Assembly: GCA_052388435.1 (NCBI GenBank)
Contig: JBQTIC010000047.1
Location: 36,027-100,026, forward strand
Direction: 5' to 3'
DNA from: Chromatiales bacterium
Lineage (GTDB): Bacteria; Pseudomonadota; Gammaproteobacteria; JAJPIJ01
Length of the DNA stretch: 64,000 nucleotides
The translations under genes were made by a program, and so were the position numbers. Each line of letters opens with the position of its first letter. The first letter of the stretch is position 1. The notes below the pieces were generated by a model, which saw nothing but the letters and a program-made list of their open reading frames with translations, was not told the origin of the DNA and did no database searches. Below are positions 1-64,000 of the stretch, one piece after another.

Positions 1-98
1 CGTCGCAGAGCGGGCGGCGGCAGTTGCTGCGCGTCCCGTTTTTCTCACCTTGCCTCTTACCGGGGAACGTGGGGATGGCGGTAGAATGTGGCCGCCGC

Positions 99-1016
99 AT
101 GGTTGACATTGGGACGCCTGCTGTGAGCGCGGCCGATCCGGACGGTCTGGTGGATCGCTTTCTCGACGCCATGTGGATGGAGCGTGGTCTCAGCGCGCAT
201 ACTCTGGCTGCCTACCGCACCGACCTGACCGCCCTCGGTCGCTGGGTTGGCACCCGCTCTCTGCACCTGACCGCCGCGTCGACCGCCACGTTAATGGAGT
301 TCCTTGCCAGTTACCGCAACGCCTCTGCGCGGAGCACGGCCCGGCGGTTGTCCAGCCTGCGGAGTTTCTATCAGCACTTGTTGCGGGCGGGAGTGCTGCG
401 GTACGACCCCAGCGCGGAAGTGCCGGCGCCACGGCTGGGCCGCCCGTTGCCGAAGTCGCTTACTGAGGCGACTGTCGAACGCCTGCTGCAAGCGCCCGAC
501 ATCGGGACGCTGCTGGGTCTGCGCGACCGCGCCATGGTGGAGCTCATGTATGCCACGGGGCTGCGCGTCTCCGAACTCGTCCGGTTGCTCGGAGTGGAGG
601 TTAACCTCAGGCAGGGCGCGCTGCGCATCAGCGGCAAGGGAGGCAAAGAGCGCGTGGTGCCGCTCGGGGAGGTGGCGATAGGCTGGCTGCAGCGCTATCT
701 CACCCAGACCCGCCCGGCACTGCTCGGCAACCAGACCTCGCAATTCCTGTTTGTCACGCAGCGGGGAGGCCCGATGACCCGGCAGATGTTCTGGCACCTC
801 ATACGCCGTTACGCGCGGCAGGCCGGCATCGAGCAGTCCCTCTCGCCGCATACCCTCCGCCACGCCTTTGCCACTCACCTGCTCAATCACGGCGCCGACC
901 TGCGCGTCGTGCAGTTACTGCTTGGTCACAGCAATATCTCGACGACGCAGATCTATACGCACGTCGCGCGCGCGCGGCTCAAGGAATTGCACGCCCGCCA
1001 TCACCCGCGCGGGTAG
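99..1016 (+). CDS. xerD: site-specific tyrosine recombinase XerD
   Basis: ERGLSAHTLAAYRTDL, LRDRAMVELMYATGLRVSEL, SPHTLRHAFATHLL, LLGHSNISTTQIYTHV, HHPRG end; start ATG99 or GTG123. Confidence 0.95.
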   Translation: MVDIGTPAVSAADPDGLVDRFLDAMWMERGLSAHTLAAYRTDLTALGRWVGTRSLHLTAASTATLMEFLASYRNASARSTARRLSSLRSFYQHLLRAGVLRYDPSAEVPAPRLGRPLPKSLTEATVERLLQAPDIGTLLGLRDRAMVELMYATGLRVSELVRLLGVEVNLRQGALRISGKGGKERVVPLGEVAIGWLQRYLTQTRPALLGNQTSQFLFVTQRGGPMTRQMFWHLIRRYARQAGIEQSLSPHTLRHAFATHLLNHGADLRVVQLLLGHSNISTTQIYTHVARARLKELHARHHPRG

Positions 1017-1063
1017 ACGCAACGCGGGAAGTCCGGTGGTGGCGGTGGCAATCGCGCCGGCGG

Positions 1064-2842
1064 TCAGCTCGTTGGTAGGACGGTGAGGACCTCTTCGATA
1101 GTGGTATGGCCCGCGGCGACCTTGTCGGCCGCGCTGACGCGCAGGCTGCGCATGCCGTGCTTGAGGGCTCCGTCCCGCAACGCCTGGGTGTCGATATGCG
1201 GTTCTTTCAGCAGCGTGGTCAATTCCCGCCGCATGGTCAAAATCTCGTACAGCCCCGTACGCCCCAGATAGCCGGTGTGACGGCACTCGTCGCAGCCCAG
1301 CGCCCTTGCTCCGATTTTCGGGTGAGGTATGGTGTTAGGGCCCACCAGGTTTTGCCAGCCCTTCACGTCGAGCGGTGACGGTTGCTTGCAATGGGGACAG
1401 AGCGTCCGCACCAGCCGCTGCGCGACCACGCCCAGCAGCGTCGCGCCGATGAGATACGGCTGGATGCCGATGTCCATCAGGCGCGTGATCGCGGACGGCG
1501 CGTCGTTCGTGTGCAGCGTGGACAGCACGAGGTGACCGGTAAGCGCCGCCTGAATGGCGACTGTCGCCGTCTCACGGTCACGGATCTCCCCCACCATGAT
1601 GATGTCGGGATCCTGCCGCAGCAGCGTGCGCACGCCGCTGGCGAAGTCAACATCGATGCCGGGCTGCACCTGCATCTGATTGAACTGGTGCTCGACCATC
1701 TCGATGGGGTCCTCGATCGTGCAGACGTTCAGCTCCGGCCGTGCAAGCTGCTTGAGCGCCGAATAGAGAGTCGTGGTCTTGCCGGAGCCCGTGGGACCTG
1801 TGACGAGGATGAATCCGTGTGGGTGCGCCACCATCGCGCGCCACGCCGTTATGTCGTAGTCGCTGAAGCCTAGTTCCTGGAAGCTGCGGCTTAAGACCAG
1901 CGGGTCGAAGATACGCAGCACCAGCTTCTCGCCGAACGCTGTTGGCATCGTCGATAGACGCAGTTCCACCTCCTTGCCCGCCGGCGTCTTGGTCTTGACG
2001 CGCCCGTCCTGCGGACGGCGGCGATCGGAGACGTCCATGCGCCCCAGCGACTTCAGGCGGCTGGTGATCGCGGCCGCGACCGCCACCGGGATCTCATGCA
2101 CCTGGTGCAGGACGCCGTCGATGCGCAGGCGAACGCGGGTGACGTCGCGGCGCGGCTCGATGTGGATGTCACTGGCGCGCTGCTCAAAGGCGAACTGCAG
2201 CAGCCAGTCGACGAGGTGGATGATGTGCTTGTCGTTGGCGTCCGGTTCGCCCATCTTGCCGAGCTGGGTGAGCTGCTCGAAGTTGCCGACGGCAGAGGGC
2301 TGTTCGGCGGCTTTGGACGCACCCGCCAGCGAGTTGCTGACGCCGTAGAACTCGATGAGGTACCGTTCGATATCCTGCGGGCTGGCGACGACGCGCTTGA
2401 TGCGCCGCTTGAGCACACGCGCCATTTCGCGCTCCCATTCGCGCTGGAAAGGTTCGGCAGTGGCCACGGTAACGCTTTGCTCGTCAACGGCGATTGGCAG
2501 AAATCGGAATCGCGAGGCGTATGCCTGCGAAACCAGGCGGGTGACGGCGCGCACGTCGATCTTGAGCGGGTCGATGCGCACGAACGGCAGTCCGGCCTTC
2601 TCGGCAAGCCAGCGTGACAGGCGTTCGAGGGTCAGCGGGTAGGAGGGCTGGGTCGCGCTCTGCCAGCCCTGCTCGGCCAGCCGGAAGAATGGGTGGCGGG
2701 CGTCCTTGTGGCGGGACGGGGCCCCGGCATGCAGTTGCTCGATGTGTTGTCTGCTGATAAGCCGATCGGCGTGGAGCAGACCGGTTACCGTCTCCAGGGT
2801 GAGCCTGCCTTCAGGTTGTTGCGCCGGAGTTGTGGCCACCAC
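1064..2842 (-). CDS. GspE/PulE/PilB-family secretion ATPase (orphan)
   Basis: ASDIHIEP, Walker A GPTGSGKTT, TIEDPIE, LRQDPDIIMVGEIRD, TGHLVLSTLHTND, CPHC..CDEC Zn motif. Confidence 0.92.
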   Translation of the reverse strand: MVATTPAQQPEGRLTLETVTGLLHADRLISRQHIEQLHAGAPSRHKDARHPFFRLAEQGWQSATQPSYPLTLERLSRWLAEKAGLPFVRIDPLKIDVRAVTRLVSQAYASRFRFLPIAVDEQSVTVATAEPFQREWEREMARVLKRRIKRVVASPQDIERYLIEFYGVSNSLAGASKAAEQPSAVGNFEQLTQLGKMGEPDANDKHIIHLVDWLLQFAFEQRASDIHIEPRRDVTRVRLRIDGVLHQVHEIPVAVAAAITSRLKSLGRMDVSDRRRPQDGRVKTKTPAGKEVELRLSTMPTAFGEKLVLRIFDPLVLSRSFQELGFSDYDITAWRAMVAHPHGFILVTGPTGSGKTTTLYSALKQLARPELNVCTIEDPIEMVEHQFNQMQVQPGIDVDFASGVRTLLRQDPDIIMVGEIRDRETATVAIQAALTGHLVLSTLHTNDAPSAITRLMDIGIQPYLIGATLLGVVAQRLVRTLCPHCKQPSPLDVKGWQNLVGPNTIPHPKIGARALGCDECRHTGYLGRTGLYEILTMRRELTTLLKEPHIDTQALRDGALKHGMRSLRVSAADKVAAGHTTIEEVLTVLPTS

Positions 2843-3067
2843 GTCTGGTCTCCTGGGTCCTCATGGATCGTGCCGTGCACTTCTGCCGGCGGCCCGCCGG
2901 CACGTTGCCGATAGGATGCTCGAAAAGTATAGCGCCGGTCGCCTGTGCGGGCTAACTGCAGCGCGGGTGGCCGGGAACGCGGGTGCGGCTTTGCGGTCTG
3001 ATAGAATGCACATGCCGGGCCACAACGAGCCATTCATCCTTCCATTCTTTTCTTGAGGAGTTCATTC

Positions 3068-3805
3068 ATGCGTTGCGTATCCGCGTTTCTCACTGTCGCG
3101 CTGTCCGCCTCGTCGGCCGGGGGCGCACTGGCTGCCGATGAGAGCCAGATCAAGCAGGAGATTACCGCTCAACTGGCCGCGGTCGTGCCGGATATGAAGG
3201 TCAACGGGGTTCGGCCGGCGCCCATCCCCGGCTGGTACGAGGTCCTCCTGGGCGCGAAACTGATCTACGTAAGCGCCGATGCCCGCTACATCCTGGATGG
3301 TACGCTGATGGATCTGAAGGCGCAGAAGGATCTGACCTCCGGGCCGGCGATGGAAGCGCGCGCTGCGGCGCTCAAGGCGCTGACCGATAGCAACAAAGTC
3401 ATCGAATTCGCGCCCGACGGCAAGGCCGAACATATCATCTATGTGTTCACCGACACGGAATGCACCTACTGTCGCAAGATGCACTCGGAGGTATCCAAGC
3501 TGAATGCGGCCGGCATTGCCGTACGCTACATCGCCTTCCCCCGCGACGGGATCGGTTCGCCGACTTACGAGCAGATGGTGTCCGTCTGGTGCGCCAAAGA
3601 CCCGAAGCAGGCACTGACCGACGCGAAGGCGGGCAAGAAATTGCCGCCCGCGGCCTGCGATAACCCCGTCAAGGAGGAGTTTGAACTGGGCACGACCATG
3701 AATGTCCGCGGTACGCCCACGACCATCCTCGAGAACGGCGAGGAGGCGGGCGGCTACATCCCGGCCGACGCGCTCATCAACTTCTTCAGGCGCGGGGCGT
3801 CCTGA
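3068..3805 (+). CDS. dsbC: thiol:disulfide isomerase DsbC
   Basis: Signal peptide, VFTDTECTYC CxxC, AFPR, VRGTPT; RBS GAGGAG before ATG3068. Confidence 0.9.
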   Translation: MRCVSAFLTVALSASSAGGALAADESQIKQEITAQLAAVVPDMKVNGVRPAPIPGWYEVLLGAKLIYVSADARYILDGTLMDLKAQKDLTSGPAMEARAAALKALTDSNKVIEFAPDGKAEHIIYVFTDTECTYCRKMHSEVSKLNAAGIAVRYIAFPRDGIGSPTYEQMVSVWCAKDPKQALTDAKAGKKLPPAACDNPVKEEFELGTTMNVRGTPTTILENGEEAGGYIPADALINFFRRGAS

Positions 3806-3817
3806 AGCGGGACAACC

Positions 3818-4540
3818 TCATCGGTCGCCGAGACCGCTCACCGATTCGATGATCGCCGAAGTCTGGTCGCCCGCCTTTTCCAGGTGATCGAGGCGCACTG
3901 GCAGGTAACCGAGCGACTTGGCGCACCACAGCGTGGTCCTGCGTTCCTTACCGGGCCTCTGATACTGGATCTTGATGGTCTCGAGCGTCCCGATCGGCGT
4001 GTCGATACGTTCCTCGCCGAGCCGCGCGATCGGATAGTCTTTCAGCGTGTTGCCGTCCACCACGGTGTAGCGCAGTGAGCCGCCGGCCCCGAGATCGCGC
4101 ATCAACACCAGCTGGTAGAGCAGCTTGTCGAGCACACCCGCCGGTGCCTCGATAGCGGACGCTTGGTCCTTGTGGACGACGCGGACGATTGCCTGCTGCC
4201 AGTCGAAGCTCGCCTGGGACTTGCGGGTCTTGAAGCCGCTTTGACGGTACTCATATTCCAGCGCTAGCACCGACTGGCCCTGCAACCGCCAGCGGCTGGT
4301 CTCTACCACCCTCACCCGCAGCAGCGCCAACAGCCCGCGCGTCGCCTTCAACTCGGAGCGGAACACGAACTCCGCGCCGGCGCCCACGGCGCTCACCGAG
4401 CGGGTCATTTCCCCCAGCTCTCGCCCGTTGCTGTAGACGGAATAGCGGGCTGTGAACAGCGGCGGGAAGCCGACGCCCGCCGCTTCAGAGGCATCAACTG
4501 CGAAGAGCAGGATGCAGGCTGCCAGGGGGCGTGCGGTCAC
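3818..4540 (-). CDS. DUF3108-like exported protein
   Basis: Signal peptide; D-K-L-L-Y-Q, GEERIDTPIG, TTLWCAKSLGYLPVRL pattern. Confidence 0.7.
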   Translation of the reverse strand: MTARPLAACILLFAVDASEAAGVGFPPLFTARYSVYSNGRELGEMTRSVSAVGAGAEFVFRSELKATRGLLALLRVRVVETSRWRLQGQSVLALEYEYRQSGFKTRKSQASFDWQQAIVRVVHKDQASAIEAPAGVLDKLLYQLVLMRDLGAGGSLRYTVVDGNTLKDYPIARLGEERIDTPIGTLETIKIQYQRPGKERRTTLWCAKSLGYLPVRLDHLEKAGDQTSAIIESVSGLGDR

Positions 4541-4625
4541 GGCCAGAGTGAACCTCGGCTATGCTAAAATCAAAACCTTACGCTACACGAAACTCGTCTC
4601 GGCCAAAGTCTTCTCACGGGGTTTG

Positions 4626-6065
4626 ATGCGCGCTTCCAGAAATCCGTTCACTCAGGCGCGAGTGCTCGTGGCAGGGGACGTCATTCTCGATCGCTACTGG
4701 CAGGGCAGTACAGAACGCATCTCGCCGGAAGCGCCGGTCCCGGTCGTGCATGTGACCGCGAAGGACGAGCGGCCCGGCGGCGCGGCGAACGTTGCCCTTA
4801 ACATCCGCAGCCTGGGTGCGGATGTCGCAGTCGTCGGTCTGATCGGCCAGGATGAGGATGGCGCAAAGCTCGAAGCGTTGCTCAAGGCATACGGCGTGCA
4901 ATGTCGCTTGTTGCAACTGCCGGGCGTGCGGACCACTGTCAAACTGCGCGTGCTGAGCCAGCATCAGCAGCTCATACGCCTCGACTTCGAAGACAGCAGG
5001 CCGCGCTTCGATCGCAACGGATTGAAGCTGGCATTCGCGCAGGCGTTGGCGGACGCGGACGTAGTCGTGCTGTCGGACTATGCCAAGGGCGCGCTCGCCG
5101 ATGCGCGGGATTTCATACGTATGGGGAGCGATGCCGGCAGGCGCGTGGTCGTGGATCCGAAGTCCGCCGATTTCGCCTGCTACGCGGGCGCGACGGTGCT
5201 TACGCCCAATCTCAGAGAGTTTGAGGCGGTGGTCGGCGGCTGCGACGACGAGGAGGCTATCGGACGCAAGGGGCGCGACTTGTGCGCACAGCACGGTTTC
5301 GAGGCAGTGCTGGTCACGCGCGGCGAACAGGGAATGAGCCTGATCACGCGGGTGGGCGCCCCGACGCACTTGCCGACGCGTGCCCGCGATGTGTACGACG
5401 TCACTGGCGCCGGTGACACCGTTTGCGGTGTGCTGGCGGCGGGCCTCGCGGCCGGCTACGACCTCCACCAGGCAACGGCGCTGGCGAATACGGCTGCCGG
5501 TATCGTGGTCGGCAAGCTCGGCGCGGCGTCGGTCACGCGGGCGGAACTGGAGGCGGCCCTGCACGAAGCGACGGCCGGCCGCTTCGGCGTTCTTGATGAG
5601 GAGCAGATGATCGGAGAGGCGGCGGCGGCGCACCGCCGCGGCGAGCGCGTGGTCATGACTAACGGCTGCTTTGATATCCTGCACGCCGGCCACGTGCGCT
5701 ATCTGGAGCAGGCCCGACGTCTGGGCGACCGTCTCATCGTTGCCGTCAACACCGACGAGTCAGTCCGGCGGCTGAAAGGCCCGGACCGGCCCATCAATGG
5801 GCTGGCCCAGCGCATGGAGCTGCTGGCCGCATTGTCTGCCGTGGACTGGGTCGTGTCCTTTGCTGAAGACACCCCGGCACGCCTCATCTGCCGGCTCGGC
5901 CCCGATGTGCTGGTGAAAGGTGGCGACTATCGACCGGAGCAGGTGGCAGGCGCCGACTGCGTGCAAGCGCGCGGTGGGGAGGTGGTGATCGTCGACTTCA
6001 TTCCAGGTTATTCCACCAGCCGCATTATCGATGAGGCCGGGCGCAACAGCGCGGCCGTGCGATGA
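4626..6065 (+). CDS. hldE: bifunctional heptose-7-phosphate kinase / heptose-1-phosphate adenylyltransferase
   Basis: [37 protein letters not shown]. Confidence 0.95.
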
Positions 6066-7024
6066 TCATCGTCACCGGCGGCGCCGGCTTCATCGGCTCC
6101 AACCTCGTGCGCGCGCTGAATGAGCTGGGGCGCACCGATATCCTCGTTGTCGACAACCTCAGCAACGCTGCGAAATTCCGCAACCTTGTCGACTGCGACT
6201 TTCTCGATTATTTCGACAAGGACGAGTTCCTGCACCTCATCGGCCAGGCGCATGCCCGGCAAACCACGGTGGATGTGCTCTTCCATCTCGGTGCTTGCTC
6301 GATTACCACCGAGTCGGACGGGCGCTATCTCATGATGAACAACTACGCGTATTCCAAGTCGCTACTGCACTACTGTCTCGAGCATGGCATCCGGTTCGTG
6401 TACGCCTCCAGCGCCGCAGCCTATGGCGGCAGCGCTACCTTCATCGAGCAACGTACACACGAGGCGCCACTGAATGCCTACGGTTACTCCAAGTTCATCT
6501 TCGACCAGTACGCGCGCCGTTATCTGGCGGCGGCCACCATTCCCATCGTGGGCTTGCGATACTTCAACGTCTACGGTCCGCGCGAGGCGCACAAAGGGTC
6601 AATGGCAAGCGTGCTCTGGCACATGCATCGGCAGATGCTGGCCGATGGCAAGGTGCGCCTGTTCAAGGGGAGCGACGGCTATGCGGACGGCGAACAGCGC
6701 CGTGACTTCATCTACGTCCGTGACGCGGTGGATGTCACGCTGTGGTTCGGTCTGCATGCGCCACGCCCCGGCATCTACAACATTGGCACCGGCCGCAGCC
6801 AGAGCTTCAACGATGTGGCGAACGCCGTCATAACGTGGCACGGCGGCGGCCGCATCGAGTACATCCCGTTTCCCGACCGCCTGATCGGGCGATACCAGAG
6901 CTTCACGCAGGCCGATCTCACGCAGCTCCGCGCGGCGGGCTATGAGGGGCGTCTCAGGCCGGTTGAGGAGGGTGCCCCTGCCTACCTGGACTGGCTGCGT
7001 CAGCATCCCCCCGACGCGCGCTAG
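6062..7024 (+). CDS. hldD: ADP-L-glycero-D-manno-heptose 6-epimerase
   Basis: [39 protein letters not shown]. Confidence 0.95.
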
Positions 7025-7039
7025 CACGGGAGGGAACGG

Positions 7040-8371
7040 ATGCTGGCGGGTGCGCTGCGATGGCTTTACACGGCGTGCCTGTATCTCGCTGTCCCTTTCA
7101 TCCTGCTGCGCCTGTGGCGACTCGGGTTTAAGCACGGCGGCTACCGTCAGCGGGTCGGCGAGCGTTTCGGCTTCATACCGGCGCGTCGTGACTCCTCGGT
7201 GCCGCTCCTGTGGCTGCACGCAGTTTCGGTCGGCGAGGTGCAGGCGGCCGTGCCCCTCTTGCAGGCGTTTCATGCCCGCTTTCCGGACTACGCGGTCCTG
7301 CTGACCACCACCACCCCCACCGGCGCCGAGCACGCCCGCCGCCAGTTCGGCGACGGCGTCGCGCATGCGTACTTCCCCTACGACCTGCCGGATGTGGTGG
7401 CGCGGTTCCTGGGCAACGTGCAGCCCTCCCTCGTCGTGCTCGTGGAGACGGAGTTGTGGCCAAACCTTCTGCGCGCCTGTCGGGCCGGTGGCATCCCGGC
7501 AGTCCTCGCCAACGCGAGACTCTCTGCGGTGTCCGCCCGCCGCTACCGGTGGCTGCGACCCCTCACGCGGTCGATGCTGCAGGATCTGGCCGCGGTCGCA
7601 GCGCAAAGCGAGGCGGATGGGGAGCGCTTTCTGCGGCTGGGTCTGGCGCCGGCGCGCCTGCACGTCAGCGGCAGCATAAAGTTTGATCTCGCCCTGCCGG
7701 CGGACTTCGCCGCACGGGTCGCCGAGAGGCACCGGCTGCTTGGGGAACAGCGCCGGGTCTGGATCGCGGCGAGCACCCATGCCGGCGAGGACGAAATCGT
7801 GCTCAAAGCGCACCGGCGGTTGACGCAGACAGTCCCCGGCATCCTGCTGGTGCTGGTGCCGAGGCACCCGGCGCGGAGTGCCTGGGTCGCCGAGCTTGTC
7901 GAGCGGTGTGGAATGCGTGCCGCCCTGCGCAGCAGCGGCAAGGAATGCGATGCGATGACGGAGGTACTGCTCGTCGATACCCTGGGCGAATTGCTCGCGT
8001 TCTATGGTGCCGCCGAGGTCGCTTTTGTCGGTGGCAGCCTCGTTCCAGTCGGCGGTCATAATTTCCTTGAGCCGGCCGTCGCGGGCGTACCAGTCATTAC
8101 CGGTCCACATCTCTTCAATTTCGCCGAGATCGGTAACGTGCTGCGCGGGGCCGGCGCGCTGACTGAGGTCCGGGATGCCGGCGCGCTGACCGAGGAAGTC
8201 CTCCGGTTGCTGCGGGACGCCGAAGCGCGCACATGCAGTATCGAGGCAGGCAGGCGCGTCATTGATGCGCACCGGGGGGCGACCAAGCGGCTGCTGGCGG
8301 TGCTCGATCAGGCCATCGCGCGAGCGGCCCTTGGCAGGGTCGATAGCAGGTCTGCAGGCTGCCGCTCCTAA
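7040..8371 (+). CDS. waaA: Kdo transferase
   Basis: WLHAVSVGE, ETELWPN, AASTH, PRHP, GGHNFLEP. Confidence 0.95.
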   Translation: MLAGALRWLYTACLYLAVPFILLRLWRLGFKHGGYRQRVGERFGFIPARRDSSVPLLWLHAVSVGEVQAAVPLLQAFHARFPDYAVLLTTTTPTGAEHARRQFGDGVAHAYFPYDLPDVVARFLGNVQPSLVVLVETELWPNLLRACRAGGIPAVLANARLSAVSARRYRWLRPLTRSMLQDLAAVAAQSEADGERFLRLGLAPARLHVSGSIKFDLALPADFAARVAERHRLLGEQRRVWIAASTHAGEDEIVLKAHRRLTQTVPGILLVLVPRHPARSAWVAELVERCGMRAALRSSGKECDAMTEVLLVDTLGELLAFYGAAEVAFVGGSLVPVGGHNFLEPAVAGVPVITGPHLFNFAEIGNVLRGAGALTEVRDAGALTEEVLRLLRDAEARTCSIEAGRRVIDAHRGATKRLLAVLDQAIARAALGRVDSRSAGCRS

Positions 8372-8967
8372 CGAACGAGGGGCGAGAGGGCCTTGAACTG
8401 CTCGTGGCGGGCGTCGCGCAGCCACTCGAAGACCACCGACTCGGTGTTGGTCACCACCACACCCGCCTGGCGCAGGCGATCGAGGGCGTTCTGATAGTTC
8501 TCCAGCCGGCGCGAACACACGGCGTCCTCCACGACGAAAGGTTGCAGTCCCTCGGCGGCGAGATCAATGGCCGTCTGCAGCACGCATACGTGCGCCTCCA
8601 TGCCGACCACCACGACCTGCGGGCGACTGGCATCGGCGAGCACGGACTGAAATCCCGCGGCGCCGACGCACGAGAAGCATGTCTTCTCTACGCGGCGGCT
8701 GGCGGCCGGTAACACCCCCGCGATCCGCGGGTCCGTGTGGCCCAAACCCTTCGGGTACTGTTCGCTGACGGCGACCGGGATGTGCAGCAGTGAGGCCGAC
8801 TGGACCAGCACCACGACGTTCTTCACCACCCGGTTTAGCACCTTCTCCGGCATGGCCGCTCCCAGCTTCTCCTGGATATCCACGATCACAAGCTGGCTGG
8901 TGGTCTGGCCGCAGCAGACAGCGCCGCTTGTTTGCGGGACCGCCACAAGGTCCTCGTGTCGAGTCAT
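8368..8967 (-). CDS. isochorismatase-family cysteine hydrolase
   Basis: IVDIQEKL, SEQYPKGLG, EKTCFSC, GMEAHVCVLQT. Confidence 0.88.
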   Translation of the reverse strand: MTRHEDLVAVPQTSGAVCCGQTTSQLVIVDIQEKLGAAMPEKVLNRVVKNVVVLVQSASLLHIPVAVSEQYPKGLGHTDPRIAGVLPAASRRVEKTCFSCVGAAGFQSVLADASRPQVVVVGMEAHVCVLQTAIDLAAEGLQPFVVEDAVCSRRLENYQNALDRLRQAGVVVTNTESVVFEWLRDARHEQFKALSPLVR

Positions 8968-9001
8968 GACGCGATCTCCGGAGACTTGATTCGGCGTCGC
9001 G

Positions 9002-10339
9002 TCATTGCCGCAACAGCCATCTGTTGACTTCATTCAAGTCGTTTGGCGACAGGGTGCCCGCCGCCTGCTTCAAGCGCAGCGTATCGAGCACATAATCGTA
9101 ACGTGCGCGCGCCGAATCGCGCTTTGCGCGCAGCAGCTCGCGCTCCTGGTTGACCACGTCCACGGCGGTGCGCGTGCCGACCTCGTAGCCGGTACGGGTG
9201 GCCTCCAGGGCCGTTTGCGTCGATACCACCGCCTGTTGCAGAGCCTGCACGCGGCTGATGCCGGAGATGACGCCGGCGTAAGCATCTCGGGACTGGCGGA
9301 CGGCCGAGCGGCGCCGTTCCTCGACGCTTTGCAGCGCCGCCTCGTGCCGGTATGTCGCTTCCCGTGTCCGCGACCGCACTTGACCGCCCTCGTAAATCGG
9401 TACGTTTACCTCCAGCCCGATCGCGCTGGCGTCGGTCGTCGTGGCGCCGAAGCGCCCGCCCTGCACGTCTGTGCCGTGTCTCCCGATAATATCGAGCGAG
9501 GGTTGGTGGCCCGCGTACTGGACCTTGATCTCCTCGGCTGCGGCCTGCGCCGCCGCATCGGCGGAGGCAATGCCGAGGTTCTGCTGCAATGCCGTATCGG
9601 CCCACTGCTGGGCGTCGGCAGGCTGCGGGCTGACCAGAGGCAGAGCATCGCCTAGGGGGGAGAGCCGCTCGTGGTACTCATCGGTGAACTCGCGCAGTGC
9701 CTCGCGGGCATCGTCGAGCAGATTCTGGGCTTCGATCTCCTGCGCGACCGAAAGGTCATAGCCGGCCTTGGCCTCCTGCACGTCGGTGATGGCGATGAGT
9801 CCGACATCGAAGCGCTGCTGAGTCTGCTCGAGCTGGCGGCCCAGGGCCGTCTTCTCGGCGCGCGAGAATTCTAAGTTGTCGATCCCGGCGAGCACGCCAA
9901 AGTACCGCTCAGCCACTCGCACGATGAGGTCCTGGCGGCTCGCATCGAGTTCTAACTGCGCCTGGCGGATACGCGAGTCGGCCTGCTTCAGCCGCATGTA
10001 ACGGTCGTAGTGATAGACGGGCTGAGTGAGGTCGATCGAATAGCCGCGGGTGTTGAAGTTGAAGTCGCCGCCACCGAAGCCCGTCGCGCGGTCGATCTCC
10101 ACCTCCTGATCGTTATAGAAGGTGTCGCCCGTTGCGCTCAAGGTGGGAAGCATCAGCCGCGCCTGCGCCTGCGGTCGCAATTCCTTGACCGCCTCCAGGC
10201 TGGCCTCCACGCTCTTGAAGCGCGGGTCTTTCTGCTCTGCGAGCTGGTAGACCTGCGTAAGATCCTCGGCCGCGGCCGCGCCGGCCCACACCGTCGCGCA
10301 CAGCGCGCACACAGACACCCGTTGTGTTTTTGTTCTCAT
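9002..10339 (-). CDS. tolC: TolC-family outer membrane channel
   Basis: Signal peptide then EDLTQVYQ, RFDVGLIAITDV, VPIYEGG, GYEVGTRTAVDV, ARYDY. Confidence 0.9.
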   Translation of the reverse strand: MRTKTQRVSVCALCATVWAGAAAAEDLTQVYQLAEQKDPRFKSVEASLEAVKELRPQAQARLMLPTLSATGDTFYNDQEVEIDRATGFGGGDFNFNTRGYSIDLTQPVYHYDRYMRLKQADSRIRQAQLELDASRQDLIVRVAERYFGVLAGIDNLEFSRAEKTALGRQLEQTQQRFDVGLIAITDVQEAKAGYDLSVAQEIEAQNLLDDAREALREFTDEYHERLSPLGDALPLVSPQPADAQQWADTALQQNLGIASADAAAQAAAEEIKVQYAGHQPSLDIIGRHGTDVQGGRFGATTTDASAIGLEVNVPIYEGGQVRSRTREATYRHEAALQSVEERRRSAVRQSRDAYAGVISGISRVQALQQAVVSTQTALEATRTGYEVGTRTAVDVVNQERELLRAKRDSARARYDYVLDTLRLKQAAGTLSPNDLNEVNRWLLRQ

Positions 10340-10361
10340 GGCGTTTTTCGCATTGTTCCGC

Positions 10362-10682
10362 TTAGTAGGTTGGCATGCTCTGGTTAATCTCACGGGCCCA
10401 GCCATCGATGCCGCCCTCGAGGTTGCTCACGTCGCGGAAGCCCAGGCGGTCCAGGTAATCGACAACCTCGGCGCTGCGAACGCCGTGATGGCAGATGACG
10501 ACCGTAGGCGCCGCTGCATCCAGCGCGGGCAGTGCGGCGGCAACGTCCGCCATCGGCACATTGCGGGAACCCTCAATATGACAGATGGCGAACTCCCAGG
10601 CTTCACGCACGTCGAGCAGTACCGGCCGATCGCCGTCGCTGTGCAGGCGCGTATACAACTCACTGGGCGTGACGGCCTTCAT
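10362..10682 (-). CDS. single-domain rhodanese/sulfurtransferase
   Basis: LLDVREAWE, CHHGVRS, NLEGGIDGW. Confidence 0.9.
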   Translation of the reverse strand: MKAVTPSELYTRLHSDGDRPVLLDVREAWEFAICHIEGSRNVPMADVAAALPALDAAAPTVVICHHGVRSAEVVDYLDRLGFRDVSNLEGGIDGWAREINQSMPTY

Positions 10683-11332
10683 TACAGCACAAAGTTTTCC
10701 GGCCTCCGGGCACCAACCAAAGCCGGCAATCTCGTTTCGAACAGGGACTCGCGCGCCCAGCCGTCCTCACCAATGCGCGTGAGGAGCAAGGCTTCCATCA
10801 CCGGCGCCTCGCCGGTGATGGCGAACAACCGTCCGCCGGGTCCTACGTGGGATTGGAATACGGGTGTCAATACAGGCAGGGAGCCGGTCACCGCAACGGC
10901 GTCATAGACGGCTGATGTCCGCCAATCCATGGCGTCGCCGATCGGCAGCGTGACGTTCTCCACCCCGGTGTGCTGCAGGCGCTGCCCCGCCGTCGCGCTG
11001 AGATCGGGATGGATCTCCACGCTGGTGACCCACGCGCCGAGCGCGGCGAGAACTGCCGTCACGTAGCCACTGCCGGTTCCAATTTCGAGGATGCGGTCGC
11101 CCGGCTGAATCTGCAGCGACTGGATCATGCGCGCCTCGACGGAGGGCGCCATCATGACTTCACCGTGACCGATGGGGATCTGGATGTCGGCGAAGGCCAG
11201 CCGCCGGTAGACCTCGGGCACGAAGTCCTCGCGCCTGACCCTGGCAATGGCGTCAAGTACCCGCTGATCGAGCACCTCCCAGGTGCGGATCTGCTGCTCG
11301 ATCATGTTGTAGCGCGCTTGGTCGAAGTTCAT
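10682..11332 (-). CDS. pcm: protein-L-isoaspartate O-methyltransferase
   Basis: ARYNMIEQQIRTW, LEIGTGSGY, SLFET. Confidence 0.9.
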   Translation of the reverse strand: MNFDQARYNMIEQQIRTWEVLDQRVLDAIARVRREDFVPEVYRRLAFADIQIPIGHGEVMMAPSVEARMIQSLQIQPGDRILEIGTGSGYVTAVLAALGAWVTSVEIHPDLSATAGQRLQHTGVENVTLPIGDAMDWRTSAVYDAVAVTGSLPVLTPVFQSHVGPGGRLFAITGEAPVMEALLLTRIGEDGWARESLFETRLPALVGARRPENFVL

Positions 11333-11474
11333 GTTCGGACGGACGTCGGTGGGCTTCAGGCGCATGTGCGAAAGTGGACCGGCCGCGCCACGCGTGGAAA
11401 AAACGGTAAGATTGTAGAAGGGTCCCGGCAACTATTCTATAGTGGCACGAGCGAGTAGTATTGACACCACAAAG

Positions 11475-13522
<2,048 letters not shown>

Positions 13523-13593
13523 GACAAGGCGTCAATGCCGTTGCGAGGAGTCGAGTTAACGCGAGGTCACTTGGAGGGTAGGCAGTCGCGCTG

Positions 13594-13959
13594 ATGACAG
13601 GCAACAAACCATCTCTGATTGTGTTTTCGAGAGCCATTGCGCAGCCGGAGACCATCGTCCCGCCAGCCGAGCACATCCTCGCAGGGGTACCTAAGCAGAC
13701 GCTGCGCAATTTCTACAATGATCCGAGCGGTCAGTTCTTCGCCGGCGTTTGGGAATGCGAAGTCGGTAAATGGCGCATCCATTACACCGAGCATGAGTTC
13801 TGCTACCTGCTCAAAGGCAGGGTCATACTCACCGACGCCAACGGTCTCGCTACTCCTCTGCATCAGGGTGACGCGTTTCTAATACCGGCTGGCTTTACGG
13901 GTACGTGGGAAACCGTTGAAGCCTGCAGGAAGTACTACGCCGTCTTTGAAGCGAAGTAG
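13594..13959 (+). CDS. cupin-domain protein (DUF861/EutQ-like)
   Basis: GVWECEVG, EFCYLLKG, IPAGFTGTWET, RKYY. Confidence 0.85.
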   Translation: MTGNKPSLIVFSRAIAQPETIVPPAEHILAGVPKQTLRNFYNDPSGQFFAGVWECEVGKWRIHYTEHEFCYLLKGRVILTDANGLATPLHQGDAFLIPAGFTGTWETVEACRKYYAVFEAK

Positions 13960-14195
13960 CGGGCTGCGTAAGTTATCGGGCAGACGCTGAGCTTCGACCA
14001 AACAGACTTTCAATCGAAGGGGTCCCCGTGCCCGGCGTACCTGCCCTGTGCAGTTGCCGAGCTTTCTTGTTCCCTCTCCAGCCAGCTTTCCGCCACTTGA
14101 CCTCTCGCATGTCTAGGCACACTCTTAAGTAGTTCGCATAAGCTGCTTATAGTCAAAGGATAATTCTGTAATATCGCACTGCCGACGGGAGGCAA

Positions 14196-15449
14196 ATGTT
14201 TGGCAACAGCTTGATGGCGCGTTGGGCATGGGATCACCGGCTGCGGTTCACACCGACGCCAGCCGCTCCCCAACGTGACCGTTTGGTTACCAGGTGCAAT
14301 CGGATTGGAAGATCTGCGCGAGCTGCCATCCTGCTGGGCCTGACGGTGGCAACATCGGCGTTTGCGCAAAGCCTGGAAGAAGGCAAAGCTGCTTACCTCG
14401 CTAAAGACTATGACTTGGCGTTCAGGATTCTTCAGCCTCTCGCCAATCAGGGCGACGCCGCGGCGCAGGTGACGCTCGGAATCATGTACGACTATGGTCA
14501 GGGTGTACCCGAGGACGATGCGAAAGCGCTCGACTGGTACAGCAAAGCTGCTCTGCATGGGACCTCCAATCTGCAGCACAACCTGGGAGTGAAATATTTC
14601 GAAGGTGTCGATGTCCCCAGGGATTACCGGCAGGCCGAAAATTGGTGGCGCATGGCGGCAGACAGCGGCTTTGCGGAGTCGCAGTACAGCCTTGGGGAGT
14701 TGTATGCCTGGGGCGTGGGGTTGAAGAAGGACGAACGGGAGGCGGTAAAGTGGTATCGCCTCGCGGCGGATCAGGGCCATACCATGGCGCAATACCGCTT
14801 GGGCGTGATGTACGCCGCCGGCCGCGGAGTGGCGATCGACTACCCGCAGGCGTACGCATGGCTGCGCAGGGCCGCCGGCCAGGGCATGCCGCAGGCTCAA
14901 TACCAGGTCGGCCGGCTTCTTGAGAACGGCGCGGGCACTACTCGGAACATGAAGGAGGCCATCCGCTGGTATCAGGTTGCCGCCAACCAGGGGTTAGAGA
15001 AGGCGAAACAGCGGCTCGCGGCTCTGCAGGCACGCGCGCAGACCCGCGACCAGGCGGTGGCCGTCAACGACGACAAGCGCCCTCCAGAGGAAACCTCCAG
15101 CGCCGTAGCAGGCAACATCGCTAACCTCCCCGCCAGGCTAATCGAGGCAAGCGGGATCGGTCGCGAGGACTGGATCAGGGCGCAGCCGCCTCATTATTTC
15201 ACGCTGCAACTGCTCACGGCCTCCAGTGAGCAGTCCGTCATCGATGTCATCAACGGCGCCAACTTCGGTGCCGACGCGACTTATTTCAAGCGGGATCTCA
15301 ACGGACGCATCGCCTACACGGCCGTCTATGGCGTCTTCGCCACCAGGGAACAGGCCAACGACGCGCTAGCAACCCTGCCATCCGCAATGCGGAAATCCAA
15401 ACCCTGGGTACGCCTGTTCGCTGAAGTCCAGGCGCTGCTCCTGCCGTAA
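14196..15449 (+). CDS. Sel1-repeat protein with C-terminal SPOR-like domain
   Basis: Repeated AQxxLGxxYxxGxGV..A..WY..AA units; C-terminal FTLQL..YGVFATREQA..LP..KPWVR; start uncertain. Confidence 0.85.
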   Translation: MFGNSLMARWAWDHRLRFTPTPAAPQRDRLVTRCNRIGRSARAAILLGLTVATSAFAQSLEEGKAAYLAKDYDLAFRILQPLANQGDAAAQVTLGIMYDYGQGVPEDDAKALDWYSKAALHGTSNLQHNLGVKYFEGVDVPRDYRQAENWWRMAADSGFAESQYSLGELYAWGVGLKKDEREAVKWYRLAADQGHTMAQYRLGVMYAAGRGVAIDYPQAYAWLRRAAGQGMPQAQYQVGRLLENGAGTTRNMKEAIRWYQVAANQGLEKAKQRLAALQARAQTRDQAVAVNDDKRPPEETSSAVAGNIANLPARLIEASGIGREDWIRAQPPHYFTLQLLTASSEQSVIDVINGANFGADATYFKRDLNGRIAYTAVYGVFATREQANDALATLPSAMRKSKPWVRLFAEVQALLLP

Positions 15450-15639
15450 TCGCCAGCCGGCTACCGCAGAAGAACAGGGATACCCCCCTCGACAAGCGAT
15501 GTAGCATTGAAAATGCTTAAATAATGGGCTATTAGTTAAGCTTAGTAACGCTTTTCTCGAAATAAACTACTTTAACAGTTCTGGCAACGCCTAGCTGCGT
15601 GGCGGCGGGCGAGACGCCAGGGCAGGCAAGGGAAAAGCC

Positions 15640-16653
15640 ATGGAACGTGCCCGGTCCACACTGGTTTGTACCCGATTCCGCGACGCCGCGCGCATGGCAG
15701 GGATGGCGTTAGCGGCGGGATGGTGTTTGGCGGCTGCGGCCGAGGGGGCCGTAGAGTTCGATCCCATGTTTAGGGAAGTCTTCGGCAAAGACCTGCTTTC
15801 CGCGACGCCAGCGAAACAACATGTCGGCTCGCCGCGCCCGGTACCCGCTGATGGCACGGGCCTTGACGAGGAGTTTGCGATCCCCGGCGAGTTCGGGCAC
15901 GCAGCGAACCAATGGGGAACTGGCGCCTACGGATTCGCTGCCTACCGGGATAATGCCGAGAATCTTCCGGGAAGCTTCGGCAGTGTCGATGAACTGCGGT
16001 TCAAACGTAGGCTCCTGCCAACAACAGATCCGGGCGTACAGGTCAGGTATGCTCCGGACAGCAAATCGCAGGTCTGGTCAGCGGACTTGTATGGAACTCG
16101 GACGCTGGCTCAAACCAGACATGGCCATGTGCATATGCTCGCCGGTCTCAAAGTCGGCGGTGTGGAGGGCGATTCTGTGGCGCCGGTTCAGGACAGTGCG
16201 CTGCCGGATGGCATGGCCCTCAGCGACGCCGGACTCGTCAGAGCTTCTGCGGCCACGGGCACGCTGATCGGACCGGTAGTGGGGATCGCGGGAGACAGCA
16301 GCCTGGGCCGACACAGGATCAAGGGGTTGTTTCAACAGAGCATGCTGATCGGCGCAGCGGAATCGACTTACCGGGAGGATCCTGACAGCAGCGCCGACGT
16401 GATCCAGGATGGTGTGCTGCGTTTTACTGACGGTCGCGATGTCAGCGTGCCAGTGACCGAGTTTGGCTTTAAGTATGTGTACGATGTAGCAGACGGTATC
16501 TCTTTGGGCCTGGGAGCGTTCGCTTCCGTATGGTGGGATGCCCCAACGGCAGCGAGCGTTGGTAGCAGCGCCAAGACTATCGGCGAATCGCCATTGAACG
16601 AAGAGACGCTCGTGTTCATCGGCGGCATGGGCAGCATCGAGGCGCGGTTCTAG
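15640..16653 (+). CDS. hypothetical exported protein, probable outer-membrane beta-barrel
   Basis: Signal-like segment, alternating beta-type segments, terminal Phe (SIEARF). Confidence 0.55.
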   Translation: MERARSTLVCTRFRDAARMAGMALAAGWCLAAAAEGAVEFDPMFREVFGKDLLSATPAKQHVGSPRPVPADGTGLDEEFAIPGEFGHAANQWGTGAYGFAAYRDNAENLPGSFGSVDELRFKRRLLPTTDPGVQVRYAPDSKSQVWSADLYGTRTLAQTRHGHVHMLAGLKVGGVEGDSVAPVQDSALPDGMALSDAGLVRASAATGTLIGPVVGIAGDSSLGRHRIKGLFQQSMLIGAAESTYREDPDSSADVIQDGVLRFTDGRDVSVPVTEFGFKYVYDVADGISLGLGAFASVWWDAPTAASVGSSAKTIGESPLNEETLVFIGGMGSIEARF

Positions 16654-16993
16654 ATCGCTGCCACCAAATCCGGCTCATTCGGCGGTCTGACGGGCGTGTG
16701 CGGGTACCGCTCGCGTTACTTCCATGTACTACCCGCAACCGCGGCGTGCCCGTCTGTCTTTGCTCCGTGCGCCGCCGAGTCGCGCCGCGCAAAGCCTGCC
16801 CGAGCGGGGAACATGTAGCGTAATTACGAGCAGTTGTCTGGCGCCTGCAGAGCCCAATCGCGCAGTATTCCCCTGCACTGGTTCCTTGACGCGGGCGATC
16901 CTGGCATTTTTTCCTTAGGCTGTGGGGATGCCTTCCCCGGACTCGAATGATGTAGCGCGGATTGAGAAAGCCGCATCCGGGCCCAACCCATCG

Positions 16994-18049
16994 CTACGGT
17001 GTGTTTGCCGCATGGGCGGGCGCGCTCTGGATTCCGCTTCGTGCGATCCAGGCAGGAGGTTTATCCTTAACGTCTCGCAGGGCGGCGTCGAGAATGTCGG
17101 CGCCAGCACAATCCGCGTGAGATCGCTCACTTAATTGCCGGCGCCAGCGCCGTGCACCCGGCAAGCCGTTGAACAGACCGAGGATGTGCCGCGTCATTTG
17201 CCGTAATGGCACGCCACGGTCAAGTTGCGCCACGATGTAATGTTTATAGCGCGCGACGACCTGTTCACGTCCAGGAACGTGCCCCGTGTCAAAAACTTCG
17301 CGCTCGAGATCCGCGAGCAGGTAGGGGTTGTGGTACGCCTCACGACCGATCATGACGCCGTCGACGTGAGCGAGTTGCTCCTGTATGTGCGGCACGGTCG
17401 CAATGCCGCCGTTGAGGATGATTGACAACACAGGAAAATCCCGCTTGATCTGATGCACCCACGCGTAGCGTAGCGGCGGCATCTCGCGGTTCTCCTTCGG
17501 ACTGAGGCCAGACAACCAGGCCTTGCGGGCGTGCAGGATGAATACCTTACAGCCTGCTCCCCCGACGGTTGCGATGAAATCGCAAAGATGCTCGTAGGAG
17601 TCGCGATCGTCGATGCCCAGCCGTGTCTTGACCGTGACCGGAATGGGGACCGCTTCGCGCATCGCCGCCACGCAGTCGGCCACGAGTTGCGGCTCGGCCA
17701 TGAGACAGGCGCCGAAACGCGCGTTCTGTACGCGATCGCTCGGGCAGCCGACGTTGAGATTGATCTCATCATAGCCGTACTCGAGGCCGTAGCGGGCGCA
17801 ACGCGCGAGCTCCCCGGGTACGCTTCCGCCAAGCTGCAGGGCGACGGGGTGTTCCTCAACGTTGAAGGCGAGCAGGCGCTCGCGAGCGCCGTGCATGAGC
17901 GCGCCCGTGGTCATCATCTCCGTGTAGAGCAGCGCGTGTGGTGATATGAGGCGCAGCAGATACCGGCAATGGGTATCTGTGCAGTCCATCATGGGGGCAA
18001 TGGCCACGCGGCGGTTGATTGGGAGCAGGTTCTCAGCTCGGGCGTGCAT
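16994..18049 (-). CDS. dusA: tRNA dihydrouridine synthase A
   Basis: APMMDCTD, EINLNVGCPSDRVQ, VKTRLGID, HARKAWLSGLSPKENR. Confidence 0.95.
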   Translation of the reverse strand: MHARAENLLPINRRVAIAPMMDCTDTHCRYLLRLISPHALLYTEMMTTGALMHGARERLLAFNVEEHPVALQLGGSVPGELARCARYGLEYGYDEINLNVGCPSDRVQNARFGACLMAEPQLVADCVAAMREAVPIPVTVKTRLGIDDRDSYEHLCDFIATVGGAGCKVFILHARKAWLSGLSPKENREMPPLRYAWVHQIKRDFPVLSIILNGGIATVPHIQEQLAHVDGVMIGREAYHNPYLLADLEREVFDTGHVPGREQVVARYKHYIVAQLDRGVPLRQMTRHILGLFNGLPGARRWRRQLSERSHADCAGADILDAALRDVKDKPPAWIARSGIQSAPAHAANTP

Positions 18050-18767
18050 AGCTCGCGGCGAGTATCTGGGCGGTGAAGGAGGCTCGGAGGTAGAAGCCGA
18101 GTGGCAGCGCGGCCGTGGGAGTGCCGTCGGGCGCCGTCGCAGCCGCGCGCGAGCGCCCGCTGGCGGCTTTGGGGCGCAGTTGCAGGTAAACGCCCAGCTC
18201 ACCCGAGACCGCGTCGGCGTGGCCGAGCGCCACCAGTTCCATCAACTCCTCCCAGTCACAGCGCAACTGCTGTTCCTGCTCCTCGGTAGGGCTCCACAGC
18301 ACGGCCTGGCCGACCCGGCGCTGTGCCAGCTGGACGCGCATGTCGGTCTCGACGGGCACCCACAGCACGCGCGTGAGCTTCCGGCGTACGAGCGAGTCGT
18401 CCCAGCGTTGAGCGCTCGCGTCATGCAGCGAGACGGCGCAGACATGGGTCGATTCGGCCGGGCGGGCATCGGGCGCGATCGGCACCGTCTTAACCTCTAT
18501 GCCGAGGTCCGCGAAATCAGGTTCTGGCCTGGAGCCGGCCGTGACGCCGAGCGCTGACTCGATGAGTTTACCGATCCAGCCCTTGGCGCGACGAAGGCTC
18601 TGCGGCACCGGGCAGGAGAGATCGGCGGCCACAGCGCCGAGAGTGAGTCCAGCGATCGCGCGCGCCCGTCCAAGCAACTCCGCCTCGTCGCGTGGTGTCG
18701 CGACGGCGGGGCCATTGGCGCCTCTCAGTCCGGCGCGAGCGCCTCGGTGATGGAGCGGCGCAGACAT
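18033..18767 (-). CDS. mutH: DNA mismatch repair endonuclease MutH
   Basis: KGWIGKLIE..LG..AGSRPEPDF..GIEVKTVP, LQLRPKAA, GFYLRASFT; start uncertain. Confidence 0.9.
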   Translation of the reverse strand: MSAPLHHRGARAGLRGANGPAVATPRDEAELLGRARAIAGLTLGAVAADLSCPVPQSLRRAKGWIGKLIESALGVTAGSRPEPDFADLGIEVKTVPIAPDARPAESTHVCAVSLHDASAQRWDDSLVRRKLTRVLWVPVETDMRVQLAQRRVGQAVLWSPTEEQEQQLRCDWEELMELVALGHADAVSGELGVYLQLRPKAASGRSRAAATAPDGTPTAALPLGFYLRASFTAQILAASYARPS

Positions 18768-21373
18768 TCGAACTTCACCGGGTCATTGATCGGTCGGTTG
18801 TCCATGTCGGTCAAGAAGAAAATATCCTCCACGCGTTCTCCAAAGGTGGCGATGCGGGCGTTCTTCAGGCGCACCCTGCAGAGACGCATGGCGTTGGCGA
18901 TGCGTGCCAGGACGCCCGGCCGGTCGGTGGTCACGACCTCCATCATGGTGCGGTCGTTGGCACTGTCGTCGGCGAAGCTGACAGTGGTGGGGATCGAGAA
19001 CGCCCTCAGCTTGCGGTTGGGCCGGCGCCGGCTGGCTTCGGGGGTGGCGTTCGTGATGATCCGGGCCCGCAGAGTCTTGACGATCTCGCTCGCCCGTTGC
19101 GGGTCGTCAATTGTTTGTCCCGTGTCCGCATCAAGCACCGCGTAGGTGTCCAGCGTGTAGCCGCGCCGGGAGGTGATGACGCGCGCATCGTGGATCGTTA
19201 GGCCCAGCTCGTCCAGCGTCTGGGTGGTCACGGCGAACAGATAATCCTGATCGCGGCTGTAGACAAAAAGTTCGCTGCCCCCACGGGCAGTCTGCTCCCG
19301 CAGCAGCACCAGCGGCTCGCACCGGTCACCGTGCGCCTGGATGACTTGCGCATGCCAGGCGATCTCCTCCGGGGTATGACGCAGAAAATAGTCCTCGGCC
19401 AGTGAGTTCCACAGCTCTCTCAGCGCGGCCTGATCCAGATTCACCTTGAGTAGCAGTGCCATCGCCGCCCCCTGCGTGCTGGCGATGCGTTCCGGGCGTT
19501 GCACCGGATTCTCCAACCCGCGCCGCAGGGCGTGCAGCGTGCCGCGGTAGAGTTCGCGCAGCAGGGAGTCTTTCCAGCTCGTCCACAGCGCCGGGTTGGT
19601 GCCCCGGATGTCGGCGACAGTCAGCAGATAAAGGTAGTCCAGATGGGCACGGTCACCGAGGAGTCCGGCGAAGTTGTTCACGACCGTCGGGTCTGTAACG
19701 TCCATGCGCGTCGCCGTGCGCGACATCAACAGATGATTTCGAACCAGCCAGGCGACCAGCGCGGTGTCGTATTGCCCGAGACCGTGCTGGCGACAGAAGC
19801 TGGTGGCTTCCTGCTCGCCGAGCTCGGAGTGGTCCCCGCCGCGTCCCTTGGCGATGTCGTGGAACAGCCCGGCGATGTATAGCAGCTCCGGCTTGGGCAG
19901 TTGCGCCATGATCTCGCGGCACAGTGGCAGATCGTCTTCCTGCCCGGAGACGGCGAGCAGACGCATGTTGCGGACGACAAACAGTGTGTGCTCGTCGACC
20001 GTATAGACATGGAACAAATCAAACTGCATTAACCCCACGACCGCACCGAATACCGGCAGATACGCCTCCAGCACGCCATAACGGTGCATGCGCTGCAGCT
20101 CGTGGCCGATGCGGCGCGGCTGGCGCAGGATCTCCATGAACAGACTGCGGTTGCGCAGGTCATGGCGGAATTTCTCGTCGACGAGGTAGCGGTGATCGCG
20201 GGTGAGGCGGATGGTGCTCGCGCGCACGCCCTGGATGTCCGGGCTCTGCTGCAGCAGCAGGAACAGCTCAAGCAGGGCAAAGGGGTAGCGTTTGAAGATC
20301 TGGTCGTTGACCACCTCGATGTAGCCGTTGCGGATCTGGAAGCGGCTGTTCAGCGAGACGATGACCGCCGGCCGACTCCGTTCCGATATCGCCTCCTCGA
20401 AGAGCTCCAGCAGCATCTCATTCAGACGGCGCAGGTCGAGCACCGTGCGGTAGAAGAGCTTCATGAACTGCTCGACGCCGCGGTTACCGTTCGGATCGCG
20501 GAAGCCGAACGCCGCGGCGATGGCGCGCTGGTGGTCAAAGAGCAGGCGGTCCTCGCGGCGGCCGGCGAGCAGGTGCAACTCGTAGCGAATGCGCCACAGG
20601 AAGCTCTGGCCGGCACGCAGCGTGTTGTACTCCTCTTCGGTCAGGAACTCGTGCTCGACCAGTTCGTGCAGCGTGCCGGTACCGAAGTGCCGCATGGCGA
20701 CCCAGCCGATGAGCTGGATGTCGCGCAGTCCGCCCGGACCCTCCTTGATATTGGGTTCGAGATTCTGCGCCGTGTCGTGAAACTTGCGGTGGCGGGCGAC
20801 TTGCTCGGCCAGCTTCGCCTCGAAGAACTCGGGGGTCGGCCAGATGCTTTCCGGTGCGGTGACTGTGCGCATCGCCTGAAACAGCGCCACGTCGCCGATG
20901 AGCAGTCTGGCCTCCATCAGACTGGTCGCCACTGTGACATCGGCGGCTGCCTCCTCGCGGCACTGCTCGAGCGTGCGGACGCTGTGTCCGACCTCAAGGC
21001 CGATGTCCCACAACAGCGTTACGAACTGCTCAATGCGCCTGCACAGGTCTTCACCGGGACGCCGTTCCAGGATGATGGCGAAGTCTACATCCGAGCCGGG
21101 ATGCAGCTCGCCGCGGCCGTAACCGCCGACGGCGGCGAGTGCCAGTTGCGTTTCCGGCAACGCGTACTCCCGCCACAAGGAAATCAGGATTTCATCGATG
21201 AGACGGGCGGCGCCGTGGACCAGCTCGTCGACCGGCGTGTCCATCTCGCGGCGCTGACGCAACGCGTCGCGCCCCTGCGCCAGCCGTTCCTTGTAGGCGG
21301 CGAGGCGGGAGTCGGCCTGCGCGGGCTTAGCGACGGCGACACCCTCACGCCATCCGCCGACGGCCGTCGTCAC
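18725..21373 (-). CDS. glnD: [protein-PII] uridylyltransferase
   Basis: AVGGYGRGELHPGSDVD, EPNIKEGPGGLRD, HVYTVDEH, FHDIAKGRGGDHS, ACT domains. Confidence 0.97.
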   Translation of the reverse strand: MTTAVGGWREGVAVAKPAQADSRLAAYKERLAQGRDALRQRREMDTPVDELVHGAARLIDEILISLWREYALPETQLALAAVGGYGRGELHPGSDVDFAIILERRPGEDLCRRIEQFVTLLWDIGLEVGHSVRTLEQCREEAAADVTVATSLMEARLLIGDVALFQAMRTVTAPESIWPTPEFFEAKLAEQVARHRKFHDTAQNLEPNIKEGPGGLRDIQLIGWVAMRHFGTGTLHELVEHEFLTEEEYNTLRAGQSFLWRIRYELHLLAGRREDRLLFDHQRAIAAAFGFRDPNGNRGVEQFMKLFYRTVLDLRRLNEMLLELFEEAISERSRPAVIVSLNSRFQIRNGYIEVVNDQIFKRYPFALLELFLLLQQSPDIQGVRASTIRLTRDHRYLVDEKFRHDLRNRSLFMEILRQPRRIGHELQRMHRYGVLEAYLPVFGAVVGLMQFDLFHVYTVDEHTLFVVRNMRLLAVSGQEDDLPLCREIMAQLPKPELLYIAGLFHDIAKGRGGDHSELGEQEATSFCRQHGLGQYDTALVAWLVRNHLLMSRTATRMDVTDPTVVNNFAGLLGDRAHLDYLYLLTVADIRGTNPALWTSWKDSLLRELYRGTLHALRRGLENPVQRPERIASTQGAAMALLLKVNLDQAALRELWNSLAEDYFLRHTPEEIAWHAQVIQAHGDRCEPLVLLREQTARGGSELFVYSRDQDYLFAVTTQTLDELGLTIHDARVITSRRGYTLDTYAVLDADTGQTIDDPQRASEIVKTLRARIITNATPEASRRRPNRKLRAFSIPTTVSFADDSANDRTMMEVVTTDRPGVLARIANAMRLCRVRLKNARIATFGERVEDIFFLTDMDNRPINDPVKFECLRRSITEALAPD

Positions 21374-22140
21374 GCGAATGTCTCATCGGGTCGCCGTGTC
21401 AGCACTTCATGACCCGCGGCCGTCACCAGCACCGTATGCTCCCATTGCGCCGAGAGGCTGCGATCTTTGGTGATCACCGTCCAGCCGTCGGGCAGGACGG
21501 TGACAAAGCGCTTGCCGGCGTTGATCATCGGCTCGATGGTGAACGTCATGCCAGTCTCGAGCGGGAGCCCGGTGCCTGGGGTGCCATAGTGCAGCACCTG
21601 CGGTTCTTCATGAAACTGCCGGCCTATGCCGTGGCCGCAGTACTCCCGGACCACGGAGAAGCTGTGCGATTCGGCGTGCCGCTGAATGGCGGCGCCGATG
21701 TCGCCCAGGCGCACCCCAGGCTTCACCATCTCGATCCCGATCCGCATGCATTCGTAGCTGGTTTCCACCAGCCGCCGCGCCCGGATCGACGGTTCGCCGA
21801 CGAAGAACATGCTGCTGGTGTCGCCGTGATAGCCGTCCCTGATAACGGTCACGTCCACATTGATGATATCGCCATGCTTCAGCGCCCGGTCGTTGGGAAT
21901 GCCGTGACAAACCACGTGATTCACGGAGGTGCAGATCGACTTCGGGAACCCGCGATAGTTAAGCGGCGCGGGGATTGCCTGCTGTTCCCCGACGATGTAA
22001 TCGTGGCAAATGCGGTCGAGCTCGTTGGTAGTGACGCCGGGCCTCACCTGCGGCGCGATCATCTCCAGCACTTGGGCGGCCAGCCGCCCTGCCATCTGCA
22101 TCTTGTCTATCTCCTCCGGCGTCTTGATGGATACTGTCAT
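21370..22140 (-). CDS. map: type I methionine aminopeptidase
   Basis: [44 protein letters not shown]. Confidence 0.97.
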
Positions 22141-22265
22141 CGTCTGCTGGAGCATGGCAATGGCCCTCCACGAGCAGGTCTAACGGGCCCTGCGCGCCGG
22201 GTGGGGGCGGGGGGCCGGGTAGAACTCAAGCTCTTCATCGGGATGGAAAATCGGCGCCGCATCGT

Positions 22266-22294
22266 TTGTTGCGCCGCGGGTTCTATGGTATAAA
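22266..22294 (+). promoter_or_regulatory. sigma70 promoter of rpsB (extended -10)
   Basis: TTGTTG-N17-TATAAA with TG at -15/-14 and GCGC discriminator. Confidence 0.6.
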
Positions 22295-22348
22295 GCGCCC
22301 GCCTTTCAGGCAAACGTTCAGCGCGATCCGCAAGCGGTCGGCTGGTTT

Positions 22349-22445
22349 TCCGCACACGCACCGTAAACTGCGCCCGGGTGCCCTTAACGCTTACGCCAAG
22401 CCGGGGTCGGCGTCGGGGGTGCGTGGAGGCTCAACCCTAAGAGGA
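22349..22445 (+). ncRNA. t44 / rpsB leader RNA (S2 autoregulation)
   Basis: CACACGCAC..GGGTG..GGGGTC..GTGCGTGGAGG..AACC stem pattern between the promoter and rpsB. Confidence 0.75.
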
Positions 22446-22457
22446 GTGCGACGCATT

Positions 22458-23372
22458 ATGGCGGAAGTCACCATGCGCCAGATGCTGGAGGCCGGGGTTC
22501 ATTTCGGCCACCAGACCCGTTACTGGCATCCCAAAATGGCTCCCTACATCTTCGGGGCGCGCAATAAGGTCCACATCATTAATCTCGAGAGGACGCTGCC
22601 GCTGTTCAACGATGCGGTGAATTTCCTCAGCCGCCTGGCGGCGCGCAAGGGCAAAGTACTGTTCGTAGGTACCAAGAAGGCCGCGCAGGAGGTCATACGC
22701 CAGGAAGCGATGCGCTGCGCCATGCCCTGGGTCGATCGTCGCTGGACAGGTGGCATGCTCACGAACTTCAAGACTGTCAAGCAATCCATCAAGCGGCTGC
22801 GAGACCTTGAGCAGATGCAGCAGGACGGCGCCTTCGACCGCCTGAGCAAGCGCGAGGCGCTGACCATGACCCGCGACCTCGAAAAGCTGAGCAAGAGTCT
22901 CGCTGGCATCAAGGACATGACAGTCCTGCCGGATGCGCTGTTTGTCATTGATATCGGCCACGAGAAGATTGCCGTCGCTGAGGCGCGCAAGCTGAACATC
23001 CCGGTGGTCGGCGTCGTCGACACCAACAACAATCCGGACGGCATCGACTATGCGATCCCCGGCAACGACGACGCGATGCGTTCTATTCAGCTCTACGCCA
23101 AGACCGTCGCCGACGCCATCCTTGACTCGCGTCTCACGGCAGTAGAGGCGGCCGCCGAGAAGGGCGATGAGTTTGTCGAGCTGAACGAGGCGGGCAAGCC
23201 GGTCGTCGACATCGCCGGGCAGGAGCAGAGGAAGCCCGGCGCCCGCAGGAAGACCGCGGCCGCCGGCCGGGCCGCGGTGGCGAAAAAGAAGGCAACGGTG
23301 AAGAAAAAGACCTCACGCACGCACGCGGCCGCCGGAACCGCGCCCGGCGCCTCGGGCAAAGAGGAGGCATGA
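22458..23372 (+). CDS. rpsB: 30S ribosomal protein S2
   Basis: [32 protein letters not shown]. Confidence 0.98.
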
Positions 23373-24253
23373 ACGTGGGGATCTCTGCATCGATGGTCAA
23401 GGAGCTGCGCGAGCGCTCCGGTGCCGGCATGATGGAATGCAAGAAGGCGCTGCTGGAGGCGCGTGGCAACATGGATGCCGCCTTCGACATCCTGCGTAAG
23501 GCCGGTGCCGCCAAGGCGGCGAAGAAGGCGGCACGGATCGCTGCCGAGGGCACCGTGATCCACCGGCGCTCAGGCGACCGCGCGGTGCTGGTCGAGGTGA
23601 ACAGTGAAACGGACTTCGTCGCCAAGGACGAGAATTTCCGCGGGTTCGCCGAGGCGGTCGCAGAGACCGTGCTCAAGAACAAGCCAGCCGATGTGGAGGC
23701 GCTGATGAACATGCCACTCATTGGTGGCAGCGGCGAGAATGTGGAGACCGCGCGTGCCCAGTTGGTAGCGAAGATCGGCGAGAACATCTCGGTGCGGCGT
23801 TTCACCGCCATGGAGACCACGGAAGGGGCCATCGGAAGTTATCTGCACGGCACGAAGATCGGCGTGCTGGTCGATTTGCACAACGGCGGAGCCGCGCTGG
23901 CGAAAGACATCGCGATGCACGTCGCGGCGAGCCGCCCGGTGTGCGTCTCGGAGGATCAGGTGCCGCCAGACATGGTCGCCAAGGAGAAGGAGATCTACAG
24001 GGCTCAGGCCGCGGGCAGCGGTAAGCCTCCCAACATCATCGAGAAGATGGTGGAAGGCAAACTGAAGAAGTTTTTGAGCGAGGTGACCCTTGTTGGCCAG
24101 CCGTTCGTCAAGGATCCGGAGACGACGGTCGGCAAGCTGCTCGGCAAGCACGGCGCCAGCGTTAAGTGCTTTGTGCGCATGGAAGTGGGCGAGGGCATAG
24201 AAAAGAAAACCGACAACTTCGCCGAGGAAGTCATGAAGCAAGCCCGTGGCTAG
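23369..24253 (+). CDS. tsf: elongation factor Ts
   Basis: [38 protein letters not shown]. Confidence 0.98.
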
Positions 24254-24265
24254 ACGCAGCCCGTC

Positions 24266-25009
24266 GTGAAGACCCCTCCCGATAAGACGCCGCGTTACCG
24301 TCGCGTGCTCATCAAGCTGAGCGGCGAGGCATTGCTGGGAGGGAACGAGTATGGCATCGACCCCGAGATGCTTCACCGCATCGCCGAGGAGGTCAAGCAG
24401 ATGGTCGCCGCCAGGGTCGAGGTCTCCATGGTCATCGGCGGCGGCAACATTGTCCGCGGAGCGGGTCTCGCCGCCGGTGGGATGGACCGTGTCACTGCCG
24501 ACCACATGGGGATGCTGGCGACCGTCATCAATGCGCTGGCCCTGCAGGATGCACTCGAGCGCAACGGGCTCTACGCCCGGGTCATGTCAGCGATCAAGAT
24601 CAACCAGATCTGCGAGGACTACATCCGCCGACGTGCCGTGCGTCATCTGGAGAAGGGGCGCGTGGTGGTCTTCGCGGCCGGCACCGGCAATCCCTTTTTT
24701 ACTACCGACTCCGCCGCCAGCTTGCGCGCCATCGAGATCAACGCCGACCTCCTGATCAAGGCGACCAAAGTGGACGGTGTCTTCGACGCAGACCCCGCGC
24801 GCAATCCAGCCGCGCGACGCTACGATTATCTGCACTACGATGATGTGCTGGAGCGCAAGCTCAGCGTGATGGATGCGACCGCCGTGGTATTATGCCGCGA
24901 CAACAACATGCCGCTGCGCGTGGTGGACATGACCAGGGCCGGCGCGATGCTGCGCGCCGTGATGGGCGAGACTGAAGGAACACTGGTCGACAGCGGCGGC
25001 AATGGTTAG
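24266..25009 (+). CDS. pyrH: UMP kinase
   Basis: [30 protein letters not shown]. Confidence 0.98.
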
Positions 25010-25232
25010 GAGTCGGTCAAACCTGTACGCGGGTTGCTGGCCGGAAACGGGAATGGTTGCCACCGGGTGCGCGCAGCGGCAAGCGCGGAAGCGGCAGCGA
25101 ATGCGCCGATGTCGCCATCGTTTCGCCGCCCAGGCGCGGTCCCGCACCCGTCGCTGCGCGAAACCGTGGACCGGTCAGTGCGTCGAAGATCGCCGCCGTC
25201 GCGCACGGCGGCTTGGCTCCGACAGAACTCCA
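25007..25232. mobile_element. degenerate MITE-like intergenic repeat (copy A)
   Basis: Internal blocks homologous to 32427-32611; eroded ends TAGGAGTCGGTC / GACAGAACTCCA. Confidence 0.55.
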
Positions 25233-25242
25233 GGGGGGGGCC

Positions 25243-25800
25243 GTGATTGATGAGGTGATCCGCGACGCTGACAAGCGCATGAACAAGGCCCTCGACGCGC
25301 TCAAGCAGGAATTCGGGCGGCTGCGCACCGGTCGAGCGAACGCCAACCTGCTTGACCATATCCATGTGGACTACTACGGCACTCGCGTGCCCTTGAGCCA
25401 GGTCGCCAACATCGCGGTACAGGACGCTCGCACGCTGAGCGTCACGCCATGGGACAAGAACATGGTGTCGCCGATCGGAAAGGCGATACTCGAGTCGGAC
25501 CTCGGCCTGAACCCAGTTACGGCAGGAACGGTGATACGCATTCCCTTGCCGCCGCTGACGGAGGAGCGCCGCAAGGAGCTCACCAAGGTGGTCCGGCACG
25601 AGGCCGAGAACGCGCGCGTGGCGATCCGAAATGTCCGGCGCGATGCGATCCAGCATCTGAAGGACCTGATGAAGGACAGGAAGATCGGTGAGGACGAGGA
25701 GCGGCGCGCACAGGACAAGGTGCAGAAGCTCACTGACGACCACATCGCCAAGGCGGAGGACATGATGGCGAAGAAGGAAAAGGAGATCATGGAAGTCTGA
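25243..25800 (+). CDS. frr: ribosome recycling factor
   Basis: [39 protein letters not shown]; GTG start. Confidence 0.97.
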
Positions 25801-25869
25801 GGCTTGCTCCGATCTGCCCCCGCGTCCGCGTCGCCTGCAGCCATCCCTCCTTTGGAAGGTTTCTACCCC

Positions 25870-26616
25870 GTGAGTCAAGACAATTCCATTCCCCGCCACG
25901 TCGCCATCATCATGGACGGCAACGGCCGGTGGGCGAAGCGGCGAGGGCTCCCGCGCATCGCCGGCCATCGCGCGGGCGTCGAGGCGGTACGTGCCATCGT
26001 CAAGGCGTGTTCTACGAAGGGCATCGAGGTGCTTACCCTGTTTGCCTTCAGCAGCGAAAACTGGCGGCGCCCGAAGGCTGAAGTGCGCCTGCTGATGGAA
26101 CTCTTTCTCACGGCGCTGCAGCAGGAGATCCGCCGCATGCACGAGAATGCCGTACGGCTCAGGGTCATCGGCGAACGCGGCGCGTTTCCGGCAAAGCTGC
26201 AGCGATGCATCGCCGAAGCGGAGGCCGTGACCCACGCGAATACCGGGCTGACACTGGTGGTGGCGGCGAACTATGGAGGCCATTGGGACATTGCCCAGGC
26301 AACGCGGGCACTGGCGCGCAAGGTCGCCACCGGCGCGCTGCTGCCGGAGACTATCACGCCTGAGCATCTTCGGGCGGGGCTTTGCCTCAGCGACCTGCCG
26401 GAGCCAGATCTGTTCATACGCTCCGGCGGCGAACAGCGCATCAGCAACTTCCTGCTCTGGCAGCTCGCTTACACAGAGCTGTATTTCACTGATTGCCTTT
26501 GGCCTGACTTCGATCTGCAGCAGTTCGAGACTGCGCTGGCAAGCTACGCCCTGCGCGAGCGGCGCTTCGGCCGCACCGGCGAGCAGATCGGGGCGCTCTC
26601 TGCGGTGGGCACGTGA
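25870..26616 (+). CDS. uppS: undecaprenyl diphosphate synthase
   Basis: PRHVAIIMDGNGRWA, FSSENW, RISNFLLWQ, RERRFG. Confidence 0.97.
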   Translation: MSQDNSIPRHVAIIMDGNGRWAKRRGLPRIAGHRAGVEAVRAIVKACSTKGIEVLTLFAFSSENWRRPKAEVRLLMELFLTALQQEIRRMHENAVRLRVIGERGAFPAKLQRCIAEAEAVTHANTGLTLVVAANYGGHWDIAQATRALARKVATGALLPETITPEHLRAGLCLSDLPEPDLFIRSGGEQRISNFLLWQLAYTELYFTDCLWPDFDLQQFETALASYALRERRFGRTGEQIGALSAVGT

Positions 26617-26659
26617 GCGCCATGAGCCTCTGTGGTAGGTCGGCACCCGCCGCGGCCCC

Positions 26660-27529
26660 ATGCTAAGGGTGGGCGTGGAACTGGCGGTGAGCAGCTTTCA
26701 CGTTCCGCGCGATCCCGCCGAACTGTCGGTGCGTGTACTGACTGCAGCCGCGCTTATCACGGGAGTGCTGTCCGGGCTCTGGTGGCTGCCCGTGAACGCG
26801 TTGGCGGCGTTGTTGGGAGTGATTGCGCTACTCGGAGCCTGGGAGTGGACGGCGATGGCCGGATGCAAGCCCCGCTCTCTCCGTTATGTCTATGTCGCGG
26901 CGACGTCGCTGGCGATGGCCGTGCTTTATTACTTCCTGGACCGAGAGTCGGTTCAGACCGCGGTATGGTGGGTGGGAGCTGCCTGGTGGGTGATGGCGGC
27001 ATGGCTGGTGGTCCGCTACCAGACTGGCGGGCCCGACCCGCAGCACGGGCAGGCGGGGAAGCTGGCGGCCGGTTGGCTCATCCTGCTTCCGGCTTGGGCG
27101 GCGCTGGTCGTGCTGGCCGGGAACGGCCCATGGGAGGCGGTGGTGCTCATGCTGCTAGTCTGGATTGCCGACAGTGCTGCGTATCTCTATGGCAGGCGCT
27201 TCGGACGGCATCGGCTCGCTAGCCGGGTCAGTCCCGGTAAGAGCTGGGAGGGCTTCATCGCAGCGCTTCTGACCGCCGCCGTTGTGGCCTTCGTCGTTGC
27301 CGGATCGACCGGGAGTGCCCGGCTGGCCTTCGTGGCGTTGGGGATGGTTACGGTCCTGTTCTCTGTGATTGGGGATCTCGCCGAGAGTCTCTACAAGCGC
27401 CTGGCTGGAATGAAGGACAGCGGATCGATGCTGCCTGGTCATGGCGGCGTGCTGGATCGCATCGACAGTCTTACGGCGGCGGCGCCAGTCTTTGCGCTCG
27501 GGATGGCCTGGCTGGAGGGCACCTCGTGA
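26660..27529 (+). CDS. cdsA: phosphatidate cytidylyltransferase
   Basis: [35 protein letters not shown]; start uncertain. Confidence 0.95.
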
Positions 27530-28707
27530 TCGGCGTCACTGTCCTAGGCTCCACCGGCAGTATCGGTGTCAACACGCTCGATGTTATTGCGCGGCACCGC
27601 GACCGCTACGAGGTGGTTGCCCTGACCGGCAACCGCAATGTGGAGGCAATGTGGAACCAATGCCGGCAGTGGTCGCCGCGTTACGCAGTGATGGCTGACC
27701 CTGACAGCGCGCGCGAGTTGCTGCGGCGGTGCCGCGACGATGGGCTCAAGACGGCGGTGATGGAAGGTGTGGCGGGGCTTGAGACTGTTGCTGCGCTGCC
27801 CGAGACGCGTTGCGTGATGGCCGCCATCGTCGGCGCTTCGGGTCTGCTCCCCACGCTGGCAGCCGCCCGCGCCGGGAAGCGCGTCCTGCTGGCGAACAAA
27901 GAGTCGCTGGTGATGTCGGGCCGGCTGTTCATGGAGGCGGTGCGCGACCACGGCGCCGAACTGCTACCGATCGACAGCGAGCATAACGCCGTCTTCCAGT
28001 GCATGCCGATGGGATTCGAACGCGGGCTCGACGAGATGGGGGTGCGGCGTATCGTCCTGACGGCCTCCGGCGGACCTTTTCGCAAAACGCCGCAGCGGGA
28101 ACTTGCTTCGGTGACGCCGGAGCAAGCTTGTGCACATCCCAACTGGGTGATGGGACGAAAGATTTCGGTGGATTCTGCGACCATGATGAACAAGGGGCTC
28201 GAGGTGATCGAGGCCTGCTGGCTGTTCAACACCACCCAGGAAAAGGTAGACGTGGTTCTGCATCCGCAGAGCGTCATTCACTCGCTGGTTGAATACGCGG
28301 ACGGCTCGGTGCTGGCACAGCTCGGTAATCCCGACATGCGCACGCCTATCGCGCATGGGCTCGCCTGGCCTGGGCGCATCGAATCCGGCGTACGGAGCCT
28401 GGATCTTTTTGCCACGGCAACGCTTGAGTTCGAGCCGCCCGACGAGGTGCGGTTCCCGTGTCTGCGGCTGGCGCGAGCCGCCATGCGCAGCGGCGGGACC
28501 GCGACGGCCATACTCAATGCCGCCAACGAGGTGGCAGTAGCAGCCTTCCTCGAAGGTCGAGTCAAGTTTCTCGAGATCCCGGCGCTGATCGAAGCGACGC
28601 TGGAGGGCGTGGCGGCGGGTCCTGCGGACGGCCTCGAAACAATATTGGCCGCCGACGAAGCCGCGCGCCGCCACGTGCGCCAGCGCCTGGAGCGAATGGC
28701 AGCATGA
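27526..28707 (+). CDS. dxr: 1-deoxy-D-xylulose-5-phosphate reductoisomerase
   Basis: [44 protein letters not shown]. Confidence 0.98.
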
Positions 28708-30077
28708 TGAGTCTCCTCTACGCGATCCTCGCCTTCATCGTCGCCGTTGGCGTGCTCATCACGGTGCATGAGTTCGGCCACTTCTGGGTGGCCAGGCGAG
28801 TCGGTGTCAAGATCTTACGCTTTTCCATCGGGTTCGGCCGGCCGCTGTGGTTGCGCCGCATCGGCCCTGATCGGACGGAGTTTGTTTTCGCGGCGCTGCC
28901 GCTCGGCGGCTATGTCAAGATGCTCGATGAGCGTGAAGGTGAAGTGGCGCGCGAGGAGGCCCACCGCGCGTTCAACCGCCAGGTGTTGTGGAAGCGAACA
29001 GCAGTCGTGCTGGCGGGACCACTCGCAAACTTCTTTTTCGCCATCATCGCCTACGCCGTAACCTTTATGCTCGGTGTGGAGGGGGTAAGGCCGATCATCG
29101 GTGAAGTGCAGCCTGGCTCGGTTGCCGAGCAAGCCGGGCTGAGGAAAGGGCAGGAGATCATTGCCGTCGGCGATGAGCCGACACCGTCGTGGGGAAACTT
29201 TGCCGAGCGGAGCTTCCGCTATCTCATCGACGACCGGCCGCTGCCGCTGCGGGTGCGTAATCCCGATGGCTCCCAGCGGGAGGTGCAGCTACCCATCGGG
29301 GCTGGGGCGCTCGACGAGTTCACGCAGGGCAAGCTGTTCCGAAGGCTGGGCTTCTCCGAGTATACGCCCAGCTACACGCCGCTGATTAATCGTGTGCTGC
29401 CGGGCGGGGCTGCCGAACGCGCCGGACTTAAGGCTGGTGATGAACTGCTCGCAGTCGACGGGCGTCAGGTTCAGCATGGCAACGAGTTCATTGATTACAT
29501 CGAGAATCATCCCCGCCAGCGTGTCATGCTCGAGTTGCGGCGCGGCGGTGAAACCATCACGGTCGGCATTGTTCCGGACGGGGAGGAGTCCGAGGACGGA
29601 ACGGTGGGCCGCATACGGGCCGAACTGACAGTACCCGAGCAGGTGCGTGAAGAGGCGCGCAGCCTCCTTGCCGTGGAACGATACGGGCCCGTGACAGCTT
29701 TCTCCAAGAGTATTGGCAAGACCGTCGAGACCTCCGTGCTGACCCTGCGGCTGATGGGCAAGATGATCCTCCGCGAAGCGTCGATGGAGAACATCAGCGG
29801 CCCGATCAGCATCGCCAAGTATGCCGGTCAATCGGCGGAACTGGGACCCTCGGCGTTCTGCACGTTCCTCGCCATCGTCAGCGTCAGTCTCTTCGTGCTG
29901 AACATGTTGCCGATCCCGCTACTAGATGGTGGTCACCTAATGTATTACCTTATAGAGTTTCTGACGCGTCGGCCGGTGTCGGAAGCCGTCCAGACCGTCG
30001 GGCAGCAGGTGGGATTTGTGCTGCTGCTGACCCTGATCGGATTGGCGTTCTACAACGACTTGACGAGGATCCTGTGA
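28704..30077 (+). CDS. rseP: RIP metalloprotease RseP
   Basis: [13 protein letters not shown], two PDZ domains, [12 protein letters not shown]. Confidence 0.97.
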
Positions 30078-32428
30078 GGAGCGCAACGAGGAAGAAAAAC
30101 AACAGCAGCGAACGGATACCCTGGCGGCAGTCGAAATCTAGAAACAGCGTTAACAAAACACTATACGTAGCTCTTTTCGCCCTACTCAGCGTCGCTGTGC
30201 ATGCAGTGGAGCCGTTTGTCGTCAAGGACATTCGGCTGCAGGGTCTGTCGCGGATCTCGCCGGGCACCGTATTCAACTACCTGCCCGTAAAGGTTGGCGA
30301 CGCCTTTGATGAGCGGCGCTCCGCCGATGCCATCAAGGCGTTGTTCAAGACCGGGCTGTTTGAGGACGTGAGGCTGGAACGCGACGGCGACGTGCTGGTG
30401 GTCGTCGTCAGGGAACGCGAGGCGATATCTCAGATCACCTACAGCGGCAACGACAGTATCAGCACCGAGGAGCTGCAGAAGGCCCTAAAGCAGATCGGCT
30501 TCGCCGAAGGCGAAGTCTATGACAAGTCCAAGCTGGACAAGGTTACCCAGGAGCTGAAGCGCCAGTACTTCGCGCAGGGCAAATACGGTGTCCGCGTCGA
30601 CACCGGAGTGACCAGCCTGGAAGGCAACCGGGTCGCCATCGCGATCAATATCTCCGAGGGCAAGACTGCCCGCATCCGCGAGATCAATATCGTCGGTAAT
30701 AAGGCGTTCGAGGACGAGGAACTGCTCGATGAGTTCAAGCTGAGCACGCCGACCATGTTCTCGTTTTTCACCCGCAGCGACCAGTACTCCAAGCAGAAGC
30801 TCGCCGCGGATCTGGAAACCCTGCGCTCATTCTATCTCGATCGCGGCTATGTCAATTTCAACGTCGACTCCACGCAGGTGTCAATCACACCCGACAAGAG
30901 CGACGTCTACGTGACTGTTAACATCTCCGAGGGGGACGTATTCACCGTTGCGGACGTGAAGCTGGCCGGTGAACTCATAGTGCCCCAGGAGGATCTTTTC
31001 AAGGCGGTGACCCTGCGCAAGGGCATGATCTTTTCGCGCAAGCTCGTCACCGAGAGCAGCAAGAACATCACCGATCGCCTCGGCGACGACGGCTATGCGT
31101 TTGCCAATGTCAACGCGGTGCCCGACGTCAAAAACGAGCAGAAGACGGTCGCGATCAGCTACTTCATCGATCCGGGCAAGCGCACCTATGTCCGGCGAAT
31201 CAATTTCTTCGGCAATACGCGCACGCGTGACGAGGTCCTGCGGCGAGAGATGCGGCAGCTCGAAGGCGCCTGGATCTCTACCAGCAAGATCGAACGCTCC
31301 AAGGTGAGGCTGCAGCGCCTCGGCTACTTCAGCGAGGTCAACGTCGAGACCCCGGCGGCGCCAGGCACGACCGATCAGGTGGACGTCAACTTCACGGTGG
31401 TGGAACGGCCTTCTGGGAACCTGCTGCTCGGTCTCGGCTTCTCGCAGTCGCAGGGCATCATCTTCAACAGCCAGGTCACTCAGGACAACTTCCTGGGCTC
31501 CGGCAAGCGCGTTGATTTCGCTTTCAACAACAGCGAGGTCAACCGCACCTACCGCCTCGGCTACCTCAATCCGTACTGGACGGTGGACGGCGTGAGCCGC
31601 GGCTTCAGTGTTGGCTACCGGGAGACAGACGCGGCCGACGCCAACATCACCCGCTTCAATGCTACCGTGCTGAGTGGTGGAGTAGAGTTTGGCATTCCTC
31701 TCACCGAGTTTAACAGCCTTGATGCGGGTTTTAACTACGAGCGCACGCAGCTCGAACTGGGCACCGGCGTGTCACAGCAGATAAGCGACTTCGTCGCCCG
31801 TGAAGGAGACGACTTCAACACATTCCGGTTGAGTAGCGGGTTTGCGTACGACACGCGCAACAAGGCGATTCTCCCTGATCGCGGTACCCTGCACCGGATC
31901 CGTGGCGAGCTGGCGGTGCCGGGCGGAGACCTGCAGTACTACAAGCTCGACTACGACGCGCGCTGGTTTTATCCGGTCACGAAAAAGTACACGCTGGCGC
32001 TCAAAGGGAGGGTGGGTTATGGCGACAGCTATGGGGATACCCAGGAGCTGCCGTTCTTCGAGAACTTCTATGCAGGCGGCCCGCGCTCGGTGCGCGGCTA
32101 CGAGGACAACACCCTCGGTCCCAGGGATAGCAACAACAGAGCCCTTGGCGGCAATTTTCTGGTCGTGGGTAACGCCGAGGTGATTCTGCCGGTCCCATTC
32201 CTGGCCGATATCGAGTCGGTGCGGATCTCCGGCTTCGTCGACATGGGCAATGTCTATGATCTGAACAGGGGTGATTTCGAGCCGGGCGAGCTGCGCTACG
32301 CAGCGGGACTGGCGGGCATCTGGCTGTCGCCGTTCGGTGTGTTGACAATCAGCGTCGCCGAGCCCTTCAATACCGGGAGCGACGACGATATCCAGCCGTT
32401 CCAGTTCACTTTCGGCACCACTTTCTAG
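30074..32428 (+). CDS. bamA: outer membrane protein assembly factor BamA
   Basis: POTRA repeats, [13 protein letters not shown]-terminal FQFTFGTTF; start uncertain. Confidence 0.97.
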
Positions 32429-32611
32429 AGCTTGTCTCATAGATGCTCGCGTGATGGGTTGCTGGCCAGAAAGACACAGGCGCCGTGCCCCCCGGTGCGC
32501 GTATGCCTCCAGTGCGGGAGCAGCGGCCGATGCACCGACATCGCCATCGCCCGTTCCGGCGCATCGAAAATAGCACACCGTCGCACACTGACCGCCTATG
32601 AGATAGGCTCT
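32427..32611. mobile_element. MITE-like element with 16-bp terminal inverted repeats (copy B)
   Basis: AGAGCTTGTCTCATAG (32427-32442) vs CTATGAGATAGGCTCT (32596-32611), 14/16 match; interior related to 25007-25232. Confidence 0.65.
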
Positions 32612-32673
32612 CGTCGGCACGTTGAGCAGAGGTGCCGCATCGCCTGGAAAAGCAATCATTTGGAGTTACGACT

Positions 32674-33198
32674 TTGAAGATGATGAGACGAACAGCAACT
32701 GCAGTCATTTTGGCCGCCTCGATGGTGCCCGGCATCGCCGCCGCGGAGCTCAAGATCGGGGTGGTTAATGCCATCAAGATACTCGAGGGTGCGCCGCAGG
32801 CGGAGGCCGCGCGCAAGCAGCTGGAAAAGGAGTTCGCGACCCGTGATCGTGACCTGGTTGCCCGCCAGCGGCAGATCAAGGAATCGGAGGACACCCTTGC
32901 CCGCGACGGTCCGACCATGAGCGAGACCGATGCGCGCAAGCTGGAACGCGACATCGTTGCCAAGCGCCGTGATCTCAAACGCGATCAGGACGAATTCCGC
33001 GAAGATGTCAACCTGCGGCGCAACGAGGAGTTCGGCAAGATCCAGAGGGAGATCATCGAGTCGATCCAGGCGGTGGCCAAGGCTCAGGGCTTCGATCTCG
33101 TGCTTGGAGAAGGTGTCATCTACGCCAACGACAAGGTCGACATTACCAATGCCGTCCTCGACAAGCTCAGAAAATCCGGTGGAGCCGTAACACAGTAA
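32674..33198 (+). CDS. skp: periplasmic chaperone Skp/OmpH
   Basis: Signal peptide, LKIGVVN, LEKEF, coiled coil, FDLVL..DIT; position bamA-skp-lpxD. Confidence 0.92.
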   Translation: MKMMRRTATAVILAASMVPGIAAAELKIGVVNAIKILEGAPQAEAARKQLEKEFATRDRDLVARQRQIKESEDTLARDGPTMSETDARKLERDIVAKRRDLKRDQDEFREDVNLRRNEEFGKIQREIIESIQAVAKAQGFDLVLGEGVIYANDKVDITNAVLDKLRKSGGAVTQ

Positions 33199-33243
33199 CG
33201 CCCGCCTCGGCGTTCTTCTGAGTCTCACGCAACAACAGATCCT

Positions 33244-34248
33244 ATGGGCGCGACACTGAGGGAGCTGGCAGCATGCACAGGGGCGGAGCTGCGCGGTGAT
33301 CCCGACATAGAAATCCAAGGGGTCGCTACGCTAGACCAGGCCAGATCCGGCGATCTCGCATTTTTGTACAACCGTCGATACCGGAAGTTTCTGAAGGTGA
33401 CAGCGGCCTCGGCGGTGGTGCTGAGCGCGGCCGATGCCCATGACTGTCCGGTCGCGGCCTTGGTGATGGAGAACCCATACCTCGGTTATGCACGGGCGGC
33501 GACCCTGCTGGCGCCACGGTTCGTTCCACCGGGTGGTGTACATACTACGGCGGTGGTGGAGCCGCAGGCGCGCGTGGACCGCACGGCGAGCATAGGTCCC
33601 GGGGCGGTCATCGAGGCGGGTGCGCAGATAGGTAGCCACGTGGTGATAGGTTCCGGATGCGTCATCGGACGGAATGCCTGCATCGGCGACCACACGCTGC
33701 TTAACCGCAATGTGACCATTTACGAAGGCGTGAGGATCGGCCGGCGCTGCATCGTGCACGCGGGGGCGGTCATCGGGTCGGATGGCTTCGGCTACGCCCG
33801 TGATGGTTCGTGCTGGGTAAAGATCCCGCAGGTGGGTGGCGTTTATGTCGGCGACGACGTGGAGATCGGCGCGAATACCACTATAGACCGAGGCGCTCTC
33901 AAGGACACAGTTATCGAGGAGGGAGTAAAGATCGACAACCTGGTTCAGATTGGCCACAACGTGCGTATCGGCGCGCAGACGGCCATCGCGGGCTGCACCG
34001 GCATCGCTGGCAGCGCCACCATCGGCCGCCGCTGCCTCATCGGCGGGGCGGTGGGCATTGCCGGGCACATCGAGATCTGCGACGACGTTACCATCACTGC
34101 GAAGAGCGGTGTACACCGTTCGATATCCAGCCCCGGCGTCTATTCCTCCGGCTGGCCGGTCCAGGATAACCGCACCTGGCACCGCTACCTCGCCGCGCTC
34201 GCCAGGCTGGCGCGCGGACGCGATAACTCTTCAGGCACGGGCGATTAG
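33244..34248 (+). CDS. lpxD: UDP-3-O-acylglucosamine N-acyltransferase
   Basis: Hexapeptide repeats, [24 protein letters not shown]. Confidence 0.97.
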
Positions 34249-34253
34249 GGGTT

Positions 34254-34742
34254 ATGGCGGAATCCGCAGCGCTGAATCCCGAGAAGGTGCAGATGGACAT
34301 ACACAAGATCCTGCACCTGCTGCCGCATCGCTACCCGTTCCTGCTCGTCGACAAGGTGCTGGAATGCGTAGCCAACGACCGTATCCAGGCGCTGAAGAAC
34401 GTAAGCATCAATGAGCCGTTCTTCTCCGGGCACTTCCCGTACCGCCCGATCATGCCCGGGGTGTTGATTCTGGAGGCGATGGCGCAGGCGACGGGCCTGC
34501 TTGCCTTCTACTCGCTGGGTGAGAATGCCGAAGACGGCACCATGTACTATCTGGTCGGCGTGGACAGGGCACGCTTCAAGCGGCCTGTGGAAGCGGGCGA
34601 TCAGCTGCTCATGGACATCAAGCTGACCCGGGAGATCCGCGGCATTTACCGCTTCGCGGGCGTGGCGACCGTCGAAGGCCGAGTGGTGGCGACAGCGGAG
34701 TTTATGACGACCAAGACGCGGATCGAGGCGCCCGCGGGCTGA
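34254..34742 (+). CDS. fabZ: 3-hydroxyacyl-ACP dehydratase
   Basis: [29 protein letters not shown]. Confidence 0.97.
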
Positions 34743-34773
34743 ACAGCAACGTTCAGCCGGGAGCGGGGGGCAG

Positions 34774-35544
34774 GTGATCGATGCGAGGGCGATGGTGTCG
34801 GGCGAGGCGAGTATCGCCCCCGACGTGCGCGTCGGTCCGTGGAGCATCATCGAGGGGGAAGTCGAGATCGGCGCTGGCAGCTACATCGGCCCGCACGTCA
34901 TCATCCGCGGCCCGACACGAATCGGCTGCGACAATCGCATCCATCCCTTTTGCGTGATTGGCGGCGATCCCCAGGACAAGAAGTATGGCGGCGAGCCGAC
35001 GCGCCTTGAGATAGGTGACGGCAACACGCTGCGCGAACACTGCACCGTCAACCGGGGCACCGTGCAGGGTGAGGGCGTCACACGCATGGGCAATCGCAAC
35101 TGGATCATGGCAAATGTCCACATCGCCCATGACTGCCATGTCGGTAGCCACACCGTCTTTGCCAACAACTGCGCGCTCGCCGGCCACGTCACAATAGAAG
35201 ATCATGTCATTCTGGGAGGCTATGCGGGTGTGCACCAGTTCTGCAGGGTCGGGGCATACAGCTTTGCGGCAATCGCCAGCGTAATCGTCAAGGACGTACC
35301 GCCCTACATGATGGTCGCGGGCAACACCGCGACCACGCACGGGCTTAACCGTGAGGGCCTGAAGCGGCACGGTTTCAACGCGGATGCCATCAATGCCCTG
35401 CGCCGCGCCTACAAGATCCTCTATCGGCAGAACCTGACCCTCGCGGATGCCCTGCTCGATCTTGAGGAACTGGCCGCAGAGTCTCCGGAGGTCAGGCGAC
35501 TCGTCGACTTCGTGACAGCCTCCGAGCGCGGCATCGTCCGCTGA
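34774..35544 (+). CDS. lpxA: UDP-GlcNAc O-acyltransferase
   Basis: PQDKKY, HIAHDC, LAGHV, VHQFCRVG, GLKRHGF. Confidence 0.97.
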   Translation: MIDARAMVSGEASIAPDVRVGPWSIIEGEVEIGAGSYIGPHVIIRGPTRIGCDNRIHPFCVIGGDPQDKKYGGEPTRLEIGDGNTLREHCTVNRGTVQGEGVTRMGNRNWIMANVHIAHDCHVGSHTVFANNCALAGHVTIEDHVILGGYAGVHQFCRVGAYSFAAIASVIVKDVPPYMMVAGNTATTHGLNREGLKRHGFNADAINALRRAYKILYRQNLTLADALLDLEELAAESPEVRRLVDFVTASERGIVR

Positions 35545-35562
35545 ACGATGTAACGCCACACG

Positions 35563-36720
35563 ATGCTGCGCGTCGGTGTCGTCGCCGGTGAGCCATCCGG
35601 AGACCTGCTCGCCGCGGGCCTGGTCCGCGCGTTGCGAGCGCGCGTCGACGCGCTCGAGATAATGGGGATCGCCGGGCCGGCGATGGAGGCTGCCGGGTGC
35701 GTCGCCTGGGAACGCGCCGATCGTCTCGCGGTAATGGGACTGCCGGAGATCATCCGCCGCTACCCGGAACTGAGGCGGCTTCAGCGGCGCACCATCGAGT
35801 ACTTCAGGGAGATCCGTCCCGATGTGTTCGTCGGCGTCGATGCTCCGGAGTTCAATCTCGGAATCGAGGCGGCGCTGCGCGCAGCGGGGATACCAACCGT
35901 GCACTATGTCAGTCCCACCGTGTGGGCCTGGCGTGAGGGCCGCCTGAAAACCATCCGGCGCGCTGTCGACCTGATGTTGGCGCTGTTCCCCTTCGAAGAA
36001 ACCTATTATCGCGATCAGAGGCTGCCGGTGGCCTACGTCGGCCATCCGCTTGCCGACGAGCTGGCCGAGCCGCCGGGCCGCGAGGCGGCACGCAGGATAC
36101 TCGGCCTTGACAGCGGCTGCGCGGTGCTCGCCGTGCTGCCGGGCAGTCGCGGGAGCGAGATACGGCACCACGTCCGGCCTTTTCTCGAGGCCGCGCAGAT
36201 CTGCGCAGAAGCTGAACCGGACCTTCAGGTCGCGGTGGCGCTGGTCAGTGAGGTTGCGGTTGGCGTTCTCCGGGAGGCGCAAGCGCGTTACGCGCCAAAC
36301 CTATCTCTTTGCATCTACCCGGGCCGGGCGCGCGAAGTGCTCGGGGCGGCCGACGCTGCCCTGATCGCCTCCGGTACCGCAACCTTGGAGGCCATGCTGC
36401 TCGGCTGTCCCATGGTTGTCGCTTACCGGGCGGCATGGCTGAGCTACCTTATCATCCGTCCGCTGATCCGCATCTCGCGCTTCGCGCTACCCAACCTGCT
36501 TGCCGGCGAGGACATCGTGCCTGAATGCATCCAGGGCGCTGCCGAACCGCGGCGGCTGGCGCGCCAACTGCTTCCCCTGCTCAAGAGCGACGTGGCGAGG
36601 GCGTGTCAGCGCGAGCGCTTCCAGGCGCTCAAAGCCGTCCTGCGCCGGGGCGCGAGCGAGCGGGCGGCCGAGGCGGTGCTCGCACTCCTGCAAGGAGTCC
36701 GCGACAATAGCCGCAGATGA
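35563..36720 (+). CDS. lpxB: lipid-A-disaccharide synthase
   Basis: [41 protein letters not shown]. Confidence 0.97.
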
Positions 36721-37310
36721 TGGAGAACGCCCTCATTGCCGGCGTCGACGAAGTCGGGCGCGGTCCGCTTGCAGGACCCGTGGTTGCCGCAGCGGTCATC
36801 CTGGACCCGTGTCGGCCGATTTCGGGTCTCGCCGACTCCAAGCGCCTGAGCGCGACGCAGAGAGAACGGCTCTGCCTGCAGATCCGGGACAGCGCTCTTT
36901 GTTACGCGCTGGGCCGCGCGGAAGTGGAAGAGATCGATCTACTCAATATCCTGCAGGCGAGCCTGCTCGCCATGCAGCGGGCCGTGGCAGCGCTACCCCT
37001 CCCGCCGCGCCAGTTGCTCATCGATGGCCCGCACTGCCCGGCGTTTCCCGGTGCCGCCCGGGCGGTCGTGGGTGGCGATGCGACCGTTCCGGCTATCAGC
37101 GCCGCCTCGATCCTGGCCAAGGTTGCCCGCGATCGCGAGATGCAGGACGTCGATCCGAGCTATCCGGGCTATGGATTCAAACGCCACAAGGGATACTGCA
37201 CGCGCGGACATCTGGACGCTCTGATACGCCTCGGGCCGTGCGCCATTCATCGCCGCTCCTTCGCACCGGTGCGCGAAGCGCTGCGCAGGCCGGGCCTGGA
37301 TGCAGGCTGA
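36717..37310 (+). CDS. rnhB: ribonuclease HII
   Basis: [36 protein letters not shown]. Confidence 0.97.
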
Positions 37311-37318
37311 CCAGGGCA

Positions 37319-40300
37319 ATGCCGGCCGATTTCGCTCATCTGCGTCTGCACACCGAGTACTCGATCAGTGACGGCCTCATCCGCATCGAGTCGCTGATCC
37401 AGGCGGTGGTGCGCGCCGGGATGCCCGCAGTCGCGGTGACCGACGAAGGCAACCTGTTCGCCATGGTCAAGGCCTACCAGGCGGCGCAGGCCGCGGGCGT
37501 CAAACCGATCATCGGTGCCGACGTGTGGCTGCGCGGCCGCGCGCGGCCCGGTCAGGGCGCGCGGCTGACGCTACTGGCCAAGGACCGCACCGGTTACCGC
37601 CATCTCGCGGCCCTGCTGACGAGGAGCTACACGGAAGGACAGGAAGGTGGCGTGCCGCACTTGGAGCGGGAGTGGTTGGCCCACGCCCACTCCGGGCTCA
37701 TCGCGCTGTCGGGCGCCCGCGAGGGCGACGTCGGTCAGGCGCTGCTTGCCGGGAATACGGCGCTCGCGGCCGAACTGGCAAGCCAGTGGCGGGGCTGGTT
37801 CGGTGACCGCTACTACATAGAGTTGCAGCGCACTGGTCGGGCCCGCGAGGAAGAGTACATCGAGGCCGCGGTGCAGATGGCAGGCAAGCTCGCGCTACCG
37901 GTGGTGGCGACCAACGATGTGCGCTTTCTGGCGATGGAGGATTACGAGGCGCATGAGGCGCGCGTGTGCATACACGAGGGGCGAACGCTTGCCGATCCGC
38001 GCCGGCCGCGCCGCTATTCGTCTCAGCAGTATCTGCGCTCGCCTGCAGAGATGGCGGCTCTGTTCAGCGATGTCCCGGAGGCGCTGGCCAACGCCACGCA
38101 CATCGCTGCGCGCTGCAGCCTCGAGCTCTCGCTCGGCACATATCACCTGCCGGCATTTCCGACGCCGGGTGGCTGTGAAGCCGGCGGGTGGTTGAGGCAG
38201 GAGGCGGCACGCGGGCTGGAGGCACGGCTGCCGGCGCTGCTTGACGCCACAGGGACGGACTTTCGCGAGCGCCGGCGTACGTACTACGAACGGCTGCGCG
38301 CCGAGCTCGACGTCATCACCCGCATGGGCTTCGCCGGTTATTTCCTTATCGTCGCCGATTTCATTGGCTGGGCCAAGAACCAAGGGATCCCCGTCGGTCC
38401 CGGTCGCGGCTCAGGCGCCGGCTCCCTCACCGCCTTTGCTCTCGGCATCACCGAGCTCGACCCCATCCGCTACGATCTCCTGTTCGAGCGTTTCCTCAAT
38501 CCTGAGCGCGTGTCCATGCCCGATTTCGATGTTGACTTCTGCATGGATCGCCGCGACGAGGTCATCCAGTACGTCGCCGAGCGCTACGGTCGCGACCGCG
38601 TTTCACAGATCATCACCCACGGCACCATGGCGGCAAAGGCAGTCGTGCGCGACGTGGGCCGCGTGCTCGGCCTGCCCTACGGCTTCGTCGATCAGATCGC
38701 GAAGCTGATCCCGTTCGCGCTCGACATGACCCTCGAACGTGCCCTCAGAGAGGAACCGGCGCTGCGGGAGCGCTATGACAAGGAAGAGGAAGTGCGCTCC
38801 CTCATTGATCTGGCGCTTAAGCTCGAAGGTTTGACACGCAGCGCGGGCCGGCACGCCGGAGGCGTGGTGATCGCCCCCTCCGCACTCTCCGACTTCATGC
38901 CGCTTTACTGCGAGCAGGGCGCTAGCACCGCAGTCACGCAACTCGACATGGGTGATGTGGAGGCGATCGGACTGGTAAAGTTCGACTTTCTCGGTCTGCG
39001 CACACTCACCATCATCGACTGGGCGGTGAAGGAGGTGAATCGGGAGCGTTTGGAGCAGGGAGTGCCGCCGCTCGACATCAATCGCCTGCCGCTCGACGAC
39101 AAACACACTTATCAGATCTTCGCCTACGCCAATACGACCGCCGTATTCCAGTTCGAGTCGCGCGGTATGCGGGAGCTGCTTAAGCGCGCCAAGCCTGACC
39201 GCTTCGAGGACGTTGTCGCCCTGGTGGCTCTCTACCGGCCCGGGCCGATGGATCTCATTCCGGACTTCATCGACCGCAAGCATGGCCGGCAAAGGGTCGA
39301 CTATGTCGACGCGCGCCTGCAGCCCATCCTGGGGCCGACCTACGGGGTTATGGTCTATCAGGAGCAGGTCATGCAGATCGCCCAAGTCATTGGCGGCTAT
39401 TCGCTGGGCACCGCTGACCTGCTTCGCCGCGCCATGGGCAAGAAGAAGCCAGAGGAAATGGCCAAGCACCGCGACACCTTCGTGGCGGGCGCGACGCGCC
39501 GGGGGGTGCCGGAGAGGACGGCGCAGGAGTTGTTCAATCTCATGGAGAAGTTTGCCGGCTACGGCTTCAACAAGTCGCACGCGGCCGCCTACGCGCTGGT
39601 GGCGTACCAGACCGCCTGGCTGAAGGCTCATCACAGCGCGGCATTCATGGCGGCAGTGCTGTCCTCCGACATGGACGATACCGACAAGGTGCGCGAGCTG
39701 ATCAAGGATGCGCGGCGCATGGGGATTACAGTGCAGCCGCCGGCAGTGAACGATTGCTTATATGGATTTTCCGTCGCCGACGCTGGTACGGTCCGTTACG
39801 GACTCGGCGCGATCAAGGGTGCAGGCCGGTCGGCGATCGAGGCCATCGTCGCCGAGCGCGGCGCGAATGGCCGCTACAGCGACCTCTTTGATCTGTGCCG
39901 GCGCATCGATCGGCGCGTCAACCGGCGGGTGCTGGAGGCCCTTGCACGCGCAGGCGCACTTGACGAGCTCGGACCCAGTCGCGCCAGCCTGCTTGCCAGC
40001 ATCGATGGTGCGCTGCAGGCGGCGGCACGGCAGGGACGCGACGACGGTGCGGGTCAGGACGATCTGTTCGCAATCCTCGACGCCAATCAGCACGGGCACG
40101 GCCAGCGCCTCGAATTCACCGCGGTGCCCGATCTGCCGCGCCGGGAGCGGCTGCTTGCGGAGAAGGCCACCCTGGGATGGTCGCCAAGCGGCCATCTCAT
40201 CGATGATTTCGAGGAGGAGATCGCCCGCTTGAATGTCTCGCGCCTGGCGCAGCTCAAGCCGGGGCGACGGCGGGTCGTCGGCATCGTCGACGATGTACGC

Positions 40301-40762
40301 ACCCGGCCAAGCCGCCGTGGGCGCATGGCCATTGTCCTGCTCGATGACCGCACCGCAAGTCTTGAGGTCACGGTCTATTCGGAGCTCTACCAGCGCGCGG
40401 CAAACCAGCTTGTCAAAAACGAGGTAGCGTTCGTCGAGGGGGACTACACCGAGGACAGTTACAGCGGCGACTATAATCTTGTCGCCGATCGCATCTGGAG
40501 TCTGGAGGAGATGCGCCGCGAATTCGCGCGTTTTCTTATCGTGCGCCTGCAAGCCACGGAGTTCCGCAACGGCCTGATCCAGGAGTTGAAGGATATCTTC
40601 GTCAGCGCGCAACGCGGGCGTTGCCCCGTCCTGGTCGATTACCAGCAATCACAGGCGGCGGCGCGCCTGCGCCTGGAGGCCGTGGCCGTCGTTCCGAGCA
40701 ATGCCATCCTCGAGCGGCTGAGCGAGAAGATGGGGCCCGCCAACGTCTGGGTGGAGTATTGA
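37319..40762 (+). CDS. dnaE: DNA polymerase III alpha subunit
   Basis: HLRLHTEYS, GRGSGAGS, PDFDVDF, KFDFLGL, YGFNKSH; true start ATG37319. Confidence 0.98.
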   Translation: MPADFAHLRLHTEYSISDGLIRIESLIQAVVRAGMPAVAVTDEGNLFAMVKAYQAAQAAGVKPIIGADVWLRGRARPGQGARLTLLAKDRTGYRHLAALLTRSYTEGQEGGVPHLEREWLAHAHSGLIALSGAREGDVGQALLAGNTALAAELASQWRGWFGDRYYIELQRTGRAREEEYIEAAVQMAGKLALPVVATNDVRFLAMEDYEAHEARVCIHEGRTLADPRRPRRYSSQQYLRSPAEMAALFSDVPEALANATHIAARCSLELSLGTYHLPAFPTPGGCEAGGWLRQEAARGLEARLPALLDATGTDFRERRRTYYERLRAELDVITRMGFAGYFLIVADFIGWAKNQGIPVGPGRGSGAGSLTAFALGITELDPIRYDLLFERFLNPERVSMPDFDVDFCMDRRDEVIQYVAERYGRDRVSQIITHGTMAAKAVVRDVGRVLGLPYGFVDQIAKLIPFALDMTLERALREEPALRERYDKEEEVRSLIDLALKLEGLTRSAGRHAGGVVIAPSALSDFMPLYCEQGASTAVTQLDMGDVEAIGLVKFDFLGLRTLTIIDWAVKEVNRERLEQGVPPLDINRLPLDDKHTYQIFAYANTTAVFQFESRGMRELLKRAKPDRFEDVVALVALYRPGPMDLIPDFIDRKHGRQRVDYVDARLQPILGPTYGVMVYQEQVMQIAQVIGGYSLGTADLLRRAMGKKKPEEMAKHRDTFVAGATRRGVPERTAQELFNLMEKFAGYGFNKSHAAAYALVAYQTAWLKAHHSAAFMAAVLSSDMDDTDKVRELIKDARRMGITVQPPAVNDCLYGFSVADAGTVRYGLGAIKGAGRSAIEAIVAERGANGRYSDLFDLCRRIDRRVNRRVLEALARAGALDELGPSRASLLASIDGALQAAARQGRDDGAGQDDLFAILDANQHGHGQRLEFTAVPDLPRRERLLAEKATLGWSPSGHLIDDFEEEIARLNVSRLAQLKPGRRRVVGIVDDVRTRPSRRGRMAIVLLDDRTASLEVTVYSELYQRAANQLVKNEVAFVEGDYTEDSYSGDYNLVADRIWSLEEMRREFARFLIVRLQATEFRNGLIQELKDIFVSAQRGRCPVLVDYQQSQAAARLRLEAVAVVPSNAILERLSEKMGPANVWVEY

Positions 40763-40824
40763 CTTGTGCTCTCGCTCCGCTGCCAGTAAGTTAGGCGGCT
40801 TGCGAATACTCACCTGTCCATCCG

Positions 40825-41784
40825 ATGAACCTGAACTTCCTGGATTTCGAGCAACCGATCGCGGAGCTGGAGGCCAAGATCGAAGAGCTGCGCTTCATCG
40901 GCAACGACGCCGACCTCAACATCACGGAGGAGATTTCGCGCCTGAAGCAACGCTCTCAGGAACTGACCCGCTCGATCTTTTCAAGTCTGACGGCCCACCA
41001 GATCTCTCGCCTGGCGCGCCATCCGCAGCGACCGTACACGCTTGACTACATCGCGCGCATCTGCAGTGACTTCGAAGAACTGCACGGCGATCGGGCATTC
41101 GGCGACGATCCGGCGATCGTCTGCGGTCTCGCCCGGATTGACGGGCTGGCGGTGGCGATCATCGGCCATCAGAAGGGCCGCAACACGAACGAGAATCTGC
41201 AGCGCAACTACGGGATGGCCAAACCCGAGGGATATCGCAAGGCGCTGCGCATCATGAAACTCGCGGAGCGCTTCGACCTGCCGGTACTGACGTTCATCGA
41301 CACGCCGGGCGCCTACCCGGGCATCGACGCCGAGGAGCGCGGGCAGAGCGAGGCCATCGCCCGCAACCTCCACGAGATGTCGGCGCTCAGCACGCCTATC
41401 ATCGCCACGGTGATCGGCGAGGGTGGCTCCGGCGGCGCGCTTGCCATCGGGATCGCAGACAGGGTGCTGATGATGGAATACGGCACCTACTCGGTGATCT
41501 CCCCGGAGGGTTGCGCGGCCATCCTCTGGAAGAGCGCGGAGAAGGCCGGCGAGGCCGCCGAGGCGATGGGCATCACCTCATCGCGCCTGCTCGAACTGAA
41601 TCTGGTCGATCAGGTCATCGCCGAGCCGCTGGGCGGCGCGCACCGCGACCTCGATGAGATGGCCGCCCGACTCAAGGCAAGCCTGCTGGAGAATATCTTC
41701 GCATTGCAGAAGCTGCCAATGGACCAGCTCGTCCAGACGCGTTTCGAGCGGCTGATGCGCTACGGCCACTTCAAGCAGGGCTAA
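40825..41784 (+). CDS. accA: acetyl-CoA carboxylase carboxyltransferase alpha
   Basis: [39 protein letters not shown]. Confidence 0.98.
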
Positions 41785-41800
41785 ACACCCGTTCGCCAGC

Positions 41801-43144
41801 GTGGACAGAACCGGGGCGATCGGCGACCTCATCCCCGAGATTGTCCGCGGGCGTCTCTCGGCGCTGCCCGCGGCGGCGTCTTACTGGGTAGCACTCAGCG
41901 GCGGCTGCGATTCGACCGTACTGCTCCACGTTATGCATCAGCTGCGGCTCGCGCAATTGGTGCGAGGCGTCCACGTGCATCACGGTCTCTACAATGAGGC
42001 TGATTCGTGGGCGGCGTTCTGCGAGAGGCAATGTGCGGAGCTCGGCATCCCGCTGACGGTGCTGCGCCTGCAGGCCCGCGCGCCCGAAGGGCAGAGCCAA
42101 GAGGCCTGGGCGCGCCGGATGCGCTATGAAGCCTTGCGCCCGCTTTTGGGAAGCGACGAGGCGCTGTTGACGGCGCATCATCAGCAGGACCAGGCCGAGA
42201 CCGTGCTGCTGCAGTTGCTGCGCGGCGCGGGGCCGGCGGGCTTGGCGGCGATGCCGGCTTGCAGCGGGTTCGGCGCCGGCTGGCACCTGCGCCCACTCAT
42301 CGATGTGCCGCGCGCAGCACTGCGCGCGTACGCCGAGGCGAACGCCCTGCAATGGGTCGACGACCACAGCAATACCGACATCCGCTTCGATCGCAATTAC
42401 CTTCGACAGCGCGTGCTGCCGCTGGTAGTCGAACGCTGGCCGCAATACGCCCGCACACTGGCGCGCGCCGCACGCTGGCAGGCCGGCGCGTCCGTGCTGT
42501 TGCGCGAGTTGGCGGCCGAGGACCTGCAGTGTGTGGCGGGCAGTCGCGCAGGATGCGTAAGTGTCACCGCACTGCGTCTATTAAGCGAGAGCCGCCGGCG
42601 CAATGTGCTGCGGCACTGGCTGGCCCAGCGTCAATTACCGGTGCCGAGCGCCGCTCACTTCGAGCAGTTGCTGGGGCTGCTGGCGGCGAGAAGGGATGCT
42701 TGCGCGTGCGTCCGTTGGCCGGGCGCCGAGGTGCGCCGCTACCGCGACGATCTCCATGCGACCGTGCCGCTCGCGCCGCATGATGCCACGCAGGTCTGGG
42801 AGTGGGACCCGCGTGTGTCTTTGCAGCTGCCGCTGGGCACGCTGAGCGCACGTCGCTGCCGTGGCGAGGGGCTCAGCAGCGAAGCGGCCGCGCGCGAGCC
42901 GCTCGTTGTGCACTTTCGCCGCGGCGGAGAGCGCTGTCATCGCGGCGCCAAGGGTGGTGGCAAGACACTGAAGGGACTGCTGCAGGAGCGCGGCGTGCCG
43001 CCGTGGCTGCGCGACCGCATCCCGCTCGTCTGCGCCGGAGCAGAGCTGGCGGCGATTGCGGACTGGTGGGTCTGCGCCTCCTTCCGGGCCCGGCCCGACG
43101 AGGAAGGGTGGGTGATCGAATGGGCGCCGATCGGCGACTCCTGA
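41801..43144 (+). CDS. tilS: tRNA(Ile)-lysidine synthetase
   Basis: PP-loop SGGCDS, HVHHGL, TAHHQQDQAET, DRNYLR, VPPWLRDRIP. Confidence 0.96.
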   Translation: MDRTGAIGDLIPEIVRGRLSALPAAASYWVALSGGCDSTVLLHVMHQLRLAQLVRGVHVHHGLYNEADSWAAFCERQCAELGIPLTVLRLQARAPEGQSQEAWARRMRYEALRPLLGSDEALLTAHHQQDQAETVLLQLLRGAGPAGLAAMPACSGFGAGWHLRPLIDVPRAALRAYAEANALQWVDDHSNTDIRFDRNYLRQRVLPLVVERWPQYARTLARAARWQAGASVLLRELAAEDLQCVAGSRAGCVSVTALRLLSESRRRNVLRHWLAQRQLPVPSAAHFEQLLGLLAARRDACACVRWPGAEVRRYRDDLHATVPLAPHDATQVWEWDPRVSLQLPLGTLSARRCRGEGLSSEAAAREPLVVHFRRGGERCHRGAKGGGKTLKGLLQERGVPPWLRDRIPLVCAGAELAAIADWWVCASFRARPDEEGWVIEWAPIGDS

Positions 43145-43165
43145 GGCTGCGCGCGGGCGCGGCCG

Positions 43166-43714
43166 CTATTCCGTATCGAAGCCGGTGAACCGGAAGGTCA
43201 GGTCGCCGATGTCGATGATGTCGCCCTCGGCGAGGCTGGACGTTTTGACCTTCTTGTCGTTGACGAACACCCCGTTGAGCGACTCGAGGTCGGTGATCTC
43301 GAAGAGGCCGTCGCGACGGCGGTCAATCTGCGCGTGCTGGCGCGAAATCGACGGGTGCTTGAAGGTGAGTTCGTTGCGTTCGCTGCGCCCTATCCGGCAC
43401 GGCGTTTGCTGAATTACATAGCGGACGATTTCATCGCCCTGCTGGACGAGATAGGCGTGCATCTGGCTGGCGGCGGTCTGCTTGTGCGGTTTGGTACCGC
43501 GCCGACGGCGCTGCTGCAATCTGCCATAGACGCTCAGCGCGGCAAGCACCCCGAGCAGGAACGCGGCAGGGACCGCGTACCAGACCCATGTCACGTGCTG
43601 CGCCGGTGTCAGACTCTGCGCCTGCGCAGCCCAGGTGTCGAGCGTGTGCAAAACCGGGAACGGGCTGCCGTCGGCGAGCCAGCCCTTCTGCGCGCTGTCG
43701 AAGAGAGGTTCCAT
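43166..43714 (-). CDS. membrane-anchored FHA-domain protein
   Basis: TM WYAVPAAFLLGVLAALSVYG, basic stop-transfer RRRR, FHA motifs IGRS..SISRQHA..DLESLNGVFVN. Confidence 0.9.
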   Translation of the reverse strand: MEPLFDSAQKGWLADGSPFPVLHTLDTWAAQAQSLTPAQHVTWVWYAVPAAFLLGVLAALSVYGRLQQRRRRGTKPHKQTAASQMHAYLVQQGDEIVRYVIQQTPCRIGRSERNELTFKHPSISRQHAQIDRRRDGLFEITDLESLNGVFVNDKKVKTSSLAEGDIIDIGDLTFRFTGFDTE

Positions 43715-43838
43715 TAGGTTTGAGCTCCCGCTCGCAACGCAGCCTCGCCGCACCCCACGGCAGGGGCTGAGACTGAACCAACAAAAACAACATTCTGCCG
43801 CATCCGCCCGGTGTGCAAAAGGGTCCCTCCGTAGCTCG

Positions 43839-44330
43839 CTATTTCTCGGGAAATAGCGGGTCGGGCATGTCGAAGAACTGGATGTTGACCTCTTTGGCGC
43901 CGGTCGTCCTGTTTCTTGCGACCTCTACTTCGCCGAGTTGCGGAAGATTCTTGCGCAGCTTTTTGCCGGCATCGGTGACCTTGGTGTGCAGCAGAGGGGT
44001 GTGGGGCAGCACGTAGGCGCGCGGCACGTGCCTGCCCAGCTGTTGTTCCATGTCGGTCACCCAGAGATAGATGCGGCCCTTCGCCTGCGTGGTCTTGTTG
44101 GGCTCATCCACGGTGACGCCCACCAGATTGAAGCGATGAGGTAATCCGACACTCGTTGGCCAGCCGATGAGCGGGGCGTAGGACTGGAAGGTGGCGTAGC
44201 AAAAGAGTGCAACGAGCACGACGAAGACGGTCTTCACATACCAGCCCCACCGCGTCCTGAAGATAAGGCCCGCCAGCAACACGGCCAGCACAAGGTAGGC
44301 GAAAGTGATCCCGATGATTCCCCAGTTCAT
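43839..44330 (-). CDS. hypothetical 2-TM membrane protein (GWP..EP..WV..PRAY family), paralog 2
   Basis: Two N-terminal TMs; clear paralogy to 44377-45000. Confidence 0.8.
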   Translation of the reverse strand: MNWGIIGITFAYLVLAVLLAGLIFRTRWGWYVKTVFVVLVALFCYATFQSYAPLIGWPTSVGLPHRFNLVGVTVDEPNKTTQAKGRIYLWVTDMEQQLGRHVPRAYVLPHTPLLHTKVTDAGKKLRKNLPQLGEVEVARNRTTGAKEVNIQFFDMPDPLFPEK

Positions 44331-44376
44331 CTACTAGAACCCCCGTCCGATCTAACTTCCACAGCCCGCGGCCAGA

Positions 44377-45000
44377 TCACCCGGATGGCTGCGCCGGGGA
44401 CGCGCTCTCGCCCGGGGATCCGTCCTGCATGAAGTCGGCGGCCGTGGTATCACTGGTCGCCTCGGGCAGACCGCTCTTGGATGGTGGCGCATCCGGCGGC
44501 GCGTCGAAGAACTTGACCTGCAGCTTCTGGCTCTTCTGGCCGAGCTTAGCCTCGTCGCGCGGCACGCCGTGTCGACGGAGATCCTTGTCATCGGCCCCGA
44601 CCTCGCCGACTTGCGGCACATTCTTGCGCAGGCGCTGTCCGGCTTCCTTGGCGCGGGCGTGCAGCTCAGGCTCAAAGTCGGCCGCGTAAGCGCGCGGCAC
44701 GCTCGCGGTGCCGGCCTGCTTGTCCAGTACCCAGAAGAAGATGCCGCCCTCGGCGCCGGTGATCCGATCCGGCTCCTGGGCATACAGCGCGACCAGCTGA
44801 AAGCGCTTCGGCAGTTCTGTCGCGCTCGGCCAGCCGAGCAGCGGCGGGAACGAGAAGTACAGGACCAGATAAGCCGCTGTAGTCACGACGAGCAACAGCG
44901 CCTTCAGCGGCCAGGACCACACCGAAAAGATATTCAGTCCGGCAAGCGCTGCCGCGAGGATAACGTAGGCGGTGACCAGTCCGTTAATCCCGAGTGTCAT
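44377..45000 (-). CDS. hypothetical 2-TM membrane protein (GWP..EP..WV..PRAY family), paralog 1
   Basis: Two N-terminal TMs; paralogy to 43839-44330; 5 bp from the upstream gene. Confidence 0.8.
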   Translation of the reverse strand: MTLGINGLVTAYVILAAALAGLNIFSVWSWPLKALLLVVTTAAYLVLYFSFPPLLGWPSATELPKRFQLVALYAQEPDRITGAEGGIFFWVLDKQAGTASVPRAYAADFEPELHARAKEAGQRLRKNVPQVGEVGADDKDLRRHGVPRDEAKLGQKSQKLQVKFFDAPPDAPPSKSGLPEATSDTTAADFMQDGSPGESASPAQPSG

Positions 45001-45005
45001 CGTTA

Positions 45006-45632
45006 TTATCCAGTCCTTTCGAAGATCCGCCTGGTCAATGACTTGTCGATATGATTGACGTTGGTGATTCTTCCGTCCGTGTCGATGGTGAAGCGCACCG
45101 CCGTGCGCTCATCCCCGGCCTTCTCCATCTTGAGAGTGCCGTAGTACACCACCTCGAGCTGCGGATTGACCTTGTCGACGCGCACGTTAACGTCGACGGG
45201 CTTGCTATCCTCGCTTGCATAGTAGAAGAGGTTGACGACATATTCGCCCACCACCGTGCCGCGGATGGTTACGACCTCCTGGTTGAGCGGATTCTGCAGC
45301 GTCTGTCCGTTGATCGTCAGCGTGTCGTTGACATTGCCGCGATCGTCGCGATCGAGGTGGATGAGCCCCGCCTCCTTGTTCTGGAACCACACCAGATTGC
45401 CATCGGGCTCCTCCACCCAGGTATCGATGTCGTTCGGGTTCTTGTCCGCCCATTGCACCGTGATGATGTACTCGGCCTTCGGGTCAATGAGGCCCTTCTT
45501 GGCCACCGGGTTCATGAAGATGACTGCCAGGATGAAGAAAAACGTGAGGGCCTGGATGATCTTGAACAGGACTGCCGTGATCGGATCGAACGGCTGATGA
45601 AACTTCGATTTTGCGCTCAGGCGCAGCGGCAT
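45006..45632 (-). CDS. single-TM partner of MotA-like protein with acidic beta-rich (YfaP-like) periplasmic domain
   Basis: N-terminal TM, then W..NDIDTWV.EPDG..LDRDDRG..NQE..GEYVVNLFYY; 12 bp after the MotA-like gene. Confidence 0.75.
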   Translation of the reverse strand: MPLRLSAKSKFHQPFDPITAVLFKIIQALTFFFILAVIFMNPVAKKGLIDPKAEYIITVQWADKNPNDIDTWVEEPDGNLVWFQNKEAGLIHLDRDDRGNVNDTLTINGQTLQNPLNQEVVTIRGTVVGEYVVNLFYYASEDSKPVDVNVRVDKVNPQLEVVYYGTLKMEKAGDERTAVRFTIDTDGRITNVNHIDKSLTRRIFERTG

Positions 45633-45644
45633 TGATGGGATCCT

Positions 45645-46394
45645 TCAGTTCGACATGCGCAGGCGTGGCCAGACTTCGACCTCGGCCACGCGTATCGTGC
45701 TTTCCAGCAGCTCATCGAGACCGCGCCCCAGAAGATAATACGGGACCGAGAGCAGTATGCCGGTCACCAGGCTTACCAGCGTCGTGTTCAATGCCGTGCT
45801 CATACCAAAGCTCATCTGTTTAAGCACGCGCTGCATCATGCTGGCGTCGAGCAACTCCTGCTGCGAGACCGACCCCAGCATCATGATGAAGCCGATCAAG
45901 GTGCCGAGGAAGCCCACCTTGAGCATCAAATCGATAACGAACCAGCCGAACTCATGCGCGCTGCGAACCTCGGAGGCGTAGGCCTCGAGTATATCGGTCC
46001 TGCCTTCCGTGGCTTTTTCCGCCAACTCCTCCGCCTGCCTGGTCCTGACCAGATCGACGATGTAACGGGAGATGAAGCCGTCGGGCAAAAATTGCCCGTG
46101 TAGTGTCTGCACGCGCCCGTCGCGGATCTCCATGCGCTCGTCACGAAGCTGCGCGTCCAACATGGCCTGGGTTCGGGCAACCAGATTGAGCTCGCGCGAC
46201 AGGTACCAGGTTCGCCATAGGGAATGCGCCAGTCCGACGACATAGATGGCGATAACGACCAGGCAGATCATGCTGCGGTCGGTTTCGATCATGACCTGGA
46301 TCAGACCCGTGTCGAGACAGACCACAGTGCCGAAAACGATGAGCCCCACCGTCAACAGCCAGGTGAGCAGAAGGAAGTGCTCCGTGTTTTTCAT
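45645..46394 (-). CDS. MotA/TolQ/ExbB proton-channel family protein
   Basis: Four TMs; C-terminal hairpin GFLGTLIGF..GMSTALNTTLVSL. Confidence 0.85.
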   Translation of the reverse strand: MKNTEHFLLLTWLLTVGLIVFGTVVCLDTGLIQVMIETDRSMICLVVIAIYVVGLAHSLWRTWYLSRELNLVARTQAMLDAQLRDERMEIRDGRVQTLHGQFLPDGFISRYIVDLVRTRQAEELAEKATEGRTDILEAYASEVRSAHEFGWFVIDLMLKVGFLGTLIGFIMMLGSVSQQELLDASMMQRVLKQMSFGMSTALNTTLVSLVTGILLSVPYYLLGRGLDELLESTIRVAEVEVWPRLRMSN

Positions 46395-46506
46395 CGGGGA
46401 ACGCCGCGTTCGGGTGGTTCGGAGACGGGTTGAAGCGCCTGCCAGTATACACGCACGGTCACGGGGTGCCGCAAGCTTGCCGACCGGACGAGGCGGGGAG
46501 CAGCAT

Positions 46507-46680
46507 TAAGGAACCTCTGATTAAGTCAGAGGTTCCTGCGGCACAGGGATGCGCCGCCATCTTCGACGGCGGCAACCCGTTGAAGATGAAGCAAAGCAAA
46601 AACCACGCTTTTTGCTTTGCGGGCTCTGAGAAGTCGCTTCCTTAAAACCAGACGATTAAATCATCGCACGGCCTTGAGCA
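46507..46680. repeat. palindrome-rich intergenic element (MITE/REP-like remnant)
   Basis: AGGAACCTCTGA-5-TCAGAGGTTCCT (46509-46537), GCCGCC/GGCGGC, GCAAAGCAAAAA-6-TTTTTGCTTTGC (46591-46620). Confidence 0.6.
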
Positions 46681-46777
46681 TCAAGGTCCTTGGAAGGCGC
46701 TCCCAGTCGAGCGCCTCGCTGCGATCTGCAAAGGCCCGGACCGAAGGCATGGCCGAGAATGGCTTTTAACTGCGCGC

Positions 46778-47851
46778 TCACACCTTGGCTTCCCGTTCGA
46801 GCAGAGCGCGCTTTCGTTCCACGCCCCACCGATAGCCGGACAGTGCGCCATCGATTCTTACCACGCGATGGCAGGGTATCGCTACCGCCAGCGTGTTCGC
46901 TGCGCAGGCCTGCGCCACCGCCCGAACGGATTTCGGTGAACCGATCCGTTTCGCAATTTCCGTGTAGCTTGCCGTCGAACCAGCCGGGATTTCTCGCAAT
47001 GCCTGCCAGACGCGCTGCTGAAACGCCGTGCCGCGAACATCAAGTGGCAGCTCGAGACTTAAAACAGGGGCTTCGACGAAGCCCACCACTTTGGCAACGA
47101 GTTGCTCGAACCCTTCGTCAGCTCCGATTAGGTTGGCGCGCGGAAATCGGTCCTGCAAGTCGCGCACGAGCGCATCGGGATCATCGCCCAGAAGTATGGC
47201 GCAAACACCCCTTTCGCTCTGGGCTACCAGGATAGACCCAAGCGAGCATTCGCCGATGGCGAATCGTATTTTTCTATTGGCGCCTCCCGCGCGGTAGTCG
47301 CTCGGCGTCATCCCCAGTACCTGGTCTGATGTTTCGTAAAACCGTCCGCTGGAGTTGAACCCGGCGTCATAGACCGCCTCCGTCACCGTGCTGCTCCGAC
47401 CCAGTTTGTCTCGGATTCGTTTGGCGCGATGAGCAGCGGCGTAGACCCTCGGGGTAAGACCCGTGATGGCTTTGAAGACGCGATGAAAATGGAAGGTGCT
47501 CAGCCCTGCCCTTCTCGCCAGCGCGCCGAGGGTTGGAATTCTTTCGGCGCCTTCGATGAGTCGGCAGATGTGGGCCACCTTCATCGCATGTTGCTCGACC
47601 AACGGAGGCTGCTCAGGCCTGCAGCGCTTGCAAGGGCGAAAGCCCTCCTGCTCGGCATCGGCGCAGGTGGCGTGAAACTGGACGTTCTCAGGCTTTGCAA
47701 GGCGGGACCCGCAAGACGGGCGGCAATATACGCCGGTAGTCTTGACCGAATAATAGAATGTGCCGTCCGCCTCGCGGTCACGAGCGACGATGGCCGCCCA
47801 GCGAGGGTCTTTCTCAGTTGCGGGCTTCTTGGTGTTCGGAGAGGCGTTCAT
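46778..47851 (-). CDS. ada: bifunctional transcriptional activator / O6-methylguanine-DNA methyltransferase
   Basis: TTGVYCRPSC, FRPCKRC, AraC-type HTH, IPCHRV. Confidence 0.97.
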   Translation of the reverse strand: MNASPNTKKPATEKDPRWAAIVARDREADGTFYYSVKTTGVYCRPSCGSRLAKPENVQFHATCADAEQEGFRPCKRCRPEQPPLVEQHAMKVAHICRLIEGAERIPTLGALARRAGLSTFHFHRVFKAITGLTPRVYAAAHRAKRIRDKLGRSSTVTEAVYDAGFNSSGRFYETSDQVLGMTPSDYRAGGANRKIRFAIGECSLGSILVAQSERGVCAILLGDDPDALVRDLQDRFPRANLIGADEGFEQLVAKVVGFVEAPVLSLELPLDVRGTAFQQRVWQALREIPAGSTASYTEIAKRIGSPKSVRAVAQACAANTLAVAIPCHRVVRIDGALSGYRWGVERKRALLEREAKV

Positions 47852-47908
47852 ATGCTGTCCTCGGGTTACACAAGGTCAGTGCAACTTAGCAACCGTTGCG
47901 AAACCTTA

Positions 47909-47932
47909 CACTCCGAGGCTTGCTTTTAAATT
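47909..47932 (-). promoter_or_regulatory. Ada box upstream of ada
   Basis: Minus strand AATTTAAAAGCAA fits AAT-N6-GCAA. Confidence 0.75.
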
Positions 47933-48131
47933 CGAAAATTACAAATGTTCGTACTTTCAGCGGTCGCAACAAATGTCACTGTTTAATTGCGCCGATCACG
48001 CCATAATCTTCAACTTATCAACGACATACAAACGGCAGACGCGTCTTACGATGTCGCAGGATGTGTCGCCCTGGGCTGTCTATAAGGGCAAAAACCGGCG
48101 AGCAATTCGGACGCAACTGAGCAGCCCTTGG

Positions 48132-48155
48132 AATTTGAAGGCAAGACTCGGAGTG
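48132..48155 (+). promoter_or_regulatory. second, divergent Ada box
   Basis: AATTTGAAGGCAAGACTCGGAGTG, 21/24 identical to the ada-proximal site. Confidence 0.65.
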
Positions 48156-48346
48156 CGATGCGTAAGCTCGATTGGTAGATCGCACTTGTCAGGCTGCGAC
48201 GACGAAACCGTGGGGCAACGCCTGTGCACGCTCCCCCGGTCGGCCCGATCCGGATTATATGAAGTATATACCCTGCCTCTGGAAGGCGATGTTGGAAATA
48301 CCTGGGATACGCGGTCGTGCTGGGGCTCCCTCATCCGCGGCTGGCG

Positions 48347-48862
48347 TCAGTGCGACTTGGCCGCATCTCTCGCAGTGCTGACAGTCGAGGCGTTCTTTTC
48401 GATGGCGAAGGCCATGATCTCGCGCATCACAGCGTTCATACGGTGTGCGAAGGCGTTGACGCGCAGGTCGGGGTGATCCTCGGGCAGCAAAATGAGGCTG
48501 ATGACGGTCTTCCCGTCTTGTACATGTACCGTGATCCGACAGGGCATCATCGCCACGTAGCCCGGGTCGATCTCAAGCACCTCGCGGACATATTCGAGAC
48601 TGCAGAAGTGGATAACGAGCACGTCCGGGAAGTCCTTATAGCCCCGCTCCCGCAATCCCTTGCCAACAGCGTTTTCGCCGGTGATGCGGAAGTTATGTTC
48701 ACTGATGGCGAATTCCAGTTCATCGACGACGTCCTGGAACGACTTCTCCGTCGTCGTCCGGACGATAAGGTCCGCATAGGAGGTGGCGGCGGGACGCTCG
48801 GAGCAGGCAGCGAGCAGCATCCAGGCTGCTGTCAGCAGCACCACCGAAACGCCGCGAATCAT
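48347..48862 (-). CDS. DUF302-like lipoprotein
   Basis: Lipobox LLAAC; HFC..MMPCRITV pattern; ATGA overlap with the upstream gene. Confidence 0.75.
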   Translation of the reverse strand: MIRGVSVVLLTAAWMLLAACSERPAATSYADLIVRTTTEKSFQDVVDELEFAISEHNFRITGENAVGKGLRERGYKDFPDVLVIHFCSLEYVREVLEIDPGYVAMMPCRITVHVQDGKTVISLILLPEDHPDLRVNAFAHRMNAVMREIMAFAIEKNASTVSTARDAAKSH

Positions 48863-49455
48863 TCGACGATCACGACCCTGGTGCCGATGCTGACGTAGCG
48901 GCGCAGTTCCTCGGCCTGTTCGTTGGTCAGGGCGATGCACCCTTCGGTCCAGTCGATCTTCGTATGCTTGCCGAGCCGCTCGGTGCTCTGCGCGCCAAGC
49001 CCGTGTATGCCGATGGAACCGCCGAGCGGCGTGTCCTGCGGCGGAACGCCGTTGGCGTGGCTGGCCTGAACAATCGCGTCGAACTGGCTGCGGTTGATGC
49101 GGTGGTTCTTCAGGCCCCAGAACGCATCCTTGGCGTTGGGATAGTTCAGTTGCATGAACAGATGGAAGTTTTCGCTGTCCTTAAATTGCACGATGCGGTA
49201 AATTCCGACCGGCGTTTTGTGGTCGCCCAGCTTCTGCTTGTCGCCTTTCCCGCCGCGGCCGGAGGAGACGCGGAAGGACTTTTCGACTTTGTCGCCGCTC
49301 TTGACCAGCAGCAGACGCTTGGACTTGATGACTTCGATTTCATAATGTGCGGTCGCCCCGGCGGCGGAGGGCGCGGTACCGACCAGGAGCGCAAACGCGA
49401 TGCAGGACAATGGGACGCGCAAGTGGCGGATCAATACCGTCGACGAGTGGCCCAT
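48859..49455 (-). CDS. L,D-transpeptidase (YkuD) family protein
   Basis: KQKLGDHKTPVG.Y, LNYPN, IGIHG..WTEGCIAL. Confidence 0.9.
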   Translation of the reverse strand: MGHSSTVLIRHLRVPLSCIAFALLVGTAPSAAGATAHYEIEVIKSKRLLLVKSGDKVEKSFRVSSGRGGKGDKQKLGDHKTPVGIYRIVQFKDSENFHLFMQLNYPNAKDAFWGLKNHRINRSQFDAIVQASHANGVPPQDTPLGGSIGIHGLGAQSTERLGKHTKIDWTEGCIALTNEQAEELRRYVSIGTRVVIVE

Positions 49456-49610
49456 AGTTACAATGTATTTTTCAATGTGTTAACCGACAATATTAAAGCA
49501 TTACGTGGCTCCATGTTAACGCAACTTCATGGGCGCGGACAGCCCCGGCCAGCGGTAGCGCCACAGGTTCTCTTCTGCGGCCATACCGGCAGGCAGCGTG
49601 GATCCCGCGC

Positions 49611-50186
49611 ATGAATGACAGAACTGCCGCAGTGGCGGTCGCTGCCGCCAGGTCCGCGCAGCGCTACACCCTTCCCGCGATCGGGCTGCACTGGATCACA
49701 GCGGTGCTGGTCTTCATCCTGTTTCCACTCGGTTGGTACATGGTCGATCTGCCGCCCGGGCCGGAGCGGGGTGCCAACTTCGCCCTTCATAAGACGCTGG
49801 GCATCACGGTGTTTCTGCTCACGCTGCTGCGGCTGGCCTGGCGGCTTCGCAATCCGGCGCCGCCGTTGCCGGATTACCTGCCCGCCTGGCAGAATCGCCT
49901 GGCGTACGCGGTTCACAAGCTCTTCTACGTTTTGCTCATCATCCATCCGCTGGCGGGTTATACCTCCTCCCAGTTCAGCGGCCATACGACCAAGTATCTC
50001 GGCATTCAACTGCCGCAATGGGGCTGGGAGGACAAGGCCATCAACGAATTCTTCACCGAGATACATACGGCTACCTCGCTTTGCCTGTTGCTGCTCGTGC
50101 TTTGTCACCTCGCCGGGGCCTTCGGTCATATCCTCAAGCGCGGTGATCGTCTCGCAAGGCGTATGCTGCCGTGGGGACGGCTGTGA
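49611..50186 (+). CDS. cytochrome b561
   Basis: LHWITA, LHKTLG, RLAWR, VHKLFY, two further TM His, RRM. Confidence 0.92.
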   Translation: MNDRTAAVAVAAARSAQRYTLPAIGLHWITAVLVFILFPLGWYMVDLPPGPERGANFALHKTLGITVFLLTLLRLAWRLRNPAPPLPDYLPAWQNRLAYAVHKLFYVLLIIHPLAGYTSSQFSGHTTKYLGIQLPQWGWEDKAINEFFTEIHTATSLCLLLLVLCHLAGAFGHILKRGDRLARRMLPWGRL

Positions 50187-50212
50187 GGGTGGTCGTGGAC
50201 GAACCCGATCCG

Positions 50213-50728
50213 ATGGCCGATGAGAGGCCTTTTCCTCTGCAACCCTGCAGGGGCTGCGGGGGTATGGTCCCGGTGGTTGACGCGCCGACGCCTCCCGACA
50301 TCAACACCGCCGCCGGTTGCTGGGCGCTGTACAAGAGAGTGCTCGGCTGTGAGTACGGCCAGTGGAGTTATCCGCAGTTGCACAGGCTCACGATGGATGC
50401 ATACGCCGCGCAGCACCCAGGGGGACACTCGCCGGAGGCCATTCGCTCGCTTGGTTCTCATCTGGTGGGACTGTGCGCGGCGGTTGCTCTCGGCCAGGAT
50501 GCCACCCGGTCGAACTGGGTGGTCGATCGGGTTGCGGCAGAATTTGGCGGCTTCGAGTGGCTGGAGCCGCCATGCACCGGAGGAATCATGACGATCGCCG
50601 ACGTTGCGGCCGCCCAGTCTATGCACGAGCGCGAACGTTTGGTGCGCGACTGGGGGCGCGACGTCTGGGACTGGTGGGCGCCGCATCACGCCACGATCCG
50701 GCGTTGGCTGGATCGGATCTGCGCATAG
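50213..50728 (+). CDS. DUF5946-like hypothetical protein
   Basis: CRGCG, GCWALY, HRLTMDAYAAQHPG, HLVGLC, W..VW..W..HH. Confidence 0.65.
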   Translation: MADERPFPLQPCRGCGGMVPVVDAPTPPDINTAAGCWALYKRVLGCEYGQWSYPQLHRLTMDAYAAQHPGGHSPEAIRSLGSHLVGLCAAVALGQDATRSNWVVDRVAAEFGGFEWLEPPCTGGIMTIADVAAAQSMHERERLVRDWGRDVWDWWAPHHATIRRWLDRICA

Positions 50729-50760
50729 CGTTAGCGAGTGAGCGGGCGGATTCTTCGCCG

Positions 50761-51292
50761 CGCGACATCATTCTGGCGGCGTTGTCCGCTGTCGGGTTTC
50801 TCGCAATGATCGCGTTGACCGGCGCATCGGAGCAGCACTAGCCGGCACAGTCAAGCACGCCTCTGACCTGCGCTCTGTCTGTACGATACGCGCAGTCATT
50901 GACGGCGACACGGTACTCTGCCGCGAGGGCAAGGCGCGCGTCCGGCTGCTCTGCATCGATGCGCCCGAGCTCGACCAGGGGGCGCCCGGTCATCAGGCGG
51001 CACGGTACCTCAGGCGCCTCATCCCCGCGGGGCAAACCGTCAGGCTCGAATTCGACAGACAGACGCGTGACCGCTCCTTGCCTACGTTTGGCTGCAAGAC
51101 GGCCGCATGGCCAACGAAGAGATGGCGCGCGACGGATACGCTGTTGCGTTTGTCCTGGGGCCCAACCTCAAATACCGCGGCCGCATCCGTGCCGCTCACG
51201 CCGACGCGAAACGGCGGGGCGCGGGTCTGTGGCACGACGGCGGCGCCCTCACCTGTCCCCCGCTTGCCTTCCGCTACGGGCGCTGCCTGTAA
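50761..51292 (+). pseudogene. thermonuclease (SNase-like), frameshifted
   Basis: VIDGDT..VRLLCIDAPE..RD, then a shifted frame LLAYVW..NEEMARDGYA..AK..GAGLW; YGR missing at ~51073. Confidence 0.8.
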
Positions 51293-51318
51293 GGACGCCA
51301 CCACGGCGGTCGCTGTCA

Positions 51319-52125
51319 TTACGCTTCTCGCGCGCCGCTCAGAACCTTGGCGAGCTTCTCGAACACCGGCGCTTGTGAGAAGCGCAGGCACGCCACCATA
51401 AGGCCGATGATGATGAAGCCCATCAGCACGGCGAGATCAATACCTACCGTCAGGTCCGCACCGAAGCGTTCGGGCGCGTCGCGCAGCAGGGCATGTTTCA
51501 TCAGGTCCACGCCGTAGCTGAAGGGATTCACCAACGCGACCACCTTGAGGTAGCTCGGCAGGTGCTGGATCGGATAGAGGGCGCCGCTCAGGAAGAACAT
51601 TGGAAAGATCACGAAGTTCATGATCACGGCGAAGTTATCGAGGGTGCGGCTGTAGACGGCGATCAGCATGCCGGTCGCCGCGCAGGTGAACGCGGTGATC
51701 ACCAGCGCGACGAGGAAGAGGCCGGAATGGGCCGGCATGCTGAAATAACCGATGAGAGCCAGGATGACGATCAGCATCAATGCCTGCGCCATGCCGGCGA
51801 TGGCTGCACTCACTGTCCGCGCCAGAATAATCCAGTAGTGCGGGAAGGGGGCGATGATGAGCATCCGCATCACGCCGGACTCCTTGTCGTAGACCAGCGA
51901 GAGCGAGGCCAGCATGGCGCCGAAGAGCAGAACCATGCAGAGCAGACCCGGCACCATGAATTGTTTGTATTCACCGCCAGCCATGCCGGAGAGCATCGCC
52001 TGGAAGCCGCTGCCGATAATGAACAGCCAGATGAGCGGACGGACCATCGCCGAGACCAGACGGCCACGCTGCCGCACCATGCGCGTGAGTTCGCGCCCGA
52101 CAATCGCTGCCAGTGCGCGCGTCAT
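51319..52125 (-). CDS. ABC-2 permease, PQQ-alcohol-dehydrogenase-associated type
   Basis: REL.R..RQRGRLVSAMVRPLIWL, LSLVYDKESGVMR, FA..MNFVIFPMFFLSGALYP, NPFSY. Confidence 0.88.
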   Translation of the reverse strand: MTRALAAIVGRELTRMVRQRGRLVSAMVRPLIWLFIIGSGFQAMLSGMAGGEYKQFMVPGLLCMVLLFGAMLASLSLVYDKESGVMRMLIIAPFPHYWIILARTVSAAIAGMAQALMLIVILALIGYFSMPAHSGLFLVALVITAFTCAATGMLIAVYSRTLDNFAVIMNFVIFPMFFLSGALYPIQHLPSYLKVVALVNPFSYGVDLMKHALLRDAPERFGADLTVGIDLAVLMGFIIIGLMVACLRFSQAPVFEKLAKVLSGAREA

Positions 52126-53066
52126 GCCGCCTGCTCCATATCGGCAGTGCGGTTCAGCCAGATGTACACGTCATTGAGATCGGGACGGCGCAGGCTCAAG
52201 GCGCGCACGTCCGACTGCAGATCGCGCTGCAGGTTCACGACATTCGCGCGCTCGTCCTGCACCCGGAACTGTACGTGGCTGCCCTCGATGATCGCCTCCC
52301 CGAGCACGGGCTGGAGCTGCTCGGCGTGGGTAGCCGGCGCGTCGGAGTCGATGTCGAGAATGAATGCGCCGAGCGATGTTATGAGGTCCTGGGGCCGTCC
52401 GGAGCCGATGAACCGCCCGTTGCGCATGAAGGTCACGCGGTCGCAGTCCGCGGCCTCCTCGAGATAATGCGTGGTGAGCACGATGGTGATGCCGTGCTCG
52501 CCACGCAGCCGTTCGAGGAAGCGCCAGATGGCGCGGCGGTTGATGACGTCCAGGCCGATGGTCGGTTCATCCAGGAACAGGACCTGCGGGCGATGCAGCA
52601 CCCCGCGAGCGATGTCGAGCGCGCGGCGCATACCGCCGGACAGGGTGGCGACCGGCGCGTGCCGCCTCTCCCACAGACCGAACAGGCGCAGCAGTTCGTC
52701 GGTGCGCTCACGGATGACGGGGCCTGGCAGGTCGTGGAGCGCACCCGCAAAGCGCAGGTTCTCTTCAGCGCTCAGGCTGCGATCGAGGGCAGACTCCTGG
52801 AAGACCAGACCGATATGGCGACGCACCGTGACTGCCTCACGGAGCACATCGTGGCCGGCAACGCGCGCGGCCCCGGCGCTGGGTCGGACAAGGGTCGAGA
52901 GCATGTGGAGCGTGGTGGTCTTGCCGGAGCCATTGCGACCAAGCAGCCCGAAAAACTCTCCTTTTCGGATATTAAATGTCAGGCCAGCGACCGCCTGGTG
53001 CTGGCCGTAACTCTTGGTCAGATTGAGAGCCTGGATGGCCGACTGGCTTTCCGCGGGTTGGTCCAT
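52122..53066 (-). CDS. ABC transporter ATP-binding protein
   Basis: GRNGSGKTT, LSGGMRR, FLDEPTIGLD, TTHYLEEA. Confidence 0.93.
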   Translation of the reverse strand: MDQPAESQSAIQALNLTKSYGQHQAVAGLTFNIRKGEFFGLLGRNGSGKTTTLHMLSTLVRPSAGAARVAGHDVLREAVTVRRHIGLVFQESALDRSLSAEENLRFAGALHDLPGPVIRERTDELLRLFGLWERRHAPVATLSGGMRRALDIARGVLHRPQVLFLDEPTIGLDVINRRAIWRFLERLRGEHGITIVLTTHYLEEAADCDRVTFMRNGRFIGSGRPQDLITSLGAFILDIDSDAPATHAEQLQPVLGEAIIEGSHVQFRVQDERANVVNLQRDLQSDVRALSLRRPDLNDVYIWLNRTADMEQAA

Positions 53067-53130
53067 GGCGGCCGAGATTCTATCAGAACGGTACCGCTGG
53101 GCCGGTGCGCGCAGTAGCAAGGAAAGCCAG

Positions 53131-53160
53131 AAAAAGAAGAAGGGGCCTTGCGGCCCCTTC
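53131..53160 (-). terminator. intrinsic terminator after pqqA
   Basis: Minus strand GAAGGGGCC-GCAA-GGCCCCTTC followed by TTCTTTTT. Confidence 0.85.
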
Positions 53161-53186
53161 TCGGTATTGCTTGAACTCTCGGATCG

Positions 53187-53261
53187 TTATCGGTTGCTGA
53201 TGTACATCGTCACTTCGAAACCAAAACGGACATCGCTGTAAGCAGGAGTTTCCCAACGCAT
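53187..53261 (-). CDS. pqqA: coenzyme PQQ precursor peptide PqqA (24 aa; absent from ORF track)
   Basis: Manual translation MRWETPAYSDVRFGFEVTMYISNR with W..P..R.GFExxxY signature; RBS GGAGG at 53270-53274. Confidence 0.96.
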   Translation of the reverse strand: MRWETPAYSDVRFGFEVTMYISNR

Positions 53262-53315
53262 GATCGTTACCTCCACTGTTTAACGTTAACTAGAAATTCT
53301 TCAGGAAGAAGTGAA

Positions 53316-53332
53316 TGCAGCGCCTATGCCAG
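53316..53332 (-). promoter_or_regulatory. sigma54 (-24/-12) promoter of pqqA
   Basis: CTGGCATAGGCGCTGCA = GG-N10-GC; AT-rich tract at 53350-53400; adjacent NtrC-type activator. Confidence 0.75.
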
Positions 53333-53536
53333 ATAGCTAGTCAGCGTTGTGCTATTTAAATAACATATAGATAATAATAAGTTAGTATATATAATTCATG
53401 TCACTTATGGGTAAAGTAGACGCGTTTAGATGCCAGAGTGGCTACTCCCAACCAGCGGGATGGTTCTCGGCAACCGGCCAGACACGATTTCCATTGTCTT
53501 CCGGACAGAAAGATATGCAGCGGTATACTGGCGCGC

Positions 53537-55015
53537 GTGCGCCTCTTCGAGCTCCGATCGCTGAAAGGTTTGCTTCTCGCCCACGAGCTGGCATTTCTCT
53601 TTCTGGTCATTGTCGCTGGCGCGCTCGGTGGTACCTGGGCGTATTTCTGGCAGAAGAACTCCGCTGAACTGTTCCGCCTCAATCAGCTCACCTACTCATC
53701 CTTGCAGATCCGCAGCGACCTGTTCCGGCAGATCAAGGAAGTGACCTATGCGCGGCTGACGGAGAACACCGACGCGCTCGCGCTGTACGGCGATTACTCC
53801 CGGCAAATTGACAGGCACTTCAACACGCTGCGGCAGCTCGCGGCGGCGCCGGATGAGAACGCCGCGGTGCAGGCCATGCAGCAGGCCTACCGGGTGCTGC
53901 AGTCGGACATGAACAACATCTTCTCCGATCCCTACCTCATCAGCCGCGTGGTTCCGATCCGCATACTCGACCTGCAGTACGAACAGACGCTGGTCGGCGA
54001 CTTCGAAGTGGCGCTACGGCGCTTCGAGCAGATCCTGCGCGCGAAGCAGAAGCGCCTGGACGCCACCCTGGCGACCTGGACCCGTTACGCGCCCATCCTG
54101 GTGCCACTGCCGATCCTCGTCGCCATCGCGCTGATAGTGGCAGCGCGCCGGTGGCTTCGGCGCGGTTTCGTGCAGCCGATGGCCGCCGTGATGAGCGGGG
54201 CGCGGCTCATCAGCAAGGGTGACCTGAACCATGTCATCCCGCGCGGTGGCGTGCAGGAGATGACAGACCTTGAGGAGGCCATCAACCAGATGGCGGTGGA
54301 CCTCGCCCGCTCACGCGATGCGCTGGTGGAAAGCGAGAAGAGCAGCGCCCTGGGCGCCCTGATACCTGTGGTGGCTCACAATATCCGCAATCCGCTCGCC
54401 AGCATCCGCGCCAGCGCCCAGCTTCTCGACCACGCCGATCAGCCCCAGGACATCGGCGACATCAGGAAGGCGATCATTGACACCGTGGACCGTCTAGGCC
54501 GCTGGGTCAGCGCGCTGGTGTCCTACCTGCATCCACTGAAGCCGCAGCCGGTCCGGCGCAATCTAACGGTTCTGCTCGAGGCGGCGGTCAGTCTGCTACA
54601 GGACCGCTTGGGAGAGAAGGGTGTCCGGGTTGAGCGTGGGGAGTGGGATACCTCGACGCAAGTACGGGTCGATCCCGACCTGATGGAGCAGGCCCTCTAC
54701 GCTCTGGTGTCGAACGCCATCGATGCGTCGCCGGCGGGCGGCACCGTCACGCTTGCGGCTTCGGGACGCGGCGAGGAGTTTTTGCTTAGCATCAGCGATG
54801 AAGGGCCGGGTCTGCCGTTCCAGCCGCAGCCGACTGGATTGACTCCCGGGCCGTCCACCAAGCGATTCGGCACCGGGCTCGGGATCCCGGTCGCCTTCAA
54901 GGTATGCAAGGCGCACGGCTGGAAACTTAAGTTCGAGCGGGGCGACAATTGCGGCACCAGGGTCATCATCACAGCGCCCGTGACTATCGAAGAGAAGGTT
55001 ACCGAGCATGCCTGA
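53537..55015 (+). CDS. HAMP-domain sensor histidine kinase
   Basis: TM-periplasmic helical domain-TM-HAMP, AHNIRNPL, NAIDA, DEGPG, GTGLG; start uncertain (53438-53537). Confidence 0.9.
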   Translation: MRLFELRSLKGLLLAHELAFLFLVIVAGALGGTWAYFWQKNSAELFRLNQLTYSSLQIRSDLFRQIKEVTYARLTENTDALALYGDYSRQIDRHFNTLRQLAAAPDENAAVQAMQQAYRVLQSDMNNIFSDPYLISRVVPIRILDLQYEQTLVGDFEVALRRFEQILRAKQKRLDATLATWTRYAPILVPLPILVAIALIVAARRWLRRGFVQPMAAVMSGARLISKGDLNHVIPRGGVQEMTDLEEAINQMAVDLARSRDALVESEKSSALGALIPVVAHNIRNPLASIRASAQLLDHADQPQDIGDIRKAIIDTVDRLGRWVSALVSYLHPLKPQPVRRNLTVLLEAAVSLLQDRLGEKGVRVERGEWDTSTQVRVDPDLMEQALYALVSNAIDASPAGGTVTLAASGRGEEFLLSISDEGPGLPFQPQPTGLTPGPSTKRFGTGLGIPVAFKVCKAHGWKLKFERGDNCGTRVIITAPVTIEEKVTEHA

Positions 55016-56423
55016 GAGCAACATCCTGGACGCCGCGGTCGCGATGCCACAGCGCACGCTCCTGGTTCTCATTGTTGAGGACGAAGATCTCTTCGCCAAA
55101 GCGGTCGCCAGACGCCTGGCCAAGGCCGGGTTTCAGTGCCAGACGGCGGGGACGCTCGCCAAGGCCGAGCAGTGCCTTCGCGAGCTGACGCCGGATCTCG
55201 TGCTGCTGGACATGCGGCTGCCGGACGGCTCCGGGCTGGATTTCCTTAGCCGCTTGCGCGGTGGCTCCGGCGCCGACGTTCCCGTGCTGGTGATGTCCGC
55301 GTACGGCGAGCTGGAGGACGCGGTGGCGGCAATGAAACTCGCCGCCTCCGACTACCTGAAGAAACCCATTGACCTCGACGAGCTGCTGGTCAACGTCGAG
55401 AAGGTGCTCTCCAAGGCGGAGATGGCGCGCAGCCTCGCATACTCGCGCAAGCGGGAGCGGCACGCCAAGGTGGAGGGCGTGCAATTGCTCGGCGATAGCG
55501 ACGGTGTTCGCGCCATCCGCGAGCAGGCCGAGCGCATCGGCAAGCTGGTGGCCGGTGCCGGCGTGGTGTTGCCGACGGTGCTCATCCTCGGCGAGACCGG
55601 CACCGGCAAGGATGTGACCGCCCGCCTGCTGCACGCGACGAGCGCGCGGCGCGAGCGGCCCTTCGTGCACATGGACTGCGCGGCTTTACCGAAGGATCTC
55701 ATCGAGGCGGAACTCTTCGGCCATGAGAAAGGGGCATTCACCAGCGCGCACGTCGAGCGCACCGGTCTCATCGAGGCAGCGGAGGACGGCACGCTGTTTT
55801 TAGACGAGATCGGCGAGCTGCCGCTGGAACTGCAGGCGAAGCTGCTGGCGGTGCTCGAGCGGCGGACGCTGCGGCGCGTCGGCAGCACGCAAGAACGGCC
55901 GGTGCGCTGCTGGTTCATCGCCGCCACGAACCGCGATATGGAGACGATGGTCAGGGAAGGCCGCCTGCGATCCGATCTGTACTTCCGTCTCAATGTTCTC
56001 ACGGTGCGGATGCCGGCGCTGCGCGAGCGCGGGGACGACATGGTGCTGCTGGCAAAGGAGTTCGCGCGCCAGGTAGCGGGGCGTTACGGGCAGAAAGCGC
56101 TTCAGTTCGATGACAGCGCCGTGGCGGCGATCAAGCGCTATCCCTGGCCCGGCAACGTGCGTGAACTGCGGCATGTCATCGAACGTGTCGTGCTGCTGTC
56201 GGGCGGCGGGCCGATTACAGCCGATGCGCTCATGCTGTCAGGGACCGCCGGTGCGCAAGGCGATGAGGCCGCTTCCCTCGATCGCCTCACGCTGGATCAG
56301 GCGGAGAAGCTGCTCATCGAGCGGGCGCTCAAGCGCACCGGAGACAACGTGTCGGAGGCGGCGCGACAGCTGGGCGTGACGCGGATGGTCATGCGCCACC
56401 GCATGAAGAAGTACCGGTTGTAG
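55008..56423 (+). CDS. sigma54-dependent NtrC-family response regulator
   Basis: Receiver (VEDE, LLDMRLPD, KKP), GETGTGKD, ELFGHEKGAFTSA, FLDEIGE, WPGNVREL, Fis HTH. Confidence 0.95.
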   Translation: MPESNILDAAVAMPQRTLLVLIVEDEDLFAKAVARRLAKAGFQCQTAGTLAKAEQCLRELTPDLVLLDMRLPDGSGLDFLSRLRGGSGADVPVLVMSAYGELEDAVAAMKLAASDYLKKPIDLDELLVNVEKVLSKAEMARSLAYSRKRERHAKVEGVQLLGDSDGVRAIREQAERIGKLVAGAGVVLPTVLILGETGTGKDVTARLLHATSARRERPFVHMDCAALPKDLIEAELFGHEKGAFTSAHVERTGLIEAAEDGTLFLDEIGELPLELQAKLLAVLERRTLRRVGSTQERPVRCWFIAATNRDMETMVREGRLRSDLYFRLNVLTVRMPALRERGDDMVLLAKEFARQVAGRYGQKALQFDDSAVAAIKRYPWPGNVRELRHVIERVVLLSGGGPITADALMLSGTAGAQGDEAASLDRLTLDQAEKLLIERALKRTGDNVSEAARQLGVTRMVMRHRMKKYRL

Positions 56424-56454
56424 AGCACGTCCGGCCCTACGTACGGCAGGAGAC

Positions 56455-57885
56455 TCAACCCTTGATGCAGACGAGGGGTTTGAGAGTGGCGACCTTGCGC
56501 GCGAGACCCGCCCTGTCGGCAGCCTCGACGACGGCATCGACGTCCTTGTAGGCGCCTGGCGCTTCCTCGGCAACGCCGCGGTCTGAAGGGCTGCGGATAA
56601 CGATGCCGCGCGCGGCAAGCTCGTCGATGACCTCGCGTCCCCGCCATTGTTTCAGTGCCTGCCGCCGGCTCATGGCCCTTCCCGCACCGTGACACGCCGA
56701 TGCGAGCGACAGCCGTTCGCCCTGAGCATTGCCCGCCAGGACATAAGAGGCGGTGCCCATTGAGCCGCCGATGAGTACGGGCTGCCCCGTATCGCGGAAC
56801 AGCTTTGGTAGCTCGGAGTGGCCGGGGCCGAAAGCGCGCGTGGCGCCCTTGCGATGCACATATACCTGCCTTTGACGGCCATCGATGACATGTTGCTCGA
56901 CCTTGCAGGTGTTGTGCGACACGTCGTACAGCAACGGCAGCGTTGCATGCGGGAAGAAGCCGGCGAAAACCTCGCGGGTCAGCTGGGTCAGGATCTGACG
57001 GTTGGCCATCGCGCAGTTCATCGCTGCGCGCATAGCTCCCAGATAGCGCTGCCCCAACTCGGAATTTATCGGGGCACAGGCCAGTTCGCGGTCGGGCAGC
57101 CGGATGCGGTAATGACCCGCACCCTCGACCATCTCCCGCAGGAACTCGGTGCCGATCTGGTGGCCAAGACCGCGCGAGCCGCAGTGAACGCTGACGACGA
57201 TGTTGCCTCGCTGGAGTCCAAACGCAGTCGCCGTGCGCTCGTCATGGATTGCGGCGACTTCCTGCACCTCAAGATAGTGATTGCCGGAGCCCAGCGTGCC
57301 CATCTCGTCGCGCTGGCGTTTCCTGGCCCGAGCGGACACGGCGTCCGCTCGGGCGTGGCGCATCTGCCCGCCCTCTTCGATGCGGTCGAGGTCGGCGGTG
57401 CTTCCGTAACCTTCCGTGACCGCCCAGCGGGCGCCGCCGGTCAGCATGGCGTCCATGGACGTCTCGCTCAGACGTAGCGCCCCCGTACTGCCGACGCCGA
57501 CGGGTACGCGCGCGTACAGTGCCTCGGCCAGTTGCTTCTTGACCGGCTCTATCTCTTCATGCCGCAAAGCGCCCGTCAGCGTACGCACGCCGCAGGCGAT
57601 ATCGAAGCCCACGCCGCCGGCGGAGATCACGCCGCCTTCGTCCGGGTCGAAGGCGGCCACGCCGCCTATCGGGAAGCCATAACCCCAGTGCGCGTCCGGC
57701 ATTGCATAGACGGGACCGGCAATCCCTGGCAGCTGGGTGACATTGACGGCCTGATCATGGACCTTGTCGTCCATCGCCGTGACGAGCGTCTCATCCCCAT
57801 AGATGACCACCGGCGCGCGCATGTCACCGCGCGGCTCGATACGCCAGGCGAATTCCGATAAACGCGTCAGTCGGCGGGTATCCAT
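56455..57885 (-). CDS. rtcB: RNA ligase RtcB
   Basis: MPDAHWGYGFPIG, GFDIACG, GTLGSGNHY, HCGSRGLG, HN, HRKGAT, CHGAGR, EEAPGAYK. Confidence 0.96.
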   Translation of the reverse strand: MDTRRLTRLSEFAWRIEPRGDMRAPVVIYGDETLVTAMDDKVHDQAVNVTQLPGIAGPVYAMPDAHWGYGFPIGGVAAFDPDEGGVISAGGVGFDIACGVRTLTGALRHEEIEPVKKQLAEALYARVPVGVGSTGALRLSETSMDAMLTGGARWAVTEGYGSTADLDRIEEGGQMRHARADAVSARARKRQRDEMGTLGSGNHYLEVQEVAAIHDERTATAFGLQRGNIVVSVHCGSRGLGHQIGTEFLREMVEGAGHYRIRLPDRELACAPINSELGQRYLGAMRAAMNCAMANRQILTQLTREVFAGFFPHATLPLLYDVSHNTCKVEQHVIDGRQRQVYVHRKGATRAFGPGHSELPKLFRDTGQPVLIGGSMGTASYVLAGNAQGERLSLASACHGAGRAMSRRQALKQWRGREVIDELAARGIVIRSPSDRGVAEEAPGAYKDVDAVVEAADRAGLARKVATLKPLVCIKG

Positions 57886-58001
57886 GGGCTGACAGAAATC
57901 TCTGCGGAAGGAATAGGCAGGCGGGTGACGCGGGCGATCAGTCAGGAAGATTGGCCGCGATTCTCAATGCCCAATAACCGCCTGCGATCCGAGGATGGCG
58001 C

Positions 58002-58448
58002 TCACACATCGACAACGCACTGCGCCAGCCAGGAGCCATCCTCGTTCCTGGCGACCTTGAGCTCGGAGTAGGTCGCACCTTTGACCTCCACGGCCGGCTG
58101 GTGACGCTCCCGATCGACCGGCTCGCCCCAGGCCACGGCCCGCAATGCCAAACCGCAGTTCGTGTCCGCGGCGCCACCGTCGATGCGGACATCGAAGCGC
58201 GTGAACAGCATCCTGCGCGTGGCCATTTCATAGACCAGCTTGTTGAGCCAGTCGTTGAATAGCACCTCGATATCCAACGCGCGGCACTCGATGTCAACGG
58301 CCGCCGCCGCCAACACATTTTCCGGGTCGGTCACCGCGGCGGTCAGACCCTTTGCGGCCTGCGCGAAGGCCTCCTCAACGGACGCCCCAACGCCGCGCAC
58401 GCCCAGGTCGGCGACGTGAGAAAAGTGCTCCCATCTGCCGCTCGCCAT
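58002..58448 (-). CDS. archease
   Basis: [22 protein letters not shown]-terminal VVDV; upstream of rtcB. Confidence 0.92.
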
Positions 58449-58463
58449 CCCCCGCCACGCGCT

Positions 58464-58928
58464 CTAATGCTGATAGGTGCCGATGAGGAGGGCCTCGCCG
58501 ATGATGTGTCCTCGCATGGTGCGCTCGACGTCTGCCTTGGTGGGCGTGCCGAGATCAGGCAGTACAATGTCGAGCGCGTAGAGCTTGTGGAAGTAACGGT
58601 GCCGGCCGATCGGCGGGCAGGGACCGCCATAGCCGGAACGCTTCCAGTCGTTGAGTCCCTCGCGGGTTCCGGCGGGCAACGCCTTGCGCTCTACGCCCTC
58701 GGGAAGCCCTGTGGCGCCCGGCGGAAGGTTATAGAGGACCCAGTGCACCCAGGTCATCTTTGGCGCTGCGGGATCGGGCGCATCCGGGTCATCGACGATC
58801 AATGTGAGCGATTGCGTGCCGGCCGGGATCTCGGACCATTGCAGGGCGGGGGAGACGTCCTGGCCGTCACAAGTGTATTTCGCGGGGATCGAACCGTTGT
58901 GCGCAAAGGCGGGAGAGCTGATATTCAT
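58464..58928 (-). CDS. YbhB/YbcL (PEBP) family protein
   Basis: YTCDG..SP, DDPDAP, WVHWVLYN, GPCPP.G.HRY.H; RBS AGGAGG; possible upstream signal extension. Confidence 0.92.
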   Translation of the reverse strand: MNISSPAFAHNGSIPAKYTCDGQDVSPALQWSEIPAGTQSLTLIVDDPDAPDPAAPKMTWVHWVLYNLPPGATGLPEGVERKALPAGTREGLNDWKRSGYGGPCPPIGRHRYFHKLYALDIVLPDLGTPTKADVERTMRGHIIGEALLIGTYQH

Positions 58929-59117
58929 CGTGAATTCCCCTCCTGATACAGGCTGGCACGTGAGCGTGCCGCACACCAATATGGCGAGCGGCCAGCGCCG
59001 CCTGGTCAGCCACAATTTCCCAAGCTTACACATCGTTCGCCCTGGGCCCATGATCAAAACATAGCACGTTCAGTCACGTGTGCCCGTGATCGAAGCGCAA
59101 GGGTGGGGTCGGATCCA

Positions 59118-60473
59118 TTAGTGCAGCTTCAGGCGCGGCTTGATGCCGCGGGTGAGAAGATTGGCGAAGGTGGTGAGCGCGACGCGCCACCAGCCCTGTA
59201 TCGCCAGCAGGTGCATTTTGTAGAGCGACAGATAGGCCATGCGGGCGAACAAACCCTCCATGAACACGGTACCGGTCTTCCTGCCCATTAGATTGCCCAT
59301 CAGGCCGCCGATGGTACTGTGGTGACTCAAGTTTATGAGCGAGCCGAAGTCCCTGTAGATGTAAAGAGGCAGATCGGTCTCGCCGCGCACGCGTTTCTCA
59401 ACGGACTTGACCAGCATTGATGCCTGCTGGTGCGCCGCCTGGGCGCGCGGAGGAACCGTACCCTTGCCATCGGGCATGGGACAGGCGGCGCAATCGCCAA
59501 AGGCGAAGATGTTATCGTCGCGCGTCGTCTGCAGCGTCGGTCGCACCAGCAGTTGATTGGCGCCGTTGTATTCCAGGCCATCGAGGTTTCCCAGCACCTC
59601 GGGCGCCTTGATGCCTGTCGCCCAGACCTTGATCTCTGCGGGGATAAACCGTCCCGTGTTGGTGTGGAAACCTTCGGCCGTGGCCTTCTCGACCCGCTCA
59701 CCGGTGATGATGTTGATGTTGATCCGTTGCAGGACGCGCGCGGCGCGCTCGGAGATCTGGGGCGGCAGACCGGGCAGGATGCGGTCGGCACCCTCGATGA
59801 GATGGATCCTCACGTCCCGCGCCGGGTCCACCCGGTCCAGACCGAAGGCGGCAATCTGGTGCGCCGCGCTGTTCAGCTCCGCGGCGAGCTCGACACCCGT
59901 CGCTCCGGCCCCGGCGATGGCGATGTGCAACTGTCCCTCGCGCAGAGGCTCCGCCTGCACATTGGCGGCATATACCCACTTCAGCAGATCGCGGTGGAAG
60001 CGCTCGGCCTGCGTGCAGGTATCGAGGAAGGCGCAATGCTCGCGCACACCGGGCAGGCTGAAATCGTTGGTCAGACTGCCGATGCAGATGACCAGAGTGT
60101 TGTAGCTGAAGACGCGGCGCGGAATGAATTCATTGCCGTCGTCGCCGTAGGAAGGAGAAAGGGTGACAGTCCTGTTCCGGCAGTCAACGCTTTCCAGCGC
60201 CCCGAGGCGGAAGCGGAAGTAATTGTGGGCGGCGTGGTACAGATAGTTCAGTTCGTCCTCGTGGGCGTTCAGGGTGCCCGCGGCCACCTCGTGCAGCAGC
60301 GGCTTCCAGATGTGGGACAGGTGCGTGTCGACGAGCGTAATATCGGCAAGTCGGCGCCGGCCGAGACCCTGCCCCAGCCGCGTGACCAGCTCGAAACCGC
60401 CGGCTCCGCCGCCGATGACGAACACCTGATGCAGATCTGACGGCCGGATGGGTTGCTGAATCATGAGTTGCAT
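59118..60473 (-). CDS. ndh: type II NADH dehydrogenase
   Basis: GGGAGG, HIWKPLLHEVAAG, GAGATGVELAAEL, PPRAQAAHQQA, PRLKLH. Confidence 0.93.
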   Translation of the reverse strand: MQLMIQQPIRPSDLHQVFVIGGGAGGFELVTRLGQGLGRRRLADITLVDTHLSHIWKPLLHEVAAGTLNAHEDELNYLYHAAHNYFRFRLGALESVDCRNRTVTLSPSYGDDGNEFIPRRVFSYNTLVICIGSLTNDFSLPGVREHCAFLDTCTQAERFHRDLLKWVYAANVQAEPLREGQLHIAIAGAGATGVELAAELNSAAHQIAAFGLDRVDPARDVRIHLIEGADRILPGLPPQISERAARVLQRININIITGERVEKATAEGFHTNTGRFIPAEIKVWATGIKAPEVLGNLDGLEYNGANQLLVRPTLQTTRDDNIFAFGDCAACPMPDGKGTVPPRAQAAHQQASMLVKSVEKRVRGETDLPLYIYRDFGSLINLSHHSTIGGLMGNLMGRKTGTVFMEGLFARMAYLSLYKMHLLAIQGWWRVALTTFANLLTRGIKPRLKLH

Positions 60474-60550
60474 GGTGCAATCGGAAGCGGGAGGGGTAAT
60501 GATAACGGGTATTACACTGCAACCAAACAGCTTCGGAGGCCATGTTATCC

Positions 60551-60850
60551 ATGGAACACGAGACGCGTACAGAACTGGAAGCCGCCGCCTTCCGCGCCCT
60601 GCTCGAGCATTTGCGCAAGCGCACGGACGTGCAGAACATCGACCTGATGAACCTTGCAGGTTTCTGCCGCAACTGTCTCGCAAAGTGGTATCTGGCGGCC
60701 GCCGAGGAGCGCGGGGTGCCGATGGATATCGACACCGCCAAGGACAGCATCTACGGCATGCCCTACGCGGAATGGCGGGCCAAATACCAGCATGAGGCCA
60801 CGCCCGAGCAGACAGAGAAGTTTACGGAGGCGCAGGGCCACAAGCACTGA
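60551..60850 (+). CDS. DUF1244 family protein
   Basis: ELEAAAFR.L.EHL..RTDVQNIDLMNLAGFCRNCL..YGMPY. Confidence 0.88.
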   Translation: MEHETRTELEAAAFRALLEHLRKRTDVQNIDLMNLAGFCRNCLAKWYLAAAEERGVPMDIDTAKDSIYGMPYAEWRAKYQHEATPEQTEKFTEAQGHKH

Positions 60851-60883
60851 GCAAGTCGGAGAAGTCCCGATGTTTGTAACGTC

Positions 60884-61000
60884 GTCATTCCAGCGCAGCG
60901 GGTATCTCCTTCCCCACTCGTGGGGCTGGATGGGGGTTCTTCTGCACTGGATCCCAGCCCCGGCTTACTACATGCCGGGGCAGGCCCCCGCCGGGATGAC
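60884..61000. repeat. REP-like palindromic element
   Basis: GTCATTCCAGCG..CGCCGGGATGAC inverted ends with internal GCCCCGGC/GCCGGGGC hairpin, between convergent genes. Confidence 0.6.
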
Positions 61001-61069
61001 AAGGTGGGTCTGGACCGAGCCGCACCACGCCGAAGCAGTCGCGCTGCGGGCATGCGGGATAGCCGGCGC

Positions 61070-61990
61070 TCAGAACACGCGGGTGATGCTATAGCCCTGT
61101 TTTTCGAGCCGGCGCAGCATGCCGCGCTCGCCGGGCAGATGCGAGGCGCCCACAGCGACGAAGGCGCTGCCGGCCTCAAGATGTTCCTGGAGGCGCGCCG
61201 TCATCTGTTCGCTGCGCGCGTACAACATGCGTTCGCTGAGGCGTTGGGATAGGGCTTCATTGTCGTGGCCGCCCTCGTTCATCGCCAGGATGCCTGCAAG
61301 GTTCCCGTCCGCGTAGAGCGCGATGAGGTCCTCGGTCTGTTCCATGATCGTTGGGTGATTGCAGAGGGTATCCTTCAGCACCGCTAGCTGATCCTCCAGA
61401 GACATCGTCGCCTGCGCGTCGATCAGTTCATCGATCGTTTCCAACCCAAACACGGGTTGCCCCAGCTGGATCGCGGTCTCGCGCAGGACGTCTTCCATGG
61501 TCCTGCCAGCCGAGGGCTTGGGGCGGCTGACGAGATTGGTCGCCGCCCACGGTGTCAGCCGTGGCGCAAGCTCTTCCGGCACCCTGTACCATCGGCTCAG
61601 TTTCAGGTAGCGCGCGTACAAATCGCCATCGAGCCATGCCGCGAGGCTCTGCCCTTCGGGCAGATATATGCGCCGGGTGTAGGTCTGCTGCGCCTGCTCG
61701 TCGAGGAGGGTTTCCATCACCAGTCGCCGGCTCTGTCGCAGCGTGAGGTTTACCTGGGGTGGCAGCCGGCTGAGGCGGGGATAGTCCAGATGCATGGTGC
61801 CGAAAATGTGACTGGTTGGGATCCGCGCGCGCTCGATCCGAAACAGCAGTCCCTGGCCGTAGGGCGTGTTCGGTGGGCTGGCCGCTGCCGCTTTCGCAAC
61901 GGCCGCTGTCTCCCCCGGACATGAGGAATAGGCGGCGGTCCCAGGCATCCACAGTGACAGGGCCAGACTCAGGAGAAATATTTTCGGCAT
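61070..61990 (-). CDS. TraB/GumN family protein
   Basis: Signal peptide, SHIFGTMH, GLET, R..M, FVAVGASHLPG. Confidence 0.9.
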   Translation of the reverse strand: MPKIFLLSLALSLWMPGTAAYSSCPGETAAVAKAAAASPPNTPYGQGLLFRIERARIPTSHIFGTMHLDYPRLSRLPPQVNLTLRQSRRLVMETLLDEQAQQTYTRRIYLPEGQSLAAWLDGDLYARYLKLSRWYRVPEELAPRLTPWAATNLVSRPKPSAGRTMEDVLRETAIQLGQPVFGLETIDELIDAQATMSLEDQLAVLKDTLCNHPTIMEQTEDLIALYADGNLAGILAMNEGGHDNEALSQRLSERMLYARSEQMTARLQEHLEAGSAFVAVGASHLPGERGMLRRLEKQGYSITRVF

Positions 61991-62095
61991 TTCAACAAAC
62001 TATGACGGTGGGGTAATATCAGATATCAGGTTCAGAGACACCCACCTTTTGTGCCTTGGACACTGACTTTTCCACACTCGTCCACGGAAGACGCC

Positions 62096-62385
62096 ATGAA
62101 AACTAAATATGGATCTTCTGGTCCTGTTCGTGGACAGCTTCCCGTCCTGCTGGCAACCACGCCCCTCGCGGTGGCGGAGTTGTTACACGACGCGCAGCCG
62201 TTTGCGGTGTGCCTTGGCCCCGCCCTCGAACGCCAGGTCGAACGTGTCATCAAGGTTCGAGTTCAAGCGCTCTGGGATTCACAACGTCTACGAACTCAAT
62301 ATCGCCACCGGCGACCGGACGCAAATGAAGGTTGAAGGTCGGCGCCATCACCGGCGACATTGTGAGGTCGATCACGAGCGCTGGC
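62096..62385 (+). pseudogene. PepSY-domain protein remnant (three single-base indels)
   Basis: Stitched reading VCLGPALERQVERVIKV/EFKRSGIHNVYELNIATGDRTQMKVE/VGAITGDIV/EVDHE. Confidence 0.6.
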
Positions 62386-62399
62386 GAGTCGGCTTCGAA

Positions 62400-62490
62400 T
62401 GAACGACAGTGCGGGTACGCCCCGGCAATACCTCCTCCCAGTGCTGCATCAACCGCTCGTACTCCCTGTACATCCGGTCAAGCACGGAGA
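62400..62490 (-). pseudogene. sulfotransferase-domain fragment
   Basis: LDRMYREYERLMQHWEEVLPGR resembles the Y..Y.RLM.HW..VLP motif of TPR-sulfotransferases; flanks are non-homologous. Confidence 0.5.
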
Positions 62491-62756
62491 TCGTTGGAAC
62501 AATGAAAACAGGAAGCGTGAACCCTGACCCCTGACCCAGTACCTTCCCGTTGCTTGCGCCCGAAAAACTCTGCAGTGAAGGCCCGCCGCCTGGTCTCGAT
62601 ATTGGAATCCGGTCGGCGTGACCTGCTTTCCGGAGGCTTTTCACCGGCGCGTGCTTGCCTTAGTCGGCGGGGGAATAGATTGGCGAGGCATGCATCGGTT
62701 CCCAAGGCGCCCAAAGACGAGGTTAAGTGCCTCATCGTTGCACACCCGCTCACTGG

Positions 62757-63488
62757 TTATTGGGTGGCTTCCAGGAAATCCGTGATCTCTGTTTGGCGAC
62801 TATCGCGGGCGATGTCGGCGGCGGTCTTCCCGCGATCGTCGCGCAGTGATGGATCGGCGCCGCGCTCCAAGAGAAGCTTGACGGTTTCCAGGTGGCCGTA
62901 CCCGGCAGCCCACATCAGCGCTGTCAGGTTGTGGTGGTAGGGCGCGTCAACATCTACCCCATGGTCAAGCATCAACCGGACACATTCAGTGCACCCGACC
63001 CCAGCGGCATATTCCATGGCCCTCTTGTTGACCTGGTCGACTGGTGCTACATCGGCACCATGCGCCAAGAGGTAGGAGACCACCTCAGGTTTGCATTCGT
63101 AGGCAGCTGCCATCAGCGGTGTGGTGCGGTCCAACGCGGCGAGGTTAGCATTGGCTCCGTTCTCCACGAGCAGCCGGACCATGGCCAAGTTACCGGCGGT
63201 GGCAAACATGAATAGCGGGGTTCGCCCGAGCCGGTTGCGTGAATCCGGATTCGCGCCTTGCGCAAGCAACTTTGTCACACGATCAACATCGCCTTGCCTA
63301 GCGAAATCAAGGAGTTGTGCATTAAGTGTCTTGTCGGAAGTCTGCGACGGGGCTGCGGACGCGAAGCCGAGCACAAGCGCAGCGAGGTGCAACGTCAGAA
63401 GAAGTCGTTTGCCAAGCACCTTAGGAGCCGCGGCTGGAAGACTTACCTTGAAACAACGGTTATCGACCCCGATCAATTTCGTAGACAA
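62757..63488 (-). CDS. exported ankyrin-repeat protein
   Basis: Signal peptide, GRTPL/TPLMAA/TALMWAA..LL..GA repeats; start uncertain. Confidence 0.9.
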   Translation of the reverse strand: MSTKLIGVDNRCFKVSLPAAAPKVLGKRLLLTLHLAALVLGFASAAPSQTSDKTLNAQLLDFARQGDVDRVTKLLAQGANPDSRNRLGRTPLFMFATAGNLAMVRLLVENGANANLAALDRTTPLMAAAYECKPEVVSYLLAHGADVAPVDQVNKRAMEYAAGVGCTECVRLMLDHGVDVDAPYHHNLTALMWAAGYGHLETVKLLLERGADPSLRDDRGKTAADIARDSRQTEITDFLEATQ

Positions 63489-63571
63489 TCGAACCCACGG
63501 GGACTACCTTTGCATTATAAGTAATTAGTTAGTGATGTTCCGCTACAACATCTAGTCTCAAAAGGGGGGGT

Positions 63572-64000
63572 ATGGACCTCAAGAAACTGAAGTTAGCGAT
63601 CCTGGTGGTGTTACTTTCAGGAACGACAGGCGCGGCGGTGGCCGGCGCAGAAACCGAGGCCGCTGCAACGACCGTTACGAAACCTGTTCCAAAAGACATC
63701 AACATCACGCAAGACATGCTGGACAAGTCGGACGGAGAGGGAACCAACTGGCTCCACTCCAATATGTCTTACAACAACAGCCGCTTCTATCCCGCCGATC
63801 AGATCAGCACCAAAAACGTCGCGGGTCTGAAGCCTGCCTTCGTGTTCCAGACGGCGGTAATGGAGTCTATGGAGACCTCGCCCATCGTGGTTGACGGCGT
63901 AATGTTCCTGACCACGTCGTACAATCACGTGTATGCCATCGATGCGACCACCGGTGAGGAGTACTGGCACTACAAGCACAAGATGGGCCCTATCACCACC
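63572..64000 (+). CDS. PQQ-dependent dehydrogenase, methanol/ethanol family (5' part, runs off window)
   Basis: Manual translation: signal peptide, [50 protein letters not shown]. Confidence 0.9.

Follow-up and report, generated by a model that had tools for sequence, protein, structure and literature searches.

Five genes lie in a row on the minus strand of the window, as the whole 64,000-nucleotide stretch of DNA analysed here is called, and encode the proteins A, B, P1, P2 and a TM-FHA accessory (Table 1). The gaps between the five genes, calculated from the ORF coordinates, were 12, 5, 46 and 85 bp, and the hydropathy analysis showed 4, 1, 2, 2 and 1 hydrophobic segments in A, B, P1, P2 and the FHA protein, respectively. 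The original prediction had described five co-oriented genes, the first four spaced by 12, 5 and 46 bp, with the same numbers of TM segments, and this layout was borne out. A hairpin with a 12-pair stem followed by a T-rich tail was detected by a consensus scan only.

Table 1. Features of the locus and its surroundings (positions in the window).
Feature	Position	Strand	Description
A subunit gene	45645..46394	-	249 aa, 4-TM MotA/ExbB/TolQ-family channel protein
B subunit gene	45006..45632	-	208 aa, N-terminal TM helix and predicted periplasmic TerD-like beta-sandwich
P1 gene	44377..45000	-	207 aa, 2-TM hairpin and small periplasmic domain
P2 gene	43839..44330	-	163 aa, 2-TM hairpin and small beta/alpha periplasmic domain
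TM-FHA accessory gene	43166..43753	-	195 aa, single TM near residues 57-75, FHA domain at the C-terminus
Terminator-like hairpin	46591..46620	-	lies between ada and the A gene
DUF302 protein	48347..48862	-	LAAC lipobox-like N-terminus; PF03625 E 3.5e-12
YkuD-type L,D-transpeptidase	48859..49455	-	signal peptide; PF03734 E 4.4e-24
Cytochrome b561 family membrane protein	49611..50186	+	PF01292 E 8.3e-31; divergent from the YkuD gene
ABC-2 permease	51319..52125	-	Pfam; pedC/pedB-like pair with the ABC ATPase
ABC ATPase	52122..53120	-	Pfam; pedC/pedB-like pair with the ABC-2 permease
PQQ-dependent dehydrogenase, start only (runs off window end)	63674..64000	+	PF01011 E 6.2e-62 at C47:99775

Related loci were compared in a set of 86 bacterial loci, in another 20 that belong to different taxonomic families (together 106 bacterial loci) and in viral contigs. 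The order A, B, P was the same in 82-86 of the 86 and 18-19 of the 20 bacterial loci and in 78/80 viral contigs, and three Rhizobium phages have it as well. The B, P and A clusters were present in 86, 84 and 83 of the 86 loci, and A was directly upstream of B in 82/86, 19/20 and 78/80 (viral) related loci. Since the first three kinds of gene follow one another in this way at almost all related loci inspected, the arrangement goes far beyond what chance would produce, and the survey of gene neighbourhoods called for by the original prediction thus revealed strong co-conservation. The stop-to-stop spacing in related loci equals the gene length, with frequent 4-bp overlaps. A, B and P form a tightly packed, co-inherited trio, which was found in bacteria of the Alpha-, Beta- and Gammaproteobacteria and, on the viral side, in 29 isolated Rhizobium and Sinorhizobium phages and 354 IMG/VR contigs. 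We are confident that A-B-P is a real and distinct module, widespread, uncharacterised and related to the ion-driven membrane motors of bacteria. Within the MotA/ExbB/TolQ motor superfamily it would form a three-component branch that had not been described before, with lineage-specific accessories.

The A subunit matched the Pfam family PF01618 (MotA_ExbB) over residues 128-229 at E 8.3e-8 and 32.5 bits, above the curated cut-off of 22.9, and the match covered the last two TM helices, which places A in the MotA/ExbB/TolQ family. The same region was recovered by the whole-genome scan at C47:81734-82042 (C47 being the window's contig), where A diverged furthest among the genome's six PF01618 matches. 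The motifs GFLGT in TM3 and ALNTT in TM4 are common to the family alignment, and ExbB and TolQ share both the Pfam family and the LGT and TT helix motifs. Unlike these two proteins, A has four TM segments, a topology shared with MotAB/PomAB, although its cytoplasmic domain is short compared with theirs. MotAB, ExbBD, TolQR and ZorAB are 5:2 ion-driven motors; in ExbB-ExbD-TonB and TolQ-TolR-TolA, which are proton-driven and sit in the inner membrane, the third protein acts as the transducer. As had been noted earlier, no tonB, tolA, flagellar or Zorya effector gene was found nearby: profile scans gave no ExbD, TonB_C or OmpA match on C47, flagellar genes were absent from the window and no effector was detected by PADLOC.

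The PADLOC ZorA1 model matched A at E 8.3e-9, covering only profile positions 9-174 (166 of 683). ZorAB is likewise a non-flagellar MotAB-like pair, and the partial match is consistent with a role in phage-host conflict (defence, superinfection exclusion or envelope takeover) for a Zorya-like MotAB-type unit whose chromosomal copies are domesticated or defensive. The numerous viral copies, a nearest Atlas cluster of B that is 55% viral and the phage inhibition conferred by ter operons count in the same direction. However, the 249 residues of A stand against a 683-position ZorA profile, the long ZorA tail is absent, ZorC, ZorD and ZorE are lacking, and B, like the other three proteins of the locus, had no PADLOC match; membership in Zorya was rejected on the partial ZorA1 match and these missing matches. 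The locus also lies within the housekeeping synteny dnaE-accA-tilS, kept across genera, and not in a variable island; its base composition was not atypical, the association with PQQ genes described below is strong, and carriage of the trio by phages themselves speaks against a simple anti-phage role. A conflict module is therefore considered quite unlikely.

No Pfam or NCBIfam model covered either B or P. The B protein had no match to ExbD or OmpA (PF00691) at E<=1 in the Pfam scan, ExbD (PF02472) was matched by 0/78 members of the B family, which comprises 1728 clusters at 50% identity (E<=1e-3), and only sub-threshold TonB_C matches were obtained (E 0.092 in Pfam and E 0.045 in a second profile scan). 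The AF2 model of B (pLDDT 91.5) showed an all-beta periplasmic domain that resembled TerD structures most closely (Foldseek E 5.6e-5 to 1.3e-3). VIA aligned 136-138 residues with the TerD structures 2qz7_B and 2kxt at Z 9.5, the next match having Z 5.9, and by both comparisons the modelled domain has the TerD beta-sandwich fold. The matched PDB entry 2kxt carries the title of a calcium-binding TerD. By sequence, TerD was absent from the Pfam scan of B at E<=1, and the PDB profile search gave no significant TerD match. The periplasmic domain had been described as acidic and beta-rich; the beta-rich part agreed with the model, whereas the acidity is only mild (27 D+E vs 20 K+R in 164 residues). 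Residues W61, D68, D70, D96, G99 and E119 are invariant in the B family alignment and include an acidic cluster (D68, D70, D96 and E119). The TerD family comprises tellurite-resistance, Ca2+-binding beta-sandwich proteins. TerD proteins are soluble, whereas B is membrane-anchored and periplasmic by topology. From the fold and the acidic residues, the B domain may bind Ca2+ or a lanthanide.

An identity of B as an ordinary ExbD or TolR was rejected by the PF02472 searches and by the TerD fold, which takes the place of their periplasmic domain, and a MotB type was rejected since B has no OmpA-like domain and C47 has no PF00691 match. Profile search and hhalign thus agreed with the earlier claim of a partner lacking a recognisable ExbD or OmpA-like domain, and the proposal of a distinct motor class held in that a MotA/ExbB-type system is paired with a partner outside ExbD, TolR and MotB. 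B resembles ExbD and TolR in its single N-terminal helix, which in most family members carries an Asp in the same register. The alignment of B by hhalign with the genome's own TolR and ExbD gave E 0.034 and 0.016, respectively, with Asp on Asp and restricted to the TM helix; homology to ExbD/TolR rests on this short helix (11-26 TM residues aligned) because the probabilities were only 1.5-2.9%. The Asp of the TM helix is kept in 70/78 aligned B members and in 80/80 viral copies. In the window B, A20 occupies the canonical Asp column and K24 follows one helical turn on, changing DLLFN to AVLFK; the Asp was missing in 119 of the 120 clusters closest to the window B, and the remaining one is N-terminally truncated. 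In MotAB/PomAB the ion site is the conserved Asp of the B helix, and for 5:2 motors this Asp is the proton site that defines them (PMC9389320). The B subunit of MotAB/PomAB has to be held in place by an anchor in the wall. The TM Asp of 5:2 motors is thus present in the B family at large and the canonical proton site is absent at the window locus. The label "ion-driven" of the original prediction fits the channel family of A and the Asp of most B members but is less safe for the window locus, whose B lacks this residue. A stator-like architecture of A and B is somewhat favoured.

The two 2-TM proteins P1 and P2 are paralogs (BLASTP 37% identity, E 2e-33), as had been noticed. The pair is a lineage-specific duplication of a single conserved third subunit, confined to the bacterial family of the window, which corrects the "paralog pair" of the original prediction. 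Neither protein matched a Pfam family or TonB_C, and the AF2 model of P2 (pLDDT 88.4) had no clear structural match in the PDB. The order of a channel, a single-TM partner and a third membrane protein is also that of exbB-exbD-tonB and tolQ-tolR-tolA, and with the ExbD-like TM helix and the weak TonB_C matches of B it would suit an ordinary extra Ton/Tol/Mot paralogue in which B would have diverged from ExbD/TolR and P would be a short counterpart of TonB/TolA. This reading is improbable in the extreme given the missing ExbD/OmpA matches and the TerD fold of B, the four TM segments and the divergence of A, and the complete canonical Ton and Tol sets located on contigs other than C47. P itself was rejected as a TonB/TolA transducer: it is a 2-TM hairpin with a domain of about 110 residues, lacking TonB_C and any Pro-rich spacer able to span the periplasm.

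In the P alignment (A3), G56, W57, P64, F67, P77, G85, P103 and K163 are invariant, the Lys being present in 40/40 aligned P proteins. Lys is the last residue in 44/82 and 14/18 bacterial P homologues (58/100 together), and 26/74 viral P proteins have no PxK near the end. P2 ends in ...FPEK-COOH and so exposes a C-terminal Lys like Lpp/OutB-type substrates; P1 does not, because a low-complexity tail of 32 residues comes after its conserved Lys. OutB, which sits in the inner membrane, is joined to peptidoglycan via its C-terminal Lys by YkuD-type enzymes (PMC12274547), a linkage that for P is predicted only. P resembles Lpp and OutB in a Lys at or next to the C-terminus and, in one subtype, in a YkuD gene kept beside the module, and differs in that its end reads LPEK instead of an Lpp box and in the residues that follow the Lys in P1 and in many viral P proteins. 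YkuD orthologues were found just upstream of A in 10/106 bacterial loci of 8 taxonomic families (the window's own and 7 others); the neighbour was absent from the 80 loci of the genome_contigs set and the 80 viral loci and is confined to one gammaproteobacterial subtype. The DUF302 gene probably starts with an ATG at 48862 that overlaps, as ATGA, with the stop codon of YkuD, and this gene is kept between YkuD and A in 9 loci; the cytochrome b561 gene is kept beside YkuD in 8 related loci. The L,D-transpeptidase is probably a functional partner of the module. The invariant Lys together with the conserved upstream YkuD gene suggests covalent tethering of P to peptidoglycan, a possibility that we regard as doubtful on balance.

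The original prediction had called the proximity to PQQ genes suggestive only, and the survey established a real association. A PQQ dehydrogenase, PqqB-like or PqqE-like ORF was present within <=8 kb in 45/86 loci. In L112, pqqB-C-E are directly followed by A-B-P on one strand, and in L045 a PqqB-like and a PqqE-like gene precede A-B-P in the same strand and order. Among 201 genomes of the class, a PQQ dehydrogenase (E<=1e-25) was found in 14/22 genomes bearing B vs 22/179 without it (odds ratio 12.5, Fisher p 3.7e-7, a p value that overstates the case because related genomes are not independent); the 8/22 B-bearing genomes lacking the enzyme at this threshold include one closed genome (G020). 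In sister genera, an orthologue of the window's dehydrogenase is located about 3 kb away from A. The D-x-D motif of the lanthanide type (rule from 10.1101/2020.02.25.964783) occurs in 21/30 neighbouring dehydrogenases, 8/30 being of the Ca type, and also in the window's enzyme, in the part downstream of the window. The module has ABC ATPase or ABC-2 genes in its flanks in 46/86 loci, and the ABC pair of the window matched HMMs built from such module-flanking genes elsewhere at E 4.8e-84 and 1.4e-73. In Burkholderiales, PedB/A2/A1/C-like ABC genes (ped names after PMC12997753) lie directly 5' of A-B-P, and ABC genes directly precede the trio also in L015, L100, L115 and L118. The trio thus sits preferentially beside genes of PQQ dehydrogenases, pqq biosynthesis and PedABC-like ABC transporters; the flanks of 26/86 loci contain neither PQQ nor ABC genes.

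These neighbours, including the pqq genes that precede the trio on the same strand, could also indicate a PMF-driven energiser or accessory of a neighbouring transporter, either a PedABC-like ABC-2 system for lanthanide uptake or periplasmic PQQ export. A flanking ABC gene is missing in 40/86 loci and ABC genes are missing from the phage copies; furthermore, no 5:2 motor is known to power an ABC transporter or the export of a small cofactor. Such a helper is held to be very unlikely. A role of the module itself in quinoprotein or metal handling is put forward tentatively, at rather less than even confidence, and the phage loci examined had no PQQ context. MxaACKL and Bat-like VWA proteins are needed for Ca2+ insertion into methanol dehydrogenase. 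The module is likened to them by description, as membrane-anchored periplasmic accessories in PQQ dehydrogenase clusters with VWA on two longer FHA accessories, although the window's own FHA protein has no VWA domain.

The best explanation of the whole, which we regard as almost an even call, is a three-component branch of the MotA/ExbB/TolQ superfamily with a metal-PQQ support role and P as the wall-fixed point. The A ring would enclose the B helices in the manner of the 5:2 motors. In most members of the family, conformational work would be driven by protons flowing through the A/B interface, at the B Asp in the "FxDLLFN" helix. The B sandwich, binding Ca2+ or a lanthanide, would be the working or sensing end. 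Unlike MotAB/PomAB, the module has no OmpA-like peptidoglycan-binding domain in B, and the terminal Lys of P, if the YkuD L,D-transpeptidase encoded alongside cross-links it to peptidoglycan, would stand in for it as the anchor. For the biological role, we infer support of periplasmic metal-PQQ quinoproteins via metal supply, loading or sensing. In the window lineage, the Asp was replaced, P was duplicated and a TM-FHA protein was added; therefore, coupling there may be altered and under phosphothreonine-linked control.

The FHA protein, which had been counted as part of the module, matched PF00498 over residues 119-183 at E 7.8e-20, confirming a TM-FHA gene at the locus, but FHA homologues were found downstream of P in only 5/86 and 4/20 bacterial loci (9/106), making it an accessory of one subtype outside the core. 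Two longer homologues scanned (511 and 557 aa) were VWA-FHA proteins. An unlikely alternative to the motor is a signalling device, in which A/B/P uses the TerD-like domain to sense periplasmic Ca2+/lanthanide or the state of the envelope or of the PMF and passes this on to the cytoplasm via the (VWA-)TM-FHA protein and Ser/Thr phosphorylation, so that the Asp-less window lineage needs no ion flow. Although the whole window clade has lost the Asp, B is still 65-92% identical across the 119 closest clusters, which points to purifying selection without the proton site. TerD is said, after Anantharaman, Iyer and Aravind in 2012, to be associated with vWA and PP2C/kinase genes in Ter systems. Against signalling, most members keep the Asp and the channel motifs, the FHA gene was missing from 97/106 bacterial loci and all 80 viral loci examined, and the genome scan placed no Hanks-type kinase or PP2C phosphatase beside the locus. 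On its side, the genome as a whole encodes about 14 Hanks-type kinases, 4 PP2C phosphatases and 5 FHA matches, and in G020 a PP2C-FGE fusion adjoins the trio.

The original prediction had described five co-oriented genes encoding proteins with 4, 1, 2, 2 and 1 transmembrane (TM) segments: a MotA/ExbB-type channel (A), its single-TM partner (B), two paralogous proteins (P1 and P2) and a TM-FHA protein (FHA). All five were recovered as open reading frames on one strand, with gaps from A to FHA of 12, 5, 46 and 85 bp, and a hydropathy scan gave the same segment counts. Pfam assigned A to MotA_ExbB (PF01618; E 8.3e-8, 32.5 bits against a cut-off of 22.9) and FHA to the FHA family (E 7.8e-20). No ExbD or OmpA match was found in B at E ≤ 1, P1 and P2 (37% identity, E 2e-33) matched no Pfam family, and none of the five proteins exceeded any NCBIfam cut-off. 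With PADLOC, A matched part of ZorA1 (E 8.3e-9, profile positions 9-174 of 683), and the other four proteins gave no match. All ExbD, TonB_C and OmpA matches of the window's own genome (G000) lie on contigs other than the window's; elsewhere this genome has five further PF01618 matches, three ExbD/TolR matches and one TolA-like gene. The open reading frame layout, the family searches and the contig positions therefore show that the locus had been described correctly, including the paralogy of the two 2-TM proteins and the lack of a recognisable ExbD or OmpA-like domain in B. An AgmX/PglI tail match was set aside, as its score (E 0.0023) was below the cut-off.

Coordinates of the features discussed, in the window unless another locus is named.
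Feature	Position	Strand	Description
FHA	43166-43753	minus	ORF, 195 aa; 1 hydrophobic segment
P2	43839-44330	minus	ORF, 163 aa; 2 hydrophobic segments
P1	44377-45000	minus	ORF, 207 aa; 2 hydrophobic segments
B	45006-45632	minus	ORF, 208 aa; 1 hydrophobic segment
B, changed helix site	45561-45575		residues 20-24
A	45645-46394	minus	ORF, 249 aa; 4 hydrophobic segments
Inverted repeat	46510-46531	minus	cctctga...tcagagg, upstream of A
Hairpin	46591-46620	minus	terminator-like, 12-bp stem, upstream of A and after ada
ada	46778-47851	minus	Ada-type methyltransferase/AraC
YkuD gene	48859-49455	minus	PF03734, E 4.4e-24
Block ahead of Ank	50171-56423		DUF5946, ABC-2 transporter, histidine kinase, sigma-54 regulator
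Ank	62757-63488	minus	ankyrin-repeat gene adjoining the PQQ dehydrogenase
PQQ dehydrogenase	start ~63.7 kb		D-x-D form
L012 (genome G020)	6175-8091		PP2C phosphatase fused to FGE-sulfatase domain
L107	5787-7322		VWA-FHA protein after P
L115	5721-7394		VWA-FHA protein after P
L119 (phage RHph_N3_19)	3604-4980		phage trio
L120 (phage RL38J1)	3522-5029		phage trio
L121 (phage 16-3)	3265-5126		phage trio

The conserved unit is the trio A-B-P (P being the family of P1 and P2), not the quintet. B was found in 11 of 41 related genomes, among them 7 of the 8 additional members of the window's taxonomic family. When the five proteins were searched by tblastn against six loci, A, B and P were present in all six and FHA in five, and two P copies occurred only in the window's own family. 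A pattern scan of a 185,579-species collection matched at least 600 stretches, at least 573 of them encoding a relative. The 80 loci kept come from Alpha-, Beta- and Gammaproteobacteria and include the cultured carriers Azohydromonas lata NBRC 102462, Rubrivivax albus, Ideonella livida and Pseudaquabacterium pictum. In the set of 86 loci formed with the six relatives, iterated HMMs detected A in 82, B in 86 and P in 85, and BLAST clustering in 83, 86 and 84, respectively. The gene order is A-B-P with common 4-bp overlaps, and the median stop-to-stop distances (614 and 514 nt) equal the gene lengths. An evenly drawn class sample (201 genomes, 198 genera) contained B in 22 genomes, each of a different genus and taxonomic family; 20 loci from 18 of these carried A in 19 cases and P in 18. 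The expected co-conservation thus held for A, B and P in nearly all of the 86 and 20 loci, and failed for the paralog pair, confined to one family, and for FHA, since an FHA-type gene follows P in only 5/86 and 4/20 loci. The two long versions scanned, encoded after P in L107 and L115 from taxonomic families other than the window's, are VWA-FHA proteins of 511 and 557 aa; the window FHA protein is, unlike these, a short version that lacks the VWA domain and has only ~55 residues ahead of its TM segment.

Other genes were observed beside a few trios. The PP2C-sulfatase fusion gene of L012 is convergent with the trio, in a genome (G020) with neither an FHA gene at the trio nor a PQQ dehydrogenase. 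L101 and L102, both from PQQ-less genomes, have a gene for a DsbH/DUF255 thioredoxin-like protein in the flank of the trio, and in L102 NlpC/P60 and class A PBP genes adjoin P.

A homologue search with B returned 1767 proteins at E ≤ 1e-3 from 1841 candidates, the best 120 of which are 65-100% identical; nearly all of these are annotated as hypothetical, and none carries a precomputed Pfam domain. In an exhaustive search of 50%-identity representatives, 1728 clusters reached E ≤ 1e-3, 1028 reached 1e-10 and 120 reached 1e-30. In an alignment of 78 mostly full-length members, W61, D68, D70, D96, G99 and E119 are invariant, and P76, L93, D97, G109, R124, G129, N134, N156, P157, E175 and G187 nearly so. 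Pfam over all 78 members gave DUF2135 in two (best E 8.8e-4) and nothing else notable. The DUF2135/YfaP label, which occurs in two source names and one Atlas cluster name, was rejected for the family, since no more than 2/78 members reach E ≤ 0.01. By profile, the partner is accordingly no ordinary ExbD, TolR or MotB, as had been proposed. One rival reading makes the trio an ordinary Ton/Tol paralogue. When the alignment was compared with TolR and ExbD of G000 by hhalign, only the TM helix aligned, with the family Asp falling on the TolR/ExbD Asp and with weak statistics (E 0.034 and 0.016; probability 1.5% and 2.9%, respectively). We are highly confident that the trio is real and distinct, and we lean towards a stator-like complex, as suggested by homology in A and in the B helix.

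The AlphaFold2 model of B (pLDDT 91.5) comprises a helix at residues 17-40 followed by an all-beta domain. Its best Foldseek matches in the PDB were of the TerD family (2qng and 2qz7, E 5.6e-5; 2kxt, by its title a calcium-binding TerD, E 1.3e-3). An independent VIA scan of 48,161 chains ranked 2qz7_B and 2kxt at the top (Z 9.5; next entry 5.9), with 136-138 residues aligned at an rmsd of 4.0-4.2. Among PDB chains, neither sequence nor profile searches with B gave a significant match, and the profiles did not reach TerD; Tk-subtilisin beta-jelly-roll rows were weak, motif-level matches (E 0.36-0.46). The modelled periplasmic domain thus has a TerD-like fold with a conserved acidic cluster, that is, a shared fold and not proven TerD membership. 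From the fold and the acidic cluster we infer that this head, the proposed working end of the trio, probably binds metal.

PMC9389320 places the proton site of the 5:2 motors on an Asp that is conserved halfway along the B helix. An Asp occupies one TM-helix column in 70 of the 78 aligned B proteins, within the motif F-x-D-L-L-F-N, and is present in 80/80 viral copies. At this site the window B has D-P-I-T-A-V-L-F-K, against D-P-F-T-D-L-L-F-N in gammaproteobacterial relatives of other taxonomic families; the Asp is replaced by Ala and the Asn four residues on by Lys. The Asp motif was found in none of the 120 closest B clusters: 117 carry the Asp-less pattern, two are near variants and one is N-terminally truncated, and the paired change to Ala (or Val) and Lys holds in 119. 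The same paired change is seen in a further group of representatives (F-D-P-F-x-V-M-L-F-K). B proteins of the Asp-less clade are 65-92% identical and so are under selection, not decaying, and A of the window retains the GFLGT and ALNTT helices. The paired change may mean that coupling is altered, or that the complex is regulatory and does not conduct. Together with the duplication of P and the accessory FHA gene, the loss of the Asp points to a modified window variant, possibly regulated or signalling; one rival reading makes the trio a sensor. How MotA/ExbB motors couple to ions could be studied in the Asp-less, Lys-bearing clade as a natural experiment. A different substitution was seen in TM3 of A in L037, L038, L045, L047, L051 and other Burkholderiales, where the Thr of G-L-L-G-T, conserved elsewhere, is Lys (GLLGKVIGF) and B retains the Asp.

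The third subunit was compared in an alignment of 40 P proteins, in which G56, W57, P64, F67, P77, G85, P103 and K163 are invariant. The AlphaFold2 model (pLDDT 88.4) shows a TM hairpin followed by a small domain of five strands and one helix, and the helices are joined by a basic loop, which would place both ends of P in the periplasm. Foldseek gave no match for P at E ≤ 0.001, the top rows being weak and OB-like (SSB/PriB, AB5 B-subunits). The helical hairpin (residues 1-55) took up the VIA list, which therefore says little about the periplasmic domain; a novel fold is not claimed. Complex prediction of B with P2 from the two alignments gave no verdict either way (score 0.00, mark 0.32, without controls). 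P ends in the motif D-x-P-x-P-x-L-P-E-K, whose Lys is the final residue in 44/82 and 14/18 bacterial P proteins and stands at most three residues from the C-terminus in most others; of 74 viral P proteins, 35 have a PxK at 0-3 residues from the C-terminus and 26 have none. In the window, P2 ends at the motif Lys and P1 runs 32 residues further.

Of 106 bacterial loci, 10 (L013, L014, L017, L015, L100, L107, L110, L113, L115 and L118) carry an orthologue of the window's YkuD-type L,D-transpeptidase gene (E 1e-37 to 3e-78) immediately upstream of A and in the same orientation; these loci represent the taxonomic family of the window and seven more. The 80 species-collection loci, mostly alpha- and betaproteobacterial, and the 80 viral loci had none. 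A DUF302 protein and cytochrome b561 are conserved alongside YkuD, and in the window the probable DUF302 start overlaps the YkuD stop (ATGA). PMC12274547 describes Lpp and inner-membrane OutB as joined to peptidoglycan via a C-terminal Lys by L,D-transpeptidases, and its authors suggest that other periplasm-exposed, Lys-ending proteins may be attached likewise. The terminal Lys of P, the YkuD neighbour and this precedent led us to propose a peptidoglycan tether of P. Such covalent anchoring, read from the Lys motif and the gene neighbourhood, is less likely than not in our estimate. If real, it would give the complex a fixed point that B, devoid of a wall-binding domain, cannot supply, and would extend covalent peptidoglycan attachment to a motor component.

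Proximity to PQQ genes, regarded at first as suggestive only, proved to be a real association. Flanks of the 86 loci were clustered and representatives scanned for neighbour families. The trio is near a PQQ dehydrogenase (PF01011) in 31 loci, a PqqB-like metallo-beta-lactamase in 21, a radical-SAM/SPASM PqqE-like protein in 11, an ABC ATPase in 39, an ABC-2 permease in 25, a YNCE-type beta-propeller in 12, a probable binding protein in 16, a sigma-54 activator in 25 and TctC in 13. A PQQ gene is found in 45 of the 86 loci, an ABC gene in 46, either in 60 and neither in 26. On one strand, pqq genes run directly into A-B-P in L045 (PqqB-like and PqqE-like ORFs) and L112 (pqqB-C-E). In Burkholderiales, genes for an ATPase, a beta-propeller, a binding protein and an ABC-2 permease precede A-B-P, which is the content of the PedA1A2BC lanthanide transporter (PMC12997753). 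This company accommodates the rival in which the trio is a transporter helper.

In the 201-genome sample, a PQQ dehydrogenase (PF01011 at E ≤ 1e-25) was present in 14 and absent in 8 genomes with B, and present in 22 and absent in 157 without B (odds ratio 12.5; Fisher p 3.7e-7, inflated by kinship of the genomes). Two B-less, PQQ-positive genomes (G046 and G124) are flagged as unpublished, and omitting them gives 14, 8, 20 and 157. The closed genome G020 is one of the eight with B and no PQQ dehydrogenase. Among 30 aligned neighbouring dehydrogenases, the residue two past the catalytic Asp is Asp in 21 and Thr in 8, the latter all from one alphaproteobacterial group; Asp in this D-x-D position marks lanthanide enzymes and Thr calcium enzymes (10.1101/2020.02.25.964783). 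In sister genera, a PQQ dehydrogenase orthologue lies ~3 kb from A, in the order dnaE-accA-tilS-FHA-P2-P1-B-A-DUF302-YkuD-cyt b561-Ank-PQQ dehydrogenase. In the window, ada stands between A and DUF302/YkuD; it is not there in three sister-genus loci and so looks like an insertion into the cluster. A block with RtcB and others besides the tabulated genes separates cyt b561 from Ank, and the kinase and regulator lie beyond the dehydrogenase in sister genera (L014, L017), which argues for a local rearrangement in the window. An ankyrin-repeat gene beside the trio or the dehydrogenase was also observed in Burkholderiales L085, L089 and L097. Judged by this genomic company, service of the trio to periplasmic metal-PQQ enzymes is a tentative possibility, somewhat short of an even chance. 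The link bears on the metal supply of periplasmic quinoproteins and on how the lanthanide switch is served.

An Atlas look-up of B hinted at viral members, and a tblastn search of 50,697 phage records found B in 29, each a phage of Rhizobium or Sinorhizobium. Three of them, RHph_N3_19, RL38J1 and 16-3 (a temperate phage), encode, ahead of B, a mini-A of 113-147 aa that retains the two channel helices and has no cytoplasmic domain. A P-like 2-TM protein follows B, with one small ORF between them in 16-3, where the trio lies in the region of p038, p040 and p042; all these genes are annotated as hypothetical. In IMG/VR, 354 of 389 pattern matches encode a relative. Of the 80 loci kept (GC 31-49%), 78 contain all of A (~170 aa), B and P, and contig ends truncate the remaining two. 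Apart from the trio, the genes that recur in these loci are all typical of large phages (Hsp20, ClpP, a sigma-70 region-2 protein, GDP-mannose dehydratase). The contigs are taken as phage from the collection's own call and from the nearby Hsp20, ClpP and sigma-factor genes; PHROGs on the flanks of two large viral contigs gave just two informative matches, a ligase and a protease. The trio is kept whole in phages and is thus a self-contained, transferable unit; its use there with no PQQ genes nearby limits the quinoprotein hypothesis. Carriage by phages also brings in the rival of a phage-conflict module.

Taken jointly, the proposals describe A-B-P as a mobile class of membrane motor common to bacteria and phages. 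A dedicated L,D-transpeptidase would cross-link the terminal Lys of P to peptidoglycan as a covalent stator anchor, and the TerD-like head of B would bind Ca2+ or lanthanide and draw on membrane energy to load PQQ quinoproteins with their metal cofactor or deliver it to them. In a large sub-clade including the window, exchange of the proton-binding Asp for a Lys one turn off would give a different coupling chemistry. This combination as a whole is improbable, and the cultured carriers and Rhizobium phage 16-3 make its parts testable.

To our knowledge, the outputs of the MotA/ExbB superfamily are a handful: flagellar rotation, TonB transport, Tol-Pal, gliding and Zorya. Channel A comes from this known superfamily; partner B, third subunit P and their context are undescribed in the libraries and literature searched. 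B and P have no Pfam or NCBIfam model, yet occur in about one-ninth of the sampled class genomes and in hundreds of viral contigs. Our literature search found nothing tying a MotA/ExbB-type gene to PQQ, ped or xox clusters and, as far as found, no TerD-like B subunit. MotA, ExbB and TolQ do not occur in the ped-cluster review (PMC12997753), and the accessible text of a MotAB phylogeny (PMC12505986), whose supplements may list members, mentions non-flagellar proteins of unknown function and does not describe the trio.

Minor observations concern regulation. G000 (2.9 Mb) has ~14 Hanks-type kinase, 5 FHA and 4 PP2C matches, numbers that seem high to us for a gammaproteobacterium of this size. 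Upstream of A, a sigma-70 scan gave one site against 0.7 expected, which is uninformative, and no good -24/-12 match to a sigma-54 promoter was found when the sequence was read by eye. The same region contains the terminator-like hairpin and, seen by eye, a second short inverted repeat.
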